Positions 1 to 64,000 of a DNA stretch of 64,000 nt are shown piece after piece. How positions within the stretch are numbered: the first letter of the stretch is position 1; the number at the start of each line of letters is the position of its first letter. The notes under the pieces are model-generated. The model saw only the letters and a list, made by a program, of their open reading frames with translations, was not told the DNA's origin and ran no database searches. The stretch covers positions 418,406-482,405 of the forward strand of contig CAWANI010000009.1 in assembly GCA_963783365.1 (NCBI GenBank), in the 5' to 3' direction. Source of the DNA: an uncultured delta proteobacterium. GTDB taxonomy: Bacteria; Desulfobacterota; Desulfuromonadia; Desulfuromonadales; CAWANI01. The position numbers were made by a program, and so were the translations under genes.

Positions 1-1
1 C

Positions 2-2074
2 GTCATGGCGGGCGGCATCGTTCAGGGGGGGAGCACGATCACCCAACAGGTGGCGAAAAGTCTGTTGCTCTCTTCGGAGAAAACCTTTTCCCGCAAATTC
101 AAAGAGGCGATTCTCGCCTGGCGGATGGAAAAGAAACTCTCCAAGGACGATATTCTCTATCTCTACCTGAACCAGATCTACCTCGGCCACGGCGCCTACG
201 GCGTCGAGGAAGCTGCCGAGAGCTATTTCGACAAGGACGTCAAGGATCTCAACCTGGCCGAGTGCGCCATTTTGGCGGGCCTCCCCCAGGCCCCCAGCCG
301 CTATTCGCCATACGGCCACTTCGAGCTCGCCAAGGAACGCCAGAAATACGTTCTCGGCCGGATGGTCGAAAACGGTTATATCAGCGCCGAGGTCGCTCAG
401 GCCGCCTACCAGCAAAAAATCGTCATCCGCTCCCGCGTGCTGCCCCACCTCCAGGATTCCGGCTATTTTACCGAGCAGGTGCGCCGCTACCTGGAAGACA
501 CCTACGGCGCCAAGGCCCTCTACGAGGGAGGACTTCAGGTCCACACTACCATGAGCCTGCCGATGCAGCAGGCAGCTCGAGAGGCGGTGCGGGAGAACCT
601 GCGAAACCTCGATAAGCGCGAGGGATACCGGGGCCCGGAGAAGGTCTTCTCCCCCGCGGAAGAGGCGGCCTTTCTGAGTAAACAGACCGGCGAGCTGGCA
701 GACCATCCGCCGCGGGCCGGAGAGGTTCTCCAGGGGGTTCTGACGGCTCGGGACGGCTCCAACCTGACGGTCCGGGTCGGTTCCTATCACGGCAACCTCC
801 CCCTTGCTTCGGCCCGCTGGGCCGGTCCGATCCGGGTGGTGCCCCGCGATGCCGCCCCTTCCGGCAATATCGACAAGGCCAAAACTCACCTGCCGATCGG
901 CTCGCGCCTCGAGGTGCGGGTCGAAAAGGTGACCTCCGACGACGCCCTGCGCCTCAGCCTGGAACAGGAGCCCAAGGTGCAGGGGGCGCTGGTCGCCCTC
1001 GACCCCAAAAACGGCGACATCAAGGCAATGGTCGGCGGCTACGACTTCGACAACAGCCAGTTCAACCGCGTCCTGCAGGCCCACCGGTTATCCGGATCGG
1101 CCATCAAGCCGATCATCTACGCTGCGGCTCTCGACAAGGGATTTACCCCGGCCACCATCATTCTCGACACCCCGATCATCTACAAAGAGACCACGGCCAG
1201 CGGCATGGAGAGTGAGTGGAAACCGCAGAACTATGAGGACAAGTTCAACGGCCCCGTCTCTTTCCGGACCGCCCTGGCCCACTCCTACAACGTGGCCACC
1301 ATCAAGATCCTGCAGGATATCGGCGTCGAATACGCGGTCAATTACGCCCGAAAACTGGGTATCGAGTCCCCCCTCAACCACGACCTGACTCTGGCCCTGG
1401 GCACCTCTGCCATCACCCCCATGGAATTGGCCCGGGCCTATGCCGTTTTCGACGACGGCGGGGTACGAACCACTCCCACCTACATCACCAAGATCACCGA
1501 CCGCGACGGCAAGGTCCTGGAATCCGTCGATCCGGCCGATTTTCCCCACGGCCCCGGACCCGGCCAGCGCCTCATCCACCAGGACACCGAACGGGTTATT
1601 TCACCCGAGACCGCCTACCTGGTCACCAACCTGATGCAGAGCGTGGTCCGCTCCGGCACCGGCTGGCGCGCCAAGGCGCTGGGACGCCCGGTGGCCGGCA
1701 AAACGGGGACCACCAACGATCTCAAAGACGCCTGGTTCGGCGGTTTCGTCCCGCAGCTGGTGACGGTCTCGTGGGTCGGGTACGATCACGCCCGCAACCT
1801 GGGTCGGCATGAGACGGGATCGCGGGCCGCTGCGCCCGCCTGGGTCGCCTTCATGAAACAGGCGGTCAAAGGGATGGCTCCCCTTCATTTTCAGGTTCCC
1901 GACGATATCGTCTTTCGTCCCATCGATCCCAAGACCGGCCTGCTCACCCCCGAGGACGACCCCAACGCCCGCATCGAGGCCTTTGCCCCGGGGACTGCGC
2001 CGAGTCGCTACGCCCTGGATGAAAAAAAGCTCCAGGCGCGGGACTTCTTCAAGCTGGATATGGAAGGCCACTGA
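2..2074 (+). CDS. mrcA: Penicillin-binding protein 1A (class A PBP, glycosyltransferase + transpeptidase); 5' end lies outside the window
   Basis: Frame of ORF 5..2074 stays open to the window edge. GT51 motifs GGSTITQQ and RKFKE; transpeptidase motifs SAIKP (SxxK) and KTGTTND (KTG). Confidence 0.9.
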   Translation, partial: VMAGGIVQGGSTITQQVAKSLLLSSEKTFSRKFKEAILAWRMEKKLSKDDILYLYLNQIYLGHGAYGVEEAAESYFDKDVKDLNLAECAILAGLPQAPSRYSPYGHFELAKERQKYVLGRMVENGYISAEVAQAAYQQKIVIRSRVLPHLQDSGYFTEQVRRYLEDTYGAKALYEGGLQVHTTMSLPMQQAAREAVRENLRNLDKREGYRGPEKVFSPAEEAAFLSKQTGELADHPPRAGEVLQGVLTARDGSNLTVRVGSYHGNLPLASARWAGPIRVVPRDAAPSGNIDKAKTHLPIGSRLEVRVEKVTSDDALRLSLEQEPKVQGALVALDPKNGDIKAMVGGYDFDNSQFNRVLQAHRLSGSAIKPIIYAAALDKGFTPATIILDTPIIYKETTASGMESEWKPQNYEDKFNGPVSFRTALAHSYNVATIKILQDIGVEYAVNYARKLGIESPLNHDLTLALGTSAITPMELARAYAVFDDGGVRTTPTYITKITDRDGKVLESVDPADFPHGPGPGQRLIHQDTERVISPETAYLVTNLMQSVVRSGTGWRAKALGRPVAGKTGTTNDLKDAWFGGFVPQLVTVSWVGYDHARNLGRHETGSRAAAPAWVAFMKQAVKGMAPLHFQVPDDIVFRPIDPKTGLLTPEDDPNARIEAFAPGTAPSRYALDEKKLQARDFFKLDMEGH

Positions 2075-2109
2075 TCACCCGATCACCCGCTTTCGCCTTT
2101 TCAGCTCCC

Positions 2110-2159
2110 GGACAAAATAACGGCCGTCAGTCACCACCCTGACGGCCGTTATTTTGTCC
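2110..2159. terminator. Bidirectional intrinsic terminator between convergent mrcA and nth
   Basis: Perfect 21-nt inverted repeat GGACAAAATAACGGCCGTCAG (2110-2130) / CTGACGGCCGTTATTTTGTCC (2139-2159) with an 8-nt loop. The GC-rich core is followed by a T-rich stretch on either strand. Confidence 0.7.
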
Positions 2160-2178
2160 GAAGTCCAGCGGGCTCTGT

Positions 2179-2829
2179 CTATTTCGATTTTTTCACCCCC
2201 ACCCGCGGACAATAGTCGAGCACCGGACAGGAGGAGCAAAGCGGAACGGGAGCCTTGCAGAGCCGGCGGCCATGAAAGATCAGCACATGGCTGGCCCGGG
2301 TCCATTTTTCCCGGGGCCACAGCTCCATCAGGTCCCGCTCGATTTTCTCCGGATCTCTCTCCCTGGTCCAGCCCAGCCGGGTAGAGACCCGCTTGACGTG
2401 GGTATCCACCACCACCCCGGGGACATCGAAGGCGTTTCCCAGAATGACGTTGGCTGTTTTGCGCCCGACCCCCGGCAGGCTGGTCAGCTCCGCCATGGTA
2501 TGGGGGACCTCCCCGCCATACTCTTCAACGATGGCGCTGCCGCAACCGATGAGGCTTTTCGCCTTATTGCGGAAAAAACCGGTGGAGCGGATATCTTCCT
2601 CCAGTTCCTTCTGGTCGGCCCGGGCATAGGCGCGTGCGTCGGGGTATTTACGAAAGAGCTCCGCGGTAACCAGGTTGACGCGAACGTCCGTACACTGCGC
2701 CGAGAGGATCGTGGCCACCAGCAATTCCAGGGGGGTTCGATAATTCAAGGCGATTTTGGCGTCCGCGTGGGCCTTTTCCAACAGGGATAAAACATAGAGC
2801 GGCATGTCTTCTTTTTCGTGCTGACTCAT
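2179..2829 (-). CDS. nth: Endonuclease III (DNA glycosylase/AP lyase)
   Basis: ORF 2179..2865. HhH-GPD motif LPGVGRKTANV; [4Fe-4S] ligand pattern CKAPVPLCSSCPVLDYC. Start placed at ATG 2829 (MSQHEK) behind a GAGGGA RBS. Confidence 0.9.
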   Translation of the reverse strand: MSQHEKEDMPLYVLSLLEKAHADAKIALNYRTPLELLVATILSAQCTDVRVNLVTAELFRKYPDARAYARADQKELEEDIRSTGFFRNKAKSLIGCGSAIVEEYGGEVPHTMAELTSLPGVGRKTANVILGNAFDVPGVVVDTHVKRVSTRLGWTRERDPEKIERDLMELWPREKWTRASHVLIFHGRRLCKAPVPLCSSCPVLDYCPRVGVKKSK

Positions 2830-2896
2830 GGGTGGTCCCTCTGAATTCAACATATTGCAGGGCAAGGCCTAATCTTTGGCCCGAAAGCGGCGGGAC

Positions 2897-2926
2897 TTAT
2901 CCACCTTATTCACAGAACTATCCACA
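2897..2926 (+). promoter_or_regulatory. Cluster of three same-orientation DnaA-box-like 9-mers
   Basis: TTATCCACC (2897-2905), TTATTCACA (2906-2914) and CTATCCACA (2918-2926), each 8/9 to TTATCCACA. Located between the EEP-gene stop and the nth start. Confidence 0.6.
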
Positions 2927-2962
2927 GAGGGGCCGTAAAAATCCGCCATTCCGGACGTGGCC

Positions 2963-3700
2963 TTACCCAGGAGCGATTTCCATTCGGTTGTGAGACATTT
3001 TTTTGACGTGAAGAAATGTTCGCGGATCGGTGATCTGCACCGTCAAAATCAGCGGCAGGTGGCCGGAGGCCTGACGCGCCTGGCGATTGTGCAGAATACG
3101 GGAGTCGACCACCCGAAGCTCCCCGCGCAGATAGGCCCGATCACGCCCCGCCACGGGAAAACGGGCGGGAAACGTCCCGCGCCACCAGGGGCGGGAGGCC
3201 TTGCGCAGCCCCAGGTTGAGACCGAAATTACCGATCCCCCACCAGAGGTCGCCGAAGTCCCCCAAAAGAATCGTCGGGCAGACCAGGGATCGATTGCCCA
3301 TCAGATCCGGGCCCAACAGGCCGGCGATCTGCGTCCTGCGTCGCAGGGGGTGCGCATCGAGGCGAAGGTTAAGCAGATGGATGCGCTTTCCTCTGATGTC
3401 GGCATCGGCCCTGAGGCAGCAGCCGTGACCGTCTCCGAGGTGGTATTGGTGAAGACCCCGCAGAGGGAAGTAGGAGAGAAAAGCGGTTCCGCAGGAGGCG
3501 TTTTGCGAAAAACTGCACATCCCGAGATGTTCGGCCAGGTACTGCAGATGGGACGCGTCCCGGGAGTCCTCTATCTCCTGAAGAGCGACGATATCGGGCG
3601 CCCCTTCGGCGATGACATTCATTATTCGTTGGGGGTCCACCTGTCCGTCTCCGCCCCGGCATCCCTGGACGTTGTATGTCATGATGCGGATAGTGGGCAT
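2963..3700 (-). CDS. Endonuclease/exonuclease/phosphatase (EEP) family protein
   Basis: ORF 2963..3700. N-terminal IMTYNVQG and VALQEI motifs are typical of the EEP fold. Confidence 0.75.
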   Translation of the reverse strand: MPTIRIMTYNVQGCRGGDGQVDPQRIMNVIAEGAPDIVALQEIEDSRDASHLQYLAEHLGMCSFSQNASCGTAFLSYFPLRGLHQYHLGDGHGCCLRADADIRGKRIHLLNLRLDAHPLRRRTQIAGLLGPDLMGNRSLVCPTILLGDFGDLWWGIGNFGLNLGLRKASRPWWRGTFPARFPVAGRDRAYLRGELRVVDSRILHNRQARQASGHLPLILTVQITDPRTFLHVKKMSHNRMEIAPG

Positions 3701-3750
3701 TTGTCCCCCTGGCCGGTGATGGGTCCGGCCTCGAAAAAACAGCTCCCGTT

Positions 3751-4320
3751 CTATCGGCCGACTTGTCTTATCGACCGAATGATCACCGGTTTTCGCGGCA
3801 GAGCCTGAAACGGTCCGTCCTTTTTTTCGGTGGCCACTCTCCCAATGGTATCAACAACCTGCATTCCTTCAACCACCTTGCCGAAAGCGCAGTAGCCGAA
3901 TCCCTGCGGAGTGGCGCTGCGATGGTTCAAAAAATCGTTGTCAGTTAAATTAATGAAGAATTGACTGGTGGCGCTGTCCACCATCGGCGTGCGGGCCATG
4001 GCGATTGTACCCCGCTCGTTTTTCACCCCGCTGGCCGCTTCATTCTTGATCGGCGGATCGCTCGCCTTGCGTTTCAGATCGACGGTGTACCCCCCGCCCT
4101 GAATCATGAAACCCTTGATCACTCGGTGAAAGATCGTCCCGTCATAAAACCCCGCCTTGGCGTAGTGGAGAAAATTCTTCACCGTGACCGGGGCTTTCTG
4201 ATCGAAAAGCTCCAGTTTGATCGTGCCGTAGTTCGTTTGAATCGCCGCAAAGGTTGCCGCCTGAACAGGCGTTGTCACCAACAACAGAAGAAGAAGAAGA
4301 GAAAGTATCGAGCGACGCAT
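3751..4320 (-). CDS. ppiA: Periplasmic peptidyl-prolyl cis-trans isomerase, cyclophilin type
   Basis: Signal peptide MRRSILSLLLLLLLVTTPVQA. Cyclophilin core FHRVIKGFMIQGGG ... GTIAMAR. Confidence 0.9.
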   Translation of the reverse strand: MRRSILSLLLLLLLVTTPVQAATFAAIQTNYGTIKLELFDQKAPVTVKNFLHYAKAGFYDGTIFHRVIKGFMIQGGGYTVDLKRKASDPPIKNEAASGVKNERGTIAMARTPMVDSATSQFFINLTDNDFLNHRSATPQGFGYCAFGKVVEGMQVVDTIGRVATEKKDGPFQALPRKPVIIRSIRQVGR

Positions 4321-4365
4321 TTTTGTGTCCCTTTGGCGAGGTTTGATGGGAGCATCGGAAAAAAG

Positions 4366-5367
4366 TCAGATTCCCTCGGATTTCAACTCCCGCAACATGA
4401 GGTCGGTCACGGCTTCGCGGGGGTCTTTTCCCTCGTAGAGGATGCAATACATCTGTTCGGTGATGGGAGCCTCCACCTTCAACTTCCTGGCCAGCTGATG
4501 GGCCGAGAGGGTGGTTTTGACCCCTTCGGCCACCATGGTCATTGCACCCAGAATTTCCTCCAGGCGTTTACCTCGGCCCAGCTCCATGCCGACCGTGCGA
4601 TTGCGCGACAGGTCTCCGGTGCAGGTGAGAACCAGATCGCCCATACCCGCCAATCCAGAGAAAGTGGTGGGATCGGCCCCCAGGGCCAGGCCGAGGCGGC
4701 TCATTTCCGCAAGCCCCCTGGTAATCAGCGCGGCGCGGGTATTGTAACCGAAACCGAGGCCGTCCGAAACTCCCGCCGCCAGCGCCATGACGTTCTTCAG
4801 CGCCCCCCCCAGTTCCACCCCGGTCACATCGGCGTTGGTATAGACCCGGAAGTAGGACGTATTGAAGATGGTCTGAACCTGCCGCGCGATCTGCTCGTTG
4901 CGGGAGGCGGCAACGATGGCCGTCGGCATTTCGGCAGCCACTTCCCGGGCAAAAGAGGGACCTGAGAGAAACGCCAGGCGATTGGCGTCCCGGGGTGGGA
5001 GAAGATCCCCTAGAACGTCGGACATGGTTCGCAGCGAGCCGGTTTCGATTCCTTTGGCGGCCGATACGAGTACCGTTTCGGGGGAGAGGTGGGGGATCGC
5101 CTGCTTCATCACGGCGTCCATCACCTGGGAGGGGGGGACCAGCAGAAGAAGCTTTTTGCCGGCCGTTGCTTCGCCCAGATCGCCGGTAAAGAAGAGCCCG
5201 GGCGCCAGAGAGATGCCGGGGAGGTAAAGGTCGTTCTCCCGCGTGCGCTCCATGCGCTCTGCCAGATCCTTCTCATACGACCAGAGGGTGACGGCGTAGT
5301 TTTTCTTGGCCAGAAGGTTCGCCAGGGTCGTCCCCCAGCTGCCCGCTCCGATCACGCCGATTTTCAT
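4366..5367 (-). CDS. gpsA: NAD(P)H-dependent glycerol-3-phosphate dehydrogenase
   Basis: N-terminal Rossmann motif IGAGSWGTTLA. Full-length GpsA-like sequence (333 aa). Confidence 0.92.
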   Translation of the reverse strand: MKIGVIGAGSWGTTLANLLAKKNYAVTLWSYEKDLAERMERTRENDLYLPGISLAPGLFFTGDLGEATAGKKLLLLVPPSQVMDAVMKQAIPHLSPETVLVSAAKGIETGSLRTMSDVLGDLLPPRDANRLAFLSGPSFAREVAAEMPTAIVAASRNEQIARQVQTIFNTSYFRVYTNADVTGVELGGALKNVMALAAGVSDGLGFGYNTRAALITRGLAEMSRLGLALGADPTTFSGLAGMGDLVLTCTGDLSRNRTVGMELGRGKRLEEILGAMTMVAEGVKTTLSAHQLARKLKVEAPITEQMYCILYEGKDPREAVTDLMLRELKSEGI

Positions 5368-5377
5368 AGTCCCTCCC

Positions 5378-6256
5378 TCAATAGGTAAGCTTCTTTTTGC
5401 GGATGCGTTTTTTCACCCGGGCGATTCTCTGGTTCAGAATCTGCTGGTCCCGGTAGGTGGTTCGCAAACCTTCCAATTCGCCGAGCGCTTTTTTCAACTC
5501 TCCCTGGCTCTCGAGGACCGTCGCCAGACCGAAGCGGGCTTCGGCGGCGAAGGGGTTCTTCGGCCAATGGCGAAAAACCCGGCGAAACGCCTTTTCGGCC
5601 GCGGCCGCGTTGCCATCGAGGGAATAGGCGACCGCGATGCGGTAGGCCGCCTCTGCGGCCAGGGGGCTGGCCGGGTAATTTTTGAGCAGGCTTTCGAATT
5701 CGATCCGGGCCTGTTCGAAGTTGTTCCGGCGAAAATAGGTATCGGCGATCTCGTATTGGATATGATCCGGATCGGGAGCCCCGCTGTCGAGGAGTTTCTG
5801 GTAAGCGAGCAGGGCATTTCCGTAATCCATGAGCCGGTATTTGTAAATATCGGCGATCTGCTGCCGGGCCCGGATAGCCAGCGCACTGCCCGGATAATCC
5901 CGCACCACCAGCAGAAAGTCGAGCAGGGCCTCGCGGGGGTGTTTCAGATTCAGCTCGAGAGTCTCCCCTGCCTGAAAAAGAGCGCTGGGCGCCAGCCGAA
6001 ACCGGGGATGGTGCCGGTAAATGGATTGAAAGGTCGCTACGGCCCGTTCGGACTCTCCGCGCTCCACCTGAGCTTTTCCTCGGGCAAATTTTCCGGCGAG
6101 AATCCGATCGGAACGACGTCCCCAAAAAAACGCCCCTCCGCTCCCAAAAAGAGCCAACAGGATGAAGGCCAGCAGCAGCGGGCGGCGCTTAGAGTTCCTC
6201 TTCCGGTGCCTCTTCTCCTCCTGAAAAAGCCTCTTCTTCAGCTTCTCGACTTCCAT
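5378..6256 (-). CDS. Membrane-anchored tetratricopeptide-repeat protein
   Basis: ORF 5378..6256. One N-terminal hydrophobic helix ([19 protein letters not shown]) followed by repeated TPR-like A/Y/L patterns. The start is uncertain because it overlaps the gyrA 3' end by 68 nt. Confidence 0.6.
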
Positions 6257-8699
6257 TTTCCTCTTCTTTTTCAGCGAGTTTGGCGACGGCGACGATCCGC
6301 TCTCCCGCTTCCAGAACCATCAAGCGTACGCCCTGGGTATTGCGGCCGATCACCGACAGGTGGGAAACTGCGGTTCGCAGTACTTTGCCCCGGTCGGTGA
6401 TGAACATCAGGTCGGAATCGTCGTCCACCAGTTTGATATCCACCACCTTACCGTTGCGGTCGGTGGTTTTGATGGTGATGATTCCCTTGCCGCCGCGGCT
6501 CTGTACCCGGTATTCGCCGAGATCGGTGCGTTTGCCGTAGCCGTTTTCCGTCACTGTCACCAGGGTGGCGGCGGTGGCATCGGTGACCGTTTCCATCCCG
6601 ATGATCCGGTCATCGCCTTCGAGCATCATGCCGCGTACGCCGCGGGCGGTGCGCCCCATGGGACGCGCACCGCTCTCCGGAAAGCGGATCGACTTACCGT
6701 TGCTGCTGGCCAGCAGGATATCCATCGTCCCATCGGTCAGGCGGGCCGCGATCAGGCGATCTCCTTCATCAATGGTCAGGGCGATGATGCCACCGGCGCG
6801 AGGATTGGAGTAGGCCATCAGCTCGGTCTTTTTAACCGTGCCGTTCTGCGTGGCGGTGACGATGTACTTGCCCTCCGAGAATTCCTTGACCGACAAGACG
6901 GTCATCACCTTTTCGTCCGGAGCCAACTGCAGCAGGTTGACGATCGCCTTGCCCCGGGAGGCCCGTCCCCCTTGAGGGATCTCGTGCACCTTGAGCCAGT
7001 AAACCTTTCCCTGGTCGGTGAAGAAAAGGATGTGGGAATGGGTCGAAGCGATGAAGAGCTTTTCGACAAAGTCCTCCTCTTTGGGGCGCATGCCCGTTTT
7101 GCCCTTGCCGCCGCGCCGCTGTGCCCGGTACAGGGAGACGGCGTTGCGTTTGATGTAGCCACCGTGGCTGACGGTCACCACCATGTCTTCCTCGACGATC
7201 AGATCCTCCAGAGAGAGGTCGCCCGTCTTGTCGACGATCTCCGTGCGACGGGGATCTCCGTATTTCTCCTTGATCTCGAGCAACTCGGTCTTGATGATGG
7301 TGAGGATTTCGACCTCGCTGGCCAGAATTTCCTTCAGTCGCTTGATCAGCGCCTGGATCTCGTTGTATTCGGCGATGATCTTGTCGCGCTCCAGGCCGGT
7401 GAGCCGGTGCAGGCGCATGTCGAGGATTGCCTGGGCCTGAAGGGTGGAGAAGGCGAAACGGGAAATCAGACGTTCCTTGGCTTCGGGCGAATTGGCCGAG
7501 GTCTTGATGATCTGGATGACCTCGTCGAGATTCTCCAGGGCGATCTTCAAGCCTTCCAGAATATGCGCACGGGCTTCGGCCTTTTTCAGCTCGAAAATAC
7601 AGCGCCGGGTGACGATCTCCTTGCGATGCTCGATGAACCGGGCAAGGACCTCGTGCAGGGTCAGAACCCGCGGCTGGCCGGCGACGATGGCGAGCATGAT
7701 GATACCGAAGGAGGTCTGCATCTGGGTCATCTTGTAGAGCTGGTTGAGGATGACCTCGGGGATCATGTCCCGTTTCAGCTCGATGACGATCCGCATCCCT
7801 TCGCGGTCCGACTCGTCGCGCAGATCGGAAATCCCCTCGATCTTCTTCTCCTTCACCAGATCGGCCACTTTTTCGATCAGCTTGGATTTATTGACCTGGT
7901 AGGGAATCTCGGAGATGACAATGCTTTCGCGACCGGTGCGTCGGTCCTTTTCCACCAGGGCCCGGGCCCGGACCTGGATGATGCCGCGGCCGGTGCGATA
8001 AGCTTCGCGGATCCCCTCGCGGCCGAGGATGAAGCCGGCCGTAGGAAAATCTGGCCCCTGGATCAACTGAATCAACTCGTCAAAATCGAGGGCCGGATCG
8101 TCGATGACGGCCACCAGGGCGTCGATCACCTCGCCGAGGTTGTGGGGGGGGATTTTAGTCGCCATGCCGACGGCGATCCCTTCGGAGCCGTTGACCAGCA
8201 GGTTTGGGAACTTGCAGGGCAGCACCAGCGGCTCCTGGAGGGAGTCGTCATAGTTGGGCCCGAATTCGACCGTTTCCTTGTCGATGTCGGCCAGCAGCTC
8301 CCCGGCCAGTCGGGCCATGCGGACTTCGGTGTAACGCATGGCCGCCGCCGAATCGCCGTCGATGGAGCCGAAGTTCCCCTGCCCGTCGATCAGCGGGTAG
8401 CGCATGGAGAAATCCTGGGCAAGCCGCACGATGGTGTCGTACACGGCCGTGTCGCCGTGGGGGTGATATTTACCGATGACGTCGCCGACTACACGGGCCG
8501 ATTTTTTGTAGGATTTGTTCCATTCGTTGCCCAGTTCGCTCATGGCGAAAAGGACCCTTCGATGCACCGGCTTCAGACCGTCGCGCACATCCGGCAGAGC
8601 CCGCCCGACAATGACGCTCATGGCGTAATCCATGTAGGAGCGACGCATCTGATCTTCGATATTGACCGGGATCTCCCGTCTCTGTTGGTCCATTTCCAT
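6189..8699 (-). CDS. gyrA: DNA gyrase subunit A
   Basis: 836-aa [18 protein letters not shown], catalytic-Tyr region AAMRYTE, acidic C-terminal tail. Confidence 0.97.
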
Positions 8700-8752
8700 G
8701 GTATCTGTCCTTCTTGCGGCCTTCCGGGATTCCCGGATAACGGCACTTTATC

Positions 8753-11140
<2,388 letters not shown>

Positions 11141-11153
11141 TTAAACCTCGTTC

Positions 11154-12245
11154 TCAGCCTTCATCGATGATGTTTCCGCGTGTCACACGAAAAAAGCGGG
11201 CGATTTTCATGCCCTCGTTTTTAAAAGGGGTGCAGTCCGTCGTTGTGAGAAAAACCTGGCCCCGGCGGGAGAGAAGGAAATGGAAAAGAAAGCCTTTTCG
11301 GTGACGATCCAGTTCACTGGTCATATCGTCCAGAAGGAGAATAGGAGGCTCTCCCAACCGTTTTTCCAGATCGATAATCTGGGCCGTTTTATAAGCGAGC
11401 ATAAAAGAGCGTTGCTGTCCCTGCGAGCCGTACAGGCGAAGGGGCCGTCCCTCAATGAGAAACAGAGGGTCGTCCCGGTGAGGTCCTGCCAGGGTTTGTC
11501 CCAGGTGGACCTCCCTGTTTGCTGCCTTTTTCAACTCGCTTCGCAGGGCCTCTCGAAAATCCTCCACCTTTTCCCCGGGAGATTCAATATGGATATCCGC
11601 TTTTTCGCCGTTTCCGGCAATGGTGTCATAGCACTGCCGCAACAGGGGAGCGAGAGAAACCAGATAACGGAAGCGTTCCCAGCGCAAGCGGCCTCCGGCA
11701 TCGATCAAGCCTTCGGTCCAAGGAATCAATTCTTCGCCAAGACGGCCCTCTTTAAGAAGCCGATTGCGCTGTTTCAAACAGCGCTCATATTCCTGGACCT
11801 TTTCCAGATAGAGGGGTTGGGCCTGGAAGATCGAACGATCCAGCAGAGCCCGTCTGCCCGCCGGGGGGCCCTTGACGAGACTCACTTCCTCGGGAGAGAA
11901 AAGAACCGGGCGCAAAAATCCGAAAAAATCTCGACCGGATCGTACTTTCTTGCCGTCGATACGGACCGATTTACTCGCTTGTTCGATGGCGAGCTCGAGA
12001 CGACGGTTAACGGCGAGATTGGTCACCTCTCCCTGCAATCGAGCCTGATCGCTGCCGCTGCGGATCAGCTCGGGGTTGCGCGCTCCCCGGAAACTTTTCA
12101 GATGTCCGAGAAGATAGATAGCTTCGAGAAGATTCGTCTTTCCCTGGGCATTGTCACCCCAGAAAATATTGAAGCCCTCGGATGGAGTAAAATCGATTGT
12201 CTCGATATTGCGAAAATTTTTGTATTTCAACCGGGTAAGTTGCAT
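11154..12245 (-). CDS. recF: DNA replication and repair protein RecF
   Basis: 363-aa ORF. Walker A GDNAQGKTNLLEA. Position in the canonical dnaA-dnaN-recF-gyrB order. Confidence 0.93.
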   Translation of the reverse strand: MQLTRLKYKNFRNIETIDFTPSEGFNIFWGDNAQGKTNLLEAIYLLGHLKSFRGARNPELIRSGSDQARLQGEVTNLAVNRRLELAIEQASKSVRIDGKKVRSGRDFFGFLRPVLFSPEEVSLVKGPPAGRRALLDRSIFQAQPLYLEKVQEYERCLKQRNRLLKEGRLGEELIPWTEGLIDAGGRLRWERFRYLVSLAPLLRQCYDTIAGNGEKADIHIESPGEKVEDFREALRSELKKAANREVHLGQTLAGPHRDDPLFLIEGRPLRLYGSQGQQRSFMLAYKTAQIIDLEKRLGEPPILLLDDMTSELDRHRKGFLFHFLLSRRGQVFLTTTDCTPFKNEGMKIARFFRVTRGNIIDEG

Positions 12246-12301
12246 GAAATACAGTTAATATTCGGAAAATGGAAAAATTTTAGTGCACTCCCAACTCAGC
12301 A

Positions 12302-13421
12302 TTATAACCTCATTGGCATGACGACCGCCAGATAATCTTGATCGTCGGGAGGAATCGAGCAGGCCGGGAGAGAGGTTGTCCTTGAGCATCAAACTGATCT
12401 GATCGGTCTGCTGGTTCTGGAGAATATCCAACAGATAACGAGCGTTGAAGCCGATGGAAATCTCCGGACCTTCATAAACGATATCCAGTTCTTCTCTCGC
12501 GTCGCCGAATTCGGGATTTGAAGAAGAAATTTCCATCGTCCCGGCACGGAGAAGAAGTTTTACACCTCGCGATTTTTCATTGGAAAGAATAGACATGCGG
12601 CGTAATGCGTGAAGAAACGGCTCACGCTCGATAGTCGATTTGAATTCGTTGTTTTTTGGAATGACCCGATCGTAATCGGGAAAATCACCGTCGACAAGGC
12701 GCATAACGACAATGGTTTGATCTTTTTTTATAACCGCACTATTTTCGAGAAATCCTATGGAAATATCGGTTTCCCCTTCCTCGGTCATTTTTTTTAATTC
12801 CTGGATTCCTTTTCTGGGAAAAATAACCCCTTTGCGAAGTTCATCTATGTGGGAAATATTCGATTCTCTTTGAATAAGGGAGAGCCGGTGTCCATCGGTA
12901 GCTACCAAACGGAGAAGAAGTTTCTCCTTTTGTTCTAAACTCTGAAAATAGATGCCGTTTAAATTATATTTACTTTCATCCGTAGAAACGGAAAAGGCGG
13001 TTTTGTCGATCATTTCCTTAAGGAGTATGCTTTTTAAAGAAAAAAAGTTACTTTTTTCCGGCAAAGGAAAGTGTGGAAATTCCTCTGCTGAGAGACCGAC
13101 AATGTTAAATAGGGCTTTTCCGCAACGAATTTCAATCCAAGAATTTTGTTTGGTTTGGAAGGCAATTTCCTTTTCTGGAAGTTCGCGGATGATTTCGAAT
13201 ATTTTTTTCGCGGAAACGGTAATTTTTCCAGCAATTTTTACTTCTGCCGGAAATGAGGCCCGCATACCGACTTCAAGGTCCGTGGCCGTCAGGTGAATTT
13301 GGCCATCTTCGGCATCGATGAGAACGTTGGAGAGAATGGGGATGGTGTTCCGTTTTTCCACGATGTTCTGAATGCGAGACAGTCCTTTTTGAAAAACCTC
13401 TTTTTCGATCCTGAAGTCCAT
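12302..13421 (-). CDS. dnaN: DNA polymerase III beta sliding clamp; reading frame broken by one base near the 3' end as sequenced
   Basis: ORF 12255..13421 is beta-clamp-like throughout, but its last ~35 codons are off-frame. Removing one C from the CCC run at about 12348-12350 restores the canonical C-terminus DDQDYLAVVMPMRL with TAA at 12302-12304. Confidence 0.9.
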
Positions 13422-13587
13422 TGGGGCCTCCCATGCACAGGGTACTGTTTCTATGGTTTTGTTTTAAGGTCTTTAGCAGATAGTAGTAAGGGCTGTTGAT
13501 TTGTTGATTCGGGATGTAAGTCCCTGATTTTAAATTAAATATTATGTTGATGGGGCTGTGTTTTATATGTTGACAAAAGGATGTTCG

Positions 13588-13621
13588 CGTGGATAAAAAA
13601 GGCGAGGCTTTTTTATCCACA
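13588..13621. promoter_or_regulatory. Inverted pair of DnaA boxes in the dnaA-dnaN intergenic region
   Basis: CGTGGATAA (13588-13596; reverse complement TTATCCACG, 8/9) and TTATCCACA (13613-13621, 9/9). They form 13-nt inverted arms GTGGATAAAAAAG / CTTTTTTATCCAC, with AT-rich DNA to the left (13520-13570). Confidence 0.65.
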
Positions 13622-13711
13622 GGGTGATCCCCCTATTGATGCACAGCGGAGGAATGGCTTTCCGATAATGGATGACTTATTTTTAATTCATTTCCATTTA
13701 TCTCATAAAAA

Positions 13712-15066
13712 TTATTGAAAAATCATATTTTTTATCAGATTGAGAGTGGCGCGTAGCTGAAAATCCGCTTCCAGATTTTTTTCGATTTTCTTAATGGCAT
13801 GAATGATTGTCGAATGGTCCTTGCCGCCAAAACGATCCCCTATTTCCGGGTAAGAGGAAGAGGTCAGCTGGCGGGAAAGATACATCGCTATCTGGCGGGG
13901 AAGAACCAGTGCCTTAAACGTTTTGCCGATTTAAGATCGGAAATTTTAATGTTGAAATGAAGAGATACGGCTTTTTGAATTTCCTCGACCGTCAGTTCTC
14001 TATTTTTTTCTACCAAAATGTCCTTTAGGACCTCACGGGCCATAGCGAGTGAGACCGGGGTGGACGTCAGACTGGCGTAGGCGCCGATGCGGACTAGAAA
14101 TCCCTCTAATTCGCGGACGTTGCTGCTGACAGAATTGGCCAGGAAGAGGGCCACTTCCTCCGGAAGGTCGATATTATTTTGTTCGGCCTTCATTTTGAGG
14201 ATGGCCTGTTTGGTTTCCACATCCGGGGCCTGAATATCGGCGATCAGTCCCCATTCAAAACGGGACCTCAATCTTTCCTCTAGGCCGGGGATCTCTTTTG
14301 GAAATTTGTCGGATGTCACGACGATTTGTTTGTGAGATTCGTAAAGGGCATTGAATGTGTGGAAAAATTCCTCCTGGGTCCGCTCCTTGCCGGCAATGAA
14401 CTGAACATCGTCGATGAGAAGTATATCCATGGACCTGAATTTATTGCGAAAATCATCCATCTTTGCGTAGCGCAACGAATTGATCAGTTCGTTCATAAAT
14501 TTTTCGGACGTATAGTAGCAGATGCGCATCTCCGGGGATTTATGAAAAATGGCATTGCCGATAGCATTGACCAAATGGGTTTTCCCCAGGCCAACTCCGC
14601 CGTAAATAAACAAAGGGTTATACGTTGTCGCGGGATTCGTTGCAACTGCCATGGCAGCGGCGTAAGCAAACTGATTAGAAGATCCCGAAACGAATTCTTC
14701 AAATGTATATTTGCCGATGAGGTTACCGCTGTTCCAGTCCCTCGGGGGTAGAGTTTTGGTCCGTTCCACCGCCGGAACACGGGGAGGGGGGTCTGGAGGT
14801 GCGGTTGTTTCGACCTTCTCCTGCGAGCGAGGGGCGACCTTCAGCTGAATGCGATAGTCTATCGCGCCGACCCGGGAAAGGGTCGACCGGATGATCTGCT
14901 CGTAGTGTTCCCTGACCCAATCCAGAACGAAGCGGTTCGGAACTTCTAATTTGACCAGGTCTTTTTCCACACCGAGAAACCGGATCGGTTTTATCCAGGT
15001 GTTGAAATGTTGGGGATTTAGTCCCTCTTCAATCAAAGCGAGGGTCTCTTGCCACAGTCTGTGCAT
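13712..15066 (-). CDS. dnaA: Chromosomal replication initiator DnaA; reading frame broken by one base in domain IV as sequenced
   Basis: ORF 13888..15066 has Walker [11 protein letters not shown] and stops at TAG 13888. Adding one base near 13914-13918 restores [45 protein letters not shown]...NMIFQ, ending at TAA 13712-13714. Confidence 0.92.
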
Positions 15067-15102
15067 GAAAATGTTTGCCTGATTTCTTTGGTAAATATTT
15101 AA

Positions 15103-15134
15103 ATATCCACAGACTTATTCACAGTTGTGGATAG
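15103..15134. promoter_or_regulatory. Three DnaA boxes directly upstream of dnaA (oriC / dnaA autoregulation candidate)
   Basis: ATATCCACA (15103-15111), TTATTCACA (15115-15123) and TGTGGATAG (15126-15134; reverse complement CTATCCACA), each 8/9. They sit in the divergent dnaA/rpmH intergenic region where gene orientation switches. Confidence 0.65.
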
Positions 15135-15289
15135 AGGAAATTGACCATTAAAAATGGGACGTTTTCCGCATCGGAAAGCTGAAAAAAAAAGACATTCAAA
15201 GCTAACAAAGGTCCCGGTCGTTTGCAAGGACTATTTGCGTTCGGTTCCCGCGCGGAAGGGACGTTCGAGGAGGAAATAACGTTTCGCTC

Positions 15290-15318
15290 TTGACAGAATT
15301 ATGGATATGTGGTTAATA
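15290..15318 (+). promoter_or_regulatory. Candidate sigma70 promoter of rpmH-rnpA
   Basis: TTGACA (15290-15295), 17-nt spacer, then TTAATA (15313-15318) preceded by TGG. It lies 48 nt upstream of the rpmH ATG. Confidence 0.4.
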
Positions 15319-15365
15319 GTAAATTTTGTCAAAGAATCGAACCAAAGATAGGGAGCTTTAGGAAA

Positions 15366-15515
15366 ATGAAACGGACCTACCAACCGAGTCGAATTCGTCG
15401 GAAAAGAACCCATGGGTTCCGGAAGCGGATGCAAACAAAAAATGGCCAAAGTGTAATCAAGAAACGGAGAGCGCGGGGACGCAAGACCCTGGCTGCTACG
15501 ATACCGTCCAAATAA
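15366..15515 (+). CDS. rpmH: 50S ribosomal protein L34
   Basis: [22 protein letters not shown]... inside ORF 15309..15515. ATG at 15366. Confidence 0.95.
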
Positions 15516-15516
15516 C

Positions 15517-15870
15517 GTGCCTCCCGTCGATTGCGCAGGCAGAGGCGTTTTTCCACCTGAAAGGCGTCTCCGCCGGCGCGAAGAGTTTCAGAGAGTCTGG
15601 CAAAGAGGTGATAAACGGCATTCGCGGTATTTTATTACTGCCGTTGTTGAAAAGACCGAAGGCCCCTCCCGCCTTGGTGTAACAGTTAGCCGAAAGGTTG
15701 GTGGGGCCGTTGAACGCAATCGGGTCAAGAGAATACTTCGTGAGTTTTTTCGCACGCATCAGGATCAATTGGCTGGGTTTGTGGATCTTTCCGTCGTTGC
15801 GAAAAGAGGGGCAGCGGGTCTCAGCTCTGAGGAAATAGGGAGAGAACTCCTTAATTTGCTTCAATTATGA
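15517..15870 (+). CDS. rnpA: Ribonuclease P protein component
   Basis: GTG start 1 nt after the rpmH stop. RNase P protein motif GVTVSRKVGGAVERNRVKRILRE. Confidence 0.9.
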   Translation: MPPVDCAGRGVFPPERRLRRREEFQRVWQRGDKRHSRYFITAVVEKTEGPSRLGVTVSRKVGGAVERNRVKRILREFFRTHQDQLAGFVDLSVVAKRGAAGLSSEEIGRELLNLLQL

Positions 15871-16035
15871 TGGGGAAAATCTTCGGTTCTTATCCTCCTC
15901 TGCTGAAGCGGCGGCAACCAACCTCTCGATTCCCTCTTTCCCTGTGACTCCCTGGACAAGTAGGATATCTGTTTTTATTTGTTTTTCCATCAGTTGTTGT
16001 CCACTAACACCGGGGTCTCGCAATCCGAGAAATAG

Positions 16036-16248
16036 ATGGTCAGAAGAGTCGTTCTTGGACTGATACATTTTTATCAGCGATTCCTTTCCCCCCTCAAGGC
16101 GCCTTCCTGCCGATTTTATCCTTCCTGTTCCTCCTATGCCTGCCAGGCCGTAGAAAAGTATGGTGTATTAAAAGGCGGCATTATGAGTATTGGACGGGTT
16201 CTTCGGTGTCACCCTTTTCATCCTGGAGGGTATGACCCGGTAAAATAA
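16036..16248 (+). CDS. yidD: Membrane protein insertion efficiency factor YidD
   Basis: [43 protein letters not shown]. Confidence 0.9.
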
Positions 16249-16288
16249 TCGGCGAGTCTCCCCTTCCCATGTTCCGGAGCCCAAAAGA

Positions 16289-17923
16289 ATGGAAAACAGA
16301 AATCTGATCATAGCCCTCGTCCTGATGCTTGTCGTCTGGGTGGCCTTTACCGTTTTCTTTCCGACCCCTCAAAAGGGACAGGGACCGCCGGTAACCCAAA
16401 AGAGCACCGAGTCCCAGCTTGCGCTGCAACCGAAAAATAAGACCGAAGTAAAAGCAAAAGCGGTTGTGGCCCAACCGCTAAGCGGCCAATCGATGACTCC
16501 AATCGTGGCGGCGCGCGGCGAGCGTGACCTGACCATCGATACGGATCTCTTTCGGGCTGTTTTCACCAACGCCGGGGCGCGCCTTAAAAGTTTAAAACTA
16601 AAAAAATACTTCGTTTCGACCTCTCCGGGTGCGGCAAAGGTTTCGCTGGTCGATGTCAAAGATGCCCGGCTGGCCAGCTTGCGTACCAGTGGCAGCGATG
16701 GTTTGAAACTGCCCGCCGATGCCCTGTTCAGCATCTCGATCAAGGATAATTCAATCCGGCTGCAGGGGAATGAATCGCGAGATATCGTTTTTTCCTATAA
16801 GAATAATAACGGCCTGGTTCTGCAGAAAATCTATACTTTATACGGGGATAGCTATAAATTCGGTCTAAAACTGCGCTTGGTTCAAGAGGGCGTTACACCC
16901 GTCAGTGGGAGGGTGGACCTCTCCCTGGTGCATCCATGGAATGAATCGATGGAAGGGGGACGCTATTCCTTTGTCGGTCCGGTGTCCCTGGTAGGCGAGA
17001 AGGTAAAGACTGAAAAAGTTAAAGACCTCAAGGACAAACCGATCACCTATCAGAGCGACCTGGTTTGGACGGCCTTTGAAAATAAGTTTTTCATTGGTGC
17101 CGTGGTTCCGCTTAAAAATGCCGCGACCCAGGTCCATATTCAGAATCCGGATGGAATCGTCGAAAATACCCTGCAAAGTCCCCCTTTGACTCTCGATCAG
17201 GGACAGGCGGTAACCTTGGATTACCTGCTTTACTTTGGGCCCAGGGATCTGGATATTCTTAAAAAGGTCGATCATCAACTTAATAAGGCGATCGATTTCG
17301 GCTTCTTCGGGCCGATTGCCCGTCCACTGCTCAGCTTTCTAAAATTCTTCTACCGTTACGTGGGGAATTACGGTGTCGCCATTATTCTGCTCACCGTGAT
17401 TATCAAACTACTTTTCTGGCCCCTGACGCAAAAGAGCTATACGTCCATGAAGGCGATGCAGACCCTTCAACCACAAATGCAGAAAATACGCGAAAAACAC
17501 AAAAACGACAAGGAACGTCTCAACAAAGAAATTATGGAACTCTATAAGAAAAACCGGGTCAATCCTCTGGGCGGATGTCTGCCCATGATTATTCAGATCC
17601 CCGTGTTTTTTGCCCTTTACGAAGTCCTGCTGAGATCGATTGCTCTGCGACAGGCACCGTTTATTTTTTGGCTGACCGATCTTTCGAGCAAAGACCCCTA
17701 CTATATAACGCCCATTATTATGGGGGTCACCATGTTTATTCAACAGAAGATGAGTCCAACCACGATGGATCCCACCCAGGCGAAATTGTTTCTGGCAATG
17801 CCCATCGTATTTACTTTTCTCTTTCTGAATTTTCCTTCGGGTCTCGTCGTGTACTGGCTTGTCAATAACCTGTTGACCATCCTGCAGCAGTATTTTATTA
17901 ATCGAAAACCCCAAGTCGCCTGA
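16289..17923 (+). CDS. yidC: Membrane protein insertase YidC
   Basis: 544-aa ORF. N-terminal TM helix plus periplasmic domain. Conserved C-terminal core LYKKNRVNPLGGCLPMIIQIPVFFALY. Confidence 0.95.
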   Translation: MENRNLIIALVLMLVVWVAFTVFFPTPQKGQGPPVTQKSTESQLALQPKNKTEVKAKAVVAQPLSGQSMTPIVAARGERDLTIDTDLFRAVFTNAGARLKSLKLKKYFVSTSPGAAKVSLVDVKDARLASLRTSGSDGLKLPADALFSISIKDNSIRLQGNESRDIVFSYKNNNGLVLQKIYTLYGDSYKFGLKLRLVQEGVTPVSGRVDLSLVHPWNESMEGGRYSFVGPVSLVGEKVKTEKVKDLKDKPITYQSDLVWTAFENKFFIGAVVPLKNAATQVHIQNPDGIVENTLQSPPLTLDQGQAVTLDYLLYFGPRDLDILKKVDHQLNKAIDFGFFGPIARPLLSFLKFFYRYVGNYGVAIILLTVIIKLLFWPLTQKSYTSMKAMQTLQPQMQKIREKHKNDKERLNKEIMELYKKNRVNPLGGCLPMIIQIPVFFALYEVLLRSIALRQAPFIFWLTDLSSKDPYYITPIIMGVTMFIQQKMSPTTMDPTQAKLFLAMPIVFTFLFLNFPSGLVVYWLVNNLLTILQQYFINRKPQVA

Positions 17924-17934
17924 ATTTTGTTGGG

Positions 17935-18570
17935 ATGATTAGCGATTTTTTTCACCTTGAATTGTCTGCTAAATCTTTGGAGAAAGCGGTCGCCCTAGCA
18001 CTGGAAAAGTGGAAATGCACCCGGGCTGAAATAGATCTGGAGATTGTGGAGGCTCCCCGCCGTGGGTTTCTGGGCCTCTTCGGAGCGCGGCCGGCACGGG
18101 TGGTCTTCCGCCTGATCGATCGTGGTACCCTGGCCGCCAGGATCACCGAGCATCTGCTTGCCTTGTGCGGGTTGGATGCCGAGGTGGAAGTTGAGCCCGG
18201 ATCCTCACGGATAGACCTGGCCGTTAAAAGTGCTGAGCCGAGTCAGGTCATCGGCGCGGGGGGACAGAACCTTGAGGCGCTGCAAAGCCTGGTTATTTCG
18301 CTGACCGATCGTTATGCCCCGGGTGATCGCATTCCCATCGTTGTCGATGCGGATAATTATCGTGGTCGCCGGCGGCGGGAGATGGAACGCCTGGCTCGAA
18401 AACTTTGCCGGAAGGTGCGCCTGGGCGGAGAAACTGTGACGTTACCGCTTGGGTCCCGGGAGGACAGCCGCAATTTTCAATTGGCATTGAAGGATGAAAT
18501 CGGCATCGAATTTCGGGCTTCTGGTCGCGGGAAAGAAAGGAAGCTCGTAATCTTCCCCAAAAAGGGCTAA
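17935..18570 (+). CDS. jag: Jag/KhpB-type RNA-binding protein (Jag_N, KH, R3H)
   Basis: Position after yidC. KH-like VIGAGGQNLEALQ and a C-terminal R3H-like segment. Confidence 0.8.
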   Translation: MISDFFHLELSAKSLEKAVALALEKWKCTRAEIDLEIVEAPRRGFLGLFGARPARVVFRLIDRGTLAARITEHLLALCGLDAEVEVEPGSSRIDLAVKSAEPSQVIGAGGQNLEALQSLVISLTDRYAPGDRIPIVVDADNYRGRRRREMERLARKLCRKVRLGGETVTLPLGSREDSRNFQLALKDEIGIEFRASGRGKERKLVIFPKKG

Positions 18571-18573
18571 GTC

Positions 18574-19944
18574 TTGGCAGCAACTACCGATACCATTGTG
18601 GCTCCGGCCACCCCGATTGGCGACGGAGGGGTCGGCATTATCAGACTCTCCGGCGCAGAGGCCCAAAACCTTTTGGGAAAGGTATTTCACCCGGCATCCG
18701 CCGAACATCCTCTCGAAACCCACCGGCTTTACTACGGAAGAATCCTGAACTCATCCGGGGAACACCTGGACGAAGTCATGGCCGTTCTCATGCGTGGACC
18801 GCGTTCCTACACGCGTGAAGATGTGGTTGAAATCCATTGTCATGGCGGCAGAGTGGTCATGGGGCGGATCCTCGACCATCTCCTTGAGCTGGGGGCTCGA
18901 TTGGCCCACCCCGGGGAATTTACCCTTCGCGCATTTCTTAACGGCCGGATCGATCTGGCGCAGGCAGAGGCCGTTATCGATCTTATCCACTCCCGCAGTC
19001 AAGCAGCCGGCAACGTGGCCCTCGGGCAGCTCGAAGGGAGACTTTCGGGCGAAATACATCGATTACGCGAGTCTCTGGCTGATCTGCTGGCGCTGGTCGA
19101 AGCGCACATCGACTTTCCCGAAGAGGAGATCGGTGGCGAGGACTACAGACGCCTTCGGTTGCACGCCGGCGAGGTTTTACAGAAAATTCAGGTTCTCCTC
19201 GCTACCTTCGAAACAGGTCGCCTTCTTCGAGAAGGGCTCTCCGTTTTGATTCTCGGACAACCCAACGTCGGCAAAAGTTCGCTTTTGAATGCGCTTCTTG
19301 GCGAGGGAAGGGCCATCGTAACGGAAGAGGCCGGTACTACCCGGGATATTCTCGAAGAGAATCTTGTTCTGGGTGGCTTTCCTCTTCGCCTGGTCGATAC
19401 GGCCGGAATTCGGGTGGCGGAGAATGCCATTGAGAGGGAAGGAGTGCGGCGGGCAAAGGCCAAAGCCGCGGCCGCTGATCTGGTGCTCCTCGTTGTGGAT
19501 GGGGCGCGGCCACTTTCCGATGGCGATCTTCTGGCACTCGAGGCCTGTGAGGATAAAAATATTTTGTTGGTGATCAATAAATGTGATTTAGGCACCCTCC
19601 CCCTACCGAATCCCTTTGCCGAGCTTCAACAGATTCGCATCTCCGCTCAAAAAGGGATTGGTCTGGATGAGCTCAAAGATGCGTTGGTGAACCTTTTCTC
19701 CGGTGGCGGCGGGCTGGAGTCCCGGGAGTCGGTCCTTCTCTCCGATCGGCGGCATCGGGAGGCCCTTCTTCGCTCACGGATGGCCCTTCAGGGGTTCTTC
19801 GGAGCCCTTGAGGAGGATCAGTCTTTCGAATTTTTGGCTTTCGAACTACGGGAAGCCCTTGACGCCCTGGGGGAAATTACCGGAGAAACGGCTCCGGACG
19901 AGATACTGAACCGGATCTTCTCCCGCTTTTGCATCGGCAAATGA
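18574..19944 (+). CDS. mnmE: tRNA modification GTPase MnmE
   Basis: TTG start. DTIVAPATP N-terminus, G1 GQPNVGKSSLLN, C-terminal FCIGK. Confidence 0.95.
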   Translation: MAATTDTIVAPATPIGDGGVGIIRLSGAEAQNLLGKVFHPASAEHPLETHRLYYGRILNSSGEHLDEVMAVLMRGPRSYTREDVVEIHCHGGRVVMGRILDHLLELGARLAHPGEFTLRAFLNGRIDLAQAEAVIDLIHSRSQAAGNVALGQLEGRLSGEIHRLRESLADLLALVEAHIDFPEEEIGGEDYRRLRLHAGEVLQKIQVLLATFETGRLLREGLSVLILGQPNVGKSSLLNALLGEGRAIVTEEAGTTRDILEENLVLGGFPLRLVDTAGIRVAENAIEREGVRRAKAKAAAADLVLLVVDGARPLSDGDLLALEACEDKNILLVINKCDLGTLPLPNPFAELQQIRISAQKGIGLDELKDALVNLFSGGGGLESRESVLLSDRRHREALLRSRMALQGFFGALEEDQSFEFLAFELREALDALGEITGETAPDEILNRIFSRFCIGK

Positions 19945-20054
19945 TCGGTGCCGACGAGATGGCGAGGTTCTTTTTGAATTTGAAGCTTGTTGTCAGGCAA
20001 GCAATGAGAGATTCGGCTCCTCCCGCTGGGTGGTCGGCGGCGTTAAGGGTGGAA

Positions 20055-20070
20055 TGTTTCACGTGAAACA
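20055..20070. promoter_or_regulatory. parS centromere-like site
   Basis: TGTTTCACGTGAAACA, a perfect 16-bp palindrome matching the ParB/Spo0J parS consensus. It lies in the mnmE-mnmG intergenic region, 2.7 kb upstream of parAB. Confidence 0.85.
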
Positions 20071-20151
20071 TCTTTGGTAAGGGGTTGAAAGGCAACATGT
20101 TTTGAGGCCTATCCACGCTTTGTGGATGTGGGCCCGGGGTAGGTACGGACA

Positions 20152-22011
20152 ATGTCCACGTATCAAGGAAAATACCAGGTGGTCGTCGTGGGTGCCGGGC
20201 ATGCCGGGTGTGAGGCGGCTCTGGCAACCGCACGGATGGGGTGTCGCACGCTGCTTTTGAATCTCAGTCTCGATGCGGTGGCCCAGATGTCATGCAATCC
20301 GGCTATCGGGGGGCTTGCCAAGGGGCATCTTGTGAGAGAAATCGATGCCCTTGGTGGAGAGATGGCCCGCACTATCGATGCCACCGGGATCCAGTTCCGG
20401 ACACTGAATACCAAGAAAGGCCCGGCGGTGCGCGCATCCAGAGCTCAGGCCGACCGCGGCCTGTACGCTCTTCATATGAAGCAGGTGGTGGAGCGGCAGC
20501 CATTGCTCGACCTGAAACAGGGAGAAGTCGTCGAGCTGATCCTGAAGGGAGACCGGATCGAAGGCGTGAAAACACGCGATGGAGCGATTTTTACTGCAGA
20601 GACCGTCATCCTGACCACTGGGACCTTTATGCGGGGGCTCATTCATGTGGGGCTCAACCACTACCCGGGGGGACGCGCCGGAGAGCCCCCTTCGGAGGGC
20701 CTTTCCGATCAGTTGCGGGCCCTGGGGTTGCAGGTCGGTCGGCTCAAAACCGGAACGCCGGCTCGGCTGGATCGCAAAACCATTAATTATTCCGCTCTGG
20801 AGCCGCAACACGGGGAGGATCCTCCCCGCCCCTTTTCCCTTGATACGGAAAAAATCGAACGCCCTCAGGTCCCCTGTCATATCACCTATACCAATGCCCG
20901 CACGCATGAAATCATCCGCTCCGGGCTGGACCGCTCTCCCCTTTATGGCGGGGTGATCAAAGGGGTGGGGCCACGATACTGCCCTTCGATTGAAGATAAG
21001 GTGGTGCGGTTCCCGGAAAAGGATCAGCACCAGATCTTTCTCGAACCCGAGGGGTTGCAGGTTGCCGAAGTTTATCCCAATGGAGTTTCCACCTCGTTGC
21101 CGGTGGACATTCAGTGGGCCTTCTTGCGAACGATTCCCGGCCTGGAAAAGGTCGAAATCATGCGGCCGGGTTACGCCATCGAGTACGATTACGTGGACCC
21201 GATTCAGCTGCAGCCGACATTGGAAACGAAAGCGATCCGCAACCTCTATCATGCCGGCCAAATCAACGGAACTTCGGGTTATGAAGAGGCTGCGGCTCAA
21301 GGATTGATGGCCGGAATCAACGCCGCCCTCTCTCTACAGTCCCGCCCTCCCCTTGTGCTCACCCGGGATCAGGGATATATCGGCGTGCTGATCGACGACC
21401 TGATCCGTCTCGGAACAACGGAACCGTATCGAATGTTTACCTCCCGGGCCGAATATCGGCTGCTGCTGCGCGAAGACAATGCGGATTTGCGCCTGACGGA
21501 GCTCGGGTATCGTGTCGGAGTCGTCACGGCGGAACGCTGGGAACGTCACGGCGCCAAGTGTGCCGACATTGAAACGGGAAGGGACCGGCTGAAAACGGTG
21601 CGTATCGTCCCTTCCGACGAACGCCTGGGGCAGTTGCCAGGCGTAGGTGATCTGAAAAACGGCGCATCTCTGGAGGGGTTGCTTCGGCGCCCTGAGATCT
21701 CTATCACCGATCTTTGCGTTTTTGATTCTTCCCTAGCTAGCTTGGATCGTGGGGTACTCGAGCAGTTGGAGATCGGCGTTAAATACGAGGGATATATTCA
21801 GCGTCAACTGGATCAGGTGGACCGTTTTCGTCGAACCGAAGAGGTCGCGATCCCTTCGGATTTCGATTATGACGGGATTGGCGGGCTCTCCCTGGAGGTG
21901 CGGGAAAAGCTGAAAACCGTCCAGCCTCGAAATCTCGGCCAGGCCTCGCGAATTCCCGGAGTGACCCCGGCAGCCATCGCCATTCTGAGTGTGCTGCTTC
22001 GTCGAGGGTGA
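20152..22011 (+). CDS. mnmG: tRNA uridine 5-carboxymethylaminomethyl modification enzyme MnmG (GidA)
   Basis: 619-aa ORF. FAD motif VVVVGAGHAGCEAA, YPNGVSTSLP, GQINGTSGYEEAAAQG. Confidence 0.96.
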   Translation: MSTYQGKYQVVVVGAGHAGCEAALATARMGCRTLLLNLSLDAVAQMSCNPAIGGLAKGHLVREIDALGGEMARTIDATGIQFRTLNTKKGPAVRASRAQADRGLYALHMKQVVERQPLLDLKQGEVVELILKGDRIEGVKTRDGAIFTAETVILTTGTFMRGLIHVGLNHYPGGRAGEPPSEGLSDQLRALGLQVGRLKTGTPARLDRKTINYSALEPQHGEDPPRPFSLDTEKIERPQVPCHITYTNARTHEIIRSGLDRSPLYGGVIKGVGPRYCPSIEDKVVRFPEKDQHQIFLEPEGLQVAEVYPNGVSTSLPVDIQWAFLRTIPGLEKVEIMRPGYAIEYDYVDPIQLQPTLETKAIRNLYHAGQINGTSGYEEAAAQGLMAGINAALSLQSRPPLVLTRDQGYIGVLIDDLIRLGTTEPYRMFTSRAEYRLLLREDNADLRLTELGYRVGVVTAERWERHGAKCADIETGRDRLKTVRIVPSDERLGQLPGVGDLKNGASLEGLLRRPEISITDLCVFDSSLASLDRGVLEQLEIGVKYEGYIQRQLDQVDRFRRTEEVAIPSDFDYDGIGGLSLEVREKLKTVQPRNLGQASRIPGVTPAAIAILSVLLRRG

Positions 22012-22012
22012 A

Positions 22013-22675
22013 ATGTTTCGTCGAGATCTATTGGCTAAGCAGCTCAAACTCATGGGGATTGCCGTCCCCGAAGAGGCATACGCCCCTCTGCTGTGGTTTT
22101 TAGAGGAACTCGGACGCTGGAACCGTCGCATTAACCTGACGGCGATCACCGATCCCGAGGAGGGAGTCGAGAAGCACCTTGTCGACTCGCTGACCCTCTT
22201 GCCCCTGTTGCGCGGGGACGAAACCGTGCTCGACGTCGGTTCGGGAGGCGGCTTCCCGGGCCTTCCATTGAAGATCGTCTATCCGCAACTGAAGATCTGC
22301 TCGATCGATGCCATACGAAAAAAGATCGAATTTCAGCAGCATGTCGTTCGTAAATTGGCCCTCAAAGGGTTTGACCCGATTCATGGCCGGATCGAAGAGA
22401 GGGTGAAGGGCAACGAGTGGGCGGGTGCTTTTGAGATCGTCACCGCTCGGGCTTTTGCCTCGCTGGTGGATCTTGTGCGGCTTGCCCTCCCCGCTCTGGC
22501 CCCTGGGGGACGGATTCTGGCGATGAAGGGTTCGGGCGGAGAGCGGGAGTTGAGGGAGGCTCTACCGGATCTCTCGGAGATGGGAGTGATCTGTACCGAG
22601 GTCCGGCGCCTCATCCTCCCTATTTCAGGCGCCGGCCGAACGCTGTTCACCCTTGAGCGGATCGAAAAGGGGTAA
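22013..22675 (+). CDS. rsmG: 16S rRNA (guanine527-N7)-methyltransferase RsmG (GidB)
   Basis: SAM motif VLDVGSGGGFPGLPL. ATG at 22013 immediately after the mnmG stop (the ORF track starts at 21989). Confidence 0.9.
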   Translation: MFRRDLLAKQLKLMGIAVPEEAYAPLLWFLEELGRWNRRINLTAITDPEEGVEKHLVDSLTLLPLLRGDETVLDVGSGGGFPGLPLKIVYPQLKICSIDAIRKKIEFQQHVVRKLALKGFDPIHGRIEERVKGNEWAGAFEIVTARAFASLVDLVRLALPALAPGGRILAMKGSGGERELREALPDLSEMGVICTEVRRLILPISGAGRTLFTLERIEKG

Positions 22676-22819
22676 TTTCCCCCCTTCCGTCGGTTCAGGT
22701 AGTGACGATTGCAACCATCCGCCTCCATGACCGGCCCTTAGGCCCTGCCCTTTTTTCTTTGATGAAAAGGGGGGGTGTGGTACTCTTTCCGCCCGGCTGT
22801 TGATGCAAGGAGAAGGGAT

Positions 22820-23584
22820 ATGGCCCAGATAATCGCCATCGCCAACCAGAAGGGGGGCGTGGGAAAAACGACCACCGCAGTCAATCTGTCCGCCTCTCTT
22901 GCCGCGGCGGAAAAGCGCACCCTCCTGGTTGATATCGACCCTCAGGCCAACTCCTGCAGCGGCATGGGGATCGATAAGATGGCCCAGGAGTTCACGATCT
23001 ACCACGCCCTGCTGGGTGAGACCGCCGTACAGGACATCCTTGTTCATACCGATCTGAAGCATCTGGATCTGCTTCCGGCCAATACGGACCTCATCGGTGC
23101 CGAAATCGAATTGGTCTCGGCCCTGGCCAGAGAAACCCGCCTGGCCGGTGTGCTCAAAGAAATCCGCCATGAATACGAATACATTCTGATCGATTGCCCC
23201 CCTTCCCTCGGACTGCTGACGGTTAACGCCTTGACGGCGGCCGATGCGGTGTTGATACCTCTGCAATGTGAATTCTATGCCATGGAGGGGTTGAGTCAGT
23301 TGATGAACACGGTCGGGCTCATTCAGAAGGAGCTCAATCCCCGTCTGACTCTCCAGGGAATCTTGCTGACCATGTTCGATGGCCGAAACAATCTGTCCCA
23401 TCAGGTGGGGGACGAAATTCGTCAACATTTCGACGGCAAGGTATTCAAATCAGTCATCCCCCGCAATGTGCGTCTATCTGAAGCACCCAGCTACGGCATG
23501 CCGGCCCTGCTGTACGATATATCCTCCCGCGGGGCCGCGGCTTACCTTGAGCTCGCAAAAGAAATCATTGAAACGGGAAAGTGA
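22820..23584 (+). CDS. parA: Chromosome partitioning ATPase ParA/Soj
   Basis: Deviant Walker A IANQKGGVGKTTT. ATG 22820 behind AAGGAGAAGGG. Confidence 0.95.
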   Translation: MAQIIAIANQKGGVGKTTTAVNLSASLAAAEKRTLLVDIDPQANSCSGMGIDKMAQEFTIYHALLGETAVQDILVHTDLKHLDLLPANTDLIGAEIELVSALARETRLAGVLKEIRHEYEYILIDCPPSLGLLTVNALTAADAVLIPLQCEFYAMEGLSQLMNTVGLIQKELNPRLTLQGILLTMFDGRNNLSHQVGDEIRQHFDGKVFKSVIPRNVRLSEAPSYGMPALLYDISSRGAAAYLELAKEIIETGK

Positions 23585-23585
23585 G

Positions 23586-24437
23586 ATGGCAAAGCGACCG
23601 GCATTGGGAAAAGGCATCGGGGCTCTCTTGAGTTCCGCCACCCAGGAGGGGGGGCGGAAGTATTTCCTCTGCCCCCTCGAAGACCTGCGTCCGAACGGTA
23701 ACCAGCCGCGCAAGACGTTCAACGATGCGAAAATGGCGGAACTGGTGGCCTCCATCCGCGAAAAAGGGGTGATTCAACCCCTCGTGGTTCGTCGGGTGGA
23801 AGACAGTTATCAGATCATCGCCGGAGAACGACGCTGGCGAGCCGCCCAGAAGGCCGGGTTGCACGAAGTGCCGGTCGTCATTCAGGACGTTTCCGAAGAC
23901 TGGGCCATGGAAGTAGCCCTGATAGAGAACATCCAGCGGGAGGATCTCAATCCGATTGAGGAGGCGGAAGCCTACCGCAATCTCATGGAGGGCTTCGATC
24001 TCTCCCAAGAGGAAGTCTCGCGCCGGGTGGGAAAAGACCGCTCCTCGGTGGCCAACTCCCTGCGCCTGCTGCGGCTCCCCGACTCCATCCGGGAGGACGT
24101 GGTAGGGGCCCGGCTTTCAATGGGCCATGCCCGTTCCCTGCTTTCGCTGGAAGAGGAGGGGGACATGGCGGAGGCGCGCGATCAGGTTGTGCAAAAAAAA
24201 CTCTCCGTTCGGGAGACGGAGGCTTTGGTCAAAAAAATCAAGAAGTTCGGTGCGGCGCCCAAGAGCAAGTCCAAGCCGGCGCTGGGGCCCGAACTGCTCC
24301 ATCTGGCCGGGGAATTGAAGCGGGCCCTGGGAACCCAGGTGAAAATTATCCCCCGCGGCAAAGGCGGCAAGATCGAGATTTCTTATTTTTCGGCCCAGGA
24401 TTTGGATCGCCTTCTCGAACTTCTCGGTATTTCCTGA
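23586..24437 (+). CDS. parB: Chromosome partitioning protein ParB/Spo0J
   Basis: ATG 23586, 1 nt after the parA stop. ParB box IIAGERRWRAA, LIENIQREDLNPIEEA, and an HTH segment. Confidence 0.95.
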   Translation: MAKRPALGKGIGALLSSATQEGGRKYFLCPLEDLRPNGNQPRKTFNDAKMAELVASIREKGVIQPLVVRRVEDSYQIIAGERRWRAAQKAGLHEVPVVIQDVSEDWAMEVALIENIQREDLNPIEEAEAYRNLMEGFDLSQEEVSRRVGKDRSSVANSLRLLRLPDSIREDVVGARLSMGHARSLLSLEEEGDMAEARDQVVQKKLSVRETEALVKKIKKFGAAPKSKSKPALGPELLHLAGELKRALGTQVKIIPRGKGGKIEISYFSAQDLDRLLELLGIS

Positions 24438-24471
24438 AAAAATATCCTAAAAATGGAAGGGAACGGGTGCA

Positions 24472-24864
24472 ATGAAAAAAGAAAGCCCGATGGAAAAGGG
24501 AGAGATTAAAGCCTTCCTCGGAGCAGGCAGCCAATTTGAAGGAAAGTTGCTCTTCGATGAAATCGTCCGCCTGGACGGTGCCTTTCGGGGAGAAATTGGC
24601 TCAAAGGGAACCCTTATCGTCGGGGACACCGCCGACCTGCAGGCCGAACTGCAGGTGGGGACGCTGATCCTGAGCGGACGTTTCAAGGGAAATATCAAAG
24701 CCAGCACCAAGGTGGAGCTACGCTCCCCTGCCAAAGTGGAGGGCAACATCGAAACTCCGGTCCTAGTGGTGGCAGAGGGTGTCCAACTCAACGGATCGAC
24801 GACCATGAACATGGGAGAGAGGGCCACGGCCTCCAAGGAAGAAAATCGCCCACCTAAAAAATAA
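24472..24864 (+). CDS. Bactofilin (polymer-forming cytoskeletal protein)
   Basis: 130-aa ORF with the repetitive beta-helical pattern (G.L.V.G.F.G.I) typical of the bactofilin/DUF583 domain. Sits directly downstream of parB. Confidence 0.8.
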   Translation: MKKESPMEKGEIKAFLGAGSQFEGKLLFDEIVRLDGAFRGEIGSKGTLIVGDTADLQAELQVGTLILSGRFKGNIKASTKVELRSPAKVEGNIETPVLVVAEGVQLNGSTTMNMGERATASKEENRPPKK

Positions 24865-25012
24865 CCATAAAACATAACGACTTTATATTTATAGATTCCT
24901 AAAGGGGGAAATCCGGAGTGCGGGGGAAAAGATCCTTGACAATCAAAGGGTCATATGATAGCTATTCCCTGTTTTACCTGGAGGTAAAGCATTTTTTAAT
25001 CTCTAGCTCTAA

Positions 25013-25027
25013 TGTATACAGTATACC
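25013..25027. promoter_or_regulatory. Operator-like palindrome upstream of the atp operon
   Basis: TGTATAC-A-GTATACC, 42 nt upstream of the GTG of the first atp gene. It nearly duplicates the palindrome in the GntR promoter at 35156-35170. Confidence 0.45.
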
Positions 25028-25068
25028 GACGAGTATTTCATTCCAAGCGAGTCTAACGAGGTGTTGCA

Positions 25069-25494
25069 GTGAGCAAAATCGATTGGACCATCTTTCTTCA
25101 GGCAGCCAACTTTCTGGTATTGATGGTGGTGCTGAACTTTCTGTTGTACCGGCCTGTGCGAGGAATTCTCAAGTTGCGCCGGGAAAAGATCGCAGACGAT
25201 TTTGACAGGGCAAAGGATTTAGAACAGCGTATCGACAGTAAAATGGCCGCCTACCAGGAGCGTCTGGAGGAGGCCAAACGTAAGGCAAATCAGGAAAAGG
25301 CCACGTTTCGCGCAACGGCCATCGAGGAGGAGACTGCGCTGGTGACCCGGGCCCGCGAGGAGGCGACAGGCCATCTGCAGACCATTAAAAACCGCGTGGC
25401 CGCCGAAGCCAAAGAAGCCCGCTCGGCCCTGGGTGCAGAGGTGCAGAATCTGGCCTCCCAGGTTGCCGCCAAGGTCCTCGGGAGGAATCTGTAA
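25069..25494 (+). CDS. ATP synthase F0 subunit B'
   Basis: GTG start. One N-terminal TM helix (FLQAANFLVLMVVLNFLLY) plus a long charged helix. First of two tandem b-type subunits. Confidence 0.85.
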   Translation: MSKIDWTIFLQAANFLVLMVVLNFLLYRPVRGILKLRREKIADDFDRAKDLEQRIDSKMAAYQERLEEAKRKANQEKATFRATAIEEETALVTRAREEATGHLQTIKNRVAAEAKEARSALGAEVQNLASQVAAKVLGRNL

Positions 25495-25497
25495 AAA

Positions 25498-26103
25498 ATG
25501 AAACCGATCATGGCCATAAAACTGAAAAAAAGGGCACTCGTCTCTATCGCCATCCTGGTCCTCGTGGGACTCGCCGCCACGGCCCTGGCTGCTAACGGCG
25601 AGGGGCAGGCCGCAGAGAGCGGGATCATGCTGAAGGACTTTCTCTACCGGTGCCTGAATTTCGTTATTCTTTTCGGCGCCTTGGCCTATTTCGCAGCCAA
25701 GCCGATTCGTCAGGCCTTGGCCGGGCGACGCGAGGGCGTGGAGAAGGCTCTGCGTGAAGCAGAGACGACCAAGAACGAGGCGGAAGCGAAGTTCGCCGAA
25801 TACGACCGAAAACTGAACCAGGCTGCCGCCGAAATCGACGATCTCACGGCCGCCATCAAGCGGGAGGGCGAGATGGAGCGGGAGAAAATCCTGGCCAGCG
25901 CCCGGGAGACGGCGGAAAAAATCAAACAGGAAGCCCAGAAATCCGCCACCTTCGAGGTAGCCAAGGCCCGCGTCGAATTGCGCCGGGAGGCTGCCCAGAT
26001 GGCGATCGAAATCGCCGAAGACCTGTTGAATAAGAACCTCACGAAGGCGGATCAAACCCGCCTGGTCGACGAATATATGCTGAAGGTGGGAGAATTACAT
26101 TGA
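25498..26103 (+). CDS. atpF: ATP synthase F0 subunit B
   Basis: TM helix plus an extended coiled-coil. Position before atpH. Confidence 0.85.
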   Translation: MKPIMAIKLKKRALVSIAILVLVGLAATALAANGEGQAAESGIMLKDFLYRCLNFVILFGALAYFAAKPIRQALAGRREGVEKALREAETTKNEAEAKFAEYDRKLNQAAAEIDDLTAAIKREGEMEREKILASARETAEKIKQEAQKSATFEVAKARVELRREAAQMAIEIAEDLLNKNLTKADQTRLVDEYMLKVGELH

Positions 26104-26642
26104 GTATCAGCGCGATATCCAGGAGGTATGCCAAGGCCCTGGTGAACCTGGGGGTCGAGCAGCAGATGGTGGAGCAGTACGGGGAGGAGTTGGGAAAGGT
26201 CCGATCGGCCTTCGCCGTCGAGGACGTTCTGCGCCTCGTTCTGGAAAGCCCGACGTTCCTGTTTGAAAAGAAGGCCGCCATTCTCAAGGACCTGGCCCAG
26301 GCCCTGACCCTCTCCGAGGGAATGAAAAAGTTCCTGGGGCTTCTGCTCGAAAAGGATCGACTCCGATATCTTCCCCAGATAGAGGGGAACTACCGACAGT
26401 TCGCCGACGAGCTTTCCGGACTTCTGCGAGCTCGGGTCACCACGGCGGCCGACCTCGGCGGCAAGCAGCAGGATGCCATCCGGACCGGGCTGGAAAAGCA
26501 AACGGGCAAGAAGGTGGATTTGAGCACCAAGCTTGACCCCTCTCTGATTGCCGGCGTCCAGGTGGCCATCGGAGGGAAGGTGTTCGATGGCAGCATCAAG
26601 ACTCAATTGAAACGGATTGAAGATACCTTAAAGAAGGGGTGA
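26100..26642 (+). CDS. atpH: ATP synthase F1 subunit delta (OSCP)
   Basis: TTG start overlapping the atpF stop. RRYAKALVNL N-terminus typical of delta/OSCP. Confidence 0.88.
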   Translation: MSISAISRRYAKALVNLGVEQQMVEQYGEELGKVRSAFAVEDVLRLVLESPTFLFEKKAAILKDLAQALTLSEGMKKFLGLLLEKDRLRYLPQIEGNYRQFADELSGLLRARVTTAADLGGKQQDAIRTGLEKQTGKKVDLSTKLDPSLIAGVQVAIGGKVFDGSIKTQLKRIEDTLKKG

Positions 26643-28160
<1,518 letters not shown>

Positions 28161-28343
28161 TCAAGCCGGCAACCCGGGATGGAATCCGAGGCGGTTTTAG
28201 CGGAGATCGGAAATTCAGGGTTCATGAACGGGTCGGCCGTCAGGTTCCTTTATCCGCCGCTGCACGGTAGCCGCCAAGGCGGAACAGGACCGTTTCCGAA
28301 GGAAGTCAATCTGACCCAGTTCGCACGCGGAAGGTTTGGATAG

Positions 28344-30676
<2,333 letters not shown>

Positions 30677-30740
30677 TTCATTGAAGGAGCGGCGGGGCCT
30701 CTCAGGCGAGGCTCCGCCTCACCGGTAAAGGACGTTCGGA

Positions 30741-31163
30741 ATGGCAGAGAAGCTCAGACTGGAAATGGTCACACCGTACAAGGAGGTCCTTTCGGAGGAG
30801 GTGGACGAAGTCACCGCTCCAGGATCGATCGGCGAACTTGGCATCTTGCCGGGGCATACACCGATGCTGACGACTCTCAAGGTCGGCGAATTTATCTACC
30901 GGCAAGGAAACGAGTCCTTTCATGTGGCCGTGAACTGGGGTTATGTGGAGGTTGAGAGCGACAAGGTGACGGTGCTGGTCGAGACCGCCGAGCCGGCGCA
31001 GGAGATCGACCTGGAACGGGCCAAAGCGGCTCTGGGCCGGGCCGAGGAGGAGCTGAAAAAGCTCTCTCCCGAAGACAAGGATTTTCTCGTTATGCAGGCG
31101 GCCCTGGAACGGGCGGCCATCCGCGTACAGGTCGCCGGCCGTCGGGCCCAGCGGGGACACTGA
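30741..31163 (+). CDS. atpC: ATP synthase F1 subunit epsilon
   Basis: 140 aa. Last gene of the cluster, with epsilon-like N-terminal beta-sandwich and C-terminal helices. Confidence 0.92.
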   Translation: MAEKLRLEMVTPYKEVLSEEVDEVTAPGSIGELGILPGHTPMLTTLKVGEFIYRQGNESFHVAVNWGYVEVESDKVTVLVETAEPAQEIDLERAKAALGRAEEELKKLSPEDKDFLVMQAALERAAIRVQVAGRRAQRGH

Positions 31164-31198
31164 GATTAACAGACGGTTTCAACGCGTAGATAAAAAAA

Positions 31199-31226
31199 GG
31201 CGATCCCAGGGAGGGTCGCCTTTTTT
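31199..31226. terminator. Intrinsic (bidirectional) terminator after atpC
   Basis: GGCGATCC-CAGGGA-GGGTCGCC hairpin (8 bp including one G-U pair), preceded by A7 and followed by T6. It lies between convergent atpC and the GntR gene. Confidence 0.8.
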
Positions 31227-31252
31227 GATTGCTTCGAACGCTTTCGGCAGGA

Positions 31253-31984
31253 TTACTCTTTGCGCTCCCGCTGCAGAATGATCGGCAGCTTCTCCTGAAC
31301 GAAAACCAGATGATCCATCATGCTTGTCTTGGCCAGTTCGGGGTCATGGGCCCGTATCGCCTCGAAAATGGTGCGGTGCTGATTCATCAGGGGTTCGAGA
31401 AAGCCTTCTTCCCGGTAAAATTCCGTCAAGGCCAATTCGATGGTGGCGTGCCAGAGTCCACGAATGGTGTCGAGGACATGGAGCTGCAGGGTATTATGGG
31501 TGGCGCCGGTAATGACATAGTGGAAGCGGGCGTCGAGAGCCGGGTCCCATCCTCCTTTGCTCGATTGCCGCTCCATTTCCTTGATGAGATCTTCTAATTG
31601 CTGGAGTTCCTCGGTGCTGATGCGGCTGGCAGCCAGATAGGCGGACCAACTCTCCAATCCCATGCGCACCTCGAGCAGGGCCTGGAGCAGATTGGGGTTG
31701 CCGTCGACCATGGTCGCCAGCGGGTCGGAGAGGGTCGTAGCGGTCAACGATTTTACATAGGTTCCCCCGCCCTGGCGCGACTCAACCAGACCCATGGCTT
31801 CGAGGACCATGAGCGCCTCTCGCACCGAGGGACGGCTGACCCCCAACATTTCGGAGAGATCCCGCTCGGAGGGAATCCGTTCCCCCGGCTTAAGATGCCC
31901 TTCTGAAATGAGGCTTTTGATCTGTTCGACGATTTCTTCCGAGATTTTTTTCGGACGGATCGGCTTAAAGACGATACTGGTCAT
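31253..31984 (-). CDS. GntR-family transcriptional regulator, FadR/FCD subfamily (PdhR/LldR-like)
   Basis: wHTH ERDLSEMLGVSRPSVREAL plus a C-terminal all-helical FCD-type domain. Confidence 0.88.
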   Translation of the reverse strand: MTSIVFKPIRPKKISEEIVEQIKSLISEGHLKPGERIPSERDLSEMLGVSRPSVREALMVLEAMGLVESRQGGGTYVKSLTATTLSDPLATMVDGNPNLLQALLEVRMGLESWSAYLAASRISTEELQQLEDLIKEMERQSSKGGWDPALDARFHYVITGATHNTLQLHVLDTIRGLWHATIELALTEFYREEGFLEPLMNQHRTIFEAIRAHDPELAKTSMMDHLVFVQEKLPIILQRERKE

Positions 31985-32006
31985 GCCATTGCTCCATGCG
32001 GATTTT

Positions 32007-32017
32007 TGGTATGACCA
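32007..32017. promoter_or_regulatory. TGGT-N3-ACCA palindrome (FadR-subfamily operator type)
   Basis: TGGTATGACCA, 23 nt upstream of the GntR gene start (31984) in the divergent GntR/dinB intergenic region. Confidence 0.5.
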
Positions 32018-32097
32018 CTTCTATCATGTGCACAACCAAAGGTCAAGAGTTTGTCGTGTGAGCTTGAAGTTAAAGTTCCGGCGGAGTGTGGGTGACG

Positions 32098-33306
32098 ATG
32101 GAGAGAAAAATACTGCATCTCGACATGGATGCCTTTTTTGCCGCGGTGGAACAGGTCGATCGACCAGAGTATCGCGGCTTGCCGGTGATCGTGGGCGGCC
32201 CCATCGGAAGGGGCGTTGTCAGCGCCTGCTCTTACGAGGCGCGCGCCTTCGGAGTGCGGTCGGCCATGGCCATGGCGCGAGCGGTCAGCCTCTGCCCCAA
32301 CGCGGCGGTGCTGCCGGTACGCATGGCCCGCTACCGGGAGGTGTCGAAGCGCATTTTTCAGATTTTCAGCCGCTATACCGACTGCATCGAACCCCTCTCC
32401 ATCGACGAGGCATTTCTCGATGTAACCGACTGCCAGCGGCTGTTCGGCCCCCCGGCGACCATTGCCGCGCAGATCAGAGCCGCGGTGCGCGTCGAAACGG
32501 GGCTGACGGTCAGCGCCGGGATCGCGCCGAACAAGTTTCTGGCCAAGTTGGCCTCTGAGAGCGGCAAACCCGATGGTCTGCTGGAAGTCACCCCTCAGGA
32601 AATAGAGAACTTCCTCCTGCCTCTTCCCCTGGAGAAGATCTGGGGCATCGGCAGGGTCACTGCGGAGCGGCTCGCCAGTCAGGGCCTCCATACCGTCCGG
32701 GAGCTGCGGGAGGTCCCCCTGGACCGGCTGATCAGTTGGTTCGGCAGTCAGGGAGCGCAGCTCTATCGGTTGGCCCGCGGGCAGGACGAGCGCCCTGTTA
32801 CGGGCGCCTCTGAGGTGAAGTCGGTCGGGCACGAGGAAACATTTTCCCGAGACCTGTGGGACCGACAAGCTCTTCGTCTGGAGCTTCTGGATCTGGCCGA
32901 ACGGGTGGCCGGCCGCCTGCGGGCAAAGGGGCTGGTCGGGCGAGGTGTTTCCGTGAAGGTCCGCTTCGCCGATTTCAGTACCGTCACCCGCAGCCGGACC
33001 CTCGCGGAGGGAACGGCCCACTCGGGGGAGATCTATCGGCAGGGGGAGGCCCTGCTGAGCAAGACCGAAGCAGGTCGTCGGGCGGTACGGTTGCTCGGAC
33101 TCAGCGTCACACAGTTGGCACCCGAGGCGACCGCCCAAGGAGAGCTGTTTGCAGGGAAGGAACACCGGCTGGCTGACCTTGACCGTGCGATTGACCGCCT
33201 CCGGGAGCGCTATGGGGACGGCGGTATCCGCCGGGGGTCGCTCCTTGAAAAGCAAGAAGGGAGCTCATCGGATAAGAAAAGGAGCAACCCCGGCAAGGGA
33301 TCGTAG
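32098..33306 (+). CDS. dinB: DNA polymerase IV (Y-family)
   Basis: ILHLDMDAFFAAVE, SIDEAFLDVT. ATG 32098 lies within ORF 32086..33306. Confidence 0.95.
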   Translation: MERKILHLDMDAFFAAVEQVDRPEYRGLPVIVGGPIGRGVVSACSYEARAFGVRSAMAMARAVSLCPNAAVLPVRMARYREVSKRIFQIFSRYTDCIEPLSIDEAFLDVTDCQRLFGPPATIAAQIRAAVRVETGLTVSAGIAPNKFLAKLASESGKPDGLLEVTPQEIENFLLPLPLEKIWGIGRVTAERLASQGLHTVRELREVPLDRLISWFGSQGAQLYRLARGQDERPVTGASEVKSVGHEETFSRDLWDRQALRLELLDLAERVAGRLRAKGLVGRGVSVKVRFADFSTVTRSRTLAEGTAHSGEIYRQGEALLSKTEAGRRAVRLLGLSVTQLAPEATAQGELFAGKEHRLADLDRAIDRLRERYGDGGIRRGSLLEKQEGSSSDKKRSNPGKGS

Positions 33307-34038
33307 CAGGGCCGGCCGATCATGGGCCTCCAGGGTCATGCTCGGCCGCGCCGCCAGCGCCCCAACCTGAGCGAACAGAGCACCGAAGTCAATGCTCCCC
33401 TCCCCCACCGGCAGGTGGTCATCGGCGCGACCGAAATTGTCGTGCAGATGCAGATGAATGGTCCGCGACCCGAGAGCGAAGAACCATTCGTCCATCGACA
33501 GGGAGCAAAAGAGGTGCCAGTGTCCCACGTCGAAACAATGGCCGAGAACGGGAGAATCGAGCTCGGCCAACAGGGTTGCCAGAGGGGTCGGCTTCCTTTC
33601 AAAGACATTTTCCAGCGCCATGGCGCATCCCTGCCGACTCGCACGATCTATAAAGGGGGGCCAGAACCGCAGGGCCTGTTCGAGCCAGAGCTGGTCCTTG
33701 CCGCCGTATTTCCAGCGTTCGAATCCCGGGTGAAAAACCACCAGCCGGGCCCCGAGCCGATCGGCAGCTTCCAGGGTCTGCAGGAAGCGGCGCCGGGTCG
33801 CCTCGGCCACCAGCGGTTCGAGGGCGCCGGGGTTGAGATCATGGAAAGGCGCATGAACGCTGACCGCCAGCCCTGCCGCTGCCAGCGCCCTGCCGGCGTT
33901 GTCGAGCGATGCGGCCGGCGCCCGATCGAGGTCGGTTCCCTGGAAGGCCACCTCAGGCTGAAGACCCCGCTCGATCAGAAAGGGGAGCGTCGATTCCAAC
34001 AGGCGCCAGGGCACATGGACGTGAAGCGGATTAGACAC
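33265..34038 (-). CDS. Sugar phosphate isomerase/epimerase family protein (xylose isomerase-like TIM barrel)
   Basis: 257-aa ORF with AP_endonuc_2-like pattern (VHAPF, VVFHPG, ALEN, HLHDN). Confidence 0.75.
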   Translation of the reverse strand: MSNPLHVHVPWRLLESTLPFLIERGLQPEVAFQGTDLDRAPAASLDNAGRALAAAGLAVSVHAPFHDLNPGALEPLVAEATRRRFLQTLEAADRLGARLVVFHPGFERWKYGGKDQLWLEQALRFWPPFIDRASRQGCAMALENVFERKPTPLATLLAELDSPVLGHCFDVGHWHLFCSLSMDEWFFALGSRTIHLHLHDNFGRADDHLPVGEGSIDFGALFAQVGALAARPSMTLEAHDRPALLRSLAGVAPFLIR

Positions 34039-35044
34039 TGGGCACCTCTCCCGAGGCGAACCGTTCCAGGTTGAGGATGGCGGTGCGCTCTCCCAGGGTG
34101 ATCAGGATATCCCCCGCGTCGATCAGCGTGGTCGACTTGGGGTTGAAGGTCATCTGGCCATCGGCCTTTTTGATCCCGACGATGATGATTCCCCACTCCC
34201 GCCGAACGCCGGAGGAAACGAGGGTCTTTTGTACGAGGTGCGAGTCCGCCGCAACCCGAATTTCTTCCAATTGCAGCTCAAGGTTCTTGCCGGCGGTGGC
34301 GATCTCGATAAAATCGACGACCGAGGGGCGCAGAACCGCCTGCGCCATGCGGGTGGCGCCGATGATATAGGGGGAGATGACCTTGCTCGCCCCGGCGCGC
34401 CGCAGTTTTTTCTCGGAACCCTCCTCGCCGGCCCGGGCAAGGATGAAAAGATCAGGGTTCAGGCCCCGGGCCGTGAGGGTGATGTACACGTTTTCGGTAT
34501 CCGAGGTGACCGCCGTGATCAGTCCCTTGGCGCGCTGAATTCCGGCGGCGACCAGCGTCTCGTCGTCGGTGGCGTCCCCGGCGACGAAGAGACGCCCCTC
34601 ATTGGCCAGCTTTTCACAGAGGCCGGCGTCCTTCTCGACCACCACGAAGGGCAGCGGGCGGGCCTGGAATTCCTTGCAGATAAGGCCCCCGATCCGGCCG
34701 TAGCCGCAGATGATGTAGTGCCCCTCCAGTTTGCCGATCTGTTTTTCCAATTTTTTCCTCCCCAGTACCTGGCGAAGCTGCCCTTCCACCATGAACTGAA
34801 CCAAACTACCGATCGCATAGGCGATGATGCCGACCCCGAAAAGAATCAGAAACAGGGTGAAAACCCTCCCCGACGGGGAGAGGGGGTGGACTTCTCCATA
34901 GCCGACGGTCGCCAGGGTGATCACGGTCATGTAGAGAGAATCGAAAAGAGGCCACCCTTCGATCAGGGCATACCCGAAGGTACCCAGACCGATGATAAGG
35001 ATTAGAATGACAAAGGAATATTTGAGGTGGCGGATCGAATCCAT
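34031..35044 (-). CDS. Potassium channel protein with RCK/TrkA-N and TrkA-C domains
   Basis: Selectivity filter TVGYGE. RCK Rossmann motif ICGYGRIGG. Start placed at ATG 35044 (MDSIRHLK); the ORF track starts at 35101. Confidence 0.88.
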   Translation of the reverse strand: MDSIRHLKYSFVILILIIGLGTFGYALIEGWPLFDSLYMTVITLATVGYGEVHPLSPSGRVFTLFLILFGVGIIAYAIGSLVQFMVEGQLRQVLGRKKLEKQIGKLEGHYIICGYGRIGGLICKEFQARPLPFVVVEKDAGLCEKLANEGRLFVAGDATDDETLVAAGIQRAKGLITAVTSDTENVYITLTARGLNPDLFILARAGEEGSEKKLRRAGASKVISPYIIGATRMAQAVLRPSVVDFIEIATAGKNLELQLEEIRVAADSHLVQKTLVSSGVRREWGIIIVGIKKADGQMTFNPKSTTLIDAGDILITLGERTAILNLERFASGEVPSV

Positions 35045-35144
35045 CGGTTTTCCCAACGCTGAGATTGCTGCAAGTCTAGCCGGGAAACCAGAAAAAAACA
35101 AGGAGATAGCGGACCACGAAGAGGGATGAGAGAGTAGAAAATGC

Positions 35145-35172
35145 TTGACATCATATGTATACTGTATACAAT
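35145..35172 (+). promoter_or_regulatory. Strong sigma70-type promoter with an embedded palindromic operator
   Basis: TTGACA (35145-35150), 16-nt spacer, TACAAT (35167-35172). The palindrome TGTATAC-T-GTATACA (35156-35170) spans the spacer and the -10 element. It lies 17 nt upstream of the GntR ORF. Confidence 0.65.
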
Positions 35173-35188
35173 TTAATCAAACCGAAAC

Positions 35189-35917
35189 GTGTTGGGGAGA
35201 TTTTCCGTGAAGAGAAAACCGATCGAGCGCCATCAGACGTTGAGGGAAAAGATCCTCGAGACGATTCGCGAGGCCATCCTGAAAGGAACCCTCAAGGCGG
35301 GGGAAAAGGTGGCCGAACCCGAATTGGCCGAAAGATTCGGCATCAGTCGCACGCCGATCCGCGAGGCCTTCCGTCAACTCGAGTCGGAAGGGTATCTCAC
35401 CGTGATTCCCCGCAAGGGCGCCGTCGTCACCTCCCTTTCCGAACGGGATGTGGAAGAGTTTTACGCCATCAAAAGTATTCTTGAGGGATATGCCGCGAGA
35501 ATGGCGGCGGAAAACCTCAGCGCCAAGGATATCGAGCGTCTCGAGACCATCAACGATCGCCTTGAACAGCTCGCCGAGGAAGGTGACATCAAAACCTACT
35601 TCCGGGTCCACAACGAGTTCCACGAACTTTTCATCCGGGCCGCCGGCAACGAAAAGTTGCTCGAACTCATCGGCCAGCTGATGATGAAGTTCAACCGCCT
35701 GCGGATGGCCTCGTTGTCCCTGCCCGGCCGCATGCAGATTTCGGTGCAGGAGCATAAGAAAATTCTGGATGCCTTTCGGTCTCACGACGGGGAGATGGCG
35801 GACAACCTGGTCCGGCAGACCGCCGCCTTCGGCGGAAAGGTCCTGATCCAGAGTATGGCCAAAGAGGAAGGGCGCCGGGTCGAAAACTCCGTGCTGCAGC
35901 GTCTCGTAGACGTCTGA
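35189..35917 (+). CDS. GntR-family transcriptional regulator, FCD domain
   Basis: wHTH EPELAERFGISRTPIREAFRQLESEG plus an FCD-type C-terminal domain. GTG start at 35189 or 35207. Confidence 0.88.
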   Translation: MLGRFSVKRKPIERHQTLREKILETIREAILKGTLKAGEKVAEPELAERFGISRTPIREAFRQLESEGYLTVIPRKGAVVTSLSERDVEEFYAIKSILEGYAARMAAENLSAKDIERLETINDRLEQLAEEGDIKTYFRVHNEFHELFIRAAGNEKLLELIGQLMMKFNRLRMASLSLPGRMQISVQEHKKILDAFRSHDGEMADNLVRQTAAFGGKVLIQSMAKEEGRRVENSVLQRLVDV

Positions 35918-35962
35918 TTCCCTTCCCCGAATTGTCTCGGCACGTATAATGTGCCCGTGGTT

Positions 35963-37252
35963 TCAGTCGAACGTATCCGCGGGAACGTCCGGAGGAAGCT
36001 CGGGTAAACCGGAAGCGGCTTCCTTCCCCACGGGAATTCTTACGATAAAGTTCGCTCCCCGGCCCACCTCGGTCTCGACCGTGATCTCTCCCTGATGTTT
36101 CTGCAGAATTTCCTTGGCGATACTCATACCCAGCCCCGTCCCCGTTCCCGACTCTTTCGTGGTAAAAAAAGGCTCGAAAATCCTGGGGAGAACCTTTTCG
36201 GGGATGCCGCAGCCGGTATCGGCCACCGAGGCGAAGAGATTTGGGCCTTCCTGCCAGGTTCTGATGCGGATTTCGCCCGTGGTGTCGATGGCCTGGGAGG
36301 CGTTGACCAACAAGTTGACGAAGACCTGGTTGAGCTGCTGGGGATAGCCCTGGATCGTGGGCAGTTCGCCGAAATTGCGGTGCAGGGCGGCCTTGTATTT
36401 GATTTCGTTCCAGGTGATGGTGACCGCGCTTTCGATGATCTCGTTGATATTGCAGATTTTCTGTTCCGAATCGTCGATCCGCGAGAAGCTTTTCAGGTTC
36501 TGGACGATTTTCTGCATCCGCTGGGTGCCCTCAAGGGACTCCGCGATCACAGCGGGGATATCTTCGAGGATGTAGTCGAATTTTGACTTGCGGCGAAGAG
36601 CGCCAAGTTCCTTTCTGATCTCTTCAGACGCGTTCGTTTGCAATGCCTGATCGAGCGCATCGATATAGGGGGTGATCTTGTCGAAGTATTTGTTGAGACT
36701 TCGCAGATTGCTGGCAATATAACCGATGGGGTTGTTGATCTCGTGGGCAACGCCGGCCGCCAGGTGGCCGATGGCCGCGAGCCGCTCCTGCTGAAGCGCC
36801 AGCGCGTGTGCGGCGTGGATCTCTTCCGCCTGCTCCCTGACCTTCTTTTCCAAGTCCTTTTGATAGGCCTGATTTTCACGAAAAAGGCGCTTCTTTTCCA
36901 GAGCGTTTCTGACCCGCAGCACGATCTGATCGATATTGAAGGGCTTGGTGATGTAGTCTTCCGCCCCGGAGTTCATGCAGATCAAGGCCGTTTCGAAATC
37001 ATCCACAGCGGTCACCATGAGGATGGTGGTATCGGGGCTGAGTTCTTTGATCTCCTGCAGCAACTGAATCCCCGAGCGACCCGGCATGTTGATGTCGATC
37101 AGCGCCAGATCAATGGGTTGGGCCCGCAGATGGGCGCACGCCTCATCGGCGCTGGCGGCGCCGAGGCAAAGATACCCCTCCCGGCTCAGGGTGGTTAACT
37201 GCATGTTCCTGACCAGGTCCTCATCGTCGACGACCAGAAGTCGCTCCGCCAT
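35963..37252 (-). CDS. Receiver-domain-containing histidine kinase (REC-HisKA-HATPase)
   Basis: LVVDDEDL...[14 protein letters not shown]...KPF receiver. H-box [14 protein letters not shown]-boxes DTGCGIP and GTGLGMS. Confidence 0.9.
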
Positions 37253-37272
37253 CGTCCCTCCTCCCTAAGTGC

Positions 37273-40200
37273 TTACCTCTGCCCCAGCAGGCAGCGAACT
37301 TTTTCCATTAGAGCATCCGGCGTGAAGGGTTTTTGCAAAAAGGCCCTAAAGCCGTCAGCGTGCAAACCCTTCTTGCCGTGAAATTGACCGTACCCCGACA
37401 TGTAGAGGATTTTGATCCCGGGCACCTGCTCTTCCACCTGTTTCGCCAATTCCGCACCGCTCATCGCCGGCATGACCAGGTCGGTCACCAGCAGGTCGAT
37501 CGCCCCCTTCCCTGTTTCCCTGAAGAGCATTTCTCCCCTTTTTTTCTCCAGCTTCTCCAGGGCCTCCCGAGCGGTCTGCGCACTGAGAACGGTAAAACCG
37601 CTCTCCCGCAGGGCTTGCTCTACCAGCCGCAGTACCGCGAGCTCATCCTCGACCAGCAGGATCGTACCTTGATCGCCGGGAGGAGGGGGTGTCCAATTTT
37701 TACCGGTATCCTCAGGTGGTTCGTCGGTGCGTGGGAGAAAAATTTGAAAACATGATCCCTTGCCGGGAGCGCTTTCGAGCAGGATGTAACCGGCACTCTG
37801 TTTGACGATACCGAAGACGGTGGAGAGGCCCAGGCCGGTTCCGCGGCCCTGTTCCTTGGTCGTGTAAAATGGCTCGAAGACCCGCGCCTGAATCTCTTCG
37901 GACATTCCCGTGCCGCTGTCGCAGACCGAAAGAACCACATAGCGGCCGGGAACCGCTCCGCGATGGCCTTGCACGAAGGCCTCATCGATGTCGGCTTCGC
38001 TGGTGGAAATAGTGATATCCCCCCCCTGCGCCATGGCGTCGCGGGCGTTGATCACCAGGTTGAGCAGAACCTGCTCCAATTGTCCCGGGTCCGCCTTGAC
38101 CGGACCAACGCCCTCGCCGGGAGAAAAACAGTAGGCGATGTTCTCTTGCAGAAAACGCTGCAGGATTTTGGAAAAAGAGTGGATCAATGCATTGAGATCC
38201 AACACCTTCGGTTCAAGGACCTGGCGTCGGCTGAACGCCAGAAGCTGGCGGGTCAAAGCAGAAGCCCGCTGGCCGGCCTGCAACACCAGTTCGGCGTCTC
38301 CTCGTTTGGCAACGTCGTCCTTCAATGCGCGGATCAAGTGGGTGCTGTAGCCGTTGATGACCGTTAGCAGGTTGTTGAAATCGTGAGCGATGCCGCCGGC
38401 CAACTGGCCGATGGCTTCGAATTTCTGCACGACGTGGAGTTGATCAGCGGTCTGCTGACGAGCCTGTTCGGCGCGCACGCTGCGGATGGCGAGGGCCGCG
38501 GTCTGGGCAAAGGATTCCATCTCCTTCCGGTCGTTTTCCGAAAAGACGCCGGCCTTGTTGGCCAGGCCGATGTATCCGACGACCTGTGCGCCGATTTTCA
38601 GGGGAACGCCCAGAAAGTTAACAATAGGCGGATGCCAGGGAGGAAGCTTGTTGTCCAAAAAGAAAGGAGTCCCCTCGTTGTTCCAGAGAACCGTCTCGCC
38701 CCGGGTGGCGGAGGCGTGCAGAAGTTTGCCCGGGGAACAGAGGGTGGCGGAGGGTTTCATCTCTATTTTGCTTTCGAGGTCTTTAAACAGGGTGGTTCCC
38801 TTCCACTCTCCGCGGTTCTCCGAGACCGCCAGCAGCTGTCCCCGGTCGGGGTTTTCCAGGTCGTAGAGCAGGCCAATGGCGGCGCCGGAAATCTCCAGAC
38901 AGCGGTCGAGCATGACCGTGGCCATATCGTGAATGTTGCCGGTGAGCAGAAAACGCAGAAAGGATTCGGTCGCCGCCTCGAGAAGAAGCTGCCGGCGCCG
39001 CTCGGCGGCCGCCGCCTCATGTTGTTCGGTAACATCGCGAAAACTTTTTACCCGGCCCACGATTTGATTGTCGATATATTGAGGTTTGGAATAGTGGGCC
39101 ACGATTCGGCCGTCTTTAAAATGATAGGTGCCCCAACCCGTTTCGGTGGGATTGTCGTCAAGAGCGGCAATCTGGGAGAGAAATTGCTCGGGAGTTTTTA
39201 CCTGATTTTGAGCGAAATTCCGTACCGTATCGATCGCCCCCGAGGCCAGAGTGGCCTCGGGAATGTTCCACATTTCCACAAATTTTCGATTGCAGGCGAC
39301 GATTCGGCCCTGTCGGTCGATCGCCAGAATGCCGTCTGCCGTCGACTCCAGGGTCGCCGCCAGAAGAGAGTGCAACTTTTTAAAATTCTCTTCGCTTTTT
39401 TTCAAATCGGTAATGTCGCGAATGCTTTCGATGACGGCGACGACCTCCCCCTTCTCGTTTTTTATCGGCGCCGCGTCGAAGACACAGTAATGTTTTTCGC
39501 CGTCCCGAAATGTAAGCCATGCCTCCCCTTGCAGTCCATCGGGGCAATGCGGCGAACGCCGATAGCTTTCATACAGCCCCGTCAGATCCCCGGACTTCTT
39601 CTCGAGAACAAGATCAGCCAAGACGGGGCGCTGGTGTTCGTAGAAAGCCCACCATTGATTTCGGGTTCCAACCATTTCGGCGGCCTGAATCCCGGTCAGC
39701 AATTCGCAGGCTCGATTCCAGGCCAGCACCCGATGATTGGTATCCAGCACCAGAGTCGGAATGGAGGCACGCTGTACCAGGCTCTCGGAAAAACGCCGCT
39801 GATCCTCCAAGGCGGATTTTTTCTGGGCAATGTCGCTCAGCATCCGATTAAAGGACTTGGCAAGGGTGGCGATCTCGTCATCGGCGCGGATATCGATCAA
39901 GGGGGGGGCATCTTCCTCCCCGGTGATTTGTTCGACATGCCGGGTGAAAAGAAGCAGCGGGGCGGTCAGGTATCTCATGAAAAACCAGACCAGGACAATC
40001 GAGAAGACGAGAGTAACCGCCAGGGCGAAGGCAAAAAAACGCTCCGCCCGATAAACGGGCGCATAGGCTTCGTCCAGGGGAAAATCGGCACCCAGGATCC
40101 ATCCGGTATTCTGCAGGTGCTTAAAGGAAGAGAGGACGGGCTGGCCCGTCGAAGTGACCCTTTCGCCGGTTCCCTCAAACCCCCTGAGGGCCCGATCGAT

Positions 40201-40922
40201 CAAGGGGTGGGCTTCGAGGGCAGCCGCAGGGGTGACAATTTTGTTTTGGATCGGGACCAATGAGGGTGGAGCGGCTCTGATCAAATAGGTAGAGATATCC
40301 CTGTTTTCCCCAAACGGATGTCGGCCAGGTTTTCGAAAAAACTGCTTTTTAGCAGGTCGACGGAACCGCCGAGAACAGCGCGGATTTGCCCTGTGGGGTC
40401 CTTGATGGGGGCGGCGAACGTTATCAGGGGGTGATGAGGCTTATCGCTCGAAAAGTATACTTTGGACAGGCAGGGTTTCCCGGTGACGACGATACGGGCG
40501 AAAAAGTCGTGTTTTGACCAATTTCGATCGGCCACGAGCGGTCCGTGGGGGGATGCAGCCAATAGCCGGCCCGAAGGAGAGAAAACAGAAATTCCGTTGT
40601 TGAAGAATTGCTTGATTCCCACGCCCCGCATTTGATCAAGAAAGTCCTGGGTTTTTTCGGCGGATTTCAGTACGCCGGGGGAGATGGTCTGGGCCGTTCC
40701 GGAGATAAATGCCCGGCCCGTGTCGATCATGGAATCCACCTCGGTGGCGATTTCCGAAACCAGAACAAATTGTTGGGTGGAAATTTCGGCTTTAAGGCTT
40801 TTTTCAAAATAGGAAAAGCACAAAATGCTGAACAGCCCCAGAAGAAACAGAACCAATAAGGCAACCACCAGGGTTATCTTGGTTTTTAAACTCCAAAACC
40901 GCAAAAATTCCCCCTCTCCCAT
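37273..40922 (-). CDS. Hybrid sensor histidine kinase (TM-Cache-TM-HAMP-PAS-PAS-GAF-HisKA-HATPase-REC), split into two ORFs by frameshift(s) as sequenced
   Basis: ORF 40281..40922 gives a TM helix plus the first half of a Cache-like domain, ending ...IRLGKTG. ORF 37273..40284 continues with the second half (GFEGTGERV...FKHLQNTGWILGADFP), a TM helix, HAMP, PAS, H-box GIAHDFNNLL and a C-terminal receiver. A third frame reads TGYLYLFDQSR across the junction. Confidence 0.85.
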
Positions 40923-41472
40923 CTTGGCAGGTCACTATTTTTGGAGGATCAGCCCGTCCCATTGCGTTTAATGCAATTGACGGGCCAGTGGTCTCCAGGA
41001 TTCGGTTGAAACATTGCAAGGTTATGAAAACATGGATGGTTCCGAAGGGGCGATACCCTGGGGAAATTGATTCTGAGGCGCTTTATCTGCGCTTTTTAGC
41101 CAGGTTTTTGACATAAACAGGCACGCCTTAAAGATTTTTTCAAGCCGCCGACCCTTCTTTTCTCGGGACATGCCTTTCCCTTGAAAAGATGGCACGAAAA
41201 TTGATCTTTCTCTTCCTGGCTTTCTTCTTTTGTGCCGAAATTTTTTTGCAGATATCAGCTTAAGCGACTGAAATGCTTTATTTTTTTATCTCGATCTTTC
41301 GAATCGGGAAAGATGTTCCGAGTTGCTTTTGACGTATCGGGAAGAACCAATGTCGTCTTGTGCCAAGGTTTTGACCCGGCTTGATCTCGCTTCAAGGGCC
41401 AAGTGGCGTGACGCTGGCGTGACTGCAAGGGTCCGGTCGAAAAGTGGGAACTTATGAACCGAGGAGAAGATC

Positions 41473-43315
41473 GTGGATGAGATGCTTCCTTCAGAGTTGA
41501 CTTGTGTTTCTACGTCAGCGGATGATGGGCAATTCAAGGCTATGGCCGAATCGGCTCCCGTCATGATCTGGCTCTCGGGAACCGACCAGGACGGCACTTT
41601 TGTCAACCGGGCGTGGCGTCACTTCACCGGATGGAGTAAAGAGGAGGAGCCGGGAAGAGATTGGATCAAGCTGATTCATCCCGACGATCGAGAAAAAACC
41701 CTGGAAATTTCAGGAAAAGCATTCGAAGCCGTGGCGGCGTTCAGGCTGGAATACCGCCTTCGGCGATACGATGGCGTTTACCGCTGGGTTCTGGATAAAG
41801 GCGTGCCGCGGGTTACCGACGACGGCGTGTTCATCGGATACGTTGGTTTTTGTATCGATATCAGTGCGCATCGAGATCTTGAAAAGCAATTACAGGAGCT
41901 GAATGCTACCCTCGAGCAACGGGTCTCTGAGCGGACCGAATCCCTACAGGAAATCAACGCGACGTTAAAAAAAGAGATCGCCGAACGGAAAGGAATTGAA
42001 AAGGAGTTGCATCAAGGCCGGGCAGCCCTGGCGGCGCAGCATGCGGAACTGAACCGGGTGTTTCACCAGGTGGAGATGGCCAAGCGGGAGTGGGAAGCCA
42101 CCATGGACTGCATCGAGGACACCGTGGTCATTCTCGTCGACGACCTGGGGGCCATTCGTCGTTGCAACAGCGCCTTAGCCGAGTTGACGGGCTGCTCCTA
42201 TGGCGAATTGAAGGGGAAAAATGTCAAGAAGGTTCTGCGGGGATGTGGCTTCCACTGTGGGGAATGTTTCGCGAATGGCGAAGAAATCCGGCAGGAACCC
42301 AGCGGCCGGTGGTTTGTCTTGAGCAATTATCCCCTGAAGAATTCGGGGGCAGGGGGAGGCAAGGTTCTTGTTGCTCACGATTACACGAAGTTGAAAGGTC
42401 TCACCCAGCAGCTCGAGGAATCGAACCGGGAACTGGAGGCCAAGGGGCGGGAACTCGAAAGGGCCAACGCCGAGCTGAAAGAGACCCAGGTGAAAGTCCT
42501 GCAGCAGGAAAAGATGGCGACCATCGGTCAGCTGGCCGCCGGGGTGGCTCATGAGATCAACAATCCGATCGGATTTATCTCCAGCAATCTCGGGACCCTG
42601 GAGAAGTATATCGGAAAATTCACCGCTTTCATCGACGCCCAAACAACGCTCCTGCGGGAAGTGGGAGCGCAGGATGCCTTGGATGCCCTCGCCAAAAAGC
42701 GCCGGGAGCTCAAGCTCGACTTCGTCACCGAGGATATCGGCGACCTGATCCGGGAATCCCTGGGGGGGGCCGAGCGGGTGAAGAAAATCGTCCAGGACCT
42801 TAAGACTTTCTCCCGGGTGGACCAAGCCGAGTCCAAGTTCGTGGACCTGGTCGAGTGCATCGAAAGTACGGTGAATATCGTCTGGAACGAACTGAAATAC
42901 AAAGCGACACTGGAGAGGGAGTACGGGGATCTGCCGCTGATCAAGTGCTATCCCCAACAGTTGAATCAGGTCATCTTGAATTTACTGGTCAATGCCGGGC
43001 ACGCCATTGAAAAAGACGGCCGGATTACGCTGAAAGCTTGGCAGGAGGGCTTGGCCGTTTATTTTTCGGTTGCCGACAACGGTTGCGGCATCCCCCGGGA
43101 GAATCTGACCAAACTCTTCGAGCCCTTTTTCACCACCAAGGAGGTCGGTCAGGGGACCGGTCTCGGGTTGAGCATCGCCTACGATATCGTGAAAAAACAT
43201 CATGGCGAAATATCCGTCCGAAAGCGAAGTCGGTAAAGGAACGGCCTTTACCATCTCTCTGCCTCTGATAGACGTAGAGGGGGACGAGGTTGCTTCGGCG
43301 GGAACGATGGATTGA
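41473..43315 (+). CDS. PAS/PAS sensor histidine kinase; last ~30 codons off-frame as sequenced
   Basis: ORF 41473..43236. PAS (HPDDRE...YRLRRYDGVYRW), H-box [27 protein letters not shown]. Removing one C at 43218/43219 restores the standard end ISVESEVGKGTAFTISLP... with TGA at 43313-43315. Confidence 0.88.
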
Positions 43316-43360
43316 CTTTCCGGCATGACGATCTGATATCCTGAGGCTTCATACCTTGAA

Positions 43361-44233
43361 GTGTACGTTGAAGAAAACCTGCCGCCACCCATTACGATGA
43401 AGGAAGCGATGACTGAAGGGATTAAGATTCTTTGCGTCGATGACGAAAGAAACGTTCTGAGGGCTCTCGAGCGGCTGTTTCTGGACGATGACTACGAGAT
43501 ATTCTCTGCGCTCTCCGGCGAGGAAGGACTGGAGCGGCTCGCCGAAGAAGGGGATATCCAGATCGTCATCTCCGACTATCGGATGCCCGGCCTGAATGGC
43601 GTCGATTTTTTGCAGAAAGTCTGTACACAGTGGCCCCATACTGTCCGAATCGTGCTTTCGGGATATGCCGATACCGCGGCGGTGGTAGGAGCGATCAATG
43701 AAGGGCAGATCTACAAATTTATCCCCAAACCCTGGAACGACGATGAGCTGAGAGTCACAATCCAGAACGCCGTTGAACGTTATTTTCTGACCAGGCAGAA
43801 CGCCCTGCTGCTGGAAGAACTCCAGGCGGCCAATGAAAATCTGCGGTCGGTCAACGAAGGGCTGGAAGCTGAAGTCTTCGCCCGCACAGCCAAGCTGACC
43901 TGTCAAAATCAGGCGCTCACCGTGTCGCAGAATATCCTGGATGCCTTGCCTGTCGGCGTGGTCGGGGTCGATTCGACCGGTATGGTCGTCTGCTGTAATC
44001 AGGCGGGACGGGCCTTCTTTCAAGGCCGGGCGGATTTTATCCTGGGCAATTCATGTCGAAACCTCTTTCCCGAAGCGCTCCTGAATTTTCTGGAAGAGAT
44101 GGCGCAGGCGCAGGGACGAGGTCTGCGTTCGGAGGTTTCCTGGACGGCCAAGAGAGTGCGGGTTCAGGGGGCCCGGCTGGACCAGGACGATCAGGCCGGC
44201 ATCGTTCTGGTTCTGGATGTGGCGGGGAACTGA
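43361..44233 (+). CDS. Response regulator, REC + coiled coil + PAS-like output
   Basis: ILCVDDERN...IVISDYRMPGLNG...SGYAD...KFIPKPWNDDEL. The true start may be ATG 43397 or 43409 (RBS AAGGAAG). Confidence 0.85.
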   Translation: MYVEENLPPPITMKEAMTEGIKILCVDDERNVLRALERLFLDDDYEIFSALSGEEGLERLAEEGDIQIVISDYRMPGLNGVDFLQKVCTQWPHTVRIVLSGYADTAAVVGAINEGQIYKFIPKPWNDDELRVTIQNAVERYFLTRQNALLLEELQAANENLRSVNEGLEAEVFARTAKLTCQNQALTVSQNILDALPVGVVGVDSTGMVVCCNQAGRAFFQGRADFILGNSCRNLFPEALLNFLEEMAQAQGRGLRSEVSWTAKRVRVQGARLDQDDQAGIVLVLDVAGN

Positions 44234-44452
44234 TGGTGAACGGCGGGCACCGCGATTGCCGATCCCAATTGCGGCGGAATCTATCGCTTCATCGGCAAGT
44301 CCCGGGTTGAAGGCGAAGGTAATGGTGATGCTGAAGCCTGTCTGACCCGCATCCGCACCGTCCGGGATCTCGACCTCTGGGAGGATGAGACTGCGTCGCT
44401 CTTCCTGGACCATATCATCGCTCTTCATGCGAAAAAGGATATTCCCACGTGA
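44233..44452 (+). CDS. Small hypothetical protein (~72 aa), frameshifted near its start as sequenced
   Basis: ATG 44233 overlaps the upstream stop (TGATG). After dropping one G of GGG 44245-44247 the frame is open to TGA 44450-44452, which overlaps the next GTG start (GTGA). The aligned antisense frame is open, as is usual opposite real coding DNA. No homology recognised. Confidence 0.45.
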
Positions 44453-45793
44453 GTCAGGATTCTCTTCTAATAACGAGTGAGGCCGACGCGGAGGCAGCTA
44501 TCGGGGTTTTGTTTGTCGATGACGAGAAGAACATTCTCTCATCGATAAAACGACTCATGATAGACGAATCGTTTTCGATTTTCACCGCCGAGTCGGGCGA
44601 AGAAGGTCTGGAAATCCTGGCCTCGGAAGCCGACATCGGGCTGATCGTTTCCGATCAGCGGATGCCGGGGATGAGCGGCACGGTCTTTCTGGAAAAAGCC
44701 CGGGCCGCAGCACCGGACGCACTTCGCATCCTGCTCACCGGCTACGCCGACATCACGGCGACGATCGATGCCATCAACAAGGGGGGCGCCTATCGCTATA
44801 TCACCAAACCCTGGGTGGATGGCGAACTGCTGCAGACGGTCCGGGAGGGGGTGAAGACCTATCGGCTCACCCGCGAAAACCGGCGTCTGACGGCGATCGT
44901 TCAGAAGCAGAATGAGGAGCTCAAGGACTGGAATGCACAGCTTAAGTCCCGGGTCTTGCAGCAGACGGCTCGGATCAGGACGCAAAACGAGGATCTGTTC
45001 GCCCAAAACAGCCGCCTTCAAAGAAGCTATCGCGACACCATTGCGGCCATGTCCGGCCTGATCGAACTGCGCTCCAAGCAGCTGCGGAATCACAGTCGCA
45101 ACGTGGCGGCGCTCTCCGTTGCCGTGGCCGCCGCCATGGGGCTGGCCCGGGAAGAGGTCGAGCGGATTCAAGTCGCCTCCCTGCTTCACGACATCGGTAA
45201 AATTGGTACTCCCGATAGCCTTTCTCGCAAAAATGTTTCTGAACTGAGCCAGGAGGAGCGCGAAGAATACCTGCAGCATGCGGTGCGCGGCCAGATGGCC
45301 CTCGATGCCGTCGAGGAGCTGCGCCCGGCAGGAATTCTGATTCGGCACCACCACGAGCATTTCGACGGCAGCGGGTATCCCGACGGCTGCCGCGGGGAGG
45401 AGATCCCCCTGGGGGCGCGGATTATCGCCATCGCCGACTTTGTCGATCGGACCATCCAGACGATCTACGACGTCCAGGCCGTCTGTAAAACTCTGGGGGA
45501 ATTGGAGCAGAGCCTGGGGACCCTGTTCGATCCCCAACTTTTTCCGCACTTCGACACCTCTGTCAGGACGATCTACCGGCGGGATGCCACCGATGCCGAC
45601 CTCGTGGAGAAAATCGTAACACCGGATCAGCTTCGAGGAGGGGATGATCCTTGCGTCGGACCTTTTCAGCGGAACGGGACTTCTGCTCCTGGGCCGGGGG
45701 GAACGGCTGACCGGAAAGCGGATCGAGGCGATTCTGCGGCATCAGAAGCTCGATCCGGTCACGGGGTCGATTTCCGTGTTGGTAAAGGACTGA
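44449..45793 (+). CDS. Response regulator with HD-GYP c-di-GMP phosphodiesterase domain; C-terminal ~50 codons off-frame as sequenced
   Basis: REC (FVDDEKN, LIVSDQRMPGMSG, KPW). HD-GYP (HDIGKIG, HHEHFDGSGYPDG). Removing one G near 45636-45643 gives ...DQLREGMILASDLFSGTGLLLLGRGERLTGKRIEAILRHQKL...VLVKD with TGA at 45791-45793. Confidence 0.88.
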
Positions 45794-45796
45794 ACC

Positions 45797-46483
45797 GTGA
45801 TTGAATTCGACGAACAGGAACAGAAGATGGTTCTGAAGCTGGTCTATTACGGGCCGGCCCTGTCGGGGAAAACCACCAACCTGCTGCAGCTCCATGAACA
45901 GTTGCTGCAGGAGGGCCGGGGGGAGCTCATGGTCCTTGACACCAAGAACGACCGGACCATCTACTTCGACCTGCTTCCTTTCTTTCTGCGGGCCCCCAGC
46001 GGGCTGCGGATCAAGGTTAAGGTCTTTACCGTTCCCGGCCAGGTAAGGCACGACGCCACCCGCAAGGCGGTCCTTCAGCGGGCCGACGGGGTGGCCTTTA
46101 TCGCCGATTCTCAGCTTTCGGAGGCGGGAACCAATTTCAACAGCTTCGAAAACCTGGAGCAGAACCTCGCCTTCGTCGGGCTGGCCATCGATCGAATTCC
46201 TTTGGTTGTGCAGTTCAACAAGCGGGATCTGGACGCCATTGTTTCCGAAGAAGAGATTCGGCGGGTTTGGGGCCCCACCGGCATCCCGGTGTTGATGAGC
46301 ACCGCCCTGCAGGGCTGGGGCGTGGCCGAGACCTTCGCCCGGCTCGCCGCCATGACTTACGATCGCATCGACGCCCGCCATGGTCTGGAGAAAAACCACG
46401 GCCTGGACCGGGAGACGTTCCTGACTCAGCTTATCCGGCCCAGGGCGGGCGGGCCTCTGGAGGTTCCGGGGGCGAGGCCTTAG
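45797..46483 (+). CDS. MglA-family Ras-like small GTPase
   Basis: GTG start 3 nt after the corrected HD-GYP stop. KLVYYGPALSGKTTNL (P-loop), DRTIYFDLLP (switch I Arg-Thr), FTVPGQV (switch II), QFNKRDL (G4). Reads co-linear with MglA as I remember it. Confidence 0.85.
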   Translation: MIEFDEQEQKMVLKLVYYGPALSGKTTNLLQLHEQLLQEGRGELMVLDTKNDRTIYFDLLPFFLRAPSGLRIKVKVFTVPGQVRHDATRKAVLQRADGVAFIADSQLSEAGTNFNSFENLEQNLAFVGLAIDRIPLVVQFNKRDLDAIVSEEEIRRVWGPTGIPVLMSTALQGWGVAETFARLAAMTYDRIDARHGLEKNHGLDRETFLTQLIRPRAGGPLEVPGARP

Positions 46484-46573
46484 GTGGAAGGCTCCCAATC
46501 ATGAATAATTGATCGCCGATTGGCGGACACACGTTGCTCGTCACTGATCACTGCCTTAGCATCCGAGGAAAAG

Positions 46574-47869
46574 ATGACCCCGGGAGAAACTATCGAATTT
46601 GTCGTCGGCGAGGAAAAGCGCCTCCGCGATGTTCTGCGCGAAGCCGATGTTGCGCCGCTGCTGACCAGTGCGGTCAAGTCCGGCATCGCTCGGATCGCGA
46701 TTCACGACGAGAACGAAGCGGTGCTCTTCGCCTTCGATGGCAGCCGGCCGCATCATCCAGTAGATTCCTGGGACGAATCCCGACCCCTCCTTCTCGAAGG
46801 CGAACCGGTCGGCGCCATCCGTTTTCGGCGCGGCGCGGTCAACGCCGTCGGTTGCCGAATTCTGGCCGGCCTGGTGGCCGACGCCGTCAACAGCATGCTC
46901 GCCGCCAATCTGAAACGGATGCTGACCACCGAGATCCATACCAAGGTCGTCAACCAGTCCTACGAAGAGTTGCTGGAGAGTAACCGACGGCTGGCCGAGT
47001 CGGAAAAGAGATACCGAGACCTGGCGGAAAGCCTCGAAATCCGAGTGCGGGAGCGGACCGAGGAACTGCAGCGGGCTACCACACAGATGATTCAGCAGGA
47101 AAAGATGGCCTCCATCGGCCAGCTGGCCGCCGGGGTGGCCCATGAGATCAACAATCCCCTTGGCTTCATTCTCAGCAATCTGAACACCCTGGAGAAATAC
47201 GTCGGTCGGTTTGCCGCCATGCTGGCCTTCTACCGGGAAGCAGGCGGAGCGGCCGAGGCGGGTGAGAGAAAATGGCGCGAGCTGAAGCTCGATTATCTGC
47301 TCCAGGACGTCCCCGACCTGATCGCCCAGAGCATCACCGGGGCCGAGCGGGTCAAAAAGATCGTGGCCGATCTGCGGGGCTTTTCCCACGTCGACGACCT
47401 GGGCGAGGGGCCGATGGACCTCAATCAGGAGATCGAGAGGACCCTCGGCGTCCTCGTTCACGAGATTCCGCCCGGAGCGCGGATCGAGCGGAAATTCGGC
47501 CCGCTGCCGGCCATGGTCGGCCACGGCGGCCTGCTTTGCCAGGTTTTTTTGAATATCGTCCGCAACGCCTTTCAGGCCCGACCCGAAGGCCTGGAGCTGG
47601 AGATCGCCACCGAGTGCCGCGGGGATGCCGTACAGTTGCTTTTCGCTGACAACGGCCCCGGAGTTCAGGAGGAAATCAAGAACCGGATCTTCGAGCCCTT
47701 CTTCACCACCCGCCAGGTCGGCCGGGGAATGGGAATGGGGCTGACGGTGGTTCACGATGTCGTCACCGGCTTCGGCGGGACGGTGCAGGTGGAGGACAGG
47801 CCGGGGGGCGGGGCCGTCTTTGTCATTCAATTGCCGATGGGAGGGATATCGGATGGCCAAGTACGCTGA
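46574..47869 (+). CDS. Histidine kinase with an unassigned ~130-aa N-terminal region
   Basis: H-box [28 protein letters not shown] 46574 sits behind GAGGAAAAG; the ORF track starts at TTG 46520. No TM helix seen. Confidence 0.85.
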   Translation: MTPGETIEFVVGEEKRLRDVLREADVAPLLTSAVKSGIARIAIHDENEAVLFAFDGSRPHHPVDSWDESRPLLLEGEPVGAIRFRRGAVNAVGCRILAGLVADAVNSMLAANLKRMLTTEIHTKVVNQSYEELLESNRRLAESEKRYRDLAESLEIRVRERTEELQRATTQMIQQEKMASIGQLAAGVAHEINNPLGFILSNLNTLEKYVGRFAAMLAFYREAGGAAEAGERKWRELKLDYLLQDVPDLIAQSITGAERVKKIVADLRGFSHVDDLGEGPMDLNQEIERTLGVLVHEIPPGARIERKFGPLPAMVGHGGLLCQVFLNIVRNAFQARPEGLELEIATECRGDAVQLLFADNGPGVQEEIKNRIFEPFFTTRQVGRGMGMGLTVVHDVVTGFGGTVQVEDRPGGGAVFVIQLPMGGISDGQVR

Positions 47870-50282
47870 ATTGTTTCGCTCTCTGGCGGGCGAGCAAGCG
47901 GCGCCGGCCCGGGAAACGCCGCCGGAGGCGACCGATGAGCAGACCGACTTCACACTGCTTTTCGTCGACGATGAGCCGGGAGTGCTGCGGTCGCTGAGGC
48001 GGATCTTTCTCGATGAAAATTACCGCATTCTGACCGCCCCCGCCGGCGCCGACGCCCTCGAACTGATGGCGACGCAGAAGGTTCACCTCGTTATCTCCGA
48101 CCATCGCATGCCGGGGATGACTGGTGCCCAGCTCCTCAAGGAGATCAAGGAACGCTGGCCCGCGACGATCCGCATCATGCTCACCGGCTACGCCGATGTT
48201 CAGTCGATCATGGGGGCGGTCAACGAGGGGGCGGTCTACAAGTTCATCACCAAGCCCTGGAACGACGAGGACCTGCGCCTGACGGTGAGCCTGGCGCTGC
48301 AGCAATACGTGCTGTTGCAGGAGAACAAGAAACTCAAGGAGGTCACCCGCAAGCAGCAGGAGAAGATCAAGAACTTTTCCACCCTGATCGGGGACAACAA
48401 CGGCGTGCTGGGGAACCTTTTGGCCAATGCCGGCGTGGTGCAGAAGGCTGACTTCCATCGGGCGCTGCGGGAGCGGCAGGGAGGGGAGTTCGTCACCGAA
48501 ACCCTCGGTCGGCTCGGGCTCGTCAGCGAATCGAAGATCGTCAAGGTGCTCCAGGACAAGCTGCGCCTCGAATACGTCGACCTCAAGGAAGTACGCCTGT
48601 CCGGCGAGACGGTTCGCCTGCTGCCCCGCGAGCTGTGCGAGAAAAACCGGATGATTCCGATCAAGGTCGAAGGCCGCAACCTGACCCTCGCCATGGCCGA
48701 CCCCTCTGATATCTACAAATGCGACAACCTGGCCATGATGACGGGGTTCAAGATTCTGCCGGTGATTGCCCGAAGCACTGACATCCTGGGTCAGCTGCAG
48801 TCGGTCCATGGCTTCGAGGCCGGTGGCGGTGACATGGATTTCGACGAGATTCCCGACCTTGAGCCGATCGACGAGGTCGATATCGTCATCGAAGAGGATG
48901 AGAACGAGATCAACGTCCAGGAGTTGATCAACTCTTCGGAAGTTCCACCCATCATCCGGATCGTCAACTCCATCATCTCCGAGGCGATCCGCTACCGGGC
49001 AAGCGACATTCACATCGAACCGAAGACGAAGTTCACCGTGGTGCGCTTGCGCATCGACGGCATCCTGCACGACAAGATCCGCGTTCCCGCGGAACTGCAC
49101 CCCGCCGTCATCTCCCGGATCAAGATCCTGGCCAAGCTCGATATTTCCGAACGGCGCAAGCCCCAGGACGGCCGTATTACCGTGAAATCCGGCACCCGGA
49201 TGGTCGATCTGCGGGTCTCGACCATGCCCTCCATCAACGGGGAGAAGGTGGTTCTGCGCATTCTCGACAAGAGCGCGGCGATCAAGAAGCTCGACGAGCT
49301 GGGGCTGCTCAAAGAGGATCTGAAGAGCCTCCGCAGCGTGATCAAGAAGCCTCAGGGAATGATCATCGCCACCGGTCCCACGGGGAGCGGCAAAACCACC
49401 ATGCTCTACTCGGTGCTTGGCGAGATGCTCGAGCGCTCAAAGAACTTCGAGACGATCGAGGACCCGGTGGAGTATTTCCTCGAGGAGGCCAACCAGGTCT
49501 ACGTCCGGGAGAAGATCGGCCTCACCTTCGCCTCCGTCCTGCGGGCAACCCTGCGCCAGGATCCCGATGCCATCCTGGTCGGGGAGATCCGCGACCGGGA
49601 TACCGCCGACGTGGCCTTCAAGGCGGCTCTCACCGGGCACATGGTGCTCACCACCCTGCACACCAACAGCTCGGTGGCCTCCATCACCCGCCTGATCGAC
49701 ATCGGCATCCAGCCCTATCTGATCGCCTCCGCCCTCGAAGGGGTTGTCGCTCAGCGGCTGGTGCGGCGGTGCTGTAAGTACTGCAAGGTGGAGGAAGTCC
49801 CCGATCCGGAGCTGATGCAGCTCCTGCGCGTTTCTCCGGATCTTGTCGGGCCGTCGGCCTTTCGCGGCGCCGGCTGCCCCCGCTGCAACAATACCGGCTA
49901 TCTCGGGCGCACCGGCATCTACGAGCTGTTCGTCATGAATGAGGATTTCCGCCACCTGATCTCCGAGAACTACCGGGAGTCGGAGCTGCTCGGGCTGGCC
50001 CGCGGCAACGGGATGAAAACCTTGATCGAAGACGGCCTGGCCAAGGTCCGTCAGGGAGAGACGACCCTCGCCGAGCTGCTGCGGGTGCTGGGCCCCCAGA
50101 TCCGGCACGAGCGGGTCTGCAAGAGCTGCCGCAGAACTATCGATGCCAAGTTCCTCTTTTGTCCCTACTGCGGAGCATTCAAGCAGAACGTCTGCGTCAA
50201 ATGCAAACTGCCGATGGAGGAGGACTGGAGCCTCTGCGCGTTCTGCGGGCATCCTCGGTCCTCCATTGAATGTTGTTCCTGA
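47853..50282 (+). CDS. Receiver-fused PilB/GspE-type (T2SSE) ATPase with a C-terminal double zinc ribbon
   Basis: ATG 47853 behind GGGAGGG. REC (FVDDEPG, VISDHRMPGMTG, KPW). T2SSE_N-like segment. Walker A GPTGSGKTT, Walker B DAILVGEIRD, His box GHMVLTTLHTN, CKYC...CPRC. Tail contains CKSC, CPYC, CVKC and CAFC. Confidence 0.9.
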   Translation: MAKYAELFRSLAGEQAAPARETPPEATDEQTDFTLLFVDDEPGVLRSLRRIFLDENYRILTAPAGADALELMATQKVHLVISDHRMPGMTGAQLLKEIKERWPATIRIMLTGYADVQSIMGAVNEGAVYKFITKPWNDEDLRLTVSLALQQYVLLQENKKLKEVTRKQQEKIKNFSTLIGDNNGVLGNLLANAGVVQKADFHRALRERQGGEFVTETLGRLGLVSESKIVKVLQDKLRLEYVDLKEVRLSGETVRLLPRELCEKNRMIPIKVEGRNLTLAMADPSDIYKCDNLAMMTGFKILPVIARSTDILGQLQSVHGFEAGGGDMDFDEIPDLEPIDEVDIVIEEDENEINVQELINSSEVPPIIRIVNSIISEAIRYRASDIHIEPKTKFTVVRLRIDGILHDKIRVPAELHPAVISRIKILAKLDISERRKPQDGRITVKSGTRMVDLRVSTMPSINGEKVVLRILDKSAAIKKLDELGLLKEDLKSLRSVIKKPQGMIIATGPTGSGKTTMLYSVLGEMLERSKNFETIEDPVEYFLEEANQVYVREKIGLTFASVLRATLRQDPDAILVGEIRDRDTADVAFKAALTGHMVLTTLHTNSSVASITRLIDIGIQPYLIASALEGVVAQRLVRRCCKYCKVEEVPDPELMQLLRVSPDLVGPSAFRGAGCPRCNNTGYLGRTGIYELFVMNEDFRHLISENYRESELLGLARGNGMKTLIEDGLAKVRQGETTLAELLRVLGPQIRHERVCKSCRRTIDAKFLFCPYCGAFKQNVCVKCKLPMEEDWSLCAFCGHPRSSIECCS

Positions 50283-50345
50283 CGCCCCGGCACCCCTTAC
50301 GAATTCCACCTTCCGGCCAGGCGGCGCGAAGAAAGGCGAAAGCGG

Positions 50346-50900
50346 ATGAAAAATGCCATTTTGATCGTGGACGATGAGGAGCAGGTTATCCATGCCCTAC
50401 GGCGGTCGCTGGCCGACGAAGACCTTGAGATTTTCTCAGCCGGCAGCGGGGAGGAGGCCCTGGAGCTGATCGCCTCGCGGTCCTTCAAGGCCATCGTGTG
50501 CGACGAGCGGATGCCGCGGATGTCCGGGGCCGAGCTCCTCTCCCTGCTTCGGTCCCGGCACCCGGAAACAGTGCGCATCCTGTTGACCGGCCACGCCACC
50601 CCCGAGGCCGCCATGAAGGCGGTGAACCAGGGGGAAATCTACCGGTTTTTCGCCAAGCCGTGGAACGACTTCGACCTGAAACTCGCCATCCGCTCGGCGA
50701 TCGAAAAATACGACCTCGAGATGAAAAACCGCAAACTGCTGGCCCTGGTCCGCCACCAGGCCCGAACCCTGGAGCATCTGGAAAGCGCCTACCCCGGGCT
50801 CACCCGGACCGGACAGGGCGCGGATGGCAGCTTCTTTATTCCGGAGCTCTCCGACGAGGAGGTGACCCTGATCCTGCGGGAATGCCAGGTGGCTCGGTGA
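50346..50900 (+). CDS. Stand-alone response regulator receiver protein with a short C-terminal extension
   Basis: IVDDEEQ, IVCDERMPRMSG, LTGHAT, FAKPWNDFDL. Confidence 0.88.
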   Translation: MKNAILIVDDEEQVIHALRRSLADEDLEIFSAGSGEEALELIASRSFKAIVCDERMPRMSGAELLSLLRSRHPETVRILLTGHATPEAAMKAVNQGEIYRFFAKPWNDFDLKLAIRSAIEKYDLEMKNRKLLALVRHQARTLEHLESAYPGLTRTGQGADGSFFIPELSDEEVTLILRECQVAR

Positions 50901-50969
50901 AGGAATGATCCGTGGAGACTTTGACCGTTTTCGGGAAAGCAGCGTAGCGTCCAGAGACCTTTGCCCGGC

Positions 50970-51572
50970 TCATTTGGGGGCGGGATAGTAATAGTCCAGA
51001 CAGATCGGGCAAAGCCCGTGGCTGATGTTGTGAGGGGGAGATGCCACGAAGGCGGGGATCCAGTCCCACCGGTTCGCCGTCACGAGGTTTCGAATTCTTC
51101 GGCAACAGGCGCATTGGTGAATGATGCCGTCGCGGTCGATGTAATCGTCGGGCGTTCCTTCCTCGGGTGGTTCCTCCACCGGCCGTTCGACCAGCAGGCT
51201 GTTGACCACCAGAAACCCTTCCGATTTTCCGAGCGGATAAACGATCTGGTGCATCAATCGATAGAGTTCCGGCGACGAACAGTCATATGTGTGCTTCCAG
51301 GGGTGCCCGGCTTTGAGGCATGCGGCAAAGCCCTCCGTGAAGAATCCGAGGAGCACATCGGGAATGGCGCTCAGAAGGGAGCTTCCCAACCGCCAATTCC
51401 GGGAAATCCGCGGTTCCCCCCCGTTCTCCCGAGAAAAGCGGAACCAGCCGTCATTGAAATAAGAAAAGGTCAGATCGGGCCAGAGGCCGAAGTTCGTATG
51501 TTCGATATTGTTCAACGCCTCCGGATCGAACCCCGCCAGGATTTTTTGAAATTCAGGATCCATCACGGGCAT
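50970..51572 (-). CDS. Hypothetical protein with a C-terminal Cys/His-rich motif
   Basis: ORF 50970..51602. Likely start at ATG 51572 (MPVMDPEF). C-terminus HQCACCRR...W.W...ISHGLCPICLDYYY. No family recognised. Confidence 0.55.
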   Translation of the reverse strand: MPVMDPEFQKILAGFDPEALNNIEHTNFGLWPDLTFSYFNDGWFRFSRENGGEPRISRNWRLGSSLLSAIPDVLLGFFTEGFAACLKAGHPWKHTYDCSSPELYRLMHQIVYPLGKSEGFLVVNSLLVERPVEEPPEEGTPDDYIDRDGIIHQCACCRRIRNLVTANRWDWIPAFVASPPHNISHGLCPICLDYYYPAPK

Positions 51573-51731
51573 AACAGACTCCGCATGGCAAGATGTTATC
51601 AAGAATCTTACCTCAGAATGGCGCCACCGGTAAAAAAATCTCCCGCCGCAAACCCTCCCGAATCAAAAAGTGAGTTTTTTTGAATTGAGCCCACGATGGT
51701 CCTGCCGAAGGCGTCTGTCGGCTCACCGCCC

Positions 51732-52739
51732 TCACCAGGTCCCCCGACCGAAGAGTCTGTCGTACCGAGAGTTGTCCCCGGGACGGTTTTCGAAACATTC
51801 CCGATAGGCCCGGGGCATGCCGGCTGCCAGCAGTGTGCTGACGGTGACAAATCGGTATCCTTTCTTGCGCAGTTTGGGAATGTAGAGTGGCAGGGCTTCG
51901 GCGGTATGCCATCCCCGGCCGTTGGCGTGGCCGATGATGATCGCGCCGGGGCGCGCTTGCCGAAGGACGAGGCGTGCGATCCGGCGCGCGCTCTGACGAC
52001 GGACCGGATCGCCGGTGACAATGCTCCACTGAATGGCGGCGATCCCCTGCCGGGCCAGAAAATCGAGGGGCTCCGGCCGGCAGGTGCCGTAAGGAAAGCG
52101 AAACAACGTGGGGGCATCAGGGATCTCGGCGAGGGCCCTGCGCCCTGCTCGCAGGGCGCAGCGGCTTTGTTTAAGGCGCTCGGCCAGCCATTCGTACTCG
52201 CCCTGGGCGAACAGGATCTGGTTTTTCATCTGCTGGCCGGTGATCATCCGCAGATTGCCGTGGGTCCACGCGTGATTGCCTACCTCGAAAAGCGGGTCGG
52301 CCATCAGTTGCATGGCCTTCTGCGGATGGGTCTTCATCCATTTGCCGCCGGCGAAAAAGGTGGCCCTCACCTTGTGCCTGCGCAAGTAATCGACGATCCG
52401 ATAATCGTAGCCGGCCCTTTCATTCTCCCGCTCGCAGAGATCGAACGTCAGGGCCAGCAGCTTTTCCTTTCCGCGCAGTTTCACGGACCGGATCGAGCCG
52501 CGCAGCGCCGCGGGCAGGGGGGCGAGACGGCGGAGGGGAACCGCCCGGTCGGGGGGCATCGGCTGGGGGCCCTTGTGGTAGGGGCGGCGAACGATCCTGT
52601 CCCCGGCAGTGCCGGCAAGTTGGACCGGAGACCAGCAGGCATGAAGAGCCCCGTTCGACCCGAAAACGAGCCCCTCGCCTCTGGCACCTGCGGGAAAAAG
52701 GAGAAGCGCGGCAGCCAGAAGGATTGAATATCGGAACAT
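51732..52739 (-). CDS. Secreted polysaccharide deacetylase family protein (NodB homology domain)
   Basis: ATG 52739 behind GAGGGA. Signal peptide MFRYSILLAAALLLFPAGARG. LALTFDLCE, RATFFAGG, GNHAWTHG. Confidence 0.8.
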   Translation of the reverse strand: MFRYSILLAAALLLFPAGARGEGLVFGSNGALHACWSPVQLAGTAGDRIVRRPYHKGPQPMPPDRAVPLRRLAPLPAALRGSIRSVKLRGKEKLLALTFDLCERENERAGYDYRIVDYLRRHKVRATFFAGGKWMKTHPQKAMQLMADPLFEVGNHAWTHGNLRMITGQQMKNQILFAQGEYEWLAERLKQSRCALRAGRRALAEIPDAPTLFRFPYGTCRPEPLDFLARQGIAAIQWSIVTGDPVRRQSARRIARLVLRQARPGAIIIGHANGRGWHTAEALPLYIPKLRKKGYRFVTVSTLLAAGMPRAYRECFENRPGDNSRYDRLFGRGTW

Positions 52740-53127
52740 TTTCCCTCTCAATGTAATCACCCTTGTTTCACAACCCATCCGTGAAGGGATTTTTTTTCCT
52801 CCATTGATGCTGACCCGGGTCGCTGAGGCTAAACCGGCCTGAACAGGCGAGCCCTCAATTGGCGGTCTCACATACTTTTCAAACGCCCGGAATCTGTTTC
52901 TTACCACAAATTCTGCGGATTTTCCCGGGAAAAGACCAATCGGCGGCGCCCTTCAGATCGTGTTCGATTGAAAATGGAGGTGCGGGAGGAGGCTGGCGGC
53001 CCTTTTCCCGCTTCTGCACCAACTGGGCCTTGATTCCGACGGTCGGTTGTGCCATATTGCGGGACGCGCCGCGGGTTTTGCCCCGATCGGCCGCCTGAGT
53101 CCCACGACATTCAAATGGAGGTTTGTG

Positions 53128-53694
53128 ATGAAAAAGGTCCTTATTTTTATGGTGCTTCTGAGCCTCGTCGCGGTCCAGGCCGAGGCGGCATCGATGGAAA
53201 TCGACCTCAACGACAACAGCGTCCAGGCGGGGTTTTCCACCCCGCTGCGCATGGATGAATACGGCACGTCCTTGCTGAACGCCCGTCTACTTTATAACGA
53301 CAACAAGGACACCACGCTGGGGTCTGCGGGATTCGATTTTCTCGGTCAGCCGGGCAACGTGCCGGGGCTCGATCTGGGCGTCGGCGCCCAGGTCTACGGA
53401 GGGCAGGCCGCCGACAGCCAGAACATCCTGTCCCTGGGAATCGGCGGACGGGTGAGCTATGCCCCGCCGATGCTGGAAGGGGTCGGAGTGTCGGGAAAAT
53501 TCTTTTACGCCCCGCACATTCTCTCCCTGCTCGACGTCGATCGCATGCTCGAAACGGGCGTGCGGGTCAGCTACGCCATCACTCCGAAGGTCAAGGTCTA
53601 CCTCGGCTATCAGTACATCCGTGCCGATTTCGACAACGGGGATGACGGTGCGATCGACGACAGCGCCCGGGTCGGCTTTGAGGCAAACTTCTAG
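53128..53694 (+). CDS. Outer-membrane beta-barrel protein (YfaZ-like)
   Basis: ATG 53128 behind GGAGG. Signal peptide MKKVLIFMVLLSLVAVQAEA. Alternating beta-strand pattern with C-terminal ...GFEANF. Confidence 0.7.
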   Translation: MKKVLIFMVLLSLVAVQAEAASMEIDLNDNSVQAGFSTPLRMDEYGTSLLNARLLYNDNKDTTLGSAGFDFLGQPGNVPGLDLGVGAQVYGGQAADSQNILSLGIGGRVSYAPPMLEGVGVSGKFFYAPHILSLLDVDRMLETGVRVSYAITPKVKVYLGYQYIRADFDNGDDGAIDDSARVGFEANF

Positions 53695-54559
53695 TTCGAA
53701 GAGGGGGAAAGTCCTTTTCCCGGCTGAAGACAATGGTGGGAATGGCATCGAAACGGGTGGGTCGCCGGCAGGGTTGGCGACACACCCGTTTTGCTTTTAC
53801 GCCCAGAAGGGCCCGGACCACCTCGCCCGCCATGGTGAGCCCGAAGATGGGGGGGATATAGGAGGAGCTGCCGAGAATGACGCGGCGGTCGGTGCAGTGC
53901 CACGACTGCTCCTCCCGGTTGGGGCAGATGCAGTTTTCGGCGCAGACGTTGGCAGCGTTTCCCAGGGGGAGAAATTCCTCGGTGGAATAGACCACCTTGA
54001 CCCCGGAGGAGATGCCGCGGCGGCGAAGTTCCTTGCGCAGCACCCGGGCCAGGCGGCACTTTTGCGTCTGGAACAGATCGGCCACGGCGATCTTGGTCGG
54101 GTCGAGCTTGTTGGCCGCTCCCATCGAGGCGATGATCGGAATACCGGCCTCCTTGCAGCTCTGGATGAGGTGCAGTTTGGCGGTGATGTGATCGATGCAG
54201 TCGAGAACGAAATCGTATCCGCGATGCAGCAGCTCGGCCGCGTTTTGCGCCGTGTAGAAGGCCTTGATCGGCTCGACTTGGAGAGCCGGATGGATAGCCC
54301 GACAGCGCTCTGCCATGATCCGGACCTTGGGGTGGCCGATGGTCCCCTCCAGGGCATGGATCTGGCGGTTGGTGTTGGTCAGGCAGATATCGTCGAAATC
54401 GATCAGGGTCAGCCGGCCGATGCCGGCTCGCGCCAGGGCTTCGGCGGCGAAGCTGCCGACCCCGCCGACGCCGAAGACGGCCACCGAGGCGGCGGCGAGG
54501 CGGGCCTGCCCCGCCTCGCCGACCAGAAGTTCCATGCGGGAAAAGCGATGTTGTTTCAT
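53591..54559 (-). CDS. tcdA: tRNA threonylcarbamoyladenosine dehydratase (TcdA/CsdL, ThiF family); 3' end uncertain
   Basis: ThiF Rossmann motif VAVFGVGGVGSFAAEALARAG, DFDDICLTNTNRQ. The last ~70 codons of the ORF run through the terminator hairpin and overlap the convergent gene, so the real stop may lie near 53.8 kb. Confidence 0.75.
   Translation of the reverse strand: MKQHRFSRMELLVGEAGQARLAAASVAVFGVGGVGSFAAEALARAGIGRLTLIDFDDICLTNTNRQIHALEGTIGHPKVRIMAERCRAIHPALQVEPIKAFYTAQNAAELLHRGYDFVLDCIDHITAKLHLIQSCKEAGIPIIASMGAANKLDPTKIAVADLFQTQKCRLARVLRKELRRRGISSGVKVVYSTEEFLPLGNAANVCAENCICPNREEQSWHCTDRRVILGSSSYIPPIFGLTMAGEVVRALLGVKAKRVCRQPCRRPTRFDAIPTIVFSREKDFPPLRTRSLPQSRPGRCRRSHRHPRCRNRHGCTDSRGRP
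53751..53798 (+). terminator. Intrinsic terminator downstream of the beta-barrel gene
   Basis: AAACGGGTG-G-GTCGCC / GGCGAC-A-CACCCGTTT inverted repeat (15 paired nt, 9-nt loop) followed by TTTTGCTTTT. Confidence 0.7.
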
Positions 54560-54592
54560 CGTGGTTGCATACGTAGGAAAAGGGTTGAATTA

Positions 54593-54662
54593 CCTCCAGC
54601 CTCCAGCCTCCAGCCGCCAGCCGCCAGCCTCCAGCTGTCAGCTGTCAGTCACTGGTCACTGA
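54593..54662. repeat. Heptanucleotide tandem-repeat array (10 units)
   Basis: CCTCCAG x3, CCGCCAG x2, CCTCCAG x1, CTGTCAG x2, then TCACTGG and a partial TCACTG unit, all contiguous. It fills the tatD-tcdA intergenic space and overlaps the last tatD codons. Confidence 0.9.
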
Positions 54663-55440
54663 TTTTCAAAATCCTTGAGGCGTTTTCCGTTGTGATCCGT
54701 GCCACCTTCTCTTCGCTCCACCCCCGGATTTCGGCCACCCTGGCGGCCACCAGAGGGAGGTACGCCGGGTGGTTCTCTTCGCCGCGGTGGGGATGGGGCG
54801 CCTGGTCCGGAGCGTCGGTTTCGAGGACAATCCATTCCGGGGGGATCCTCTTCAGCACCTCTGGGCCGCGGCGGGCTTCGGGGAAGGTGACGGCGCCGCC
54901 GAAACCGATGGCGAACCCCATCTTGATGGCTTCCTGAGCGGTTTCGAAGCTTCCTGAAAAGCCGTGCAGGATACCGCCCACCGTGGCGGACCCCTCCTCC
55001 TTCAGAATCCGCAGAAGGTGGTCCGTTGCCCTGCGGCAATGGATCAGAATCGGCCGGCCGGCGGCGACCGCAAGGCGCGCCTGGGCGCGAAAGGCGTGCT
55101 CCTGAAGTTCTGTGGCGACGTCCTTCAGCTGGGCGTCGAGGCCGATCTCGCCCACTGCCGCGACGGCCGGATCCGCCAACAGGGTGGCCAGCTCCGCCTC
55201 GGCATCCCGGGTCCACTGGGCCGCGGCCTGGGGGTGCAGACCGGGCGCCGCCCAGACGCCCGGCACCGAATGGGCCAGGCTCAGGATCTGCGCCCACCCC
55301 TCCCGGGCCACCCCAGGGATCAGATAGCGCCGCACCCCGCCCAGTCGCGCCTGAGCCAGCTCCTGTTCGAGGGCCTTGCGCAGAAGGGGGGCGTCAAGGT
55401 GAACGTGGGTATCGAAAAGAAAAGGCGCTTCCCGGATCAT
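54649..55440 (-). CDS. TatD-family metal-dependent hydrolase
   Basis: FDTHVHL, GEIGLD, ILHGFSGS, ETDAPD. ATG 55440 (MIREAPF) lies within ORF 54649..55506. Confidence 0.88.
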   Translation of the reverse strand: MIREAPFLFDTHVHLDAPLLRKALEQELAQARLGGVRRYLIPGVAREGWAQILSLAHSVPGVWAAPGLHPQAAAQWTRDAEAELATLLADPAVAAVGEIGLDAQLKDVATELQEHAFRAQARLAVAAGRPILIHCRRATDHLLRILKEEGSATVGGILHGFSGSFETAQEAIKMGFAIGFGGAVTFPEARRGPEVLKRIPPEWIVLETDAPDQAPHPHRGEENHPAYLPLVAARVAEIRGWSEEKVARITTENASRILKISDQ

Positions 55441-55587
55441 CGGTAATGATGCTATCATAACCACCGCCTTCAGGGGAAGATGGCCCGGGTGATTAATCCT
55501 TGCCATCGACCGGGGGTTCGTGTTAAGAGCTAAGAGGTTGAATTTTCATCAAAAAGTATTCGATATCGGCAGGCATGGAGGCGCATT

Positions 55588-57318
55588 ATGGCGCAAGCGA
55601 CCGTCAGGAACCGCTCGTATATCAGAAAACTTCTCCTCATCACGCACCTTGTCGGCTTGGTCGCAGGGGCGCTCTTTCCCTTCCTGACTCTACCGCTTCT
55701 CGGCCCTGCCGCCCTGACCCTCCCCTTCTTTCTTCTCTGTCTGGCGATGGGCTGGGGGGTGGGAGCGCTCATCTTTCTGGTCGTCAACGCCACCCTCAAA
55801 AGCCAGCTGCGCCGCCAGATCGCCCTGCTGCGCCCTCTGGCCGGAGAGATCGCCGTTTCGGGCGATTCGCCCGAGCAGCTGCAGGAGGCGGTTGAGCTCT
55901 CGGTGTCCCAGGTCGAGGCTTTCATCCGTGAACTGTTCTCCACCCTCGATGAGCTGATCCCCCATCACCGCTCCTTGAGCGAGTTGAGCCGGTACATGAG
56001 CGATCGGGCGCAGGAGGGGCTCGCCGCGGCCCGCACCACCCGCCAGGATATCGAAGCGATCGAAGAGAAACAGGACGGGGTTCTCGCCCAGGTTGAGAAC
56101 CTCTCGGAGCGCTCTCAGGACGAAGCCGCCCTCTCCCGCGAGCTCTCCGCCTCACTGGAGGAGATGGCCGATGCCATGGAACACTCCACCGGCCAATTCC
56201 TCGAAACCACCAATACCGTCGACGAGATGGCCAGCAGTATCCGGGAAGTTGCCCTGCAGGCCGACGAAATCGCTCTTTCGGTAGAGAGCACGGCTCACGA
56301 TCTCGATGCCATTGGCGATTCTCTGGAAAAGATCCGTGGTGGCGCCTACGATAGCGCGCAAGAGGCAGAAACGGTGAGAAAAGACGCCGATGAGGGGTTT
56401 GCCGTCGTACAGAGCGCCATCGAGGAGATGGAGCGGATCGAAGAGGAGAGTCTCAAGGCCACCGAGGCCATGGAACGTCTTTCCTTTCAGACGGGAGAGG
56501 TTGCCAAAATCATCCAGGTGATCCGGGAACTCGTCTCCGATACGGAGCTGCTGGCCTTCAACGCGGCGATTATCGCGGCGAAGGCCGGAGAGGACGGCAA
56601 AGGGTTCTCGGTGGTCGCCGATGAGATTCGGGATCTGGCCGACCGCACCACGGCCAGCGCCCAGGATATTCACCGCATCGTCAAGGCGATCGGCGGCGAC
56701 ACCCAGGAGGTGACAGAAGCGGTCGCCGCCACCGGCCGGCGCATCGGCAAGGGAAAGCAGCTCTCCCTCTCCACCGGCGAGGCGCTGCGCAAGATCGCCG
56801 CCAGTTCCAGTCAGGCCGCCAGAACCTCCGAAGAGATCGCCATTCTTACCCGCGAACAGGGGGAGCGCGCCCGGGCGCTGTTGAACGACGCCGGCAGCAG
56901 TCTGCGGTCGGTGCAGTCCATTGCCCGCGCCATGCAGGAGCAAGGGACCGGCATCACCCGGATTCAGGAAGGGGTCACCCAGATGAAGGCCGCCTCGGAC
57001 CAGATCGCCCGAGGAATGGAGGAGCAGGTGCGGGCCAACCGCCAGTTCGATAAAGGGCTGTCCGAGCGAGAGACGCAGGTGCAGACGATCTTCGAAGCGA
57101 CTCAGTTCTGGAAGATTACGGCGCAGAAGGTCTTTTCCCACTTCGCGACCTCGGAGGTCAGGCTGACGAAAAATGCCGAAAAGGCCGCCTTTCTCACCCG
57201 CGAGGTGGCGACCCTGGAAAAACTTGCCGACAAATTGAAGGACAAGGCCGAGGTCTTCGAACGCCCCGAGCCCGAAAGCGCCCGCGAGTCGGCGTCGGTG
57301 GCCGCATTCCAAGAGTAG
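55588..57318 (+). CDS. Methyl-accepting chemotaxis protein
   Basis: Two N-terminal TM helices. Highly conserved signalling hairpin LLAFNAAIIAAKAGEDGKGFSVVADEIRDLADRT. Confidence 0.92.
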   Translation: MAQATVRNRSYIRKLLLITHLVGLVAGALFPFLTLPLLGPAALTLPFFLLCLAMGWGVGALIFLVVNATLKSQLRRQIALLRPLAGEIAVSGDSPEQLQEAVELSVSQVEAFIRELFSTLDELIPHHRSLSELSRYMSDRAQEGLAAARTTRQDIEAIEEKQDGVLAQVENLSERSQDEAALSRELSASLEEMADAMEHSTGQFLETTNTVDEMASSIREVALQADEIALSVESTAHDLDAIGDSLEKIRGGAYDSAQEAETVRKDADEGFAVVQSAIEEMERIEEESLKATEAMERLSFQTGEVAKIIQVIRELVSDTELLAFNAAIIAAKAGEDGKGFSVVADEIRDLADRTTASAQDIHRIVKAIGGDTQEVTEAVAATGRRIGKGKQLSLSTGEALRKIAASSSQAARTSEEIAILTREQGERARALLNDAGSSLRSVQSIARAMQEQGTGITRIQEGVTQMKAASDQIARGMEEQVRANRQFDKGLSERETQVQTIFEATQFWKITAQKVFSHFATSEVRLTKNAEKAAFLTREVATLEKLADKLKDKAEVFERPEPESARESASVAAFQE

Positions 57319-57384
57319 GAAGAGAAGCAGCCGAAAGGTAAAACCGCTTTTTCCCCCGCCAGGGGCAGAAAGGAAAAGACAGGC

Positions 57385-57639
57385 ATGAGAACCACCTATA
57401 CCACGCAGGGCACCTGTTCCCGGTTTATCGATATCGAATGGGAAGGGGAGCAGATCAAGGAAGTTCGTTTCATCGGCGGCTGCGCCGGCAATACGCAAGG
57501 GGTTGCGGCCCTGGTCCGCGGGATGGCGGTGCAGGAGGCGGCCGCGCGTCTGAGGGGGATCGTCTGCCGGGCCGGGACGAGCTGTCCGGACCAGTTGGCC
57601 CGGGCCCTTGAGCAACTTCAGCTGAAGCAGGCCTGCTGA
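57385..57639 (+). CDS. TSCPD-domain protein (TIGR03905-like)
   Basis: 84 aa. FIGGCAGNTQG ... GTSCPDQLA. Confidence 0.75.
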   Translation: MRTTYTTQGTCSRFIDIEWEGEQIKEVRFIGGCAGNTQGVAALVRGMAVQEAAARLRGIVCRAGTSCPDQLARALEQLQLKQAC

Positions 57640-57670
57640 TCTCTGAGGGAAAATCAGGTGGAGTAAAAAA

Positions 57671-57695
57671 GGCGCGGCATTTGCCGCGCCTTTTT
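57671..57695. terminator. Bidirectional intrinsic terminator
   Basis: GGCGCGGC-ATTT-GCCGCGCC (8-bp GC stem) flanked by A6 and T5. It lies between the convergent TSCPD gene and the efflux operon. Confidence 0.85.
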
Positions 57696-57698
57696 CAT

Positions 57699-57890
57699 TT
57701 ATCCTTCCCTCACCCCGAGTTTGCGCAGAATCGTCATCATCGGACACCAATCGGTGAAAGCGCTCTGAAAAAGATTCAGACCGACAAAGGCGGTGAACAG
57801 ATACCAGTAGGGGGAGACGGCGTAGCCCAGCAGCAGGCTGAGCAGGATGAAAAAGCCGGCGATCAGGCGCAGGTAACGGTTAACGGTCAT
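57699..57890 (-). CDS. DUF2892 (YgaP-like) small membrane protein
   Basis: MTVNRYLRLIAGFFILLSLLLGY...FQSAFTDWCPMMTIL. ATG 57890 overlaps the RND stop (ATGA). Confidence 0.75.
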   Translation of the reverse strand: MTVNRYLRLIAGFFILLSLLLGYAVSPYWYLFTAFVGLNLFQSAFTDWCPMMTILRKLGVREG

Positions 57891-60800
57891 GGCTGAAATC
57901 TCCTTGCGTGTTTTTCGGCTTTTTTGCCGTAGATGAGCCAGTAGACGACGGGGATCACCACCAGGGTGAAGGCGGTCGAGGCGAAGACCCCGAAGATGAT
58001 CGACCAGGCGAGCCCCGAGAAGATCGGATCGAGGGTGATGACCCAGTTGCCGAGCAGAGCGGCGCCCGCCGTGAGGAGGATCGGCCGCAGGCGCACGGCG
58101 CCGCTTTCGATGATCGCCTCCTTGAGCGGAACGCCCCGGCGCAGGGCGTGGTGGATGAAGTCGATGAGGATGATCGAGTTGCGCACCACGATCCCGGCCA
58201 GGGCGATCATGCCGATCATCGCCGTGGCGGTGAAGAAGACGGGAGTGTTGTACCCTCCCACCTGGTGGTTCATGATCAGGTTGAGGAGCCAGAAGCCGGG
58301 CATGATGCCGATCATCGTCAGCGGGATCGCGCCCATAATGATCAGCGGCATGGCGTAGGAGCTGGTCTCGATCAGCAGCAGGATGTAGATCATGACCAGG
58401 GCTGCGCCGAAGGCGATGCCCAGGTCGCGAAAGACATCGAGCGTGATCTTCCACTCCCCCTCGCCGTTCCAGACCACGCTGGTGCCGGTGGGCAGGGAGT
58501 GCTTCTTGAACCACGAGGAGAGATTGAGAATGGCATTGACCGGGCTCTTGCCGGCCATATTGCCGAAGACGTAGACCACCCGCTGGAGATTCTTGTGGTA
58601 GATGGTCGGGGCGAGGGTTTCGTGTTCAAAGCGCCCCAGTTCCGAGAGACGCACAAGTTTGTTCCCGGCCCCGTGGACATCGAGGGCGCCCAGCTCGGAG
58701 GCCGAGGAGCGGCTGCGCAGAGGCAGGCGCTCCTCGATCCGAAGGGGATTGCGCTCCGAGGGGACGTGAACTGTGCCCACTGTCTGGCCGCCCAGGGCTA
58801 AGGCCAGGGTGCGGGCGATCTGCGCGTCGCTCACCCCGGAGAGAGCCGCCTTTTCCTTGTCGGGGACGAAGTGAAGCCGCCGCTGGGGGGCTTCGACGGT
58901 ATCGTCGACATCGACCACTTTGTCCTCCCGCTCCATGCGGGCCCGCACGATCTTGGCCGAGGCGATCTGCTGAGCGTAGCTGATCCCGGGGCGGGCGTAG
59001 ATCTCGGCGGTGAGGGTGGCGATGACCGGCGGGCCGGGGGGGACCTCGACGATTTTCAGATTGGCGCCGTGGGCCCGGGCGATGCGGGTCAGATCGTTGC
59101 GCAGCCGCAGGGTGATCTCGTGGCTCTGCTGGGCGCGCTCACCCTTGGGGGCGAGGTTGACGCGGATATCGGCCACGTTCGGCCCGTGGCGCATGTAGTA
59201 GTGGCGGACCATGCCGTTGAAGTCCATGGCGCTGGCGGTGCCGACGTAGGATTCGAAGTCGGTCACCTCGTTGACCGTGCCCAGGTAGTCCTCCAGGGCC
59301 CGCACCGCCGCGTCGGTCGTCTCCAGGGTGGTCCCCTCGGGCATGTCGACCACCAGCTGGAACTCGTTCTTGTTGTCGAAGGGGAGCATCTTCATCGGCA
59401 CCAGGTTGAACAGCGGCATGGCCATGGAGCCGAGCAGCAGCACCACCACCGCCCCGACCAGCAGCCAGGCCTTGCGCCGCGAATCGATGAAGGGCTCGAG
59501 GATGCGCCGGTAGACCTGGTAGATGCGGCTCTCCTCGAGGACGAACTCCTTCTCCTGCTTGCCGTACTCCCCCTTGAGGACGTGGTAGCTCATCCAGGGG
59601 GTGATGGTGAAGGCGACCAGCAGCGACATCAGCATGGTCAGCGGGACGTTGATCGCCATCGGCCGCATGTAGGGCCCCATCATGCCGGTGATGAAGAGCA
59701 TCGGCAAAAAGGAGAGGATGACCGCCAGGGTCGCCAGGATCACCGGCGGCCGCACCTCGTCGACGGCGGAGAGGACCGCCTCGCGCGGCGGCTCCTTCTT
59801 CATCTTGAAATGGCGGTAGATGTTCTCGACGTCGACGATGGGGTCGTCGACCAGCAGGCCCAGGGCCAGCACCAGGGCGAAGAGGGTGACCCGGTTGATG
59901 GTGTAGCCGAACCAGTAGTTGACCATCAGGGTCAGCGAATAGATGATCGGGATCGAGACCGAGACGATGAAGGCCTCGCGCCAGCCCAGGGCGAAGAGGA
60001 TCAGCGCGAGGACCGTCACCATGGCGATCAGCAGCTCCTCGATCAGCTCGTTGACCTTGTGGTTGGCGGTCTCGCCGTAGTCGCGGGTGACCCGCACCTG
60101 GATGTCGTCGGGGATGATCTGTCCCCTGCATGGCGTGCACGGCGTCGATCACCTCGTTGGCCACCACCACGGCGTTGGTCCCCTTCTTCTTGGCGACGGC
60201 GATGTTGACCGCCTGGTACTCGGTGCCCGTCGCGGCCGCCGCTTGGCGTCGCCGGCGGGGCCGAAGCGCAGCCGGGTGTAGGTCTGCGGCTCGGCCGGGC
60301 CGTCGCTGACCTTGGCGACGTCGCGCAGGTAGACCGGCGCGCCGTGGTCGACCCCGACCACCAGCCGCGCGACCTCGCGCGCCGAGCTGAAGAAGGTGCC
60401 GCCGCGCACCAGGATCTCCTGGTCGTCCCGCTCGAAAGCTGCCGGCCGGCAGCTCCAGGTTGGCGCCGGCAAGAGCCCGGCGCACGTCGAGCAGAGCGAT
60501 GCCCCGGGCGGCCATCGCCTCGGGATCGATCGCCACCCGCACCTGGCGGGGGCGGCCGCCGATGACCGTGGTCACCGAGGTGTTCTTCACCGACTGCAGC
60601 CGGTCGACCACCTCCTCGGCGACCCGGCGCAGCTCGTAGTCCGAATCGCTGCTTCGAGTAGAGGGTGAGGTTGACGATCGGCACGTCGTCGACGGCCACC
60701 GGCTTGATCACCCAGCCGGTCACCCCCGGCGGCACCAGGTCGGTGTGGGTGCTGATCTTGTTGTGCAGCTTGACCAGCGAGGCGATGCGGTCCTCGCCGA

Positions 60801-61115
60801 CGTAGAAGCGGGCGGTGACCACCGCCATGCCGGGGCGGGACATGGAGTAGACGTACTCCACCCCGTCGACCTGCCAGAGGAGCTTCTCCAGGGGGGTGGC
60901 GACGAGCTTCTCCACCTCCTTGGCGCTCGCCCCCGGCATGTGGACGTAGACGTCGGCCAGCGGCACCACGATCTGCGGCTCCTCCTCCCGGGGGGTCAGC
61001 ATCAGCGCCGCGGCGCCGGCCACCAGGGCGAGCAGGATGAGGATGACCGACAGGTTGCCGTCGAGGAACTTGTCGACGATGCGGGTCGGCAGGGAGTGTT
61101 TCCGACGCTCGCCAT
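57887..61115 (-). pseudogene. RND efflux permease (CzcA/CusA/AcrB superfamily); 5' third disrupted by at least six frameshifts as sequenced
   Basis: ORF 57887..60097 is an intact 736-aa C-terminal part. The N-terminal part is spread over three frames: IVDKFLDGNLSVILILLAL..., VDRLQSVKNTSVTTVIGGRPRQVRV..., FERDDQEILVRGGTFF..., YQAVNIAVAKKKGTNAV... ATG at 61115. Confidence 0.85.
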
Positions 61116-61118
61116 CGA

Positions 61119-62232
61119 TCAGCCCTCCACCCGGGCGCCGTTGCGGGCCTGCTCGGTGCCGGTGGCGACGATGGTCTCGCCGGGGCGCAGCCCGGAGAGG
61201 ATCTCCACCTGCTCGCCGAGGGTGCGGCCGGTGCGTACCAGCCGAAAGTGCAGAATCCCTTTTTCGACCGTATAAATCGCCGGTTAGCTGCCCGCGGGTG
61301 ACCAAGGCGCTACGCGGAATGAGCAGCGTCTTCCGGCTGCCGCCGGCGAGGCTCGCCCGGGCGAACATGCCGGCGGAGAGCCCTTGAGCATCCTGGCAGG
61401 ACAATTTTGACTTCGAAGGAGCGGCTGCTGGGATCTGCCGCGGGAAGGATGTCTTTGACCTGGCCGGCAAAGGAGCGGCCGACAGCAGGCACCGTCGACG
61501 CTGAAGGAATCCCGCCGATTCGCACCTTCCCGAAAAGCGATCTCGGGCAGATTCACCCGCACCTGCCAGCTCCCCGCCGCGGTCGAGGACCAGCAGGGGC
61601 GTGCCGGGCATCACGGTCGTGCCCGCCTCCACCTTTTTGCGCACGATCCGCCCGGCAAAGGGGGCGACGACGCGGGTGTAGGAGAGGGCCGTGCGGGCCG
61701 CACCTCGTGCCGCGACGGCGCCGTCGCGGGCCGCTCGGGCGGCGGCGAACTGGTGCCGGGCCGTTTCCAGTTCGGTGCTGACGCGGTCCATCTCCTGCGG
61801 GGTGACCGCTTCGTCGGTGAACAGCCTGCGGTAGCGGGCTTCGGTCTTTCGAGCCAGCTCGAGCCGGGCCTGGGCTGCGGCCATTTCCCTTCTGCTTGCT
61901 GGAGCGCCGCTTTGGCTTCGGCCAGCCGATCGCCGGCAACGTTGTCGTCGAATGGTGAGCAGCGGCGCGCCCCGTCGGACACGGTCCCCCTCGCGGACCA
62001 GGATCCGGTCGACCTGGCCGTCGATGCGAGCGGCCAGGACCCCCCGGTCGGGGCTTTCGACCGTACCGACGAAGGTCTCGGTCCCGGTCACTGAGCCGGT
62101 GGCCACGGTGGCCAGGGTCACGCCCTTGATCACCGGAGGCTTCCCTCGGTGCGTCCCGGTTCGATGTTGCCTCCGCAGGCGGCCAGGATGAGCAAGGAGC
62201 AGCAGGCTGCAGCAGATGGCGGATTTCTTCAC
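61119..62232 (-). pseudogene. RND membrane-fusion (periplasmic adaptor) protein; at least eight frameshifts as sequenced
   Basis: GTG 62232 overlaps the OMP stop (GTGA). The lipobox LLILAACGG sits in a second frame. Pieces KPPVIKGVTLATV..., DDNVAGDRLAEAKAALQQAE, EMAAAQARLELARK..., VRIGGIPSASTVPAVGRSFAGQVKDI... and IYTVEKGILHFRLVRTG...ARVEG* lie in alternating frames. Confidence 0.8.
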
Positions 62233-63583
62233 GGCTTCACCTCGTCGGGCAGAAAAGTTTTCAGGAACGTCCCATTCTGGAAGCGGATGTTGCCGAGGGC
62301 CATGCAGCAGGCCGGCCTCGGCCTTCACGGCGTCGAGGCGGGCCTGGTCCAGGGCGCTCTGGGTGCCGAGCAGGTCGGAGAGATTGGCCAGTCCGGCCTG
62401 GTAGCGCTCCAGGGTCAGGCGGTGTCCCTCCTCGGCCTCCTTTACCGCCTCTTGGGCGGTGGCGAGGTTGAGGCGGGCTTCTTCGGCCCGCCGCTTGGCT
62501 TCCTCGACCTGCAGGTTCGCTTCGCGGGCGGCGTCGCAGACGCTGGGCATCGACGGCCCGCTTGAGGGCCTCGGCGCGGGCTGTTTCCTTCGGCCGCGCC
62601 GACAGCCGTCGAAGAGGTCCCAGGTGAGCCCGACCCCCACCGTCCAGCTGCTGCCGTCGGCGCCGAAGGGGGTGGAGGAGTCGTGCAGGGCGTAGGAGGC
62701 CTGCAGGCCGACCCTGGGAAGGTAGGCGGCCTTGCTCTGGCGGTAGGCGAGGTCGGCGGCCTGGGACTGCAGGGCGAGGGCCTGCAGGTCGGCCCGCTCG
62801 GGCTTGCCGGCGGATCGATTTGCTCGCCGAAGAGGGCGGGGGTCAGGGGGACGGCGATGTCGAGGTCGTCCGCCGGCCGGCCCAGGGCGAGGGCAAAGCG
62901 CCGGCGGGCGATGGCCAGGTCGTTTTCGACCGTCAGCAGGCGGCGTTCGGTCTCGGCGAGAAAGACCCTGGCGCGCAGCTCGTCGGCCTTGAGGCCGATG
63001 CCGGCCTGGCGGCGCTGGCTCGGCGACCCGCAGCATCTCCAGGGCGTCCTTGTGCGAGGCCTGCGCCCAGCCGAGGGCGGCGTGGGCCCGCTGCAGGGCG
63101 AGGTAGGCGGCATAGGCGCCAAAGGCGATCTGCTCTTCGCTCCAGCGGGCCGTGGCCGCGGCCGCCTCGGCTCCCTTCTGCGCCCGGTGGTAGCCGTAGC
63201 TGATGTCGGGGTTGAACAGGGGCTGCTCCAGGGTTACCTTGGTTTCGAAATCCCTGGTGGTGCCGGGATGATTGTAGGGGGCGGCGCTCGGGAAAAGAGT
63301 TGAGATCCTCCTGGTTGAGCGTCATGAACATGCTGTTGCCCGGCTCGTTGGTGATGGCGAAGTTTTCCGCCGCCGTCACCTTGGGCAGATAGTAGCTCTT
63401 GGCCTCCCCGGCGGCGTGGCGGGCGGCCAGGGCCTGCTGCCGCGCCGCCATCGGCGGCCGGCCGTTGGCTCACCGCCTCGCGCAGGGCCTGCTTCAACCC
63501 GACCGTTTTGGTGCGCGGCCATGGCGGCCGGCACCGAAAAGCAGGGAAATAACGATGAGTAAAATCAAACCTTTTTTGCTCAT
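62229..63583 (-). pseudogene. TolC-family outer-membrane efflux protein; at least eight frameshifts as sequenced
   Basis: ATG 63583 with signal peptide MSKKGLILLIVISLLFGAG. Later pieces TVGLKQALREAVS, MAARQQALAARHAAGEAKSYYLPKV..., YNHPGTTRDFETKVTLEQPLF..., GIGLKADELRARVFLAETE..., KPERADLQALALQSQAADLAYR... and LNLATAQEAVKEAEEGHRLTLERYQAG... lie in three frames. Confidence 0.8.
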
Positions 63584-63611
63584 CGCACACCTCACAAAAC
63601 ATTCAAAAAAA

Positions 63612-63640
63612 CATATATATCATCTCTCCGATAAGGTCAA
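63612..63640 (-). promoter_or_regulatory. Candidate sigma70 promoter of the efflux operon
   Basis: Minus strand: TTGACC (63640-63635), 16-17-nt spacer, ATATAT/TATATG (63618-63612). It lies ~30 nt upstream of ATG 63583, which has a GAGG RBS. Confidence 0.4.
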
Positions 63641-63924
63641 GAGGAATCTGTGCCGGTGGTATATCAGCCCTTTTCAGAAAGAAAAAATGCGTTGACATCT
63701 TCGGGCCCCGCGGCGCCGGAGCGGATGGCAATGATCCGGCCCCTTTTTAATTATTAGTGAATAATTTTTCAAAGCCACAAACCTTTCATCGCTTCGATTC
63801 CGTTTTTCCTTTCCCCCGCCGTCGAATACGGGAAAATTTCTTTGAATTAAAACGAGGTTTGTACTAGTATAACCAAAAATTAGAACTGGCATTTAATTTA
63901 CGGTCTGACAAAGGAGAGTGAGTG

Positions 63925-64000
63925 ATGAAACGGTTTCTCTTAATGGCGTTGGCTCTGGGGTTTTGCGCCAGCATGGTTTTTGGCGGAACCGCCCTGGCGG
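63925..64000 (+). CDS. 5' end of a secreted/exported protein gene (runs off the window)
   Basis: AAAGGAGAG RBS at 63910-63918. ATG 63925 gives MKRFLLMALALGFCASMVFGGTALA (signal-peptide-like), and the frame is open to the window end. Confidence 0.55.
   Translation, partial: MKRFLLMALALGFCASMVFGGTALA

Follow-up and report, generated by a model that had tools for sequence, protein, structure and literature searches.

Gene organization and DnaA boxes of the locus

Within the window, i.e., the whole stretch of 64,000 nucleotides that was analysed, the locus is an ordinary replication-origin region with dnaA and dnaN, from an uncultured Desulfuromonadales bacterium. The gene order rnpA-rpmH / dnaA-dnaN-recF-gyrB-gyrA is canonical, with gyrA, gyrB, recF, dnaN, and dnaA on the minus strand and rnpA, yidC, jag, mnmE, mnmG, rsmG, parA, parB, and the atp operon on the plus strand. 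The nearest named relatives are Desulfuromonas species, with ~78% DnaA identity; a collection of species-representative genomes contained no genome of this species, its best DnaA being ~80% identical. In the window as given, both dnaA and dnaN are interrupted by a single-base frameshift.

The features of the two genes and of the surrounding intergenic regions are as follows:

12255..13421, minus strand: dnaN, 388 aa, in which the canonical end ...LLIPPDDQDYLAVVMPMRL is replaced by an unrelated tail
12356..12357, minus strand: dnaN frameshift site, one base extra; the window reads CTCG, compared with CTC or CTG in the references
13588..13621: two DnaA boxes in the AT-rich spacer between dnaA and dnaN, one of which matches TTATCCACA perfectly
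13712..13930, minus strand: dnaA 3' part, read in the -1 frame, with the remainder of domain IV (PRQ motif, helix-turn-helix, signature GGKDHSTI)
13888..15066, minus strand: dnaA 5' part, 392 aa, covering domains I-III and, of domain IV, the first helix, ending with TAG at 13888-13890
13915..13916, minus strand: dnaA frameshift site, one base absent between the two positions, within Leu385, as placed by alignment with the five same-species loci listed below
15103..15134: three DnaA-box-like 9-mers immediately ahead of the dnaA start, between the divergent genes dnaA and rpmH
15308-15316: a fourth DnaA-box-like 9-mer, likewise upstream of dnaA

DnaA-box-like 9-mers, defined by at most one mismatch to TTATCCACA, occur 18 times in the window, compared with 5.9 expected, and none of 100 shuffles reached 18. 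Three of them, each with one mismatch, lie within 30 bases of an intergenic spacer at 2897-2926, ~12 kb from dnaA. They could represent a second DnaA-binding cluster, either as a regulated promoter or as part of a bipartite origin.

The GC content falls to 43-49% across 12-18 kb (the dnaN-dnaA-rnpA-yidC block), compared with 58% for the window; dnaN has a GC content of 42.7% and a GC3 of 0.44, and the GC3 of gyrA is 0.78. This dip, together with the ends of one same-species reference (L001, ending at 11593 and 18262) close to it, raised the suspicion of a chimeric join, which was rejected: the change in GC3 along successive genes is gradual, neither recF nor jag is interrupted at these ends, and a second reference (L057) is colinear over 21 kb. 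Since the low GC at 12-18 kb is also found in related strains, it is a property of the species.

Reading frames of dnaA and dnaN

The upstream dnaA ORF runs from the ATG at 15066 to the TAG at 13888-13890, and the last 8 of its 392 residues are out of frame. The downstream frame is open from 13930 and terminates with TAA at 13712-13714; residues 385-451 of intact DnaA are encoded by 13715-13915. A protein search with the repaired DnaA retrieved P0001, a homologue of 451 aa with 100% identity. The upstream ORF matches P0001 through residue 384, followed by the 8 out-of-frame residues, and the downstream frame is identical to residues 385-451 of P0001, i.e., its last 67 residues. The window letters at the two sites are CGTTTAAGG at 13912-13920 (dnaA) and CTCGATT at 12354-12360 (dnaN). 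Inserting one G (minus strand) after ...AAACGTTT yields a protein 100% identical to P0001. The original prediction that one base inserted at 13914-13918 would restore DnaA is thus borne out, the missing base lying between 13916 and 13915.

Domain assignments with Pfam place DnaA_N (PF11638), which corresponds to domain I, at residues 3-64 (E = 5e-20), and identify Bac_DnaA (PF00308) as the AAA+ domain III (E = 2e-72), with a Walker A motif GGVGLGKT at residue 156 and a Walker B motif ILLIDD at residue 215. The 69 positions of Bac_DnaA_C (PF08299) are divided between positions 1-27 in the upstream ORF and 26-69 in the downstream frame (E = 4.8e-21 for the latter), so that the sequence as given does not encode domains III and IV in one continuous frame. 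In alignments with B. subtilis DnaA (PDB 8BTG) and with E. coli DnaA domain IV on a DnaA box (PDB 1J1V), the break falls immediately past the counterpart of E. coli R399. The shift spares the first helix of domain IV but puts the remainder of the basic loop, the helix-turn-helix, and the DnaA signature GGKDHSTI out of frame. In the 1J1V complex, these are the elements that contact the DnaA box. The ORFs and Pfam hits therefore confirm the frameshift described in the original prediction, in which one inserted base extends the ORF at 13888..15066 to the TAA at 13712-13714. Its statement that domain IV is removed needs one correction: the first helix of the domain is retained, and the loss concerns what lies beyond the break.

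In dnaN, the extra base replaces the last 17 residues with 33 unrelated ones. The reference DnaN has 372 aa and ends with ...VVMPMRL in all five same-species loci.

Comparison with same-species assemblies and relatives

Five loci of the same species were compared, from five samples and five independent public assemblies, at 94-99.7% DNA identity to the window:

L001: Logan ERR11523667, 99.66% DNA identity to the window
L057: ENA ERZ23510489, 99.19% DNA identity over 21.4 kb
L058: Logan ERR6876540, 99.09% DNA identity to the window
L059: JGI 3300009060, 94.3% DNA identity to the window
L060: ENA ERZ27257104, 94.4% DNA identity to the window

All five encode an intact DnaA of 451 aa and an intact DnaN of 372 aa. 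Comparison with orthologous dnaA, proposed in the original prediction as a check, thus returned an intact 451-aa protein in each same-species assembly. Among proteins, the 90% cluster of P0001 holds three intact 451-aa members and P0363, which is exactly the 392-aa product of the window and is on record from NCBI and ENA, on a contig of 548,726 nt. The source contig was traced only by way of this cluster member, as exact matching of the 392-aa product, GyrB, and MnmG against a contig index gave no hit.

Relative to L001, the window shows 21 substitutions and exactly two indels, namely the dnaA (base missing) and dnaN (base extra) frameshifts. Relative to L057, these are likewise the only 1-nt coding indels over 21.4 kb. 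The remaining indels relative to L057 are intergenic ones at 15072, 15181, 19970, and 24903 and an in-frame 3-nt repeat change at 4286-4288; the indels at 15072 and 15181 are common to L001 and hence represent real polymorphisms. The repeat change at 4286-4288 concerns a TCT repeat near the 5' end of a cyclophilin-type isomerase gene; the length of this repeat differs in L059 and L060 too, and it is a genuine short-repeat polymorphism. As a separate observation, gyrB is called in L060 (5413-7800) as two genes of 436 and 341 aa with a 51-nt gap, and has 795 aa in L057 and L059.

The window represents a strain of its own. Of 15 coding substitutions between the window and L001, 9 are synonymous and 6 non-synonymous, with 3 synonymous and 0 non-synonymous in dnaA; the 9:6 ratio, and 3:0 in dnaA, argue that the strain differences are real and selected. 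Allele sharing over 5 kb (33 sites L001-like, 10 L057-like, 9 unique to the window) is compatible with a natural third strain, and with 9 unique substitutions in these 5 kb, none of the references is the same genome.

Among 52 related loci, dnaA lies in a single frame in 48, and a shift at the position seen in the window occurs in none of the 52, nor in any of the five same-species loci. JGI metagenome contigs gave no match to the exact pattern around the dnaA site with 0 or 1 extra base. Other draft assemblies also show a dnaA that looks broken: the gene is split over two frames elsewhere in three drafts, Geobacter sp. OR-1 (L033, 10233-10246), MAG MFD03899.bin.2.34 (L041, 10569-10573), and Idiomarina UBA6142 (L052, 8120-8150), at positions that all differ.

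Strain-polymorphic codons at both frameshift sites

The codon context of the dnaA site varies synonymously among the references: CGT TTG AAG in L001, CGT CTT AAG in L057 and L058, and CGC CTC AAA in L059 and L060. The window reads CGT TT AAG, i.e., the TTG or CTT allele minus its distinguishing base. At the dnaN site, L001 has CTG CTC ATT and the other four references have CTG CTG ATT; the window reads CTG CTCG ATT, both alleles in tandem. In both genes, the frameshift therefore affects a Leu codon with synonymous variants among strains, and the window shows the intersection (dnaA) or the union (dnaN) of the alleles. Polymorphic sites make up ~0.9% of the region, and a rough estimate puts the joint chance of two random indels landing in this way at ~1e-4 or less. 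No homopolymer is present at the dnaA or the dnaN indel; with its lost base outside a homopolymer, dnaA is not a case of the classical homopolymer miscall.

Because both indels lie on polymorphic Leu codons and read as allele merges, they carry the signature of a mixed-strain consensus and not of mutation. The dnaA gene is very probably intact in the organism, and the two indels would be consensus errors of the deposited assembly, with a mixture of strains as their most likely source. The sample would have held at least two strains with synonymous differences in one Leu codon of dnaA and in one of dnaN, and reads of the two alleles may have been stacked in shifted register. The consensus would then have lost both distinguishing bases in dnaA (CTT/TTG to TT) and retained both in dnaN (CTC/CTG to CTCG). 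A contig of half a megabase with such an indel load points to long reads as the probable sequencing technology. Consensus indels that shift the reading frame have been documented as a property of MAGs built from long reads (PMC9262707). The allele-merge mechanism is demonstrated only for dnaA and dnaN, since the indels of an efflux operon elsewhere in the window (see below) are not enriched near SNPs of the references.

Once one base is restored, all four domains of bacterial DnaA are present, together with the canonical gene order and flanking DnaA boxes; the repaired domain IV aligns with B. subtilis DnaA (8BTG) at E = 5.8e-30 and with the E. coli domain IV-DnaA box complex (1J1V) at E = 4.3e-22. 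There is no biological difference from bacterial DnaA; only the deposited frame breaks. As in long-read or mixed-strain MAG consensus sequences, the indels are single-base, split otherwise perfectly conserved genes, recur along one contig, and are contradicted by high-accuracy same-species assemblies; L041, with its broken dnaA, is itself a long MAG contig. However, unlike MAG errors of the homopolymer type, those in dnaA and dnaN sit on strain-polymorphic codons and resemble allele merges.

Alternative explanations of the frameshifts

Random sequencing indels, caused by low coverage or base-caller noise with no mixture of strains, would lead to the same verdict of an artefact and differ only in mechanism. 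Noise of this kind would fit other indels of the window that lie in short homopolymers (A9 to A8 at 52789, GG to GGG at 53802, G5 to G4 at 37281, T6 to T5 at 40902), as well as the lack of enrichment of the efflux-operon indels at reference SNPs. However, the dnaA and dnaN indels lie outside homopolymers and are exact allele merges at polymorphic codons, which is very unlikely as noise; this origin is accordingly given the smaller share of the probability, at roughly one chance in five. A real mutation is far less probable than that. The strain would truly possess a dnaA cut short within domain IV and a dnaN whose C-terminus is scrambled; this could be a newly formed pseudogene of a defective or dying lineage, relic DNA, or a cell that uses another initiator. 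In favour of this explanation, the deposited sequence does contain the indels, databases record the 392-aa product, unique substitutions mark the window as a strain of its own, and the two broken genes are neighbours. Nevertheless, dnaA and dnaN, both essential and adjacent, would each have had to acquire a frameshift independently, exactly on a strain-polymorphic codon and in a form that reads as an allele merge. In addition, dnaA differs from L001 by synonymous changes alone and both of its halves are otherwise identical to the intact protein, the DnaA boxes are kept, the window contains no second dnaA, five related assemblies are intact, and many more indels contradicted by references occur in the same window. 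Relaxed selection and dispensability, the marks of a genuine pseudogene, were not found in the window that was searched: the protein equals P0001 except for one indel. A still less probable variant, hardly to be expected, is that the strain truly lives with a domain-IV-truncated DnaA and an altered beta clamp, replicating independently of DnaA boxes or using the AAA+ part as an Hda-like regulator beside an initiator encoded outside the window.

Least probable of all is programmed recoding, in which a -1 ribosomal frameshift or transcriptional slippage at ...AAA CGU UUA AGG... would produce full-length DnaA. The frame would be recovered by a -1 shift at any point of 13891-13930. However, no X XXY YYZ heptamer occurs in 13888-13940, the longest homopolymers in the shift zone have 4 nt, the shift is absent from all 52 related loci and the five same-species assemblies, and dnaN would need a separate +1 event. 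The likeness to dnaX (-1) and prfB (+1) is superficial, consisting in two overlapping frames that correspond to one protein; slippery site, conservation of the shift in relatives, and regulatory logic are all missing here. Programmed recoding is thus effectively refuted and can be excluded in practice. Judged from the sequences compared, the dnaA frameshift is almost certainly an ordinary assembly artefact and not a biological feature, and the failure of domains III and IV to be contiguous is attributed to the assembly rather than to the organism. The suspicion of a sequencing artefact voiced in the original prediction is supported by the intact dnaA and dnaN of the five assemblies and by the position of both indels on synonymous, strain-polymorphic Leu codons.

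Other suspect indels in the window

The proposal that dnaA and dnaN calibrate how far other apparent pseudogenes of the window can be trusted holds, as further frameshifts contradicted by references were found elsewhere. A GntR-like regulator carries a 1-nt indel at 35201, a PAS histidine kinase one at 43218, and a ThiF-like gene one at 53802, each near one end of the gene; an intergenic A-run indel lies at 52789 (the last two relative to L054 and L055). A multi-domain sensor kinase at 37273-40922 (minus strand), which has 1212 aa in L056, is split here into 213 and 1003 aa, with indels at 40302, 40248, and 37281. Some of the indels at 34-45 kb could be real differences, as the references there are only 95% identical.

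The densest cluster affects an RND efflux operon at 59500-63600 (minus strand), which encodes an outer-membrane factor, a membrane-fusion protein, and an AcrB-like pump. Relative to two references, ~31 single-base indels are spread over 60119-63542 (~3.5 kb), mostly G or C insertions outside homopolymers, and the AcrB domain is scattered over three frames, whereas both references have intact genes of 447, 368, and 1073 aa. Mismatches in this patch reach a density of 7-10% and are strongly biased from AT to GC, whereas the 7 kb beside it show ~1%; the patch looks like a badly resolved consensus. Its indels are not enriched beside SNPs that separate the two references (4 of 33 compared with 2.7 expected, P = 0.28).

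An entire efflux operon, several regulators, and two essential genes thus look broken in the window, yet other, independent assemblies of this species have them intact. In contrast, gyrA, gyrB, mnmE, mnmG, parA, parB, atpA, and atpD are intact in the window itself. Because the errors are patchy but frequent, no apparent pseudogene in the window is credible unless supported by reads, and a single-base frameshift in an otherwise perfect gene of this window is no evidence of pseudogenisation. An indel that falls on a strain-polymorphic codon and equals the union or intersection of two alleles indicates a collapsed-strain consensus error, even outside homopolymers, which makes it of practical diagnostic use. 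Further frameshifts had been suspected where same-strand frames overlap at 28.2-30.7 kb and 3.7-3.9 kb; these were rejected, since the frames proved to be either shadow frames of the atp operon, which is intact, or a pair of separate, complete genes.

Follow-up and report, generated by a model that had tools for sequence, protein, structure and literature searches.

Twin GTATAC sites upstream of the ATP synthase operon and of a linked GntR/FCD regulator gene in a Desulfuromonas-type bacterium

The window analysed here, a single stretch of 64 kb from a Desulfuromonas-type bacterium, covers the region of the chromosomal origin, with the gene order gyrA, gyrB, recF, dnaN, dnaA, yidC, jag, mnmE, mnmG, rsmG, parA, parB, a bactofilin gene and the atp operon (Table 1). 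The order of the atp genes is identical in two of the related loci used for comparison (L001 and L003). Past the atp operon lies an apparent four-gene operon on the minus strand, encoding a TrkA-type K+ channel, a xylose-isomerase-like TIM barrel, a 424-residue protein and the regulator GntR1, and this operon runs divergent from gntR2. The two GntR/FCD genes that had been predicted nearby are thus both there. The 424-residue ORF (31981-33255, minus strand) sits between the TIM-barrel gene and GntR1 and has no Pfam match; in D. soudanensis and D. versatilis, a dinB-type polymerase gene on the opposite strand is found in this neighborhood instead. A strict scan for sigma-54 promoters across all loci (1.3 Mb) gave one match, TGGCACCTCTTTTGCT, a -24/-12-type sequence at 33504-33519 (minus strand) that is inside the TIM-barrel gene and ~260 nt upstream of the 424-residue ORF; this lone match is compatible with chance. 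Elsewhere in the window, a single long ORF at 60043-63036 (minus strand) has Pfam matches to an outer-membrane efflux protein, a membrane-fusion protein and the N terminus of an AcrB-type pump, and is probably an artefact of ORF picking or an overlapping gene set.

Table 1. Positions of the regulatory elements and genes discussed, numbered from the first base of the window
Feature	Position	Strand	Description
atp promoter-like element	24936-24964	+	TTGACA (24936-24941), 17-nt spacer ending in TGA (TG-extended -10), TAGCTA (24959-24964)
Hairpin followed by T-run	24970-24997	+	Between the promoter-like element and the operator; -9.5 kcal/mol, z = -3.1
O-atp, operator copy	25013-25027	.	TGTATACAGTATACC; two GTATAC hexamers at 7-bp spacing; 42 nt from its end to the atpF' start codon
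atpF'-atpF-atpH-atpA-atpG-atpD-atpC	25069-31163	+	ATP synthase subunits b', b, delta, alpha, gamma, beta, epsilon (Pfam); regulated target
GntR1	31253-31984	-	PdhR/LldR-like GntR/FCD regulator, directly downstream of atpC
TIM-barrel gene	33265-34038	-	Xylose-isomerase-like, 'iolE'-type gene; divergent from gntR2
K+ channel gene	34031-35053	-	TrkA-type; divergent from gntR2
gntR2 promoter	35145-35172	+	TTGACA, 16-nt spacer, TACAAT; 11 of 12 consensus positions
O-gntR2, operator copy	35156-35170	.	TGTATACTGTATACA; perfect 15-bp palindrome, intergenic between the K+ channel operon and gntR2
gntR2	35207-35917	+	GntR winged-HTH and FCD regulator, 236 aa (PF00392, 6.5e-19; PF07729, 1.9e-28)

Two short intergenic sequences, O-atp (site 1) and O-gntR2 (site 2), share the form GTATAC-N-GTATAC. 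Site 1 reads ATGTATACAGTATAC at 25012-25026, with the 13-mer core GTATACAGTATAC at 25014-25026, and site 2 reads ATGTATACTGTATAC at 35155-35169, with the core GTATACTGTATAC at 35157-35169. Site 2 is a perfect 7-1-7 palindrome (TGTATAC-T-GTATACA, 35156-35170), while in site 1 (TGTATAC-A-GTATACC, 25013-25027) the last base breaks the symmetry. The sites differ only by A or T at the central base, which equals the opposite-strand reading of the palindrome. GTATAC occurs five times in the window, four times in these two sites and once at 40455. With up to two mismatches allowed, GTATACNGTATAC has three matches in the 64 kb versus 0.17 expected, and none of 100 shuffles reached three; the third match, at 16831, carries two mismatches and falls in yidC. 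The matches at 16831 and 40455 were dropped as operators, both being within coding regions. The original prediction had described two copies that differ at the central base and form the only GTATAC pairs of the window, the first of them 42 nt from the first atp gene and downstream of a TTGACA hexamer at 24936. Each of these statements agrees with the sequence (there are two exact pairs and no others, and the GTG of atpF' is at 25069), and the accompanying estimate that a specified 14-mer is expected about 5e-4 times (128000/4^14) is arithmetically correct. The reading of O-atp and O-gntR2 as two copies of one operator is supported.

Site 2 is embedded in the promoter of gntR2, where it occupies the spacer together with the first half of the -10 hexamer. 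For comparison we used D. soudanensis, D. versatilis and 80 more species-level genomes, taking ±10 kb around the genes. The order bactofilin gene, atp operon, (GntR1), (K+ channel/TIM barrel), gntR2 is common among relatives, most Desulfuromonadales loci show a physical linkage between gntR2 and atp, and the linkage of K+ channel, TIM barrel and gntR2 is kept in both Desulfuromonadales and Geobacter-type contigs. A TGTATACNGTATACA-type site with at most one mismatch, and in nearly every case with none, precedes gntR2 by 44-90 nt in 82/82 Desulfuromonadales loci, a count that covers the loci that include upstream DNA. About 78 of the 82 share the same cTTGACA-N5-TGTATACNGTATACAAT architecture, and besides the operator no other conserved element is visible in the gntR2 promoters of these 82 loci. 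The protein is conserved as well: GntR2 identity across Desulfuromonadales is 70-89% (80-89% to many Desulfuromonas proteins), and its HTH region is, like the operator, essentially invariant. The exact GntR2 sequence of the window has no database record, whether V or M is taken as its first residue. A palindromic GT..AC-type operator that overlaps the regulator's own promoter is the arrangement of autoregulated GntR/FadR (FCD) repressor-operator pairs, and since site 2 and the -10 overlap, a protein bound here would occlude RNA polymerase. The gntR2 gene is certainly a target of the operator, and the K+ channel and TIM-barrel genes, which share the intergenic region that bears site 2, are possible further targets.

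The copy in front of the atp operon is conserved less strictly. When the upstream regions of atp were compared among relatives, a check that the original prediction had proposed, 21 of 33 related loci proved to have the exact 13-mer, placed 43-71 nt upstream of atpF' and with flanks that diverge freely; two more loci have the site with one mismatch and 10 have lost it. Outside the gntR2 and atp positions, the 1.25 Mb of loci hold few motif matches, these with two or three mismatches. By sequence comparison, the motif at gntR2 and atp has the clear phylogenetic footprint of an operator. A reading of the repeat as coincidence or as one copy of a dispersed family, in either case without regulatory function, has only the short length of the motif in its favor. 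The shuffles did not reach the observed count, there are just two copies in the window and each is in a promoter region, the position is kept in dozens of species while the flanks diverge, and an identical sequence has been experimentally footprinted in Geobacter. The conservation data therefore refute this reading, to which we give a negligible probability; the repeated GTATAC-N-GTATAC is a real, conserved repressor-binding site.

Loss of the atp copy in 10 of 33 relatives means that control of atp is dispensable. In L034, L041, L046 (Trichloromonas-type), L043 and L069, the atp operator is lost but the atp promoter-like element, the hairpin and a perfect gntR2 operator are all kept; since such relatives lose only the atp operator, control of atp has been dropped repeatedly while that of gntR2 was retained.

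The region before atpF' holds, in order, a promoter-like element, a hairpin with a T-run, the operator and a ribosome-binding site. The -35 hexamer of the promoter-like element is consensus and its -10 hexamer is weak, yet the pattern cTTGACA-N12-14-tgTGaTAGCaAT (tgTGaTAGC(a/t)AT) is kept upstream of atp in nearly all relatives, and the element (24936-24965) may be an unusual promoter or the site of another factor. The hairpin appears among terminator-like sites and has the look of a terminator or attenuator. Relatives have hairpins of differing sequence followed by a U-run at the same place (L001, L004, L030, L048, L050, L064, L081 and others). A search against Rfam gave no match in the window, so the leader hairpin does not belong to a known RNA family. 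It could serve as an attenuator in the leader or terminate transcription of the bactofilin gene that lies upstream. If the element at 24936 is the promoter, the operator would lie ~45-55 nt into the leader, and a protein bound there would block elongation as a roadblock. Alternatively, a weak proximal promoter, predicted to overlap the operator, would be occluded by the bound protein.

Control of ATP synthase through this operator has been known in Geobacter since 2010. Ueki and Lovley (2010, Nucleic Acids Res; PMC2817479) footprinted a repressor site at gltA of G. sulfurreducens, for which their primer sequences give TGTATACAGTATAC; the gltA lacZ-fusion primer -2T reads GTAAAATTGTATACAGTATACTA around the footprinted site. 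Site 1 of the window is TGTATACAGTATAC and site 2 is TGTATACTGTATAC, with a core identical to that of the gltA repressor site. The same study found the dyad-symmetric site upstream of acnB, icd, oorD, ato, frdC, nad, nuoA and sfrB, and also before the ATP synthase F0 b' gene (the paper's 'atpG', first in its operon), iolE (a sugar phosphate isomerase/epimerase in the list of site-bearing genes) and gntR (PMC2817479). The repressor is HgtR (GSU3364), a 62-residue, predicted ribbon-helix-helix (RHH) protein, sigma-54 dependent and induced by hydrogen. Purified HgtR shifted and footprinted the gltA, atpG, nuoA and gntR promoters, and the transcripts of these four genes were lower on hydrogen. Deletion of hgtR alone strongly derepressed gltA and nuoA, and its overexpression repressed gltA (PMC2817479). 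Later transcriptome papers cite HgtR regulation of atp.

An operator of this sequence that controls the ATP synthase operon and gntR has therefore already been described in the sister order, and the form of ATP synthase control that the original prediction called unusual has been in print since 2010. The window site and the HgtR operator of G. sulfurreducens are alike in their core TGTATACAGTATAC, in dyad symmetry and in repressive effect, and the two regulons share as targets the first gene of the ATP synthase b'-b-delta-alpha-gamma-beta-epsilon series, gntR and an iolE-type TIM-barrel gene. Placement is also alike, over -35/-10 or downstream of the start site; the published sites lie downstream of, at or upstream of start sites, with details for atp not given (PMC2817479). 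The differences are that the window belongs to a Desulfuromonas-type genome rather than Geobacter, that here gntR2 and its operator, not hgtR, are linked to the atp operon, that neither hgtR nor its Fe-hydrogenase-like sigma-54 activator turned up in the DNA examined, and that the 15-bp palindrome of the gntR2 operator is perfect here but usually has one mismatch in hgtR-linked contigs. The window site thus adds another genome to the known Geobacter regulon.

The original prediction had assigned the atp operon to the regulon of one of the two nearby GntR proteins. Membership of atpF'FHAGDC in the regulon of the operator is supported by conservation in relatives and by the Geobacter binding and expression data. 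As for the binder, the proposal survives in part: GntR1 is excluded by co-occurrence, HgtR is the only protein to have been footprinted on the site, and GntR2 is plausible. In favor of GntR1 acting at the atp site are its position next to the atp operon and its GntR/FCD architecture. However, it is missing in 16 of the 21 loci that keep the exact atp operator, its closest likeness is to PdhR and LldR, and there is no GTATAC pair near its own gene. Operators of PdhR and LldR are of the TGGT...ACCA type. Because of its absence from those 16 loci and its PdhR/LldR-like character, GntR1 was rejected as the binder, and a role for it at this site is very improbable.

GntR2 is a plausible candidate for the binder, and the Geobacter study contains data that bear on it. 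The expression primers for the G. sulfurreducens regulator GSU3370 encode MKKPMEKH... and ...AALQLDI, which match the termini of GntR2, and the primer used for primer extension of 'gntR' encodes ETIRDAII, which matches a GntR2 helix. GSU3370 is therefore almost certainly the GntR2 ortholog and the 'gntR' target, an orthology that is apparent from these peptide matches. Of 30 regulators, just three bound the gltA promoter fragment in vitro, GSU3370 among them, but it was judged an unlikely repressor since cell extracts gave another shift pattern; the gntR gene figures there as a target (PMC2817479). In favor of GntR2, then, its apparent ortholog shifted a gltA promoter fragment containing the site in a published gel shift, and a GTATAC core is documented for FadR/FCD-type operators, namely those of DipR (PMC11472048) and UxuR/ExuR (PMC8092373). 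We also count for it the site over its own -10 in 82/82 loci, the lack of any other conserved element in the gntR2 promoters, the invariance of both HTH and operator, the linkage to atp, and the lack of any hgtR in the window and 83 related loci. The state of the gntR2 operator points the same way, being perfect in atp-linked lineages and carrying one mismatch (GGATAC) in six of eight hgtR-linked contigs. Against GntR2 stand the published verdict on GSU3370 and the fact that, in Geobacter, deletion of hgtR alone derepresses gltA and nuoA. On this evidence GntR2 probably binds the operator, either alone or alongside HgtR.

We surveyed the HgtR family by scanning metagenomes. A first scan, which required the HgtR N terminus together with the C-terminal tail of the G. 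sulfurreducens protein, gave no matches. Scanning with the N terminus plus YNVISM, peptides derived from the primers, recovered more than 120 hgtR genes, with the consensus MGRMRENPRYNVISMR[IV]SDEERE...KSVSDIMREAME...KAA and weak similarity to RHH_1. In Geobacter-type contigs, hgtR lies 1-7 kb from the cluster of K+ channel gene, TIM-barrel gene and gntR2, and the GntR2 proteins of these hgtR-linked clusters are 66-71% identical to that of the window. In other hgtR-bearing metagenome-assembled genomes (MAGs), hgtR follows the Fe-hydrogenase-like sigma-54 activator, and the arrangement seen there was only activator-hgtR-RNase G. In hgtR-bearing MAGs, GTATAC-N-GTATAT lies ~67 nt upstream of hgtR itself (L204 at 9934, L206 at 9933, L195 at 737), and GTATACAGTATGC lies upstream of an sfrB-like gene (L204-L207, around 6072-6100). 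These operator-like sequences suggest that HgtR is autoregulated and that the published sfrB target is conserved.

Neither tblastn nor an HMM built from 105 sequences found hgtR in the 64-kb window or in 83 related loci (1.3 Mb, ±10 kb around gntR2 and atp), and a regular-expression search of six-frame translations for the HgtR fragments deduced from primers gave nothing meaningful in the window or in L001-L083. The Fe-hydrogenase-like sigma-54 activator was likewise not seen in the window. The family comprises 1168 clusters, some of them from MAGs labelled Desulfuromonadaceae or Desulfuromonadales, family labels that are ambiguous. The named matches are from Trichlorobacter, Geobacter and Oryzomonas, besides MAGs with ambiguous family labels, and no Desulfuromonas-named entry is among the best 120 HgtR matches; the matches of GntR2 do include Desulfuromonas.

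These results frame the main alternative, in which an HgtR-type RHH repressor encoded elsewhere in the genome is the sole binder and gntR2 is a mere target whose product recognizes another sequence. Two palindromic hexamers 7 bp apart suit two RHH dimers at least as well as one GntR dimer. The HgtR N terminus MGRMRENPRYNVISMR is as invariant as the operator, the sites before hgtR and sfrB fit an HgtR regulon, the family is large and includes MAGs with Desulfuromonadaceae or Desulfuromonadales labels, and the Geobacter shifts, footprints, deletion and overexpression all concern HgtR. However, hgtR is missing from the surroundings of gntR2 and atp in the window and 83 relatives, and its best 120 matches, some under ambiguous MAG family labels, include none named Desulfuromonas. 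Binding by HgtR alone also leaves unexplained why a near-invariably perfect GntR-type palindrome should lie over gntR2's own -10 in 82/82 genomes, and why GSU3370 binds the gltA promoter. We consider HgtR as the sole binder unlikely.

With somewhat better than even confidence, we propose as the best explanation overall that the site is a functional repressor operator of a Desulfuromonadia energy-metabolism regulon, with GntR2 favored as its binder. We infer from sequence that the site acts as an operator in this genome. Positions 25013-25027 would be one copy of the twin-hexamer operator that defines this conserved regulon, which in Geobacter is published as the HgtR regulon, with gltA, icd, frdC, nuoA, sfrB, the ATP synthase b' operon, iolE and gntR. 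In this lineage GntR2 would bind its own operator, giving autoregulation, as well as the atp copy, and would be released by a predicted ligand of its FCD domain; should the genome also encode an HgtR-type RHH repressor, that protein would act at the same operator. With protein bound at atp, the genes for the stalk and F1 would be expressed less, in step with the other members of the regulon. Several observations count against this explanation: the HgtR family is large, the absence of hgtR covers 64 kb here and ±10 kb in relatives, the atp copy is lost in a substantial share of relatives, and the promoter-like element is separated from the operator by a terminator-like hairpin.

More tentatively, and with confidence falling short of even, the GntR2/GSU3370 FCD family could be the ancestral master repressor acting at the twin GTATAC operator throughout Desulfuromonadia, responsive to a ligand and in direct control of ATP synthase and, elsewhere, of TCA-cycle and respiratory genes. 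HgtR would then have joined later, perhaps in Geobacterales only, as a second reader of this 13-bp operator, and two unrelated DNA-binding folds would integrate metabolite and hydrogen signals on a single operator.

The proposed GntR2 system resembles DipR, UxuR/ExuR and GntR of B. subtilis in combining a GntR winged HTH with an FCD domain, in its GTATAC-based palindrome, in the overlap with its own promoter and in repression by occlusion. B. subtilis GntR is an autoregulated repressor of the GntR/FadR subfamily (FCD) with a GTATAC-core operator. DipR/UxuR-type operators have a single GTATAC core with specific flanks, whereas here there are two full hexamers 7 bp apart, and their targets are a catabolic pathway, whereas here they are ATP synthase and energy metabolism, with GntR2 as the candidate binder. 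RHH repressors also act on short tandem repeats, as the omega repressor does on 7-bp heptads and MetJ on 8-bp metboxes. The likeness to omega and MetJ lies in two short symmetric units at 7-bp spacing, and by analogy one RHH dimer per hexamer, bound cooperatively, would fit; unlike in those systems, the window yielded no RHH gene.

Bacteria seldom subject the F1Fo ATP synthase to dedicated transcriptional repression, and such control matters for the metal-reducing, electrode-respiring Desulfuromonadia as a means of adjusting energy conservation to the electron donor. Our results extend the 'HgtR' operator from Geobacter to Desulfuromonas-type genomes, in which a highly conserved GntR/FCD regulator, encoded near the atp operon, closely accompanies it. 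If GntR2 binds, the published model, with HgtR as the sole repressor and gntR as a passive target, would need revision, and control of ATP synthase by a metabolite signal would become testable. What remains new is that a GntR/FCD regulator and an RHH protein may share one operator to control ATP synthase.

Some relatives carry more GTATAC sequences around gntR2. A second full site lies 27 nt before the gene in L050 and L059, and extra full sites or single GTATAC hexamers lie near the gntR2 operator, upstream of the -35 in L010, L033, L037, L053 and L076 and on the downstream side in L036, L045, L064, L040, L044 and L046; these hint at cooperative or auxiliary binding. Intergenic clusters of degenerate GTATAC sequences are also found ~2.3 kb past the gntR2 start (L048, ~12343; L058, ~12366; L082, ~9119; L042, ~11846). 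They adjoin a gene resembling an NAD-dependent epimerase and may correspond to the published 'nad' target.

Follow-up and report, generated by a model that had tools for sequence, protein, structure and literature searches.

The GTPase MglA and its partner MglB form a module known from M. xanthus and Thermus thermophilus, and 390 of 449 MglA proteins are coupled to mglB within four genes, the remainder being ‘orphans’ (Wuichet and Sogaard-Andersen 2015). The same study defines the Group 1 MglA proteins by an intrinsic arginine finger beside the G2 threonine. Gly21 of MglA is the equivalent of Ras G12; the G21V change cuts MglA turnover 7-fold, and Ras proteins with G12 substitutions are GAP-insensitive (PMC3000849). 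Among the orphans, sofG of M. xanthus (MXAN_6703) has no coupled partner gene in the Wuichet gene-neighbourhood table, and M. xanthus provides precedents for action on PilB/PilT, by MglA/SgmX and by SofG/BacP (PMC7519303).

Other described systems join such GTPases to signalling proteins. In the actinobacterial conservons (CvnA-D / Mfp), an MglA-family GTPase is genetically coupled to a histidine kinase; these systems comprise CvnB (a Roadblock protein), CvnC, a HAMP-containing membrane kinase that carries an LPxR tail and a Group-2 GTPase without an Arg finger, and have no response regulator. In the Group 1 Rup systems (Wuichet 2015), the GTPase lies next to a kinase or a c-di-GMP enzyme, and the unassigned N-terminal domain of this neighbour is proposed to act on it; the catalytic Gln is missing from Rup GTPases, and an invariant Gln is found in the partner domain. 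For the HD-GYP phosphodiesterases, the rule for cGAMP selectivity is Gln or Asn in place of Lys in the RxxK specificity motif.

Here we describe seven genes around an orphan Group-1 MglA-type GTPase, found in a 64-kb window (the whole stretch of DNA that was analysed), which from their content and order form a conserved signalling module whose core recurs in many anaerobes; we found no description of it in the literature. Coordinates are those of the window, and all genes and motifs lie on the + strand unless otherwise stated.

Results

We compared 80 related genomes/loci, from Geobacterales/Desulfuromonadales, Nitrospirota, Desulfomonilia and others. A histidine kinase gene, HK2, follows the GTPase gene in all 75 loci with enough sequence, and the gene for a REC-MshEN-PilB-like ATPase comes next in 66 of 67; at locus L054 an HD-GYP gene lies between the GTPase and HK2. 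G. metallireducens, a G. sulfurreducens strain, Geothermobacter and Nitrospirota all share this gene order. Upstream of the GTPase, a REC-HD(-GYP) gene is present in 52, a REC-PAS gene in 50 and a PAS kinase homologue in 43 of 65 loci, and a lone REC gene comes after the ATPase in 39 of 62. In the window, 3 nt separate the REC-HD-GYP stop from the GTPase start, the ATPase start overlaps the HK2 end by 17 nt, and the GTPase is co-inherited, and probably also co-translated, with HK2 and the receiver-fused PilB/MshE-type ATPase. A GTPase-to-kinase link is strongly supported by the conserved gene order.

The GTPase (228 aa; 45797..46483) was identified from its ORF, its motifs and phmmer searches against the PDB, in which it matched MglA (5ymx, 9.5e-44; 3t12, 6.4e-42) far beyond chance, the next best match being Sec4 (3.6e-3). 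It shares 44% of its residues with M. xanthus MglA, and the residue numbering of the two proteins is the same. The original prediction had listed four MglA hallmarks and a ~35-aa C-terminal extension, and we confirm all four motifs: the P-loop GPALSGKTT (45851-45877, aa 19-27), DRTIYFD with Arg53-Thr54 (45950-45970, aa 52-58), TVPGQ including Gln82 (46028-46042, aa 78-82) and NKRD (46217-46228, aa 141-144); the extension (from ~46370) takes the C-terminus 33 aa beyond that of M. xanthus MglA. We place the protein in Group 1 because the Arg finger is present, and its homology, RT Arg finger, TVPGQ and [NT]KxD motifs are all those of that group. Across the GTPase family the extension is 22-33 aa long, with a conserved motif YGLxxxHGLxRxxF; among 121 aligned members the DRT motif is kept in at least 90%, and the beta2 residues that contact MglB (Tyr/Phe56, Phe57, Leu59) are mostly retained across the family. 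The canonical MglA P-loop, GPGLCGKTT with Gly21, is not found in this family: all 121 aligned members have Ala at the Ras-G12 position (Ala21, codon 45857-45859), in a P-loop of the form GPA[L/M]SGKTT.

No ORF near the GTPase had been read as Roadblock/LC7, and this holds both in the window and in 79 of the 80 related loci, which have no mglB in the operon context. Six-frame ORFs of at least 50 aa from the window gave no match at E <= 10 to verified MglB by phmmer, and nothing at E <= 10 by hmmsearch with a 3-sequence MglB profile; Pfam scans found no Robl_LC7 among the predicted genes of the window. The GTPase is therefore an orphan member, which is a recognised category. G. metallireducens and other Geobacter have both a coupled mglBA and the ~220-aa orphan GTPase, and in one Nitrospiraceae genome an mglB-mglA pair is located 5 kb upstream of the module. 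In G. metallireducens the neighbour of the canonical mglB is Gmet_3417, and the GTPase of the module is presumably Gmet_3475, among the genes Gmet_3473-3476. A canonical mglB elsewhere that pairs with this GTPase had been named as evidence against a partner fused to the kinase; the gene itself is thus present in these relatives, and its possible action on the GTPase is taken up below. Geobacter genomes also carry, besides the ~220-aa orphan, a separate orphan MglA paralogue of ~290 aa, close in length to SofG (MXAN_6703, 298 aa).

HK2 is a soluble kinase of 431 aa, called identically in independent assemblies; it most likely starts at ATG 46574 (MTPGETIEF...) and not at the upstream TTG 46520. 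Its N-terminal sensor domain (aa 1-112, 46574..46909) was studied with AlphaFold2, Foldseek and hhalign, and the remainder of the protein (46907..47869) has Pfam HisKA and HATPase_c domains, an H-box AHEINNP (47138-47158) and no HAMP domain in Pfam. The highly conserved signalling helix NLKRMLTTEIHT (46907-46942) is the linker between them and, by the conservation profile, the best conserved part of HK2. The first ~130 aa of this kinase had been described as lacking an assignment, and we agree that the first ~110-130 aa have no Pfam domain. An exhaustive profile search found the sensor domain in 61 clusters among 1.84 billion representatives, almost confined to the HK2 kinase family and always N-terminal. 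No part of the module evolves faster than this domain (mean distance 0.67 vs 0.30 for the GTPase); its invariant residues are Gly and Glu, and it contains an LEGEPVG hairpin (46793-46813).

The AlphaFold2 model of this domain (pLDDT 90.1, pTM 0.80) has the topology helix, strand, strand, 12-residue loop, strand, strand, long helix, with one continuous helix running from the sensor domain into the kinase core. The Roadblock topology is helix-strand-strand-helix-strand-strand-strand, with alpha2 on one face of a five-stranded sheet. This alpha2 helix is the MglB surface which binds MglA (PMC6785124). In the HK2 model there are four strands and no alpha2, and the 12-residue loop, which is variable, stands where that helix would be. 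Foldseek against the PDB gave no match to the model at E <= 0.001; MglB (3t12_B, 3t1r), LAMTOR and Rag C-terminal domains were matched with query-normalised TM 0.56-0.62 and E 0.03-0.16 (Foldseek probability 0.9-0.99), and HbpS-like proteins were as good or better (TM 0.58-0.60, E 0.011-0.016). The resemblance of the domain to HbpS-like, Roadblock and GAF folds is weak, and of much the same degree for all three. Its orthologues gave weak Pfam hints of Diacid_rec, HbpS-like and GAF_2, and Robl_LC7 matched none of 51 orthologues at E <= 1. By hhalign, the probability of a match to an MglB alignment was 5.9%, with the helix1-strand1-strand2 segment aligning with that of MglB, and a profile of the sensor alignment returned only chance matches among PDB sequences (E > 0.4). 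The original prediction that the kinase N-terminus could be a fused Roadblock GAP is not supported by these comparisons: structure prediction gave a confident fold with four strands and no alpha2, and its similarity to Roadblock is non-significant and no better than that to HbpS-like proteins.

The ATPase (809 aa; 47853..50282) is a PilB/GspE-like protein with the Pfam domains Response_reg, MshEN and T2SSE (1.2e-129) and a C-terminal double zinc ribbon (DZR). It falls below the cut-offs of both NCBIfam equivalogs, PilB (556 vs 675.65 bits) and GspE (538.5 vs 630.25). The Walker A motif GPTGSGKTT and both CxxC pairs (the tetracysteine) are conserved; the cyclic-di-GMP motifs of the MshEN region are only loosely conserved, and we therefore make no ligand claim for the ATPase. 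Pfam scans of the window genes found no pilus or secretion genes near the locus that might encode its partner machine. The last gene of the module encodes a single-domain REC response regulator of 184 aa (50346..50900; Pfam Response_reg).

Upstream, the usual first gene of the module encodes a PAS histidine kinase (587 aa; 41473..43236; Pfam PAS, HisKA, HATPase_c), with an H-box almost identical to that of HK2. It is followed by a REC-PAS response regulator (43361..44233; Pfam Response_reg, PAS), which is 290 aa long by ORF and whose true start may be an internal ATG. The REC-HD-GYP phosphodiesterase (44449..45793) was identified by Pfam (REC, HD_5), NCBIfam and orthologue alignment. Its frame is broken in the window by one extra G (~45636-45644), with the conserved C-terminal 57 aa readable in another frame; in a near-identical assembly without the extra G it is called as 447 aa. 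NCBIfam assigns it to the NosR-family c-di-GMP phosphodiesterases (437 bits vs a cut-off of 400). It is 51% identical to a G. metallireducens protein, presumably Gmet_3476, which has been reported as shifted towards cGAMP, and its RxxQ motif RTIQ (45448-45459, aa 334-337) aligns with RAIQ of the G. metallireducens orthologue. With Gln at the specificity position, the protein has the motif of the cGAMP-selective HD-GYP enzymes and may share their preference.

A 72-aa ORF had been proposed at 44233-44452, between the REC-PAS and REC-HD-GYP genes. It is not open on the + strand, as its frame has 5 stop codons, and by stop codons and the ORF list the longest + strand ORF in the 216-nt spacer (44234..44448) is at most 42 aa. 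The one longer ORF, of 125 aa on the minus strand (44051-44428), extends into the 3′ end of REC-PAS and matches no Pfam family. The spacer has no Rfam match and is 98-99% identical among close (95%-identical) relatives, which is not above its flanking genes; we have therefore dropped it as a functional feature.

Discussion

We propose that the nucleotide state of the GTPase is an input to HK2, which the alpha/beta domain peculiar to the family would sense at the N-terminus, and that the signal could then pass down the continuous, conserved helix into the HK2 kinase core. HK2, and the PAS kinase encoded upstream, would phosphorylate the receivers of the ATPase, HD-GYP, REC-PAS and lone REC proteins, such that a motor resembling those of type IV pili or type II secretion might be switched together with cyclic-dinucleotide (cGAMP/c-di-GMP) levels. 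The HK2 N-terminal domain would be a cut-down profilin-like sensor fold and not an MglB-type GAP; if GAP activity is needed at all, another protein, such as the canonical MglB of the genome, could supply it. Taken as a whole, from GTPase state through HK2 to the receivers, motor and cyclic dinucleotides, with the N-terminal domain not a GAP, we think this model has an even chance of being right. Several observations speak against it: a sensor domain that evolves so fast is unexpected as a docking surface for a highly conserved GTPase; given the Diacid_rec, HbpS-like and GAF_2 hints, a small-ligand sensor is equally indicated; at L054 an HD-GYP gene separates the GTPase from HK2; and the genes around the locus include no partner machine for the ATPase.

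Those same hints, with HbpS-like, GAF and Diacid_rec as the best from Foldseek and Pfam, and the fast evolution of the domain (as is often seen in ligand sensors), fit a SofG-like arrangement, which we regard as possible though on the unlikely side. Here the GTPase would bind directly to the PilB-like ATPase or its landmark, setting where or when the ATPase works, and would not address the kinase; the HK2 domain would be a GAF/HbpS-like small-molecule or redox sensor. MglA-family paralogues are described as positioning or stimulating PilB/PilT (PMC7519303), and the ATPase is present at 66 of 67 loci. However, the HK2 domain occurs in almost no other architecture, an uncommon pattern for a general ligand sensor, and it is HK2, not the ATPase, that the GTPase gene adjoins in 75 of 75 loci. 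In mirror-tree comparisons controlled for the ATPase core, GTPase divergence shows a modest trend, in itself weak evidence, to follow the sensor (partial r 0.45) and linker (0.54) of HK2 more closely than the REC (0.26) and MshEN (0.25) regions of the ATPase.

The invariant Ala21 of the GTPase bears on whether regulation could come in trans, with canonical MglB (and RomR/RomX-type factors) acting on the GTPase and the operon being a second MglA output under two-component control. Since G21V lowers MglA turnover 7-fold and Ras G12 changes give GAP-insensitive proteins (PMC3000849), Ala at this position counts against such regulation, and we consider it unlikely, even though Geobacter with the ~220-aa orphan also carry a coupled mglB-mglA, the MglB-contact residues Tyr/Phe56, Phe57 and Leu59 are largely kept, and mglB-mglA lies 5 kb upstream of the module in that one Nitrospiraceae genome.

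It is improbable, in our view, that the HK2 N-terminal domain is a stripped-down Roadblock/profilin-like relative that reads or sets the state of a dedicated MglA paralogue. If it were, a Ras-like switch would be wired into a His-Asp phosphorelay driving a PilB-type motor and cGAMP turnover, and Desulfuromonadota/Nitrospirota would have in this module their own equivalent of the actinobacterial conservon, assembled from other components. The further reading built on the original prediction, of a degenerate Roadblock/MglB module serving as GAP, GEF or effector in a conservon analogue, draws on MglB, LAMTOR and Rag C-terminal domains being among the best structural matches (TM 0.56-0.62), on the helix1-strand1-strand2 alignment with MglB and on there being no other Roadblock protein encoded in the module, but is very improbable given that no match reaches E <= 0.001, that HbpS-like proteins score equally or better, that hhalign gives 5.9% and Robl_LC7 0 of 51 orthologues, and that the fold has four strands with a variable 12-residue loop replacing alpha2, the MglA-binding face.

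Knowledge of the regulation and targets of orphan MglA-type GTPases comes largely from Myxococcus and Bdellovibrio. The locus is a compact and widely conserved unit whose gene order points to likely partners (a dedicated kinase, a receiver-fused pilus/secretion ATPase and a cyclic-dinucleotide phosphodiesterase), and the module also occurs in Geobacter metallireducens, which is amenable to genetics. Ras-like polarity GTPases, the regulation of type IV pilus or type II secretion motors by two-component systems, and cGAMP/c-di-GMP signalling have been separate fields of study, and they meet in this module; in Geobacter, life on surfaces and extracellular electron transfer are under the control of the last of these. 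With Ala invariant at the position of Ras G12, the GTPase family also offers a natural test of GAP dependence.

Comparison with known systems

The GTPase shares Arg53-Thr54, TVPGQ/Gln82 and NKRD with MglA of the M. xanthus and T. thermophilus MglA/MglB module; it differs in having a locus without mglB, Ala for Gly21, a 22-33-aa extension and a two-component operon. Genetic coupling of an MglA-family GTPase to a histidine kinase is what the module has in common with the conservons, to which the GTPase-kinase unit had originally been likened. The gene order at 75 of 75 loci strongly supports the link, but the module is not itself a conservon: it has no Roadblock protein, its kinase is soluble, with a different sensor and no HAMP domain, its GTPase is of Group 1, and it has four receiver proteins. 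The Group 1 Rup systems are similar in placing the GTPase beside a kinase or c-di-GMP enzyme with a candidate N-terminal partner domain, but the present GTPase carries both the Arg and the Gln itself.

The RxxQ selectivity motif is shared by our REC-HD-GYP protein and the HD-GYP cGAMP phosphodiesterases (GAPs) of the Hypr-GGDEF/cGAMP pathway, although the NCBIfam name of its family is NosR-type c-di-GMP phosphodiesterase. A term search of 10.1101/600031 returned no mention of the GTPase, kinase or ATPase adjacent to Gmet_3476. The ATPase has the MshEN and T2SSE core of the MshE/PilB ATPases, with Walker A and tetracysteine intact, and departs from them in its extra N-terminal receiver, its C-terminal double zinc ribbon and a locus without adjoining pilus/secretion genes. 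SofG of M. xanthus, which with the bactofilin BacP localises PilB and PilT, is likewise an orphan Group-1 paralogue linked to a PilB-type ATPase; compared with SofG, the GTPase described here is shorter (228 vs 298 aa) and is linked to both a kinase and the ATPase in a conserved operon.

A seven-gene module conserved around the GTPase

The orphan MglA-type GTPase (228 aa; 45797-46483) lies in a block of seven + strand genes, encoding a PAS kinase (41473-43236), a REC-PAS protein (43361-44233), a REC-HD-GYP protein (44449-45793), the GTPase itself, a soluble histidine kinase that we call HK2 (46574-47869), a REC-MshEN-T2SSE ATPase with a C-terminal double zinc ribbon (47853-50282) and a lone REC protein (50346-50900). 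The GTPase start codon comes just 3 nt after the HD-GYP stop, the HK2 and ATPase genes overlap by 17 nt, and the H-box is nearly the same in the PAS kinase and HK2. A 72-aa ORF (44233-44452), which the original prediction had listed among the unassigned pieces nearby, is not real: it contains five in-frame stops, and the 216-nt spacer has no + strand ORF of more than 42 aa. The sole longer ORF there, a minus-strand one that overlaps the gene before it, gave no Pfam hit. The spacer itself gave no Rfam hit, and 95%-identical relatives conserve it no more than the sequence on either side.

We recovered close GTPase homologues, at 64-77% identity, from 80 species-representative genomes, including Geobacter, Geomonas, Geotalea, Geothermobacter, Trichloromonas and Geoalkalibacter, many Nitrospirota/Thermodesulfovibrionia, and Desulfomonilia, Desulfobulbia and Deferrimicrobium. 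HK2 follows the GTPase at every locus with enough sequence (75/75), the REC-PilB-like ATPase follows HK2 at 66 of 67, and a lone REC comes after the ATPase at 39 of 62. Upstream of the GTPase we found REC-HD(-GYP), REC-PAS and PAS kinase genes at 52, 50 and 43 of 65 loci respectively. This arrangement recurs in the gene calls of public contigs from Geothermobacter, Geobacter, a Nitrospirota genome, G. metallireducens GS-15 and one G. sulfurreducens strain. The sole exception to direct adjacency is a Nitrospiraceae locus, L054 (8001-11027), where an HD-GYP gene lies between the orphan GTPase and HK2. A 2015 study listed this family as orphan Group-1 MglA of ~220 aa (Gmet_3475, Geob_3508, GM18_0303, GM21_2366), in genomes that also hold a 195-aa MglB-coupled MglA and a ~290-aa orphan, and reported Group 1 to have no neighbourhood in common; in the literature that we searched, the module is described nowhere.

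The window lies in the vicinity of the replication origin and holds dnaA, gyrBA, yidC, mnmEG, parB and ATP synthase genes; genes for pili, secretion, mglB or romR were not found in its 64 kb. A low-GC stretch (43-49% vs ~59%) at 12000-18000 surrounds dnaA, with gyrB, gyrA, yidC, jag, mnmE, mnmG, rsmG and parB nearby, and thus the window spans the origin region. The dnaA ORF (392 aa) has no C-terminal DNA-binding domain match at E <= 1e-5 and may be truncated or frameshifted. On the minus strand (37273-40922), a 213-aa dCache fragment (40281-40922) adjoins, with a 4-nt overlap, a 1003-aa HAMP-PAS-GAF kinase-receiver ORF; together these look like a single sensor kinase gene, frameshifted within the dCache domain. 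Also on the minus strand, one 997-aa ORF (60043-63036) matches outer-membrane efflux, membrane-fusion and AcrB N-terminal domains, with the remainder of AcrB in the adjoining ORF (57887-60097); the fusion may be genuine, if unusual, or else stem from ORF picking or frameshifts.

A Group-1 MglA with an altered P-loop

All four MglA hallmarks originally noted in the GTPase are present (GPALSGKTT, aa 19-27; DRTIYFD, 52-58; TVPGQ, 78-82; NKRD, 141-144), and among all solved structures its only strong matches are to MglA (M. xanthus 5ymx, 9.5e-44; T. thermophilus 3t12, 6.4e-42), the next best being Sec4 at 3.6e-3. It is 44% identical to M. xanthus MglA with identical residue numbering, which puts Arg53, Thr54, Thr78 and Gln82 at the established catalytic sites. 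By the published sequence criteria (an Arg adjoining the G2 Thr; TVPGQ) it is a Group-1 MglA. Its C-terminus extends 33 aa beyond MglA, close to the ~35 aa first estimated, and carries a motif conserved in the family, YGLxxxHGLxRxxF. Most of the MglB-contacting residues of beta2 are retained in the family (Tyr/Phe56, Phe57, Leu59).

The P-loop reads GPA[L/M]SGKTT in 121/121 family members, as against GPGLCGKTT in canonical MglA. The Ala21 codon (45857-45859) is at the position equivalent to Ras G12, where all 121 members have Ala and canonical MglA has Gly; in MglA, G21V cuts turnover seven-fold (PMC3000849). The invariant Ala21 may mean changed hydrolysis or GAP dependence, though Arg53 and Gln82 are both retained.

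The sensor domain of HK2

The N-terminal ~110 aa of HK2 have no Pfam match, in keeping with the earlier remark that this region was without assignment. AlphaFold2, run with a 51-sequence orthologue alignment, predicts a confident fold (pLDDT 86.5 for a 150-aa construct; pLDDT 90.1 and pTM 0.80 for the 104-aa domain): two short helices, two strands, a variable 12-residue loop, two further strands and a long helix that continues unbroken into the kinase core. The original prediction was of a Roadblock-like GAP or effector domain. Foldseek gave no match in the PDB at E <= 0.001; below significance were HbpS/DUF336 proteins (E 0.011-0.016, query-normalised TM 0.58-0.60), Roadblock proteins (MglB 3t12_B, E 0.048, TM 0.58; LAMTOR and Rag C-terminal domains, TM 0.56-0.62) and GAF and PAS domains (TM 0.4-0.59). 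A profile search of PDB sequences found nothing, hhalign against an alignment of three verified MglB proteins gave a probability of 5.9%, and per-member Pfam scans gave Robl_LC7 in 0/51 orthologues, with weak matches only to Diacid_rec (6/51), HbpS-like (6/51) and GAF_2 (3/51). The alpha2 helices of MglB make up its MglA-binding face (PMC6785124). The sensor model has a loop where MglB has alpha2. From this loop and the lack of Roadblock sequence signal, we read the modelled domain as a reduced version of the profilin-like sensor fold (classification after SCOP), and not as a recognisable Roadblock domain.

When 1.84 billion cluster representatives were searched exhaustively with a profile, the domain occurred in 61 clusters only, nearly all of them 400-470-aa kinases with the domain N-terminal, the others being short fragments and a few long repetitive, probably spurious, proteins. 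No other part of the module evolves as fast (mean distance 0.67 vs 0.30 for the GTPase). Partial correlations with GTPase distances, computed without a significance test, were 0.45 for the sensor domain and 0.54 for the linker, against 0.26 for the ATPase REC and 0.25 for MshEN, weak evidence that the GTPase covaries more with the former pair. The linker NLKRMLTTEIHT (46907-46942; aa 112-123) and the VVNQSYEELLE that follows are the best-conserved stretch of HK2, far above the sensor domain that they join to the kinase core.

The HD-GYP enzyme and the ATPase

The REC-HD-GYP protein is 51% identical to a G. metallireducens protein encoded directly upstream of a 225-aa GTPase, which we infer from length, strand and consecutive numbering to be Gmet_3476. 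Gmet_3476 is cited as an HD-GYP protein with RxxQ for RxxK and specificity shifted to 3',3'-cGAMP, and in a biosensor screen the G. metallireducens candidate behaved as cGAMP-selective. RTIQ (45448-45459) aligns at this motif, as RxxQ and not RxxK, like that of the G. metallireducens orthologue reported to prefer 3',3'-cGAMP; NCBIfam places the protein in the NosR-type c-di-GMP phosphodiesterase family (437 bits vs a cut-off of 400). Other orthologues have RxxQ, RxxN or RxxG, and a second, shorter REC-HD gene in many loci retains the canonical RPYR. One extra G in GAGGAGGGG (45636-45644) breaks the frame, leaving the conserved C-terminal 57 aa (MILASDLFSGTGLLLL...VLVKD) readable in another frame while the ORF extends spuriously to 45804. 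The 447-aa gene is intact in an independent assembly whose kinase is identical and in two contigs of 95% identity; the extra G is likely a sequencing error or strain polymorphism.

In the ATPase the Walker A and tetracysteine motifs are intact, the receiver is very conserved and the zinc ribbon conserved; its MshEN ligand motifs are loose, and its score falls short of the equivalog cut-off for PilB and of that for GspE.

A proposed signalling unit and its alternatives

Its components, the order and conservation of the genes and the modelled sensor fold are established here; the explanation that fits them best is a single signalling unit with a proposed wiring, in which the state of the GTPase would be read by the HK2 sensor domain and passed through the signalling helix to the kinase, which might then phosphorylate the receivers of the ATPase, HD-GYP, REC-PAS and lone REC proteins.

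The main rival is a SofG-like one, that the GTPase acts directly on the ATPase while the sensor domain binds a small ligand; precedent for the first part is the control of PilB/PilT by MglA and SofG in M. xanthus. The covariation values lean weakly towards the sensor domain. A bactofilin gene (24472-24864) directly after parB, ~21 kb upstream of the module, is a candidate parallel only to BacP, the bactofilin partner of the orphan MglA paralogue SofG in M. xanthus.

Either reading, the signalling unit or the SofG-like one, would accommodate regulation by a canonical MglB in trans. As first reported, no MglB or Roadblock protein is encoded in the operon: neither a verified MglB sequence nor an MglB profile, used as queries, matched anything in the window at E <= 10. 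Over the 16-kb surroundings of the 80 loci these queries found one MglB, in L054 (2059-3155), where a canonical mglB (4e-42 to M. xanthus MglB) and a 195-aa mglA precede the module by 5 kb. A coupled mglBA pair is also present in the Geobacter genomes that have the ~220-aa orphan (2015 listing). A trans-acting MglB, encoded elsewhere as the original prediction had allowed, is therefore available in relatives and might act on this GTPase. That the sensor domain is a fused Roadblock GAP has low probability.

Comparison with conservons and Rup systems

The GTPase belongs, by sequence, to a known family, the orphan Group-1 MglA proteins. Like conservons and Rup systems, the module couples a small GTPase with a kinase, but every other part differs: it is without a Roadblock protein and without CvnC, its kinase is soluble and bears a sensor domain of its own, and it includes four receivers, a PilB-type ATPase and an HD-GYP enzyme.

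Follow-up and report, generated by a model that had tools for sequence, protein, structure and literature searches.

Receivers fused to ATPases of pilus and secretion type have been recorded before. The REC-MshEN-T2SSE architecture was listed in 2016, with Gmet_3473 as the example (Wang et al. 2016, Nat Commun 7:12481, Suppl. Table 4), so it is not new, nor is it rare. An earlier note on this DNA raised the possibility of a widespread architecture whose function is already established; the first half of this holds, but the catalogued architecture carries no assigned function. Binding of c-di-GMP by MshEN does not demand perfect motif conservation (Wang et al. 2016). PilF GSPII-A, which has been shown by experiment not to bind, departs from the motifs at six key positions, and motif II accounts for five of these (PMC12002112).

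The ATPase described here has this architecture, carries in addition a C-terminal double zinc ribbon (DZR), and is encoded in the window, a term used for the whole 64-kb stretch of DNA that was analyzed. No description of its gene context (GTPase-kinase-REC-PilB) was found in the literature, and the constant presence of a GTPase and a sensor kinase upstream points to an unstudied signalling route toward pilus/secretion-type motors. In our judgement there is about an even chance that the protein is a phospho-gated assembly ATPase at the output end of a G-protein/two-component module, driving a machine encoded elsewhere.

Domain organization and residue conservation

The ATPase gene, its domains and its operon neighbours are located in Table 1. 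The ATG at 47853 is the true start, as indicated by a GGAGGG Shine-Dalgarno sequence 8 nt upstream and by homolog N-termini that share the same M-x-K-Y-x-E-L-F. A longer ORF from 47757 was rejected since its extra part falls within the upstream kinase gene. The N-terminal peptide, in which AF2 places a low-confidence helix (residues 2-10), is followed by a variable linker (residues 11-32) with a mean identity of 14% among 121 homologs.

Table 1. Features of the ATPase gene and of its operon in the window
Feature	Position	Strand	Remarks
PAS histidine kinase	41473..43236	+	head of operon
REC-PAS protein	43361..44233	+	
REC-HD-GYP c-di-GMP phosphodiesterase (predicted)	44449..45804	+	HD_5 and REC matches
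MglA-paralog small GTPase with C-terminal extension	45797..46483	+	GPALSGKT, DRT, TVPGQ, NKRD
Histidine kinase, cognate candidate	46520..47869	+	HATPase_c and HisKA matches
REC-MshEN-T2SSE-DZR ATPase, whole gene	47853..50282	+	809 aa plus stop; stop-free translation
N-terminal peptide M-x-K-Y-x-E-L-F (aa 1-10)	47853..47882	+	M1, L7, F8 near-invariant, 121 homologs
Receiver domain (aa 33-137), D39/D40/D83/T111/K134	47949..48263	+	PF00072
Alpha5-linker helix, REC to MshEN_N (aa 138-180)	48264..48392	+	AF2: single helix 138-179
MshEN_N four-helix bundle (aa 185-237)	48405..48563	+	aligned to PilB, PilF, MshE; AF2
N1E/MshEN_C alpha-beta subdomain (aa 237-318)	48561..48806	+	PF05157 E 1.6e-19; AF2 pLDDT 80-91
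Acidic flexible linker (aa 321-364)	48813..48944	+	AF2 pLDDT <50 over aa 322-352; P338, E341, D343 invariant
PilB/GspE ATPase core N2E+CTE (aa 364-744)	48942..50084	+	PF00437 E 1e-129
Double zinc ribbon tail (aa 756-799), four CxxC pairs	50118..50249	+	PF12773 E 9e-6
Single-domain receiver, ~60-aa C-terminal extension	50346..50900	+	operon's last gene

The four-region anatomy proposed in the earlier note was borne out by the profiles PF00072, PF05157, PF00437 and PF12773 together with AF2, and every motif quoted there is present. The receiver (PF00072 match over residues 36-144, E 5e-24; AF2 pLDDT about 90) looks phosphorylatable and the ATPase core is intact. The key receiver residues include D39, D40, D83 and T111, and the receiver lysine is corrected to K134. 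Among PDB receivers the nearest are HupR (2jk1) and 2rjn, the REC of a REC-HD protein, with NtrC1 and DctD also among the closest. The alpha5-linker helix has a mean family identity of 73%.

The T2SSE_N segment stands in that PF05157 matches and a four-helix bundle is present (AF2 helices 185-193, 198-206, 214-220 and 226-237), but the PF05157 match spans the alpha/beta N1E half. The bundle region aligns with the N-termini of PilB and MshE (TIGR02538 from model position 2; PDB 5HTL residues 10-118, E 7e-12). The best overall sequence match of the ATPase is Geobacter PilB (5tsg, E 1.9e-136), and its core, which is 40-45% identical to that of bona fide PilB, keeps every functional motif (Walker A 508-516, Asp box 533-541, Walker B 570-581, His box 594-605, tetracysteine C641/C644/C675/C678). 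Against the NCBIfam equivalog models the protein falls short of the cutoff for PilB (TIGR02538; 556 vs 676) and of that for GspE (539 vs 630). The tail, like the T2SSE_N segment, found profile support, its PF12773 score of 26.2 bits lying 1.1 bits under the Pfam gathering score of 27.3; among the 120 best homologs, 87 have a precomputed PF12773 match.

Near-full-length homologs number more than 120 and occur in Desulfuromonadota and Nitrospirota. In the alignment of 121 homologs, invariant positions (121/121) include D39, D40, D83, T111 and K134 of the receiver along with its DxxMP and TKPW signatures; Walker A, E536/E540 of the Asp box, D570-D572, V576-E578, R580 and D581 of Walker B and both His-box histidines; the tetracysteine; and all eight DZR cysteines plus P771, G774, W792 and G799. 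Because catalytic, receiver and cysteine residues are invariant across the 121 homologs, the domain assignments are not due to chance. N1E is well conserved, including its PilB-like AMADPSD segment. The least conserved folded part is MshEN_N, with a mean identity of 50% vs 73-83% for REC and the core; it holds the family-specific invariant polar residues E212, R220, E226 and Q234.

Certain fused receivers work without phosphorylation, and HupR, the closest solved receiver, is active when unphosphorylated. The receiver could by that precedent be a phosphorylation-independent scaffold that merely tethers the ATPase to a kinase/GTPase complex, but this is very improbable given that the five residues of the phosphorylation chemistry and both signatures are invariant and that the operon also encodes two kinases and a receiver that may be a phosphate sink. 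Gating by phosphorylation, as originally suggested, is well supported by sequence and context.

A conserved GTPase-kinase-ATPase module

The 46520 kinase gene runs 17 nt into the ATPase gene, and the H-box helix of this kinase is near-identical to that of the PAS kinase (41473). The model of its N-domain is weakly like MglB/Roadblock (Foldseek E 0.013; hhalign probability 0.6%). The GTPase matches M. xanthus MglA (5ymx, E 9.5e-44). Its identity is 54-76% from locus to locus but just 41-43% with the genome's own canonical MglA; by these values it is a true MglA homolog but a separate paralog. The HD-GYP gene reported for the ATPase's operon is indeed there (44449-45804), and its product has HHExxDGxGYP, contains HHHEHFDGSGYP and scores 437.5 against NF053512 (NCBIfam NosR-family; cutoff 400). 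The single-domain receiver is 50-57% identical in most loci, and beyond it follow unrelated minus-strand genes. The four operon receivers are 41-48% identical to each other, linker included, and all have the same linker type. Since the ATPase and the HD-GYP protein bear the same type of receiver, the latter is more readily taken as a parallel phosphorelay output than as a sign that c-di-GMP feeds into the motor.

Genes for an MglA-paralog GTPase, a histidine kinase and REC-PilB follow one another in this order in each of the 14 loci that extend far enough upstream (the window, L001, L002, L004-L010, L034 and L035, plus L040 and L043, which are 46-50% identical), down to 46% identity. In every locus examined the kinase gene is directly upstream of the ATPase gene, the two being joined by overlaps or tiny gaps. 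L040 is a bare three-gene operon, and L043 keeps the triad though it lacks the DZR. REC-HD-GYP is in the operon at most loci; in L008 and L040 it is missing or divergent while the triad persists.

In a scan that covered all but a few small ORFs of the window, none was assigned to the PilC/GspF, PilM, pilin or secretin families. Likewise, no pilus or secretion genes are annotated near the REC-fused ATPase in the 14 loci with context or near four non-REC DZR loci, one of which (L039) has the ATPase gene directly downstream of comEC. The term assembly ATPase is used here by homology. These contexts, the scores under both equivalog cutoffs and the presence in Geobacter species of a canonical, highly conserved PilB (GSU1491) would also fit an ATPase which, with the whole DZR-tailed clade, has given up driving pili or secretion systems and whose zinc ribbon binds another target, possibly DNA during uptake, a polarity complex or another cytoplasmic substrate. 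We regard this as unlikely: N1E, which in homologs contacts the PilM/GspL stator, is well conserved, the core retains all functional motifs, and motors are commonly encoded apart from their machines. Docking and nucleic-acid binding, both suggested earlier for the zinc ribbon, are speculative; a search of the PDB for a solved homolog of the tail returned none (best E 0.8). A regex survey for 4xCxxC among the nearest 50%-identity representatives found the tail in 58 of the 135 that were classifiable (8 REC-fused, 50 non-REC), by which count the DZR is not special to the REC-fused ATPase.

Degenerate c-di-GMP motifs and the proposed mechanism

The partial match to the MshEN motif that was noted earlier was confirmed by alignment, and the contact positions of both motifs (I, residues 185-208; II, residues 213-236) are replaced family-wide. 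Position 1 of motif I is R or K in none of the 121 homologs, while at position 24 R/K stands in 96 homologs and Q in just 4. Motif II has F at position 1 in 100 homologs, with R/K absent; G at position 3 in only 23, Ile (30/121) being found among its replacements; and H (68/121) or Q (11/121) at position 24. Motif I retains L2, G3, L6, G10 and a hydrophobic residue at position 17. The window ATPase deviates in both motifs at the contact positions comparable to those of PilF GSPII-A. At least five of the six contact residues are kept in 0/12 REC-fused vs 32/123 non-REC representatives, a contrast from heuristic position scoring that is not significant alone (Fisher p = 0.069). DZR-tailed non-REC relatives often hold motifs that read as canonical, with textbook examples in P0179, P0211 and P0220.

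The idea of c-di-GMP as a second gate is accordingly not supported, with the contact residues of both motifs lost from the least conserved folded part of the protein. The dual-gate version, in which the motor requires receiver phosphorylation as well as c-di-GMP (or, for example, 3',3'-cGAMP) at a non-canonical site in MshEN_N while HD-GYP sets the local ligand level, draws on the retained and confidently modelled fold, the remaining motif I residues, the tolerance for imperfect motifs and the REC-HD-GYP gene present at most loci; E212, R220, E226 and Q234 could build a different ligand site. MshEN binding is chiefly hydrophobic, aromatic or hydrophobic position-1 residues could still stack on guanine, and the known binder M. 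xanthus PilB departs from the consensus too (N at I-10, Q at I-21). We nonetheless consider such dual gating doubtful, as in both motifs position 1 lacks R/K and position 24 has largely lost Q, the II-3 glycine is mostly replaced, MshEN_N evolves fastest among the folded parts, and PilF GSPII-A fails to bind despite fewer contact deviations. Moreover, the triad persists where HD-GYP is missing or divergent, and a search of the window for cyclic-dinucleotide riboswitches found none.

In the preferred reading, the protein would be a response-regulator form of the PilB/GspE-family hexameric ATPase, and GTPase, kinase and ATPase would form the invariant core of the module. The 46520 kinase, translationally coupled to the ATPase gene, would phosphorylate D83, as probably would the PAS kinase at the operon head because its H-box helix is almost the same. 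The 42-residue alpha5-linker helix may relay the resulting change to MshEN_N/N1E and so switch ring assembly or partner engagement on or off. The three paralogous receivers (REC-PAS, REC-HD-GYP and REC-only) would be fed by the same kinases, and motor activity and c-di-GMP breakdown would therefore be co-regulated outputs. Phosphorylation may have taken over from c-di-GMP as the input, MshEN_N keeping its fold while losing the canonical contacts. The double zinc ribbon is probably a zinc-stabilised accessory that may serve as a docking module, and its likely origin is a broader clade of PilB-like ATPases that stand alone. The membrane machine that is driven, presumably a type IV pilus or type II secretion-like system, would be encoded elsewhere in the genome.

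Comparison with known systems

The entry in the catalogue of Wang et al. (2016), to which the window ATPase is likened by the entry alone, has the same order of receiver, MshEN and PilB/GspE ATPase and comes from the same lineage (delta-proteobacteria in the old sense); it gives no function, zinc-ribbon tail or neighbourhood. The catalogue treats MshEN as a presumptive c-di-GMP receptor, whereas the motif is degenerate throughout the REC-fused family. PilB proteins (G. metallireducens 5TSG/5TSH, M. xanthus PilB and T. thermophilus PilF) share the order MshEN_N, N1E, N2E, CTE, the catalytic boxes and the tetracysteine zinc site. Unlike PilB, the window ATPase adds an N-terminal receiver and a C-terminal DZR, falls under the TIGR02538 cutoff and has no adjoining pilT or pilC, and its MshEN motifs are degenerate where those of Geobacter and Myxococcus PilB are canonical. 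The N-terminal region is homologous to that of V. cholerae MshE (5HTL), with the same four-helix plus alpha/beta layout, but the equivalents of MshE Arg9/Arg38 and Gln32/Gln61 are replaced in the window family, that of Gly40 is mostly replaced, and a receiver is fused upstream.

In M. xanthus, MglA-family GTPases are likewise tied to PilB-type ATPases (MglA-SgmX; SofG positioning PilB and PilT), and the window GTPase retains the MglA hallmarks (P-loop, intrinsic Arg, TVPGQ, NKRD). The Myxococcus link is made in trans via adaptor proteins, with the genes unlinked, whereas here a separate MglA paralog, without an MglB gene, is encoded in a single operon together with a kinase and the receiver-bearing motor. 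An MglA-family GTPase also adjoins a histidine kinase in the actinobacterial conservons (CvnA kinase, CvnB roadblock, CvnC, CvnD GTPase). In these the roadblock protein is separate and a response regulator is absent, while the window operon has four receivers and no separate roadblock gene, its kinase N-domain being at most weakly roadblock-like. NtrC1 and DctD similarly place a receiver and a long alpha5 coiled-coil linker ahead of an oligomeric ATPase, though theirs is an AAA+ sigma-54 activator and that of the window is a PilT/GspE-class ASCE ATPase; an NtrC1/DctD-like mechanism of receiver control is suggested solely by mechanistic analogy.

Domain anatomy and conservation of the ATPase

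Translation of 47853-50282 on the plus strand gives 809 codons with no internal stop. A longer in-frame alternative opens at an ATG at 47757, and its added codons fall within the gene for the upstream kinase. The real start of the ATPase is taken to be 47853 rather than 47757, since a GGAGGG Shine-Dalgarno sequence lies 8 nt upstream of this ATG and the homologs open with the same N-terminal peptide, M-x-K-Y-x-E-L-F. The ATPase gene thus defined overlaps the kinase gene, which stops at 47869, by 17 nt. The N-terminal peptide is nearly invariant in 121 homologs and is followed by a hypervariable linker of ~20 residues that leads to the receiver; the peptide looks like a docking motif.

The four regions that the earlier note had distinguished in the protein are each backed by a Pfam profile search, with the double zinc ribbon (DZR) scoring just below the gathering threshold of its profile (see table). 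The two LG-rich helices that had been taken for T2SSE_N do correspond to the MshEN_N subdomain, the four-helix part of the c-di-GMP receptor MshEN, but they sit upstream of the Pfam MshEN match rather than within it. Position 2 of the PilB equivalog model aligns at residue 186 of the ATPase, residues 10-118 of V. cholerae MshEN (5HTL) align to residues 186-293 (E 7e-12), and the AlphaFold2 model places four helices over the segment with a pLDDT of ~85. Alignment to 5HTL, PilF and PilB, the PF05157 match and the AlphaFold2 model together identify an MshEN_N four-helix bundle and the MshEN_C (N1E) fold.

Features of the window and domains of the ATPase (nucleotide positions are window positions; aa, residues of the encoded protein)
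Feature	Position	Strand	Profile or signature	Score or remark
Replication-origin region	6189-28160
dnaN	12255-13421	-
dnaA	13888-15066	-
PAS kinase	41473-43236	+
REC-PAS	43361-44233	+
REC-HD-GYP	44449-45804	+	intact HHExxDGxGYP	NosR-family cutoff passed
Small GTPase	45797-46483	+
Kinase	46520-47869	+
Kinase N-domain	46520-46900 (aa 1-125)	+
ATPase	47853-50282	+
ATPase N-terminal peptide	47853-47882 (aa 1-10)	+	M-x-K-Y-x-E-L-F
ATPase receiver	aa 36-144		PF00072	E 5e-24
ATPase LG-rich helices	48405-48563 (aa 185-237)	+
ATPase MshEN	aa 237-318		PF05157	E 1.6e-19
ATPase T2SSE	aa 364-744		PF00437	E 1e-129, profile positions 5-370 of 370
ATPase DZR	aa 756-799		PF12773	E 9e-6, 26.2 bits, gathering score 27.3
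Lone receiver	50346-50900	+
Polysaccharide deacetylase	51732-52907	-
ThiF	53591-54559	-
TatD	54649-55506	-
MCP	55588-57318	+		outside conserved module
RND efflux locus	57887-63036	-
ORF	57887-60097	-	AcrB profile positions 319-1020
ORF	60043-63036	-	OEP, HlyD, first ~140 positions of AcrB profile

Conservation was assessed in the best 120 database matches (786-831 aa, 65-95% identical), which with the window protein give an alignment of 121 sequences. These matches come from Desulfuromonas, Geobacteraceae, Geomonas, Geoalkalibacter, Geothermobacter and Nitrospirota; all have the receiver, MshEN and T2SSE domains, and for 87 of the 120 a DZR is flagged as well. The acidic pocket and phospho-acceptor of the receiver are intact as had been claimed, with D39, D40, D83, T111 and K134 unchanged in all 121 sequences. 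The ATPase core is likewise complete in an N2E and CTE fold, as invariant residues include Walker A (508-516), the Asp-box glutamates E536 and E540, the Walker B core (D570-D572, V576-E578, R580 and D581) and the His-box residues H596 and H603. Invariant too is the tetracysteine of the CTE (C641, C644, C675 and C678), which forms a putative zinc site typical of extension-type ATPases. The tail follows the pattern C756-x2-C759-x10-C770-x2-C773-x7-C781-x2-C784-x10-C795-x2-C798, a zinc-ribbon spacing with CPxCG and CxFCG signatures. All eight of its cysteines are kept in 121/121 sequences, which bears out the double zinc ribbon proposed from the four CxxC pairs. The tail is modelled at a pLDDT of 66-81, and its comparison with PDB sequences returned a single insignificant match, to the zinc knuckle of MetRS (E 0.8). 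Because the listed residues are invariant in the 121 sequences, the protein, referred to here as REC-PilB, is read as a fusion of a receiver and a motor that both look active, and its zinc-ribbon tail is real; from the alignment, its functional residues are under strong selection.

Profile and catalytic residues place REC-PilB in the PF00437 superfamily of secretion and pilus ATPases (PilB/GspE). It scores 556.2 bits against the PilB equivalog TIGR02538 (cutoff 675.65 bits) and 538.6 bits against the GspE equivalog TIGR02533 (cutoff 630.25 bits), below the cutoff in both cases, and the core alone scores equally against the PDB entries of GspE (371.5 bits) and of PilF (373 bits). The order receiver, MshEN and T2SSE in one polypeptide is an architecture already catalogued in Suppl. 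Table 4 of Wang et al. (2016), where Gmet_3473 exemplifies it. Gmet_3473 is mentioned in no paper of the searchable literature, and receiver-fused PilB is absent from a 2024 review of PilB regulation. REC-PilB is therefore a member of a catalogued, unstudied architecture, and of the idea that the architecture might be common and already functionally assigned only the first half holds, as it has no assigned function.

Synteny of the GTPase, kinase and motor genes

The ATPase gene belongs to an operon that spans 41473-50900 on the plus strand and encodes two kinases together with REC-PilB, one of them translationally coupled to it. Identity among the operon's four receivers, alpha5 linkers included, is 41-48%, and the H-box helix is almost identical in the PAS kinase and the kinase directly upstream of the ATPase. 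These likenesses suggest that the operon may encode a single branched phosphorelay. The cores of both kinases best match NCBIfam NF038348 (T2SS_HK), at 299 bits for the PAS kinase and 212 bits for the upstream kinase against a cutoff of 450. Scanning the operon for promoters and terminators yielded no excess over shuffled sequence. Plus-strand ORFs at 50961-55446 (240, 343, 492 and 160 aa) were considered as further operon members and rejected as P/R/G-rich shadows of the minus-strand genes for a polysaccharide deacetylase, ThiF and TatD.

The small GTPase is clearly a homolog of MglA and has its features, namely the P-loop GPALSGKT, the intrinsic switch I arginine in DRT, TVPGQ in place of DxxGQ, and NKRD, and M. 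xanthus MglA matches it with an E value of 9.5e-44. In one related locus (L035) a canonical mglB-mglA pair (1049-2145 of that locus) lies ~5 kb upstream of the module with the MglA paralog. The window-type GTPase is considered a separate paralog, since L035 has canonical mglB-mglA besides and the MglA encoded there is just 43% identical. The canonical MglA and MglB of Geobacter species are GSU0099 and GSU0098.

All loci whose sequence reaches far enough upstream share the order GTPase, kinase, REC-PilB (the window together with L001, L002, L004-L010, L034, L035, L040 and L043). In L040, where the ATPase is 50% identical to that of the window, the three genes form a bare operon. The ATPase of L043 is 46% identical and has no DZR, and because the triad is kept there, the triad tracks the receiver fusion rather than the zinc ribbon. 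Of the scanned ORFs across the window's 64 kb, none belongs to the PilC/GspF, PilM, pilin or secretin families, nor is such a gene annotated at 14 related loci. In a survey of prokaryotic Ras-like GTPases, gene neighbourhoods are given as variable for MglA groups 1, 4 and 5, and the triad is not described; nor was a description of such a module found in the literature on Geobacter, MglA, PilB and receivers.

The N-domain of the upstream kinase is modelled by AlphaFold2 as a helix, four strands and a long helix (pLDDT 77). Its top Foldseek matches are MglB and Ragulator roadblock proteins (E 0.013, TM ~0.5), with GAF-like folds close behind, and an hhalign profile comparison of the domain with MglB was negative. 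A roadblock-like fold predicted for this domain is a lead and not a result; if confirmed, it would be meaningful beside an MglA paralog.

Elsewhere in the window lies the chromosomal replication-origin region, with gyrA, gyrB, recF, dnaN and dnaA on the minus strand, then yidC, jag, mnmE, mnmG, rsmG, parB and atpA on the plus strand, and a GC content that falls to 0.43-0.49 between 12 and 18 kb. In Geomonas, too, the orthologous operon lies near the end of the chromosome record. In the RND efflux locus, either the AcrB frame seems to be broken near 60.05-60.10 kb or several genes seem to be merged in one chance ORF.

Decay of the c-di-GMP motifs in MshEN_N

Binding of c-di-GMP by MshEN involves two 24-residue motifs, each with an arginine (position 1) that stacks on guanine, a glycine (position 3) whose backbone reads the base, and a glutamine (position 24) that binds ribose and phosphate (Wang et al. 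2016). The match of REC-PilB to this consensus had been described as partial, with V for R at the first residue, and the alignment agrees: motif I departs from the consensus with V at position 1, and motif II with F at position 1, T at position 3 and G at position 7. Across the 121 sequences, position 1 of motif I is I, V, M, A or F and never R or K, and the canonical Q at position 24 is R or K in 96 and Q in 4. In motif II the canonical R at position 1 is F in 100, the canonical G at position 3 is S, I or T with G in 23, and the canonical Q at position 24 is H in 68 and Q in 11. MshEN_N has the lowest mean identity of the folded parts (50%, compared with 77% for the receiver, 83% for N2E and 73% for CTE). 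This replacement of contact positions in both motifs across the homologs speaks against the suggestion that c-di-GMP gates the motor. In the GSPII-A domain of T. thermophilus PilF, which fails to bind c-di-GMP, six key positions deviate, motif II accounting for five of these, and the domain still did not bind with the consensus restored (PMC12002112).

The relaxed motif expression of Wang et al. was run on 150 representatives and gave a tandem match in only ~10 of 136 proteins lacking a receiver and in none of the receiver-fused ones. As this expression was too strict, a 14-position score was adopted, by which at least 5 of the 6 contact residues are kept in 0/12 receiver-fused and 32/123 other representatives, a contrast that is suggestive only (p = 0.069). 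Spacer length (4 residues in the window, 5 in MshE) was set aside as evidence, given that spacers of 6-7 residues occur in Geobacter PilB and in several proteins with canonical motifs. Scanning the whole window with Rfam, and the operon leader in a sensitive mode, revealed no GEMM or other riboswitch.

An exhaustive search of representatives found many PilB-like proteins of 620-660 aa that lack a receiver and carry the same four-CxxC tail. Six of these (P0179, P0190, P0211, P0220, P0229 and P0232) each have 6/6 contact residues in textbook motifs. The receiver-less DZR clade is large and its MshEN motifs are often canonical; members include P0158, P0166, P0179, P0193 and P0211. Four such relatives on Nitrospirota contigs (L036-L039) are stand-alone genes, one directly after comEC and one near PilZ and REC-HD-GYP genes. 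We read the DZR clade as ancestral to REC-PilB, and we take the motif decay to mean that, in the receiver-fused family, phosphorylation has taken the place of c-di-GMP as the input. Some binding of c-di-GMP may nevertheless persist, since the ligand is bound largely through hydrophobic contacts and established binders also depart from the consensus.

Proposed control of the motor and known systems

No earlier description appears to exist of the degenerate MshEN site, the ancestral DZR clade or the conserved triad. The analysis also draws attention to stand-alone PilB-like ATPases that carry a double zinc ribbon, a large and unstudied clade in Nitrospirota and Desulfuromonadota, groups that are important in metal and nitrogen cycling and in extracellular electron transfer.

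It is conceivable, though we think it rather unlikely, that the MglA paralog, the kinase with a roadblock-like N-domain and REC-PilB form a self-contained, undescribed pathway in which the kinase reads the nucleotide state of the G protein and His-Asp phosphotransfer writes it directly onto a pilus/secretion-class motor, this input having replaced c-di-GMP, in the present lineage, within a zinc-ribbon-tailed PilB clade whose members otherwise stand alone. A motor that bears its own receiver, and whose gene always follows those of an MglA paralog and a dedicated kinase, would offer a compact means of studying how phosphorylation switches a PilT/GspE-class hexamer, how small GTPases of bacteria are coupled to two-component signalling, and whether evolution can swap the inputs of such motors, here from c-di-GMP to phosphorylation. 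Control of pilus assembly ATPases is known in trans, by c-di-GMP acting on MshEN, by PilZ/FimX, by PilG/PilH, and by MglA via SgmX.

In the proposed mechanism, one or both upstream kinases would phosphorylate D83 of REC-PilB, and the MglA paralog may modulate the kinase or localise the complex. The HD-GYP protein, REC-PAS and the lone receiver could be parallel outputs or a phosphate sink. The motor platform would be encoded elsewhere, and docking is the default guess for the role of the DZR. Phosphorylation would be relayed to the MshEN_N/N1E module and would there switch hexamer assembly or partner engagement; the relay, through the 42-residue linker helix (residues 138-179 in the AlphaFold2 model), is proposed by analogy with NtrC1/DctD/HupR-type receivers, the closest of known structure to the receiver of REC-PilB.

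Follow-up and report, generated by a model that had tools for sequence, protein, structure and literature searches.

The frameshifts that interrupt an efflux operon in the genome record of an uncultured Desulfuromonadales bacterium are very probably consensus errors, introduced when reads of two related bacteria were merged, and the organism probably carries an intact, biologically ordinary operon. It occupies 63583..57887 on the minus strand of the window, i.e., the whole 64,000-nt stretch of DNA that was analyzed. Three-frame translation confirmed that it can be read only by hopping among frames, as had been claimed in an earlier note made from the sequence alone.

A native tripartite efflux operon

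The locus is an ordinary native three-gene RND efflux operon, most probably intact in the organism and accompanied by a small YgaP-like membrane protein. Its parts are as follows.

63593..63640, minus strand: putative promoter-like region, with TTGACC at 63640..63635 and then an AT-rich TATATAT stretch resembling a -10 element
62229..63583, minus strand: TolC-like outer-membrane factor gene, 447 aa after deletion of 11 single-nt insertions
61119..62232, minus strand: periplasmic adaptor (MFP) lipoprotein gene, 368 aa after correction of 8 insertion events and 2 deletions
57887..61115, minus strand: RND permease gene, 1073 aa after correction of 5 insertion events in its first third
57699..57890, minus strand: YgaP-like small membrane protein gene, 63 aa, intact, with a start that overlaps the RND stop (ATGA)

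In the close relatives L081 and L082, an intact 447-aa gene is collinear with the corrected outer-membrane gene and contains PF02321, the domain precomputed for the outer-membrane factor orthologues. Against TIGR01844, the corrected protein scored 111.9 bits (E = 3.5e-32), below the curated cut-off of 225. The adaptor gene starts with GTG in a 4-nt overlap with the stop of the upstream gene (62232..62229), and a second overlap of this length is present at 57890..57887. The corrected adaptor protein carries a lipobox (LLAAC|GG) and scored 218.6 bits against TIGR01730 (RND_mfp family), higher than the cut-off of 94.9, and its protein cluster has four further members, each intact and 368 aa long. 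The final 736 codons of the RND gene (57887..60097) form an intact ORF, to which the 1073-aa proteins P0001 and P0002, both with PF00873, showed 98% and 96% identity, respectively. The corrected length and the presence of PF00873 in close relatives agree with an RND permease of ~1000-1100 aa with an ACR_tran domain. NF033617 was scored on the close relative P0001, not on the corrected window protein, and gave E = 9.8e-144, below its cut-off; every NCBIfam subfamily model stayed below its cut-off for the pump. The YgaP-like protein differs from that of L081 by one amino acid, and its orthologues were called with PF11127 in L081, L082, and L088.

Tripartite RND systems of the AcrAB-TolC, MdtABC, and CusCBA type share with the window the order of outer-membrane factor, lipoprotein adaptor, and ~1070-aa pump, as well as the family matches to TIGR01730 (above cut-off), PF02321, and PF00873. 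The pump and channel of the window reach no equivalog or subfamily cut-off, so no substrate class can be assigned, and the window adds a translationally coupled small YgaP-like membrane gene downstream. A GAGG ribosome-binding site was read from the sequence at 63593, ahead of the ATG start codon (63583). The promoter-like upstream region has 2 mismatches to L081 in 87 nt, and a consensus promoter scan did not flag the TTGACC site.

All three operon genes are intact in L081, L082, and L088, and likewise in L086, L087, and L093 as far as their contigs extend, while L090 and L094 hold an intact adaptor gene only; intact genes were thus observed directly in all of these other assemblies. DctPQM lies upstream of the operon in the closest relatives (L081, L082, and L083) and in the sister L086, and BON directly upstream in L088. 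Downstream, YgaP-like, TSCPD, and MCP genes follow wherever the contigs of the relatives reach that far. The orthologous operon has a GC content of 65-70% in all relatives and was assembled there without frameshifts. A foreign, horizontally acquired operon was rejected because of this same placement and similar GC. Together with an insertion-biased spectrum (24:2, see below), they also speak against the earlier suggestion of a recently acquired operon undergoing inactivation. Two Logan contigs of the same strain were found, both from run ERR11523667: L089 (11593-18262) and L085 (54648-57831), which ends at 57831 and so stops short of the operon. Other Logan contigs with the native adaptor belong to other runs.

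Position and type of the frameshifts

The indels were placed by three-way nucleotide alignment of the window with L081 and L082, both close relatives with intact genes. This revealed 26 window-specific events: 21 single-nt insertions, 3 two-nt insertions, and 2 single-nt deletions.

60119..63542, no strand: indel-bearing tract, 26 events in 3424 nt (7.6 per kb), from the three-way alignment and a site-by-site view with the sister operons
63542, 63514, 63449, 63301, 63023, 62823, 62813, 62596, 62583, 62538, 62305, 62189: insertions
61947, 61579, 61542, 61517 (2 nt), 61496, 61397, 61279, 61108 (2 nt), 60651, 60433, 60246 (2 nt), 60119: further insertions
62147, 61887: deletions

The outer-membrane gene holds 11 events, the adaptor gene 10, and the first third of the RND gene 5. 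The hop counts estimated earlier were at least 8, 8, and 6, respectively. The two long ORFs reported at 60043..63036 (997 aa) and 59139..60611 (490 aa) do exist and are chimeric or off-frame. From 60118 down to 54662, the adjoining 5.4 kb, no indel was found relative to L081. Homopolymer-type sequencing error was rejected since most insertions lie outside homopolymers. Half of the insertions (12/24) fall just before a third codon position, where one third would be expected; this is not significant alone and was not used.

Once the 24 insertions were taken out and the 2 deletions filled, the genes were free of stops, at 447, 368, and 1073 aa. The corrected genes have dN/dS values of 0.18-0.26 against L081, and 59% of the substitutions are at third codon positions. 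The description of the operon as otherwise pristine therefore holds, and the argument that a lack of substitutional decay favors a sequencing or assembly failure was correct. The third-position bias, together with the sharing of substitutions with outgroups, led us to reject the idea that the substitutions stem from non-evolutionary errors.

A tract of mixed alleles

Distance profiles, site patterns, and a run test delimited a region in which the window combines alleles of two species.

59300..63560, no strand: hybrid-allele tract

The window differs from its own species (L081, L082, and L083) by 6-13% across the outer-membrane gene and the RND gene's first half, and by only 1-4% in the adaptor gene. 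Where it diverges from its own species, its distance to the sister species (L086 and L088) is reduced accordingly. The comparison of substitutions and indels with the nearest RND operons, as proposed earlier, gave 292 differences from L081 in the tract beside the 26 indel events. The window carries the L086/L088 sister allele at 251 of these sites, a private base at 21, and a three-way difference at 20; the control pair, L082 vs L081, shows 48 sister-allele differences and 27 private ones. In short patches, the window switches between native and sister alleles (189 runs, against 303 +/- 11 in shuffles). A terminal branch as short as these site patterns imply is compatible with no clock-like tree but is compatible with a hybrid sequence. 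No match above 89% identity to the corrected outer-membrane protein was found among 5.8 billion clusters, and the exact corrected proteins were absent from the protein collection searched, in which the 736-aa ORF is present. The adaptor cluster has four further members, none with any of the 11 substitutions specific to the window.

All 26 indel events lie inside the excess-divergence tract at ~63.56-59.3 kb. Their density is not proportional to the visible substitutions: the adaptor gene has 10 indels and only ~30 substitutions, and a simple fixed chance of error per SNP therefore does not fit. To explain this misfit, we assume that the second haplotype aligned very poorly across the adaptor gene, at a divergence of 32-48%. 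The N-terminal third of the RND gene has a GC content of 70.3% in the window, against 65-67% in both parental types, and G/C alleles were adopted preferentially (37% vs 15%). To account for this GC excess, one must invoke a second haplotype that is richer in GC and was not sampled, or else a consensus step biased toward GC.

Inserted bases as allele doublets

In 17 of the 21 single-nt insertions, the window has retained the L081 base and added the sister allele of that same site. When every possible insertion was scored in the same way, 7.0 such doublets were expected (P about 5e-6), and stricter scoring still gave 12/21, where the null rate was 0.18 (P = 6e-5). The rate at which insertions match the sister allele (81%) is near that of the substitutions (86%). 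Merging two haplotypes into one consensus would yield doublets of this kind, and we know of no mutation process that inserts the allele of another species beside the native one.

These results bear on the possibility that the indels are nonspecific errors of reads or consensus, arising from locally low coverage or high G+C and involving no second haplotype, with the substitutions representing a real divergent allele of this strain to which the indels are unrelated noise. Isolated indel errors do occur elsewhere in the record, in low-GC DNA. The indels in the operon are spaced fairly evenly, about 1 per 130 nt, with the substitution-poor adaptor gene included, and 24 of the 27 inserted nucleotides (89%) are G or C in a region of 69% GC. 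Random insertions would, however, match the neighboring sister allele in ~7 of 21 cases, not 17, and no indels are present in the equally GC-rich DNA just downstream (58.9-59.5 kb, 65-68% GC). The private alleles of a real divergent lineage should also be about as numerous as those of its partner, not 21 vs 251. We therefore regard unrelated errors as unlikely. The GC spot counts behind the earlier proposal of a failure in very high-GC DNA were exact (75.0%, 58.3%, and 45.0%), and a sequencing or assembly failure stands as the outcome. High GC as its cause is not supported, because the relatives were assembled without frameshifts at 65-70% GC, and because the indels follow the mixed-allele tract, with inserted bases equal to the alternative alleles of adjacent sites.

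Indels elsewhere in the record and in an independent assembly

The same record holds independent indel errors outside the operon. A single-base deletion at 13916 breaks dnaA and a single-base insertion at 12356 breaks dnaN, both essential genes located in low-GC DNA. Both are intact in the Logan contig L089, which has 99.66% identity to the window over 6.67 kb. The long ORFs that were checked with Pfam look full length (gyrA, gyrB, yidC, mnmE, a hybrid kinase, and the T2SS ATPase).

L083, a noisy assembly made independently from the same species, carries 11 single-nt insertions and no deletions in its RND gene, at positions other than those in the window; 9 of the 11 are doublets. High-mismatch stretches contain 32 of its 38 indel events, and its outer-membrane and adaptor genes have neither mismatches nor indels. 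A single sample yielded both L081 and the sister L088, demonstrating that related populations co-occur.

Origin of the frameshifts

We propose that, during metagenome assembly or polishing, reads of a sister population would have piled onto the contig where the two operons could be aligned. The consensus would then have switched haplotype in short patches, emitting both alleles in succession at about two dozen polymorphic sites (+1 insertions) and neither allele at two sites (-1 deletions). Both the technology behind the reads and the precise step of the software are inferred. Long-read metagenome assemblers are known to collapse similar genomes into consensus contigs, in which residual consensus indels lead to frameshifts (PMC8302730, PMC9262707), and the matched relatives L014 and L040 (named MFD...) are nanopore-only MAGs (PMC12313526). 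Collapsed-haplotype errors of long-read metagenome assemblies, e.g., from Flye followed by Medaka, share with the window a consensus of similar genomes, small ORF-breaking indels, and confinement to polymorphic stretches (PMC8302730, PMC9262707). The type usually described concerns homopolymer length, whereas the insertions in the window are non-homopolymer and equal the alternative allele of the adjacent site. We found no description in the literature of an error that places both alleles in tandem.

The GC-biased mosaic could also be a real interspecies recombination tract, formed with patchy, GC-favoring mismatch repair in a natural Desulfuromonadales population, in which the operon is inactivated or the indels alone are artefacts on a genuine mosaic allele. 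Interspecies recombination mosaics are known, e.g., from pneumococcal pbp alleles, and share with the window the alternation of native and sister-species blocks within conserved genes. The patches in the window, however, measure only tens of nucleotides and alternate well over 100 times within about 4 kb, and they are accompanied by junctions that are out of register, which real recombination does not create. We consider this origin quite improbable.

It is very unlikely that the operon is a real pseudogene, i.e., a mosaic allele acquired by homologous recombination with a sister species and now undergoing inactivation through genuine small insertions. A native/sister mosaic could in principle result from recombination if mismatch repair were patchy and GC-biased; the tract begins where interspecies homology begins; and efflux operons are dispensable. 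Bacterial pseudogene decay likewise shows several frameshifts in a dispensable operon. Indels in bacterial pseudogenes are, however, biased to deletion, and neither the deletion-biased spectrum with its tail of long events nor the neutral substitutions or in-frame stops of a pseudogene were found. All events are of 1-2 nt, with 24 insertions vs 2 deletions, and the substitutions follow a pattern of purifying selection, so that there is essentially no neutral decay despite 26 indels. Decay would also not explain inserted bases that match sister alleles, by any mutational process we know of. Moreover, dnaA and dnaN are frameshifted in the same record yet intact in a 99.7%-identical contig, and a second long-read-style assembly (L083) has like insertions at other positions.

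Expression through many programmed +1 ribosomal frameshifts or RNA editing would agree with the otherwise clean frames, but it is extremely unlikely: the 24 sites have no common motif and lack homopolymer or slippery contexts, the genes of close relatives need no shift to encode the same proteins, and we know of no comparable multi-site recoding in bacteria.

Implications

With the frameshifts read as errors of a merged consensus, their weight lies mainly in data hygiene. Taken at face value, the record would carry three pseudogenes, or chimeric ORFs of 997 and 490 aa, and would also show dnaA and dnaN as broken. This could distort pseudogene counts, surveys of resistance or efflux genes, and estimates of evolutionary rate. 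The allele doublet, i.e., an inserted base equal to the alternative allele of the neighboring site within a SNP-dense hybrid tract, may offer a cheap, read-free way to detect collapsed-haplotype consensus errors in long-read MAGs. Biologically, the frameshifts are of little weight, as a normal efflux operon is almost certainly present in the organism.

An operon native to the lineage

The RND efflux operon occupies four genes on the minus strand within 63583..57699 of the window:

63583..62229, minus strand, outer-membrane factor gene
62232..61119, minus strand, lipoprotein adaptor gene
61115..57887, minus strand, RND permease gene
57890..57699, minus strand, small YgaP-like membrane protein gene

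Only the last 736 permease codons and the small YgaP-like gene are in open frames; all coding sequence upstream of these codons can be read only by hopping between frames, as the earlier note had described. The 4-nt start-stop overlaps that it reported were found at 62232..62229 and 57890..57887, its two large ORFs (997 and 490 aa) are both present and, as it held, chimeric or off-frame, and its single-line spot GC values proved exact on recount.

The 736-aa ORF matches the full-length 1073-aa RND proteins P0001 (98% identity) and P0002 (96%). The contigs that carry these, L081 (ENA assembly) and L082 (JGI metagenome), are from the same species and have the same neighbourhood as the window, with DctPQM upstream of the operon and YgaP-like, TSCPD, a 576-aa MCP and TatD downstream, and their operon genes are intact (447, 368, 1073 and 63 aa). 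This shared neighbourhood and the intact orthologues indicate that the operon is native to the lineage. Its GC content is 65-70% in every relative compared, and the GC-richness is thus inherited and was no bar to correct assembly elsewhere. Of the two origins proposed earlier, a local sequencing or assembly failure is supported as the outcome, but very high GC as its cause is at odds with equally GC-rich relatives that were assembled correctly, and recent acquisition of a foreign operon is at odds with the conserved neighbourhood and composition. The assemblies without frameshifts (L081, L082, L086-L088, L090, L093 and L094) either are named in the manner of SPAdes or MEGAHIT output or come from JGI or Logan.

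Inserted bases match sister alleles

The frameshifts are best explained as consensus errors from the collapse of two related haplotypes. A three-way nucleotide alignment revealed 26 window-specific events (21 single-nt insertions, three 2-nt insertions and two single-nt deletions), all of them inside 63542..60119 and none in the next 5.4 kb. G or C made up 24 of the 27 inserted nucleotides, and most insertions did not extend a homopolymer. With the indels removed, the genes are free of stops and differ from L081 at 51, 11 and 47 amino acids, mostly conservatively, with dN/dS of 0.18-0.26. Biological decay fits less well than haplotype collapse, as does GC-driven failure.

Many insertions form doublets, in which the native L081 base is kept and the inserted neighbour equals the sister allele of the same site. 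At 60119, where L081 has ACA and L083 (another same-species contig) has ACG, the window reads ACAG; CTC and CTG became CTGC at 62305, and GGG and GGC became GGCG at 61279. Doublets accounted for 17/21 single-nt insertions against 7.0/21 expected (P about 5e-6), the expectation being obtained by scoring every possible insertion in the tract under the same placement-tolerant rule as the observed ones. A stricter rule retained 12/21 (null rate 0.18). Sites at which the sisters and L081 differ likewise hold the three 2-nt insertions and both deletions. No mutational process is known to us by which the allele of a neighbouring species would be placed next to the native base. The merging of two haplotypes into one consensus, on the other hand, could yield both alleles, provided that a mismatch was encoded as an insertion and a match. 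Assemblers are known to merge similar genomes into one consensus, and leftover long-read consensus indels break ORFs (PMC8302730, PMC9262707); for related taxa, nanopore-only MAGs made with Flye and Medaka exist (PMC12313526). The doublet signature itself is not described in these three papers.

A hybrid tract

The indels lie in a tract of hybrid alleles (about 63.56-59.3 kb). Over the outer-membrane gene and the 5' half of the RND gene, the window differs by 6-13% from L081, L082 and L083, which are 0-5% apart there; in the adaptor gene, where indels are many and substitutions few, the distance to these three falls to 1-4%, and beyond the tract the window is about 1% from L081. The extra differences are evolutionary in character: 148 of the 250 are at the third codon position, and through them the window lies nearer than L081 to the outgroups and the sister species. 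Two sister populations, L086/L087 and L088, supplied orthologous operons as references for the tract. Among 292 differences from L081, the window had the sister allele at 251 and a private one at 21, as compared with 48 and 27 for the control pair L082 and L081. With so short a terminal branch, no clock-like tree fits, but a mixture of the two allele types does. The sister alleles are clustered in short patches (189 runs versus 303 +/- 11 when shuffled), and those with G or C were adopted more often (37%) than those with A or T (15%). In the N-terminal third of the RND gene, the GC of the window is slightly above that of both sampled parental types, which calls for either a second haplotype outside the sampled set or a GC bias in the consensus step. 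A true recombinant mosaic may still lie beneath the artefactual indels.

The outer-membrane and adaptor genes hardly vary among L081, L082 and L083 (0-3% divergence), and the C-terminal half of RND and the flanks are 3-14% different (window 63560-60100 against 59400-57900). The low divergence of the 5' part could be due to recombination or a recent sweep.

A sibling assembly and co-occurring populations

L083 (ERZ25039549 contig_60117, 395 kb), an independent assembly of the species, has a "contig_N" name that may point to a long-read assembler. It is noisy, with 38 gap openings relative to L081 in 16.5 kb (locus 2450-18948), and its indels break the genes for DctM, DctQ/DctP, RND and MCP. Its RND gene carries single-nt insertions at 11 positions, all different from those in the window, and lacks deletions; 9/11 insertions are doublets. 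Its insertions are mainly G or C and non-homopolymer, and its indels lie mostly within SNP-dense stretches, with none in its mismatch-free outer-membrane and adaptor genes. Judged by these features, L083 bears the same artefact signature as the window.

L081 and L088 come from one sample (ENA assembly ERZ23510489), where two related Desulfuromonadales populations thus occur together, the kind of co-occurrence that the proposed haplotype collapse needs. Coverage values in their contig names are about 10 and about 6, respectively, and their orthologous operons are 7-48% divergent.

Signs of error elsewhere in the record

Two further genes are affected:

about 15066..13712, minus strand, dnaA, split by a 1-nt deletion (G missing at 13916)
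13421..about 12270, minus strand, dnaN, with a 1-nt G insertion at 12356, CTC[G]ATT

At 13916 the window has CGTTT-AAGG against CGTTTGAAGG, and the C-terminal DNA-binding domain of DnaA runs on in another frame. In dnaN, the conserved C-terminus ...DYLAVVMPMRL is swapped for off-frame text. L089, a Logan contig of the same strain (run ERR11523667), is 99.66% identical to window 11593-18262 and carries intact DnaA (451 aa) and DnaN (372 aa). The replication-origin cluster (dnaN, dnaA, rnpA, yidC and jag; window 12000-18000) has 41-52% GC versus about 58% for the window, and this is repeated in L089, so it does not stem from a chimeric join.

L085, from the same strain and run, matches window 54648-57831 at 99.87% identity without gaps. 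It ends at 57831, 56 nt short of the stop codon of the RND gene, which may reflect graph branching at the start of the polymorphic operon, or chance. Its other end coincides with 54648-54661, where neither L081 nor L082 aligns continuously with the window. This stretch, with a short tandem CAGTGAC CAGTGAC, is an intergenic length polymorphism or a repeat: L081 is about 56 bases longer here and L082 10 shorter.

Predicted function

No substrate can be assigned, since the pump and channel match only below subfamily cut-offs. The adaptor passes TIGR01730, and the operon proteins are predicted to be a generic tripartite RND system.
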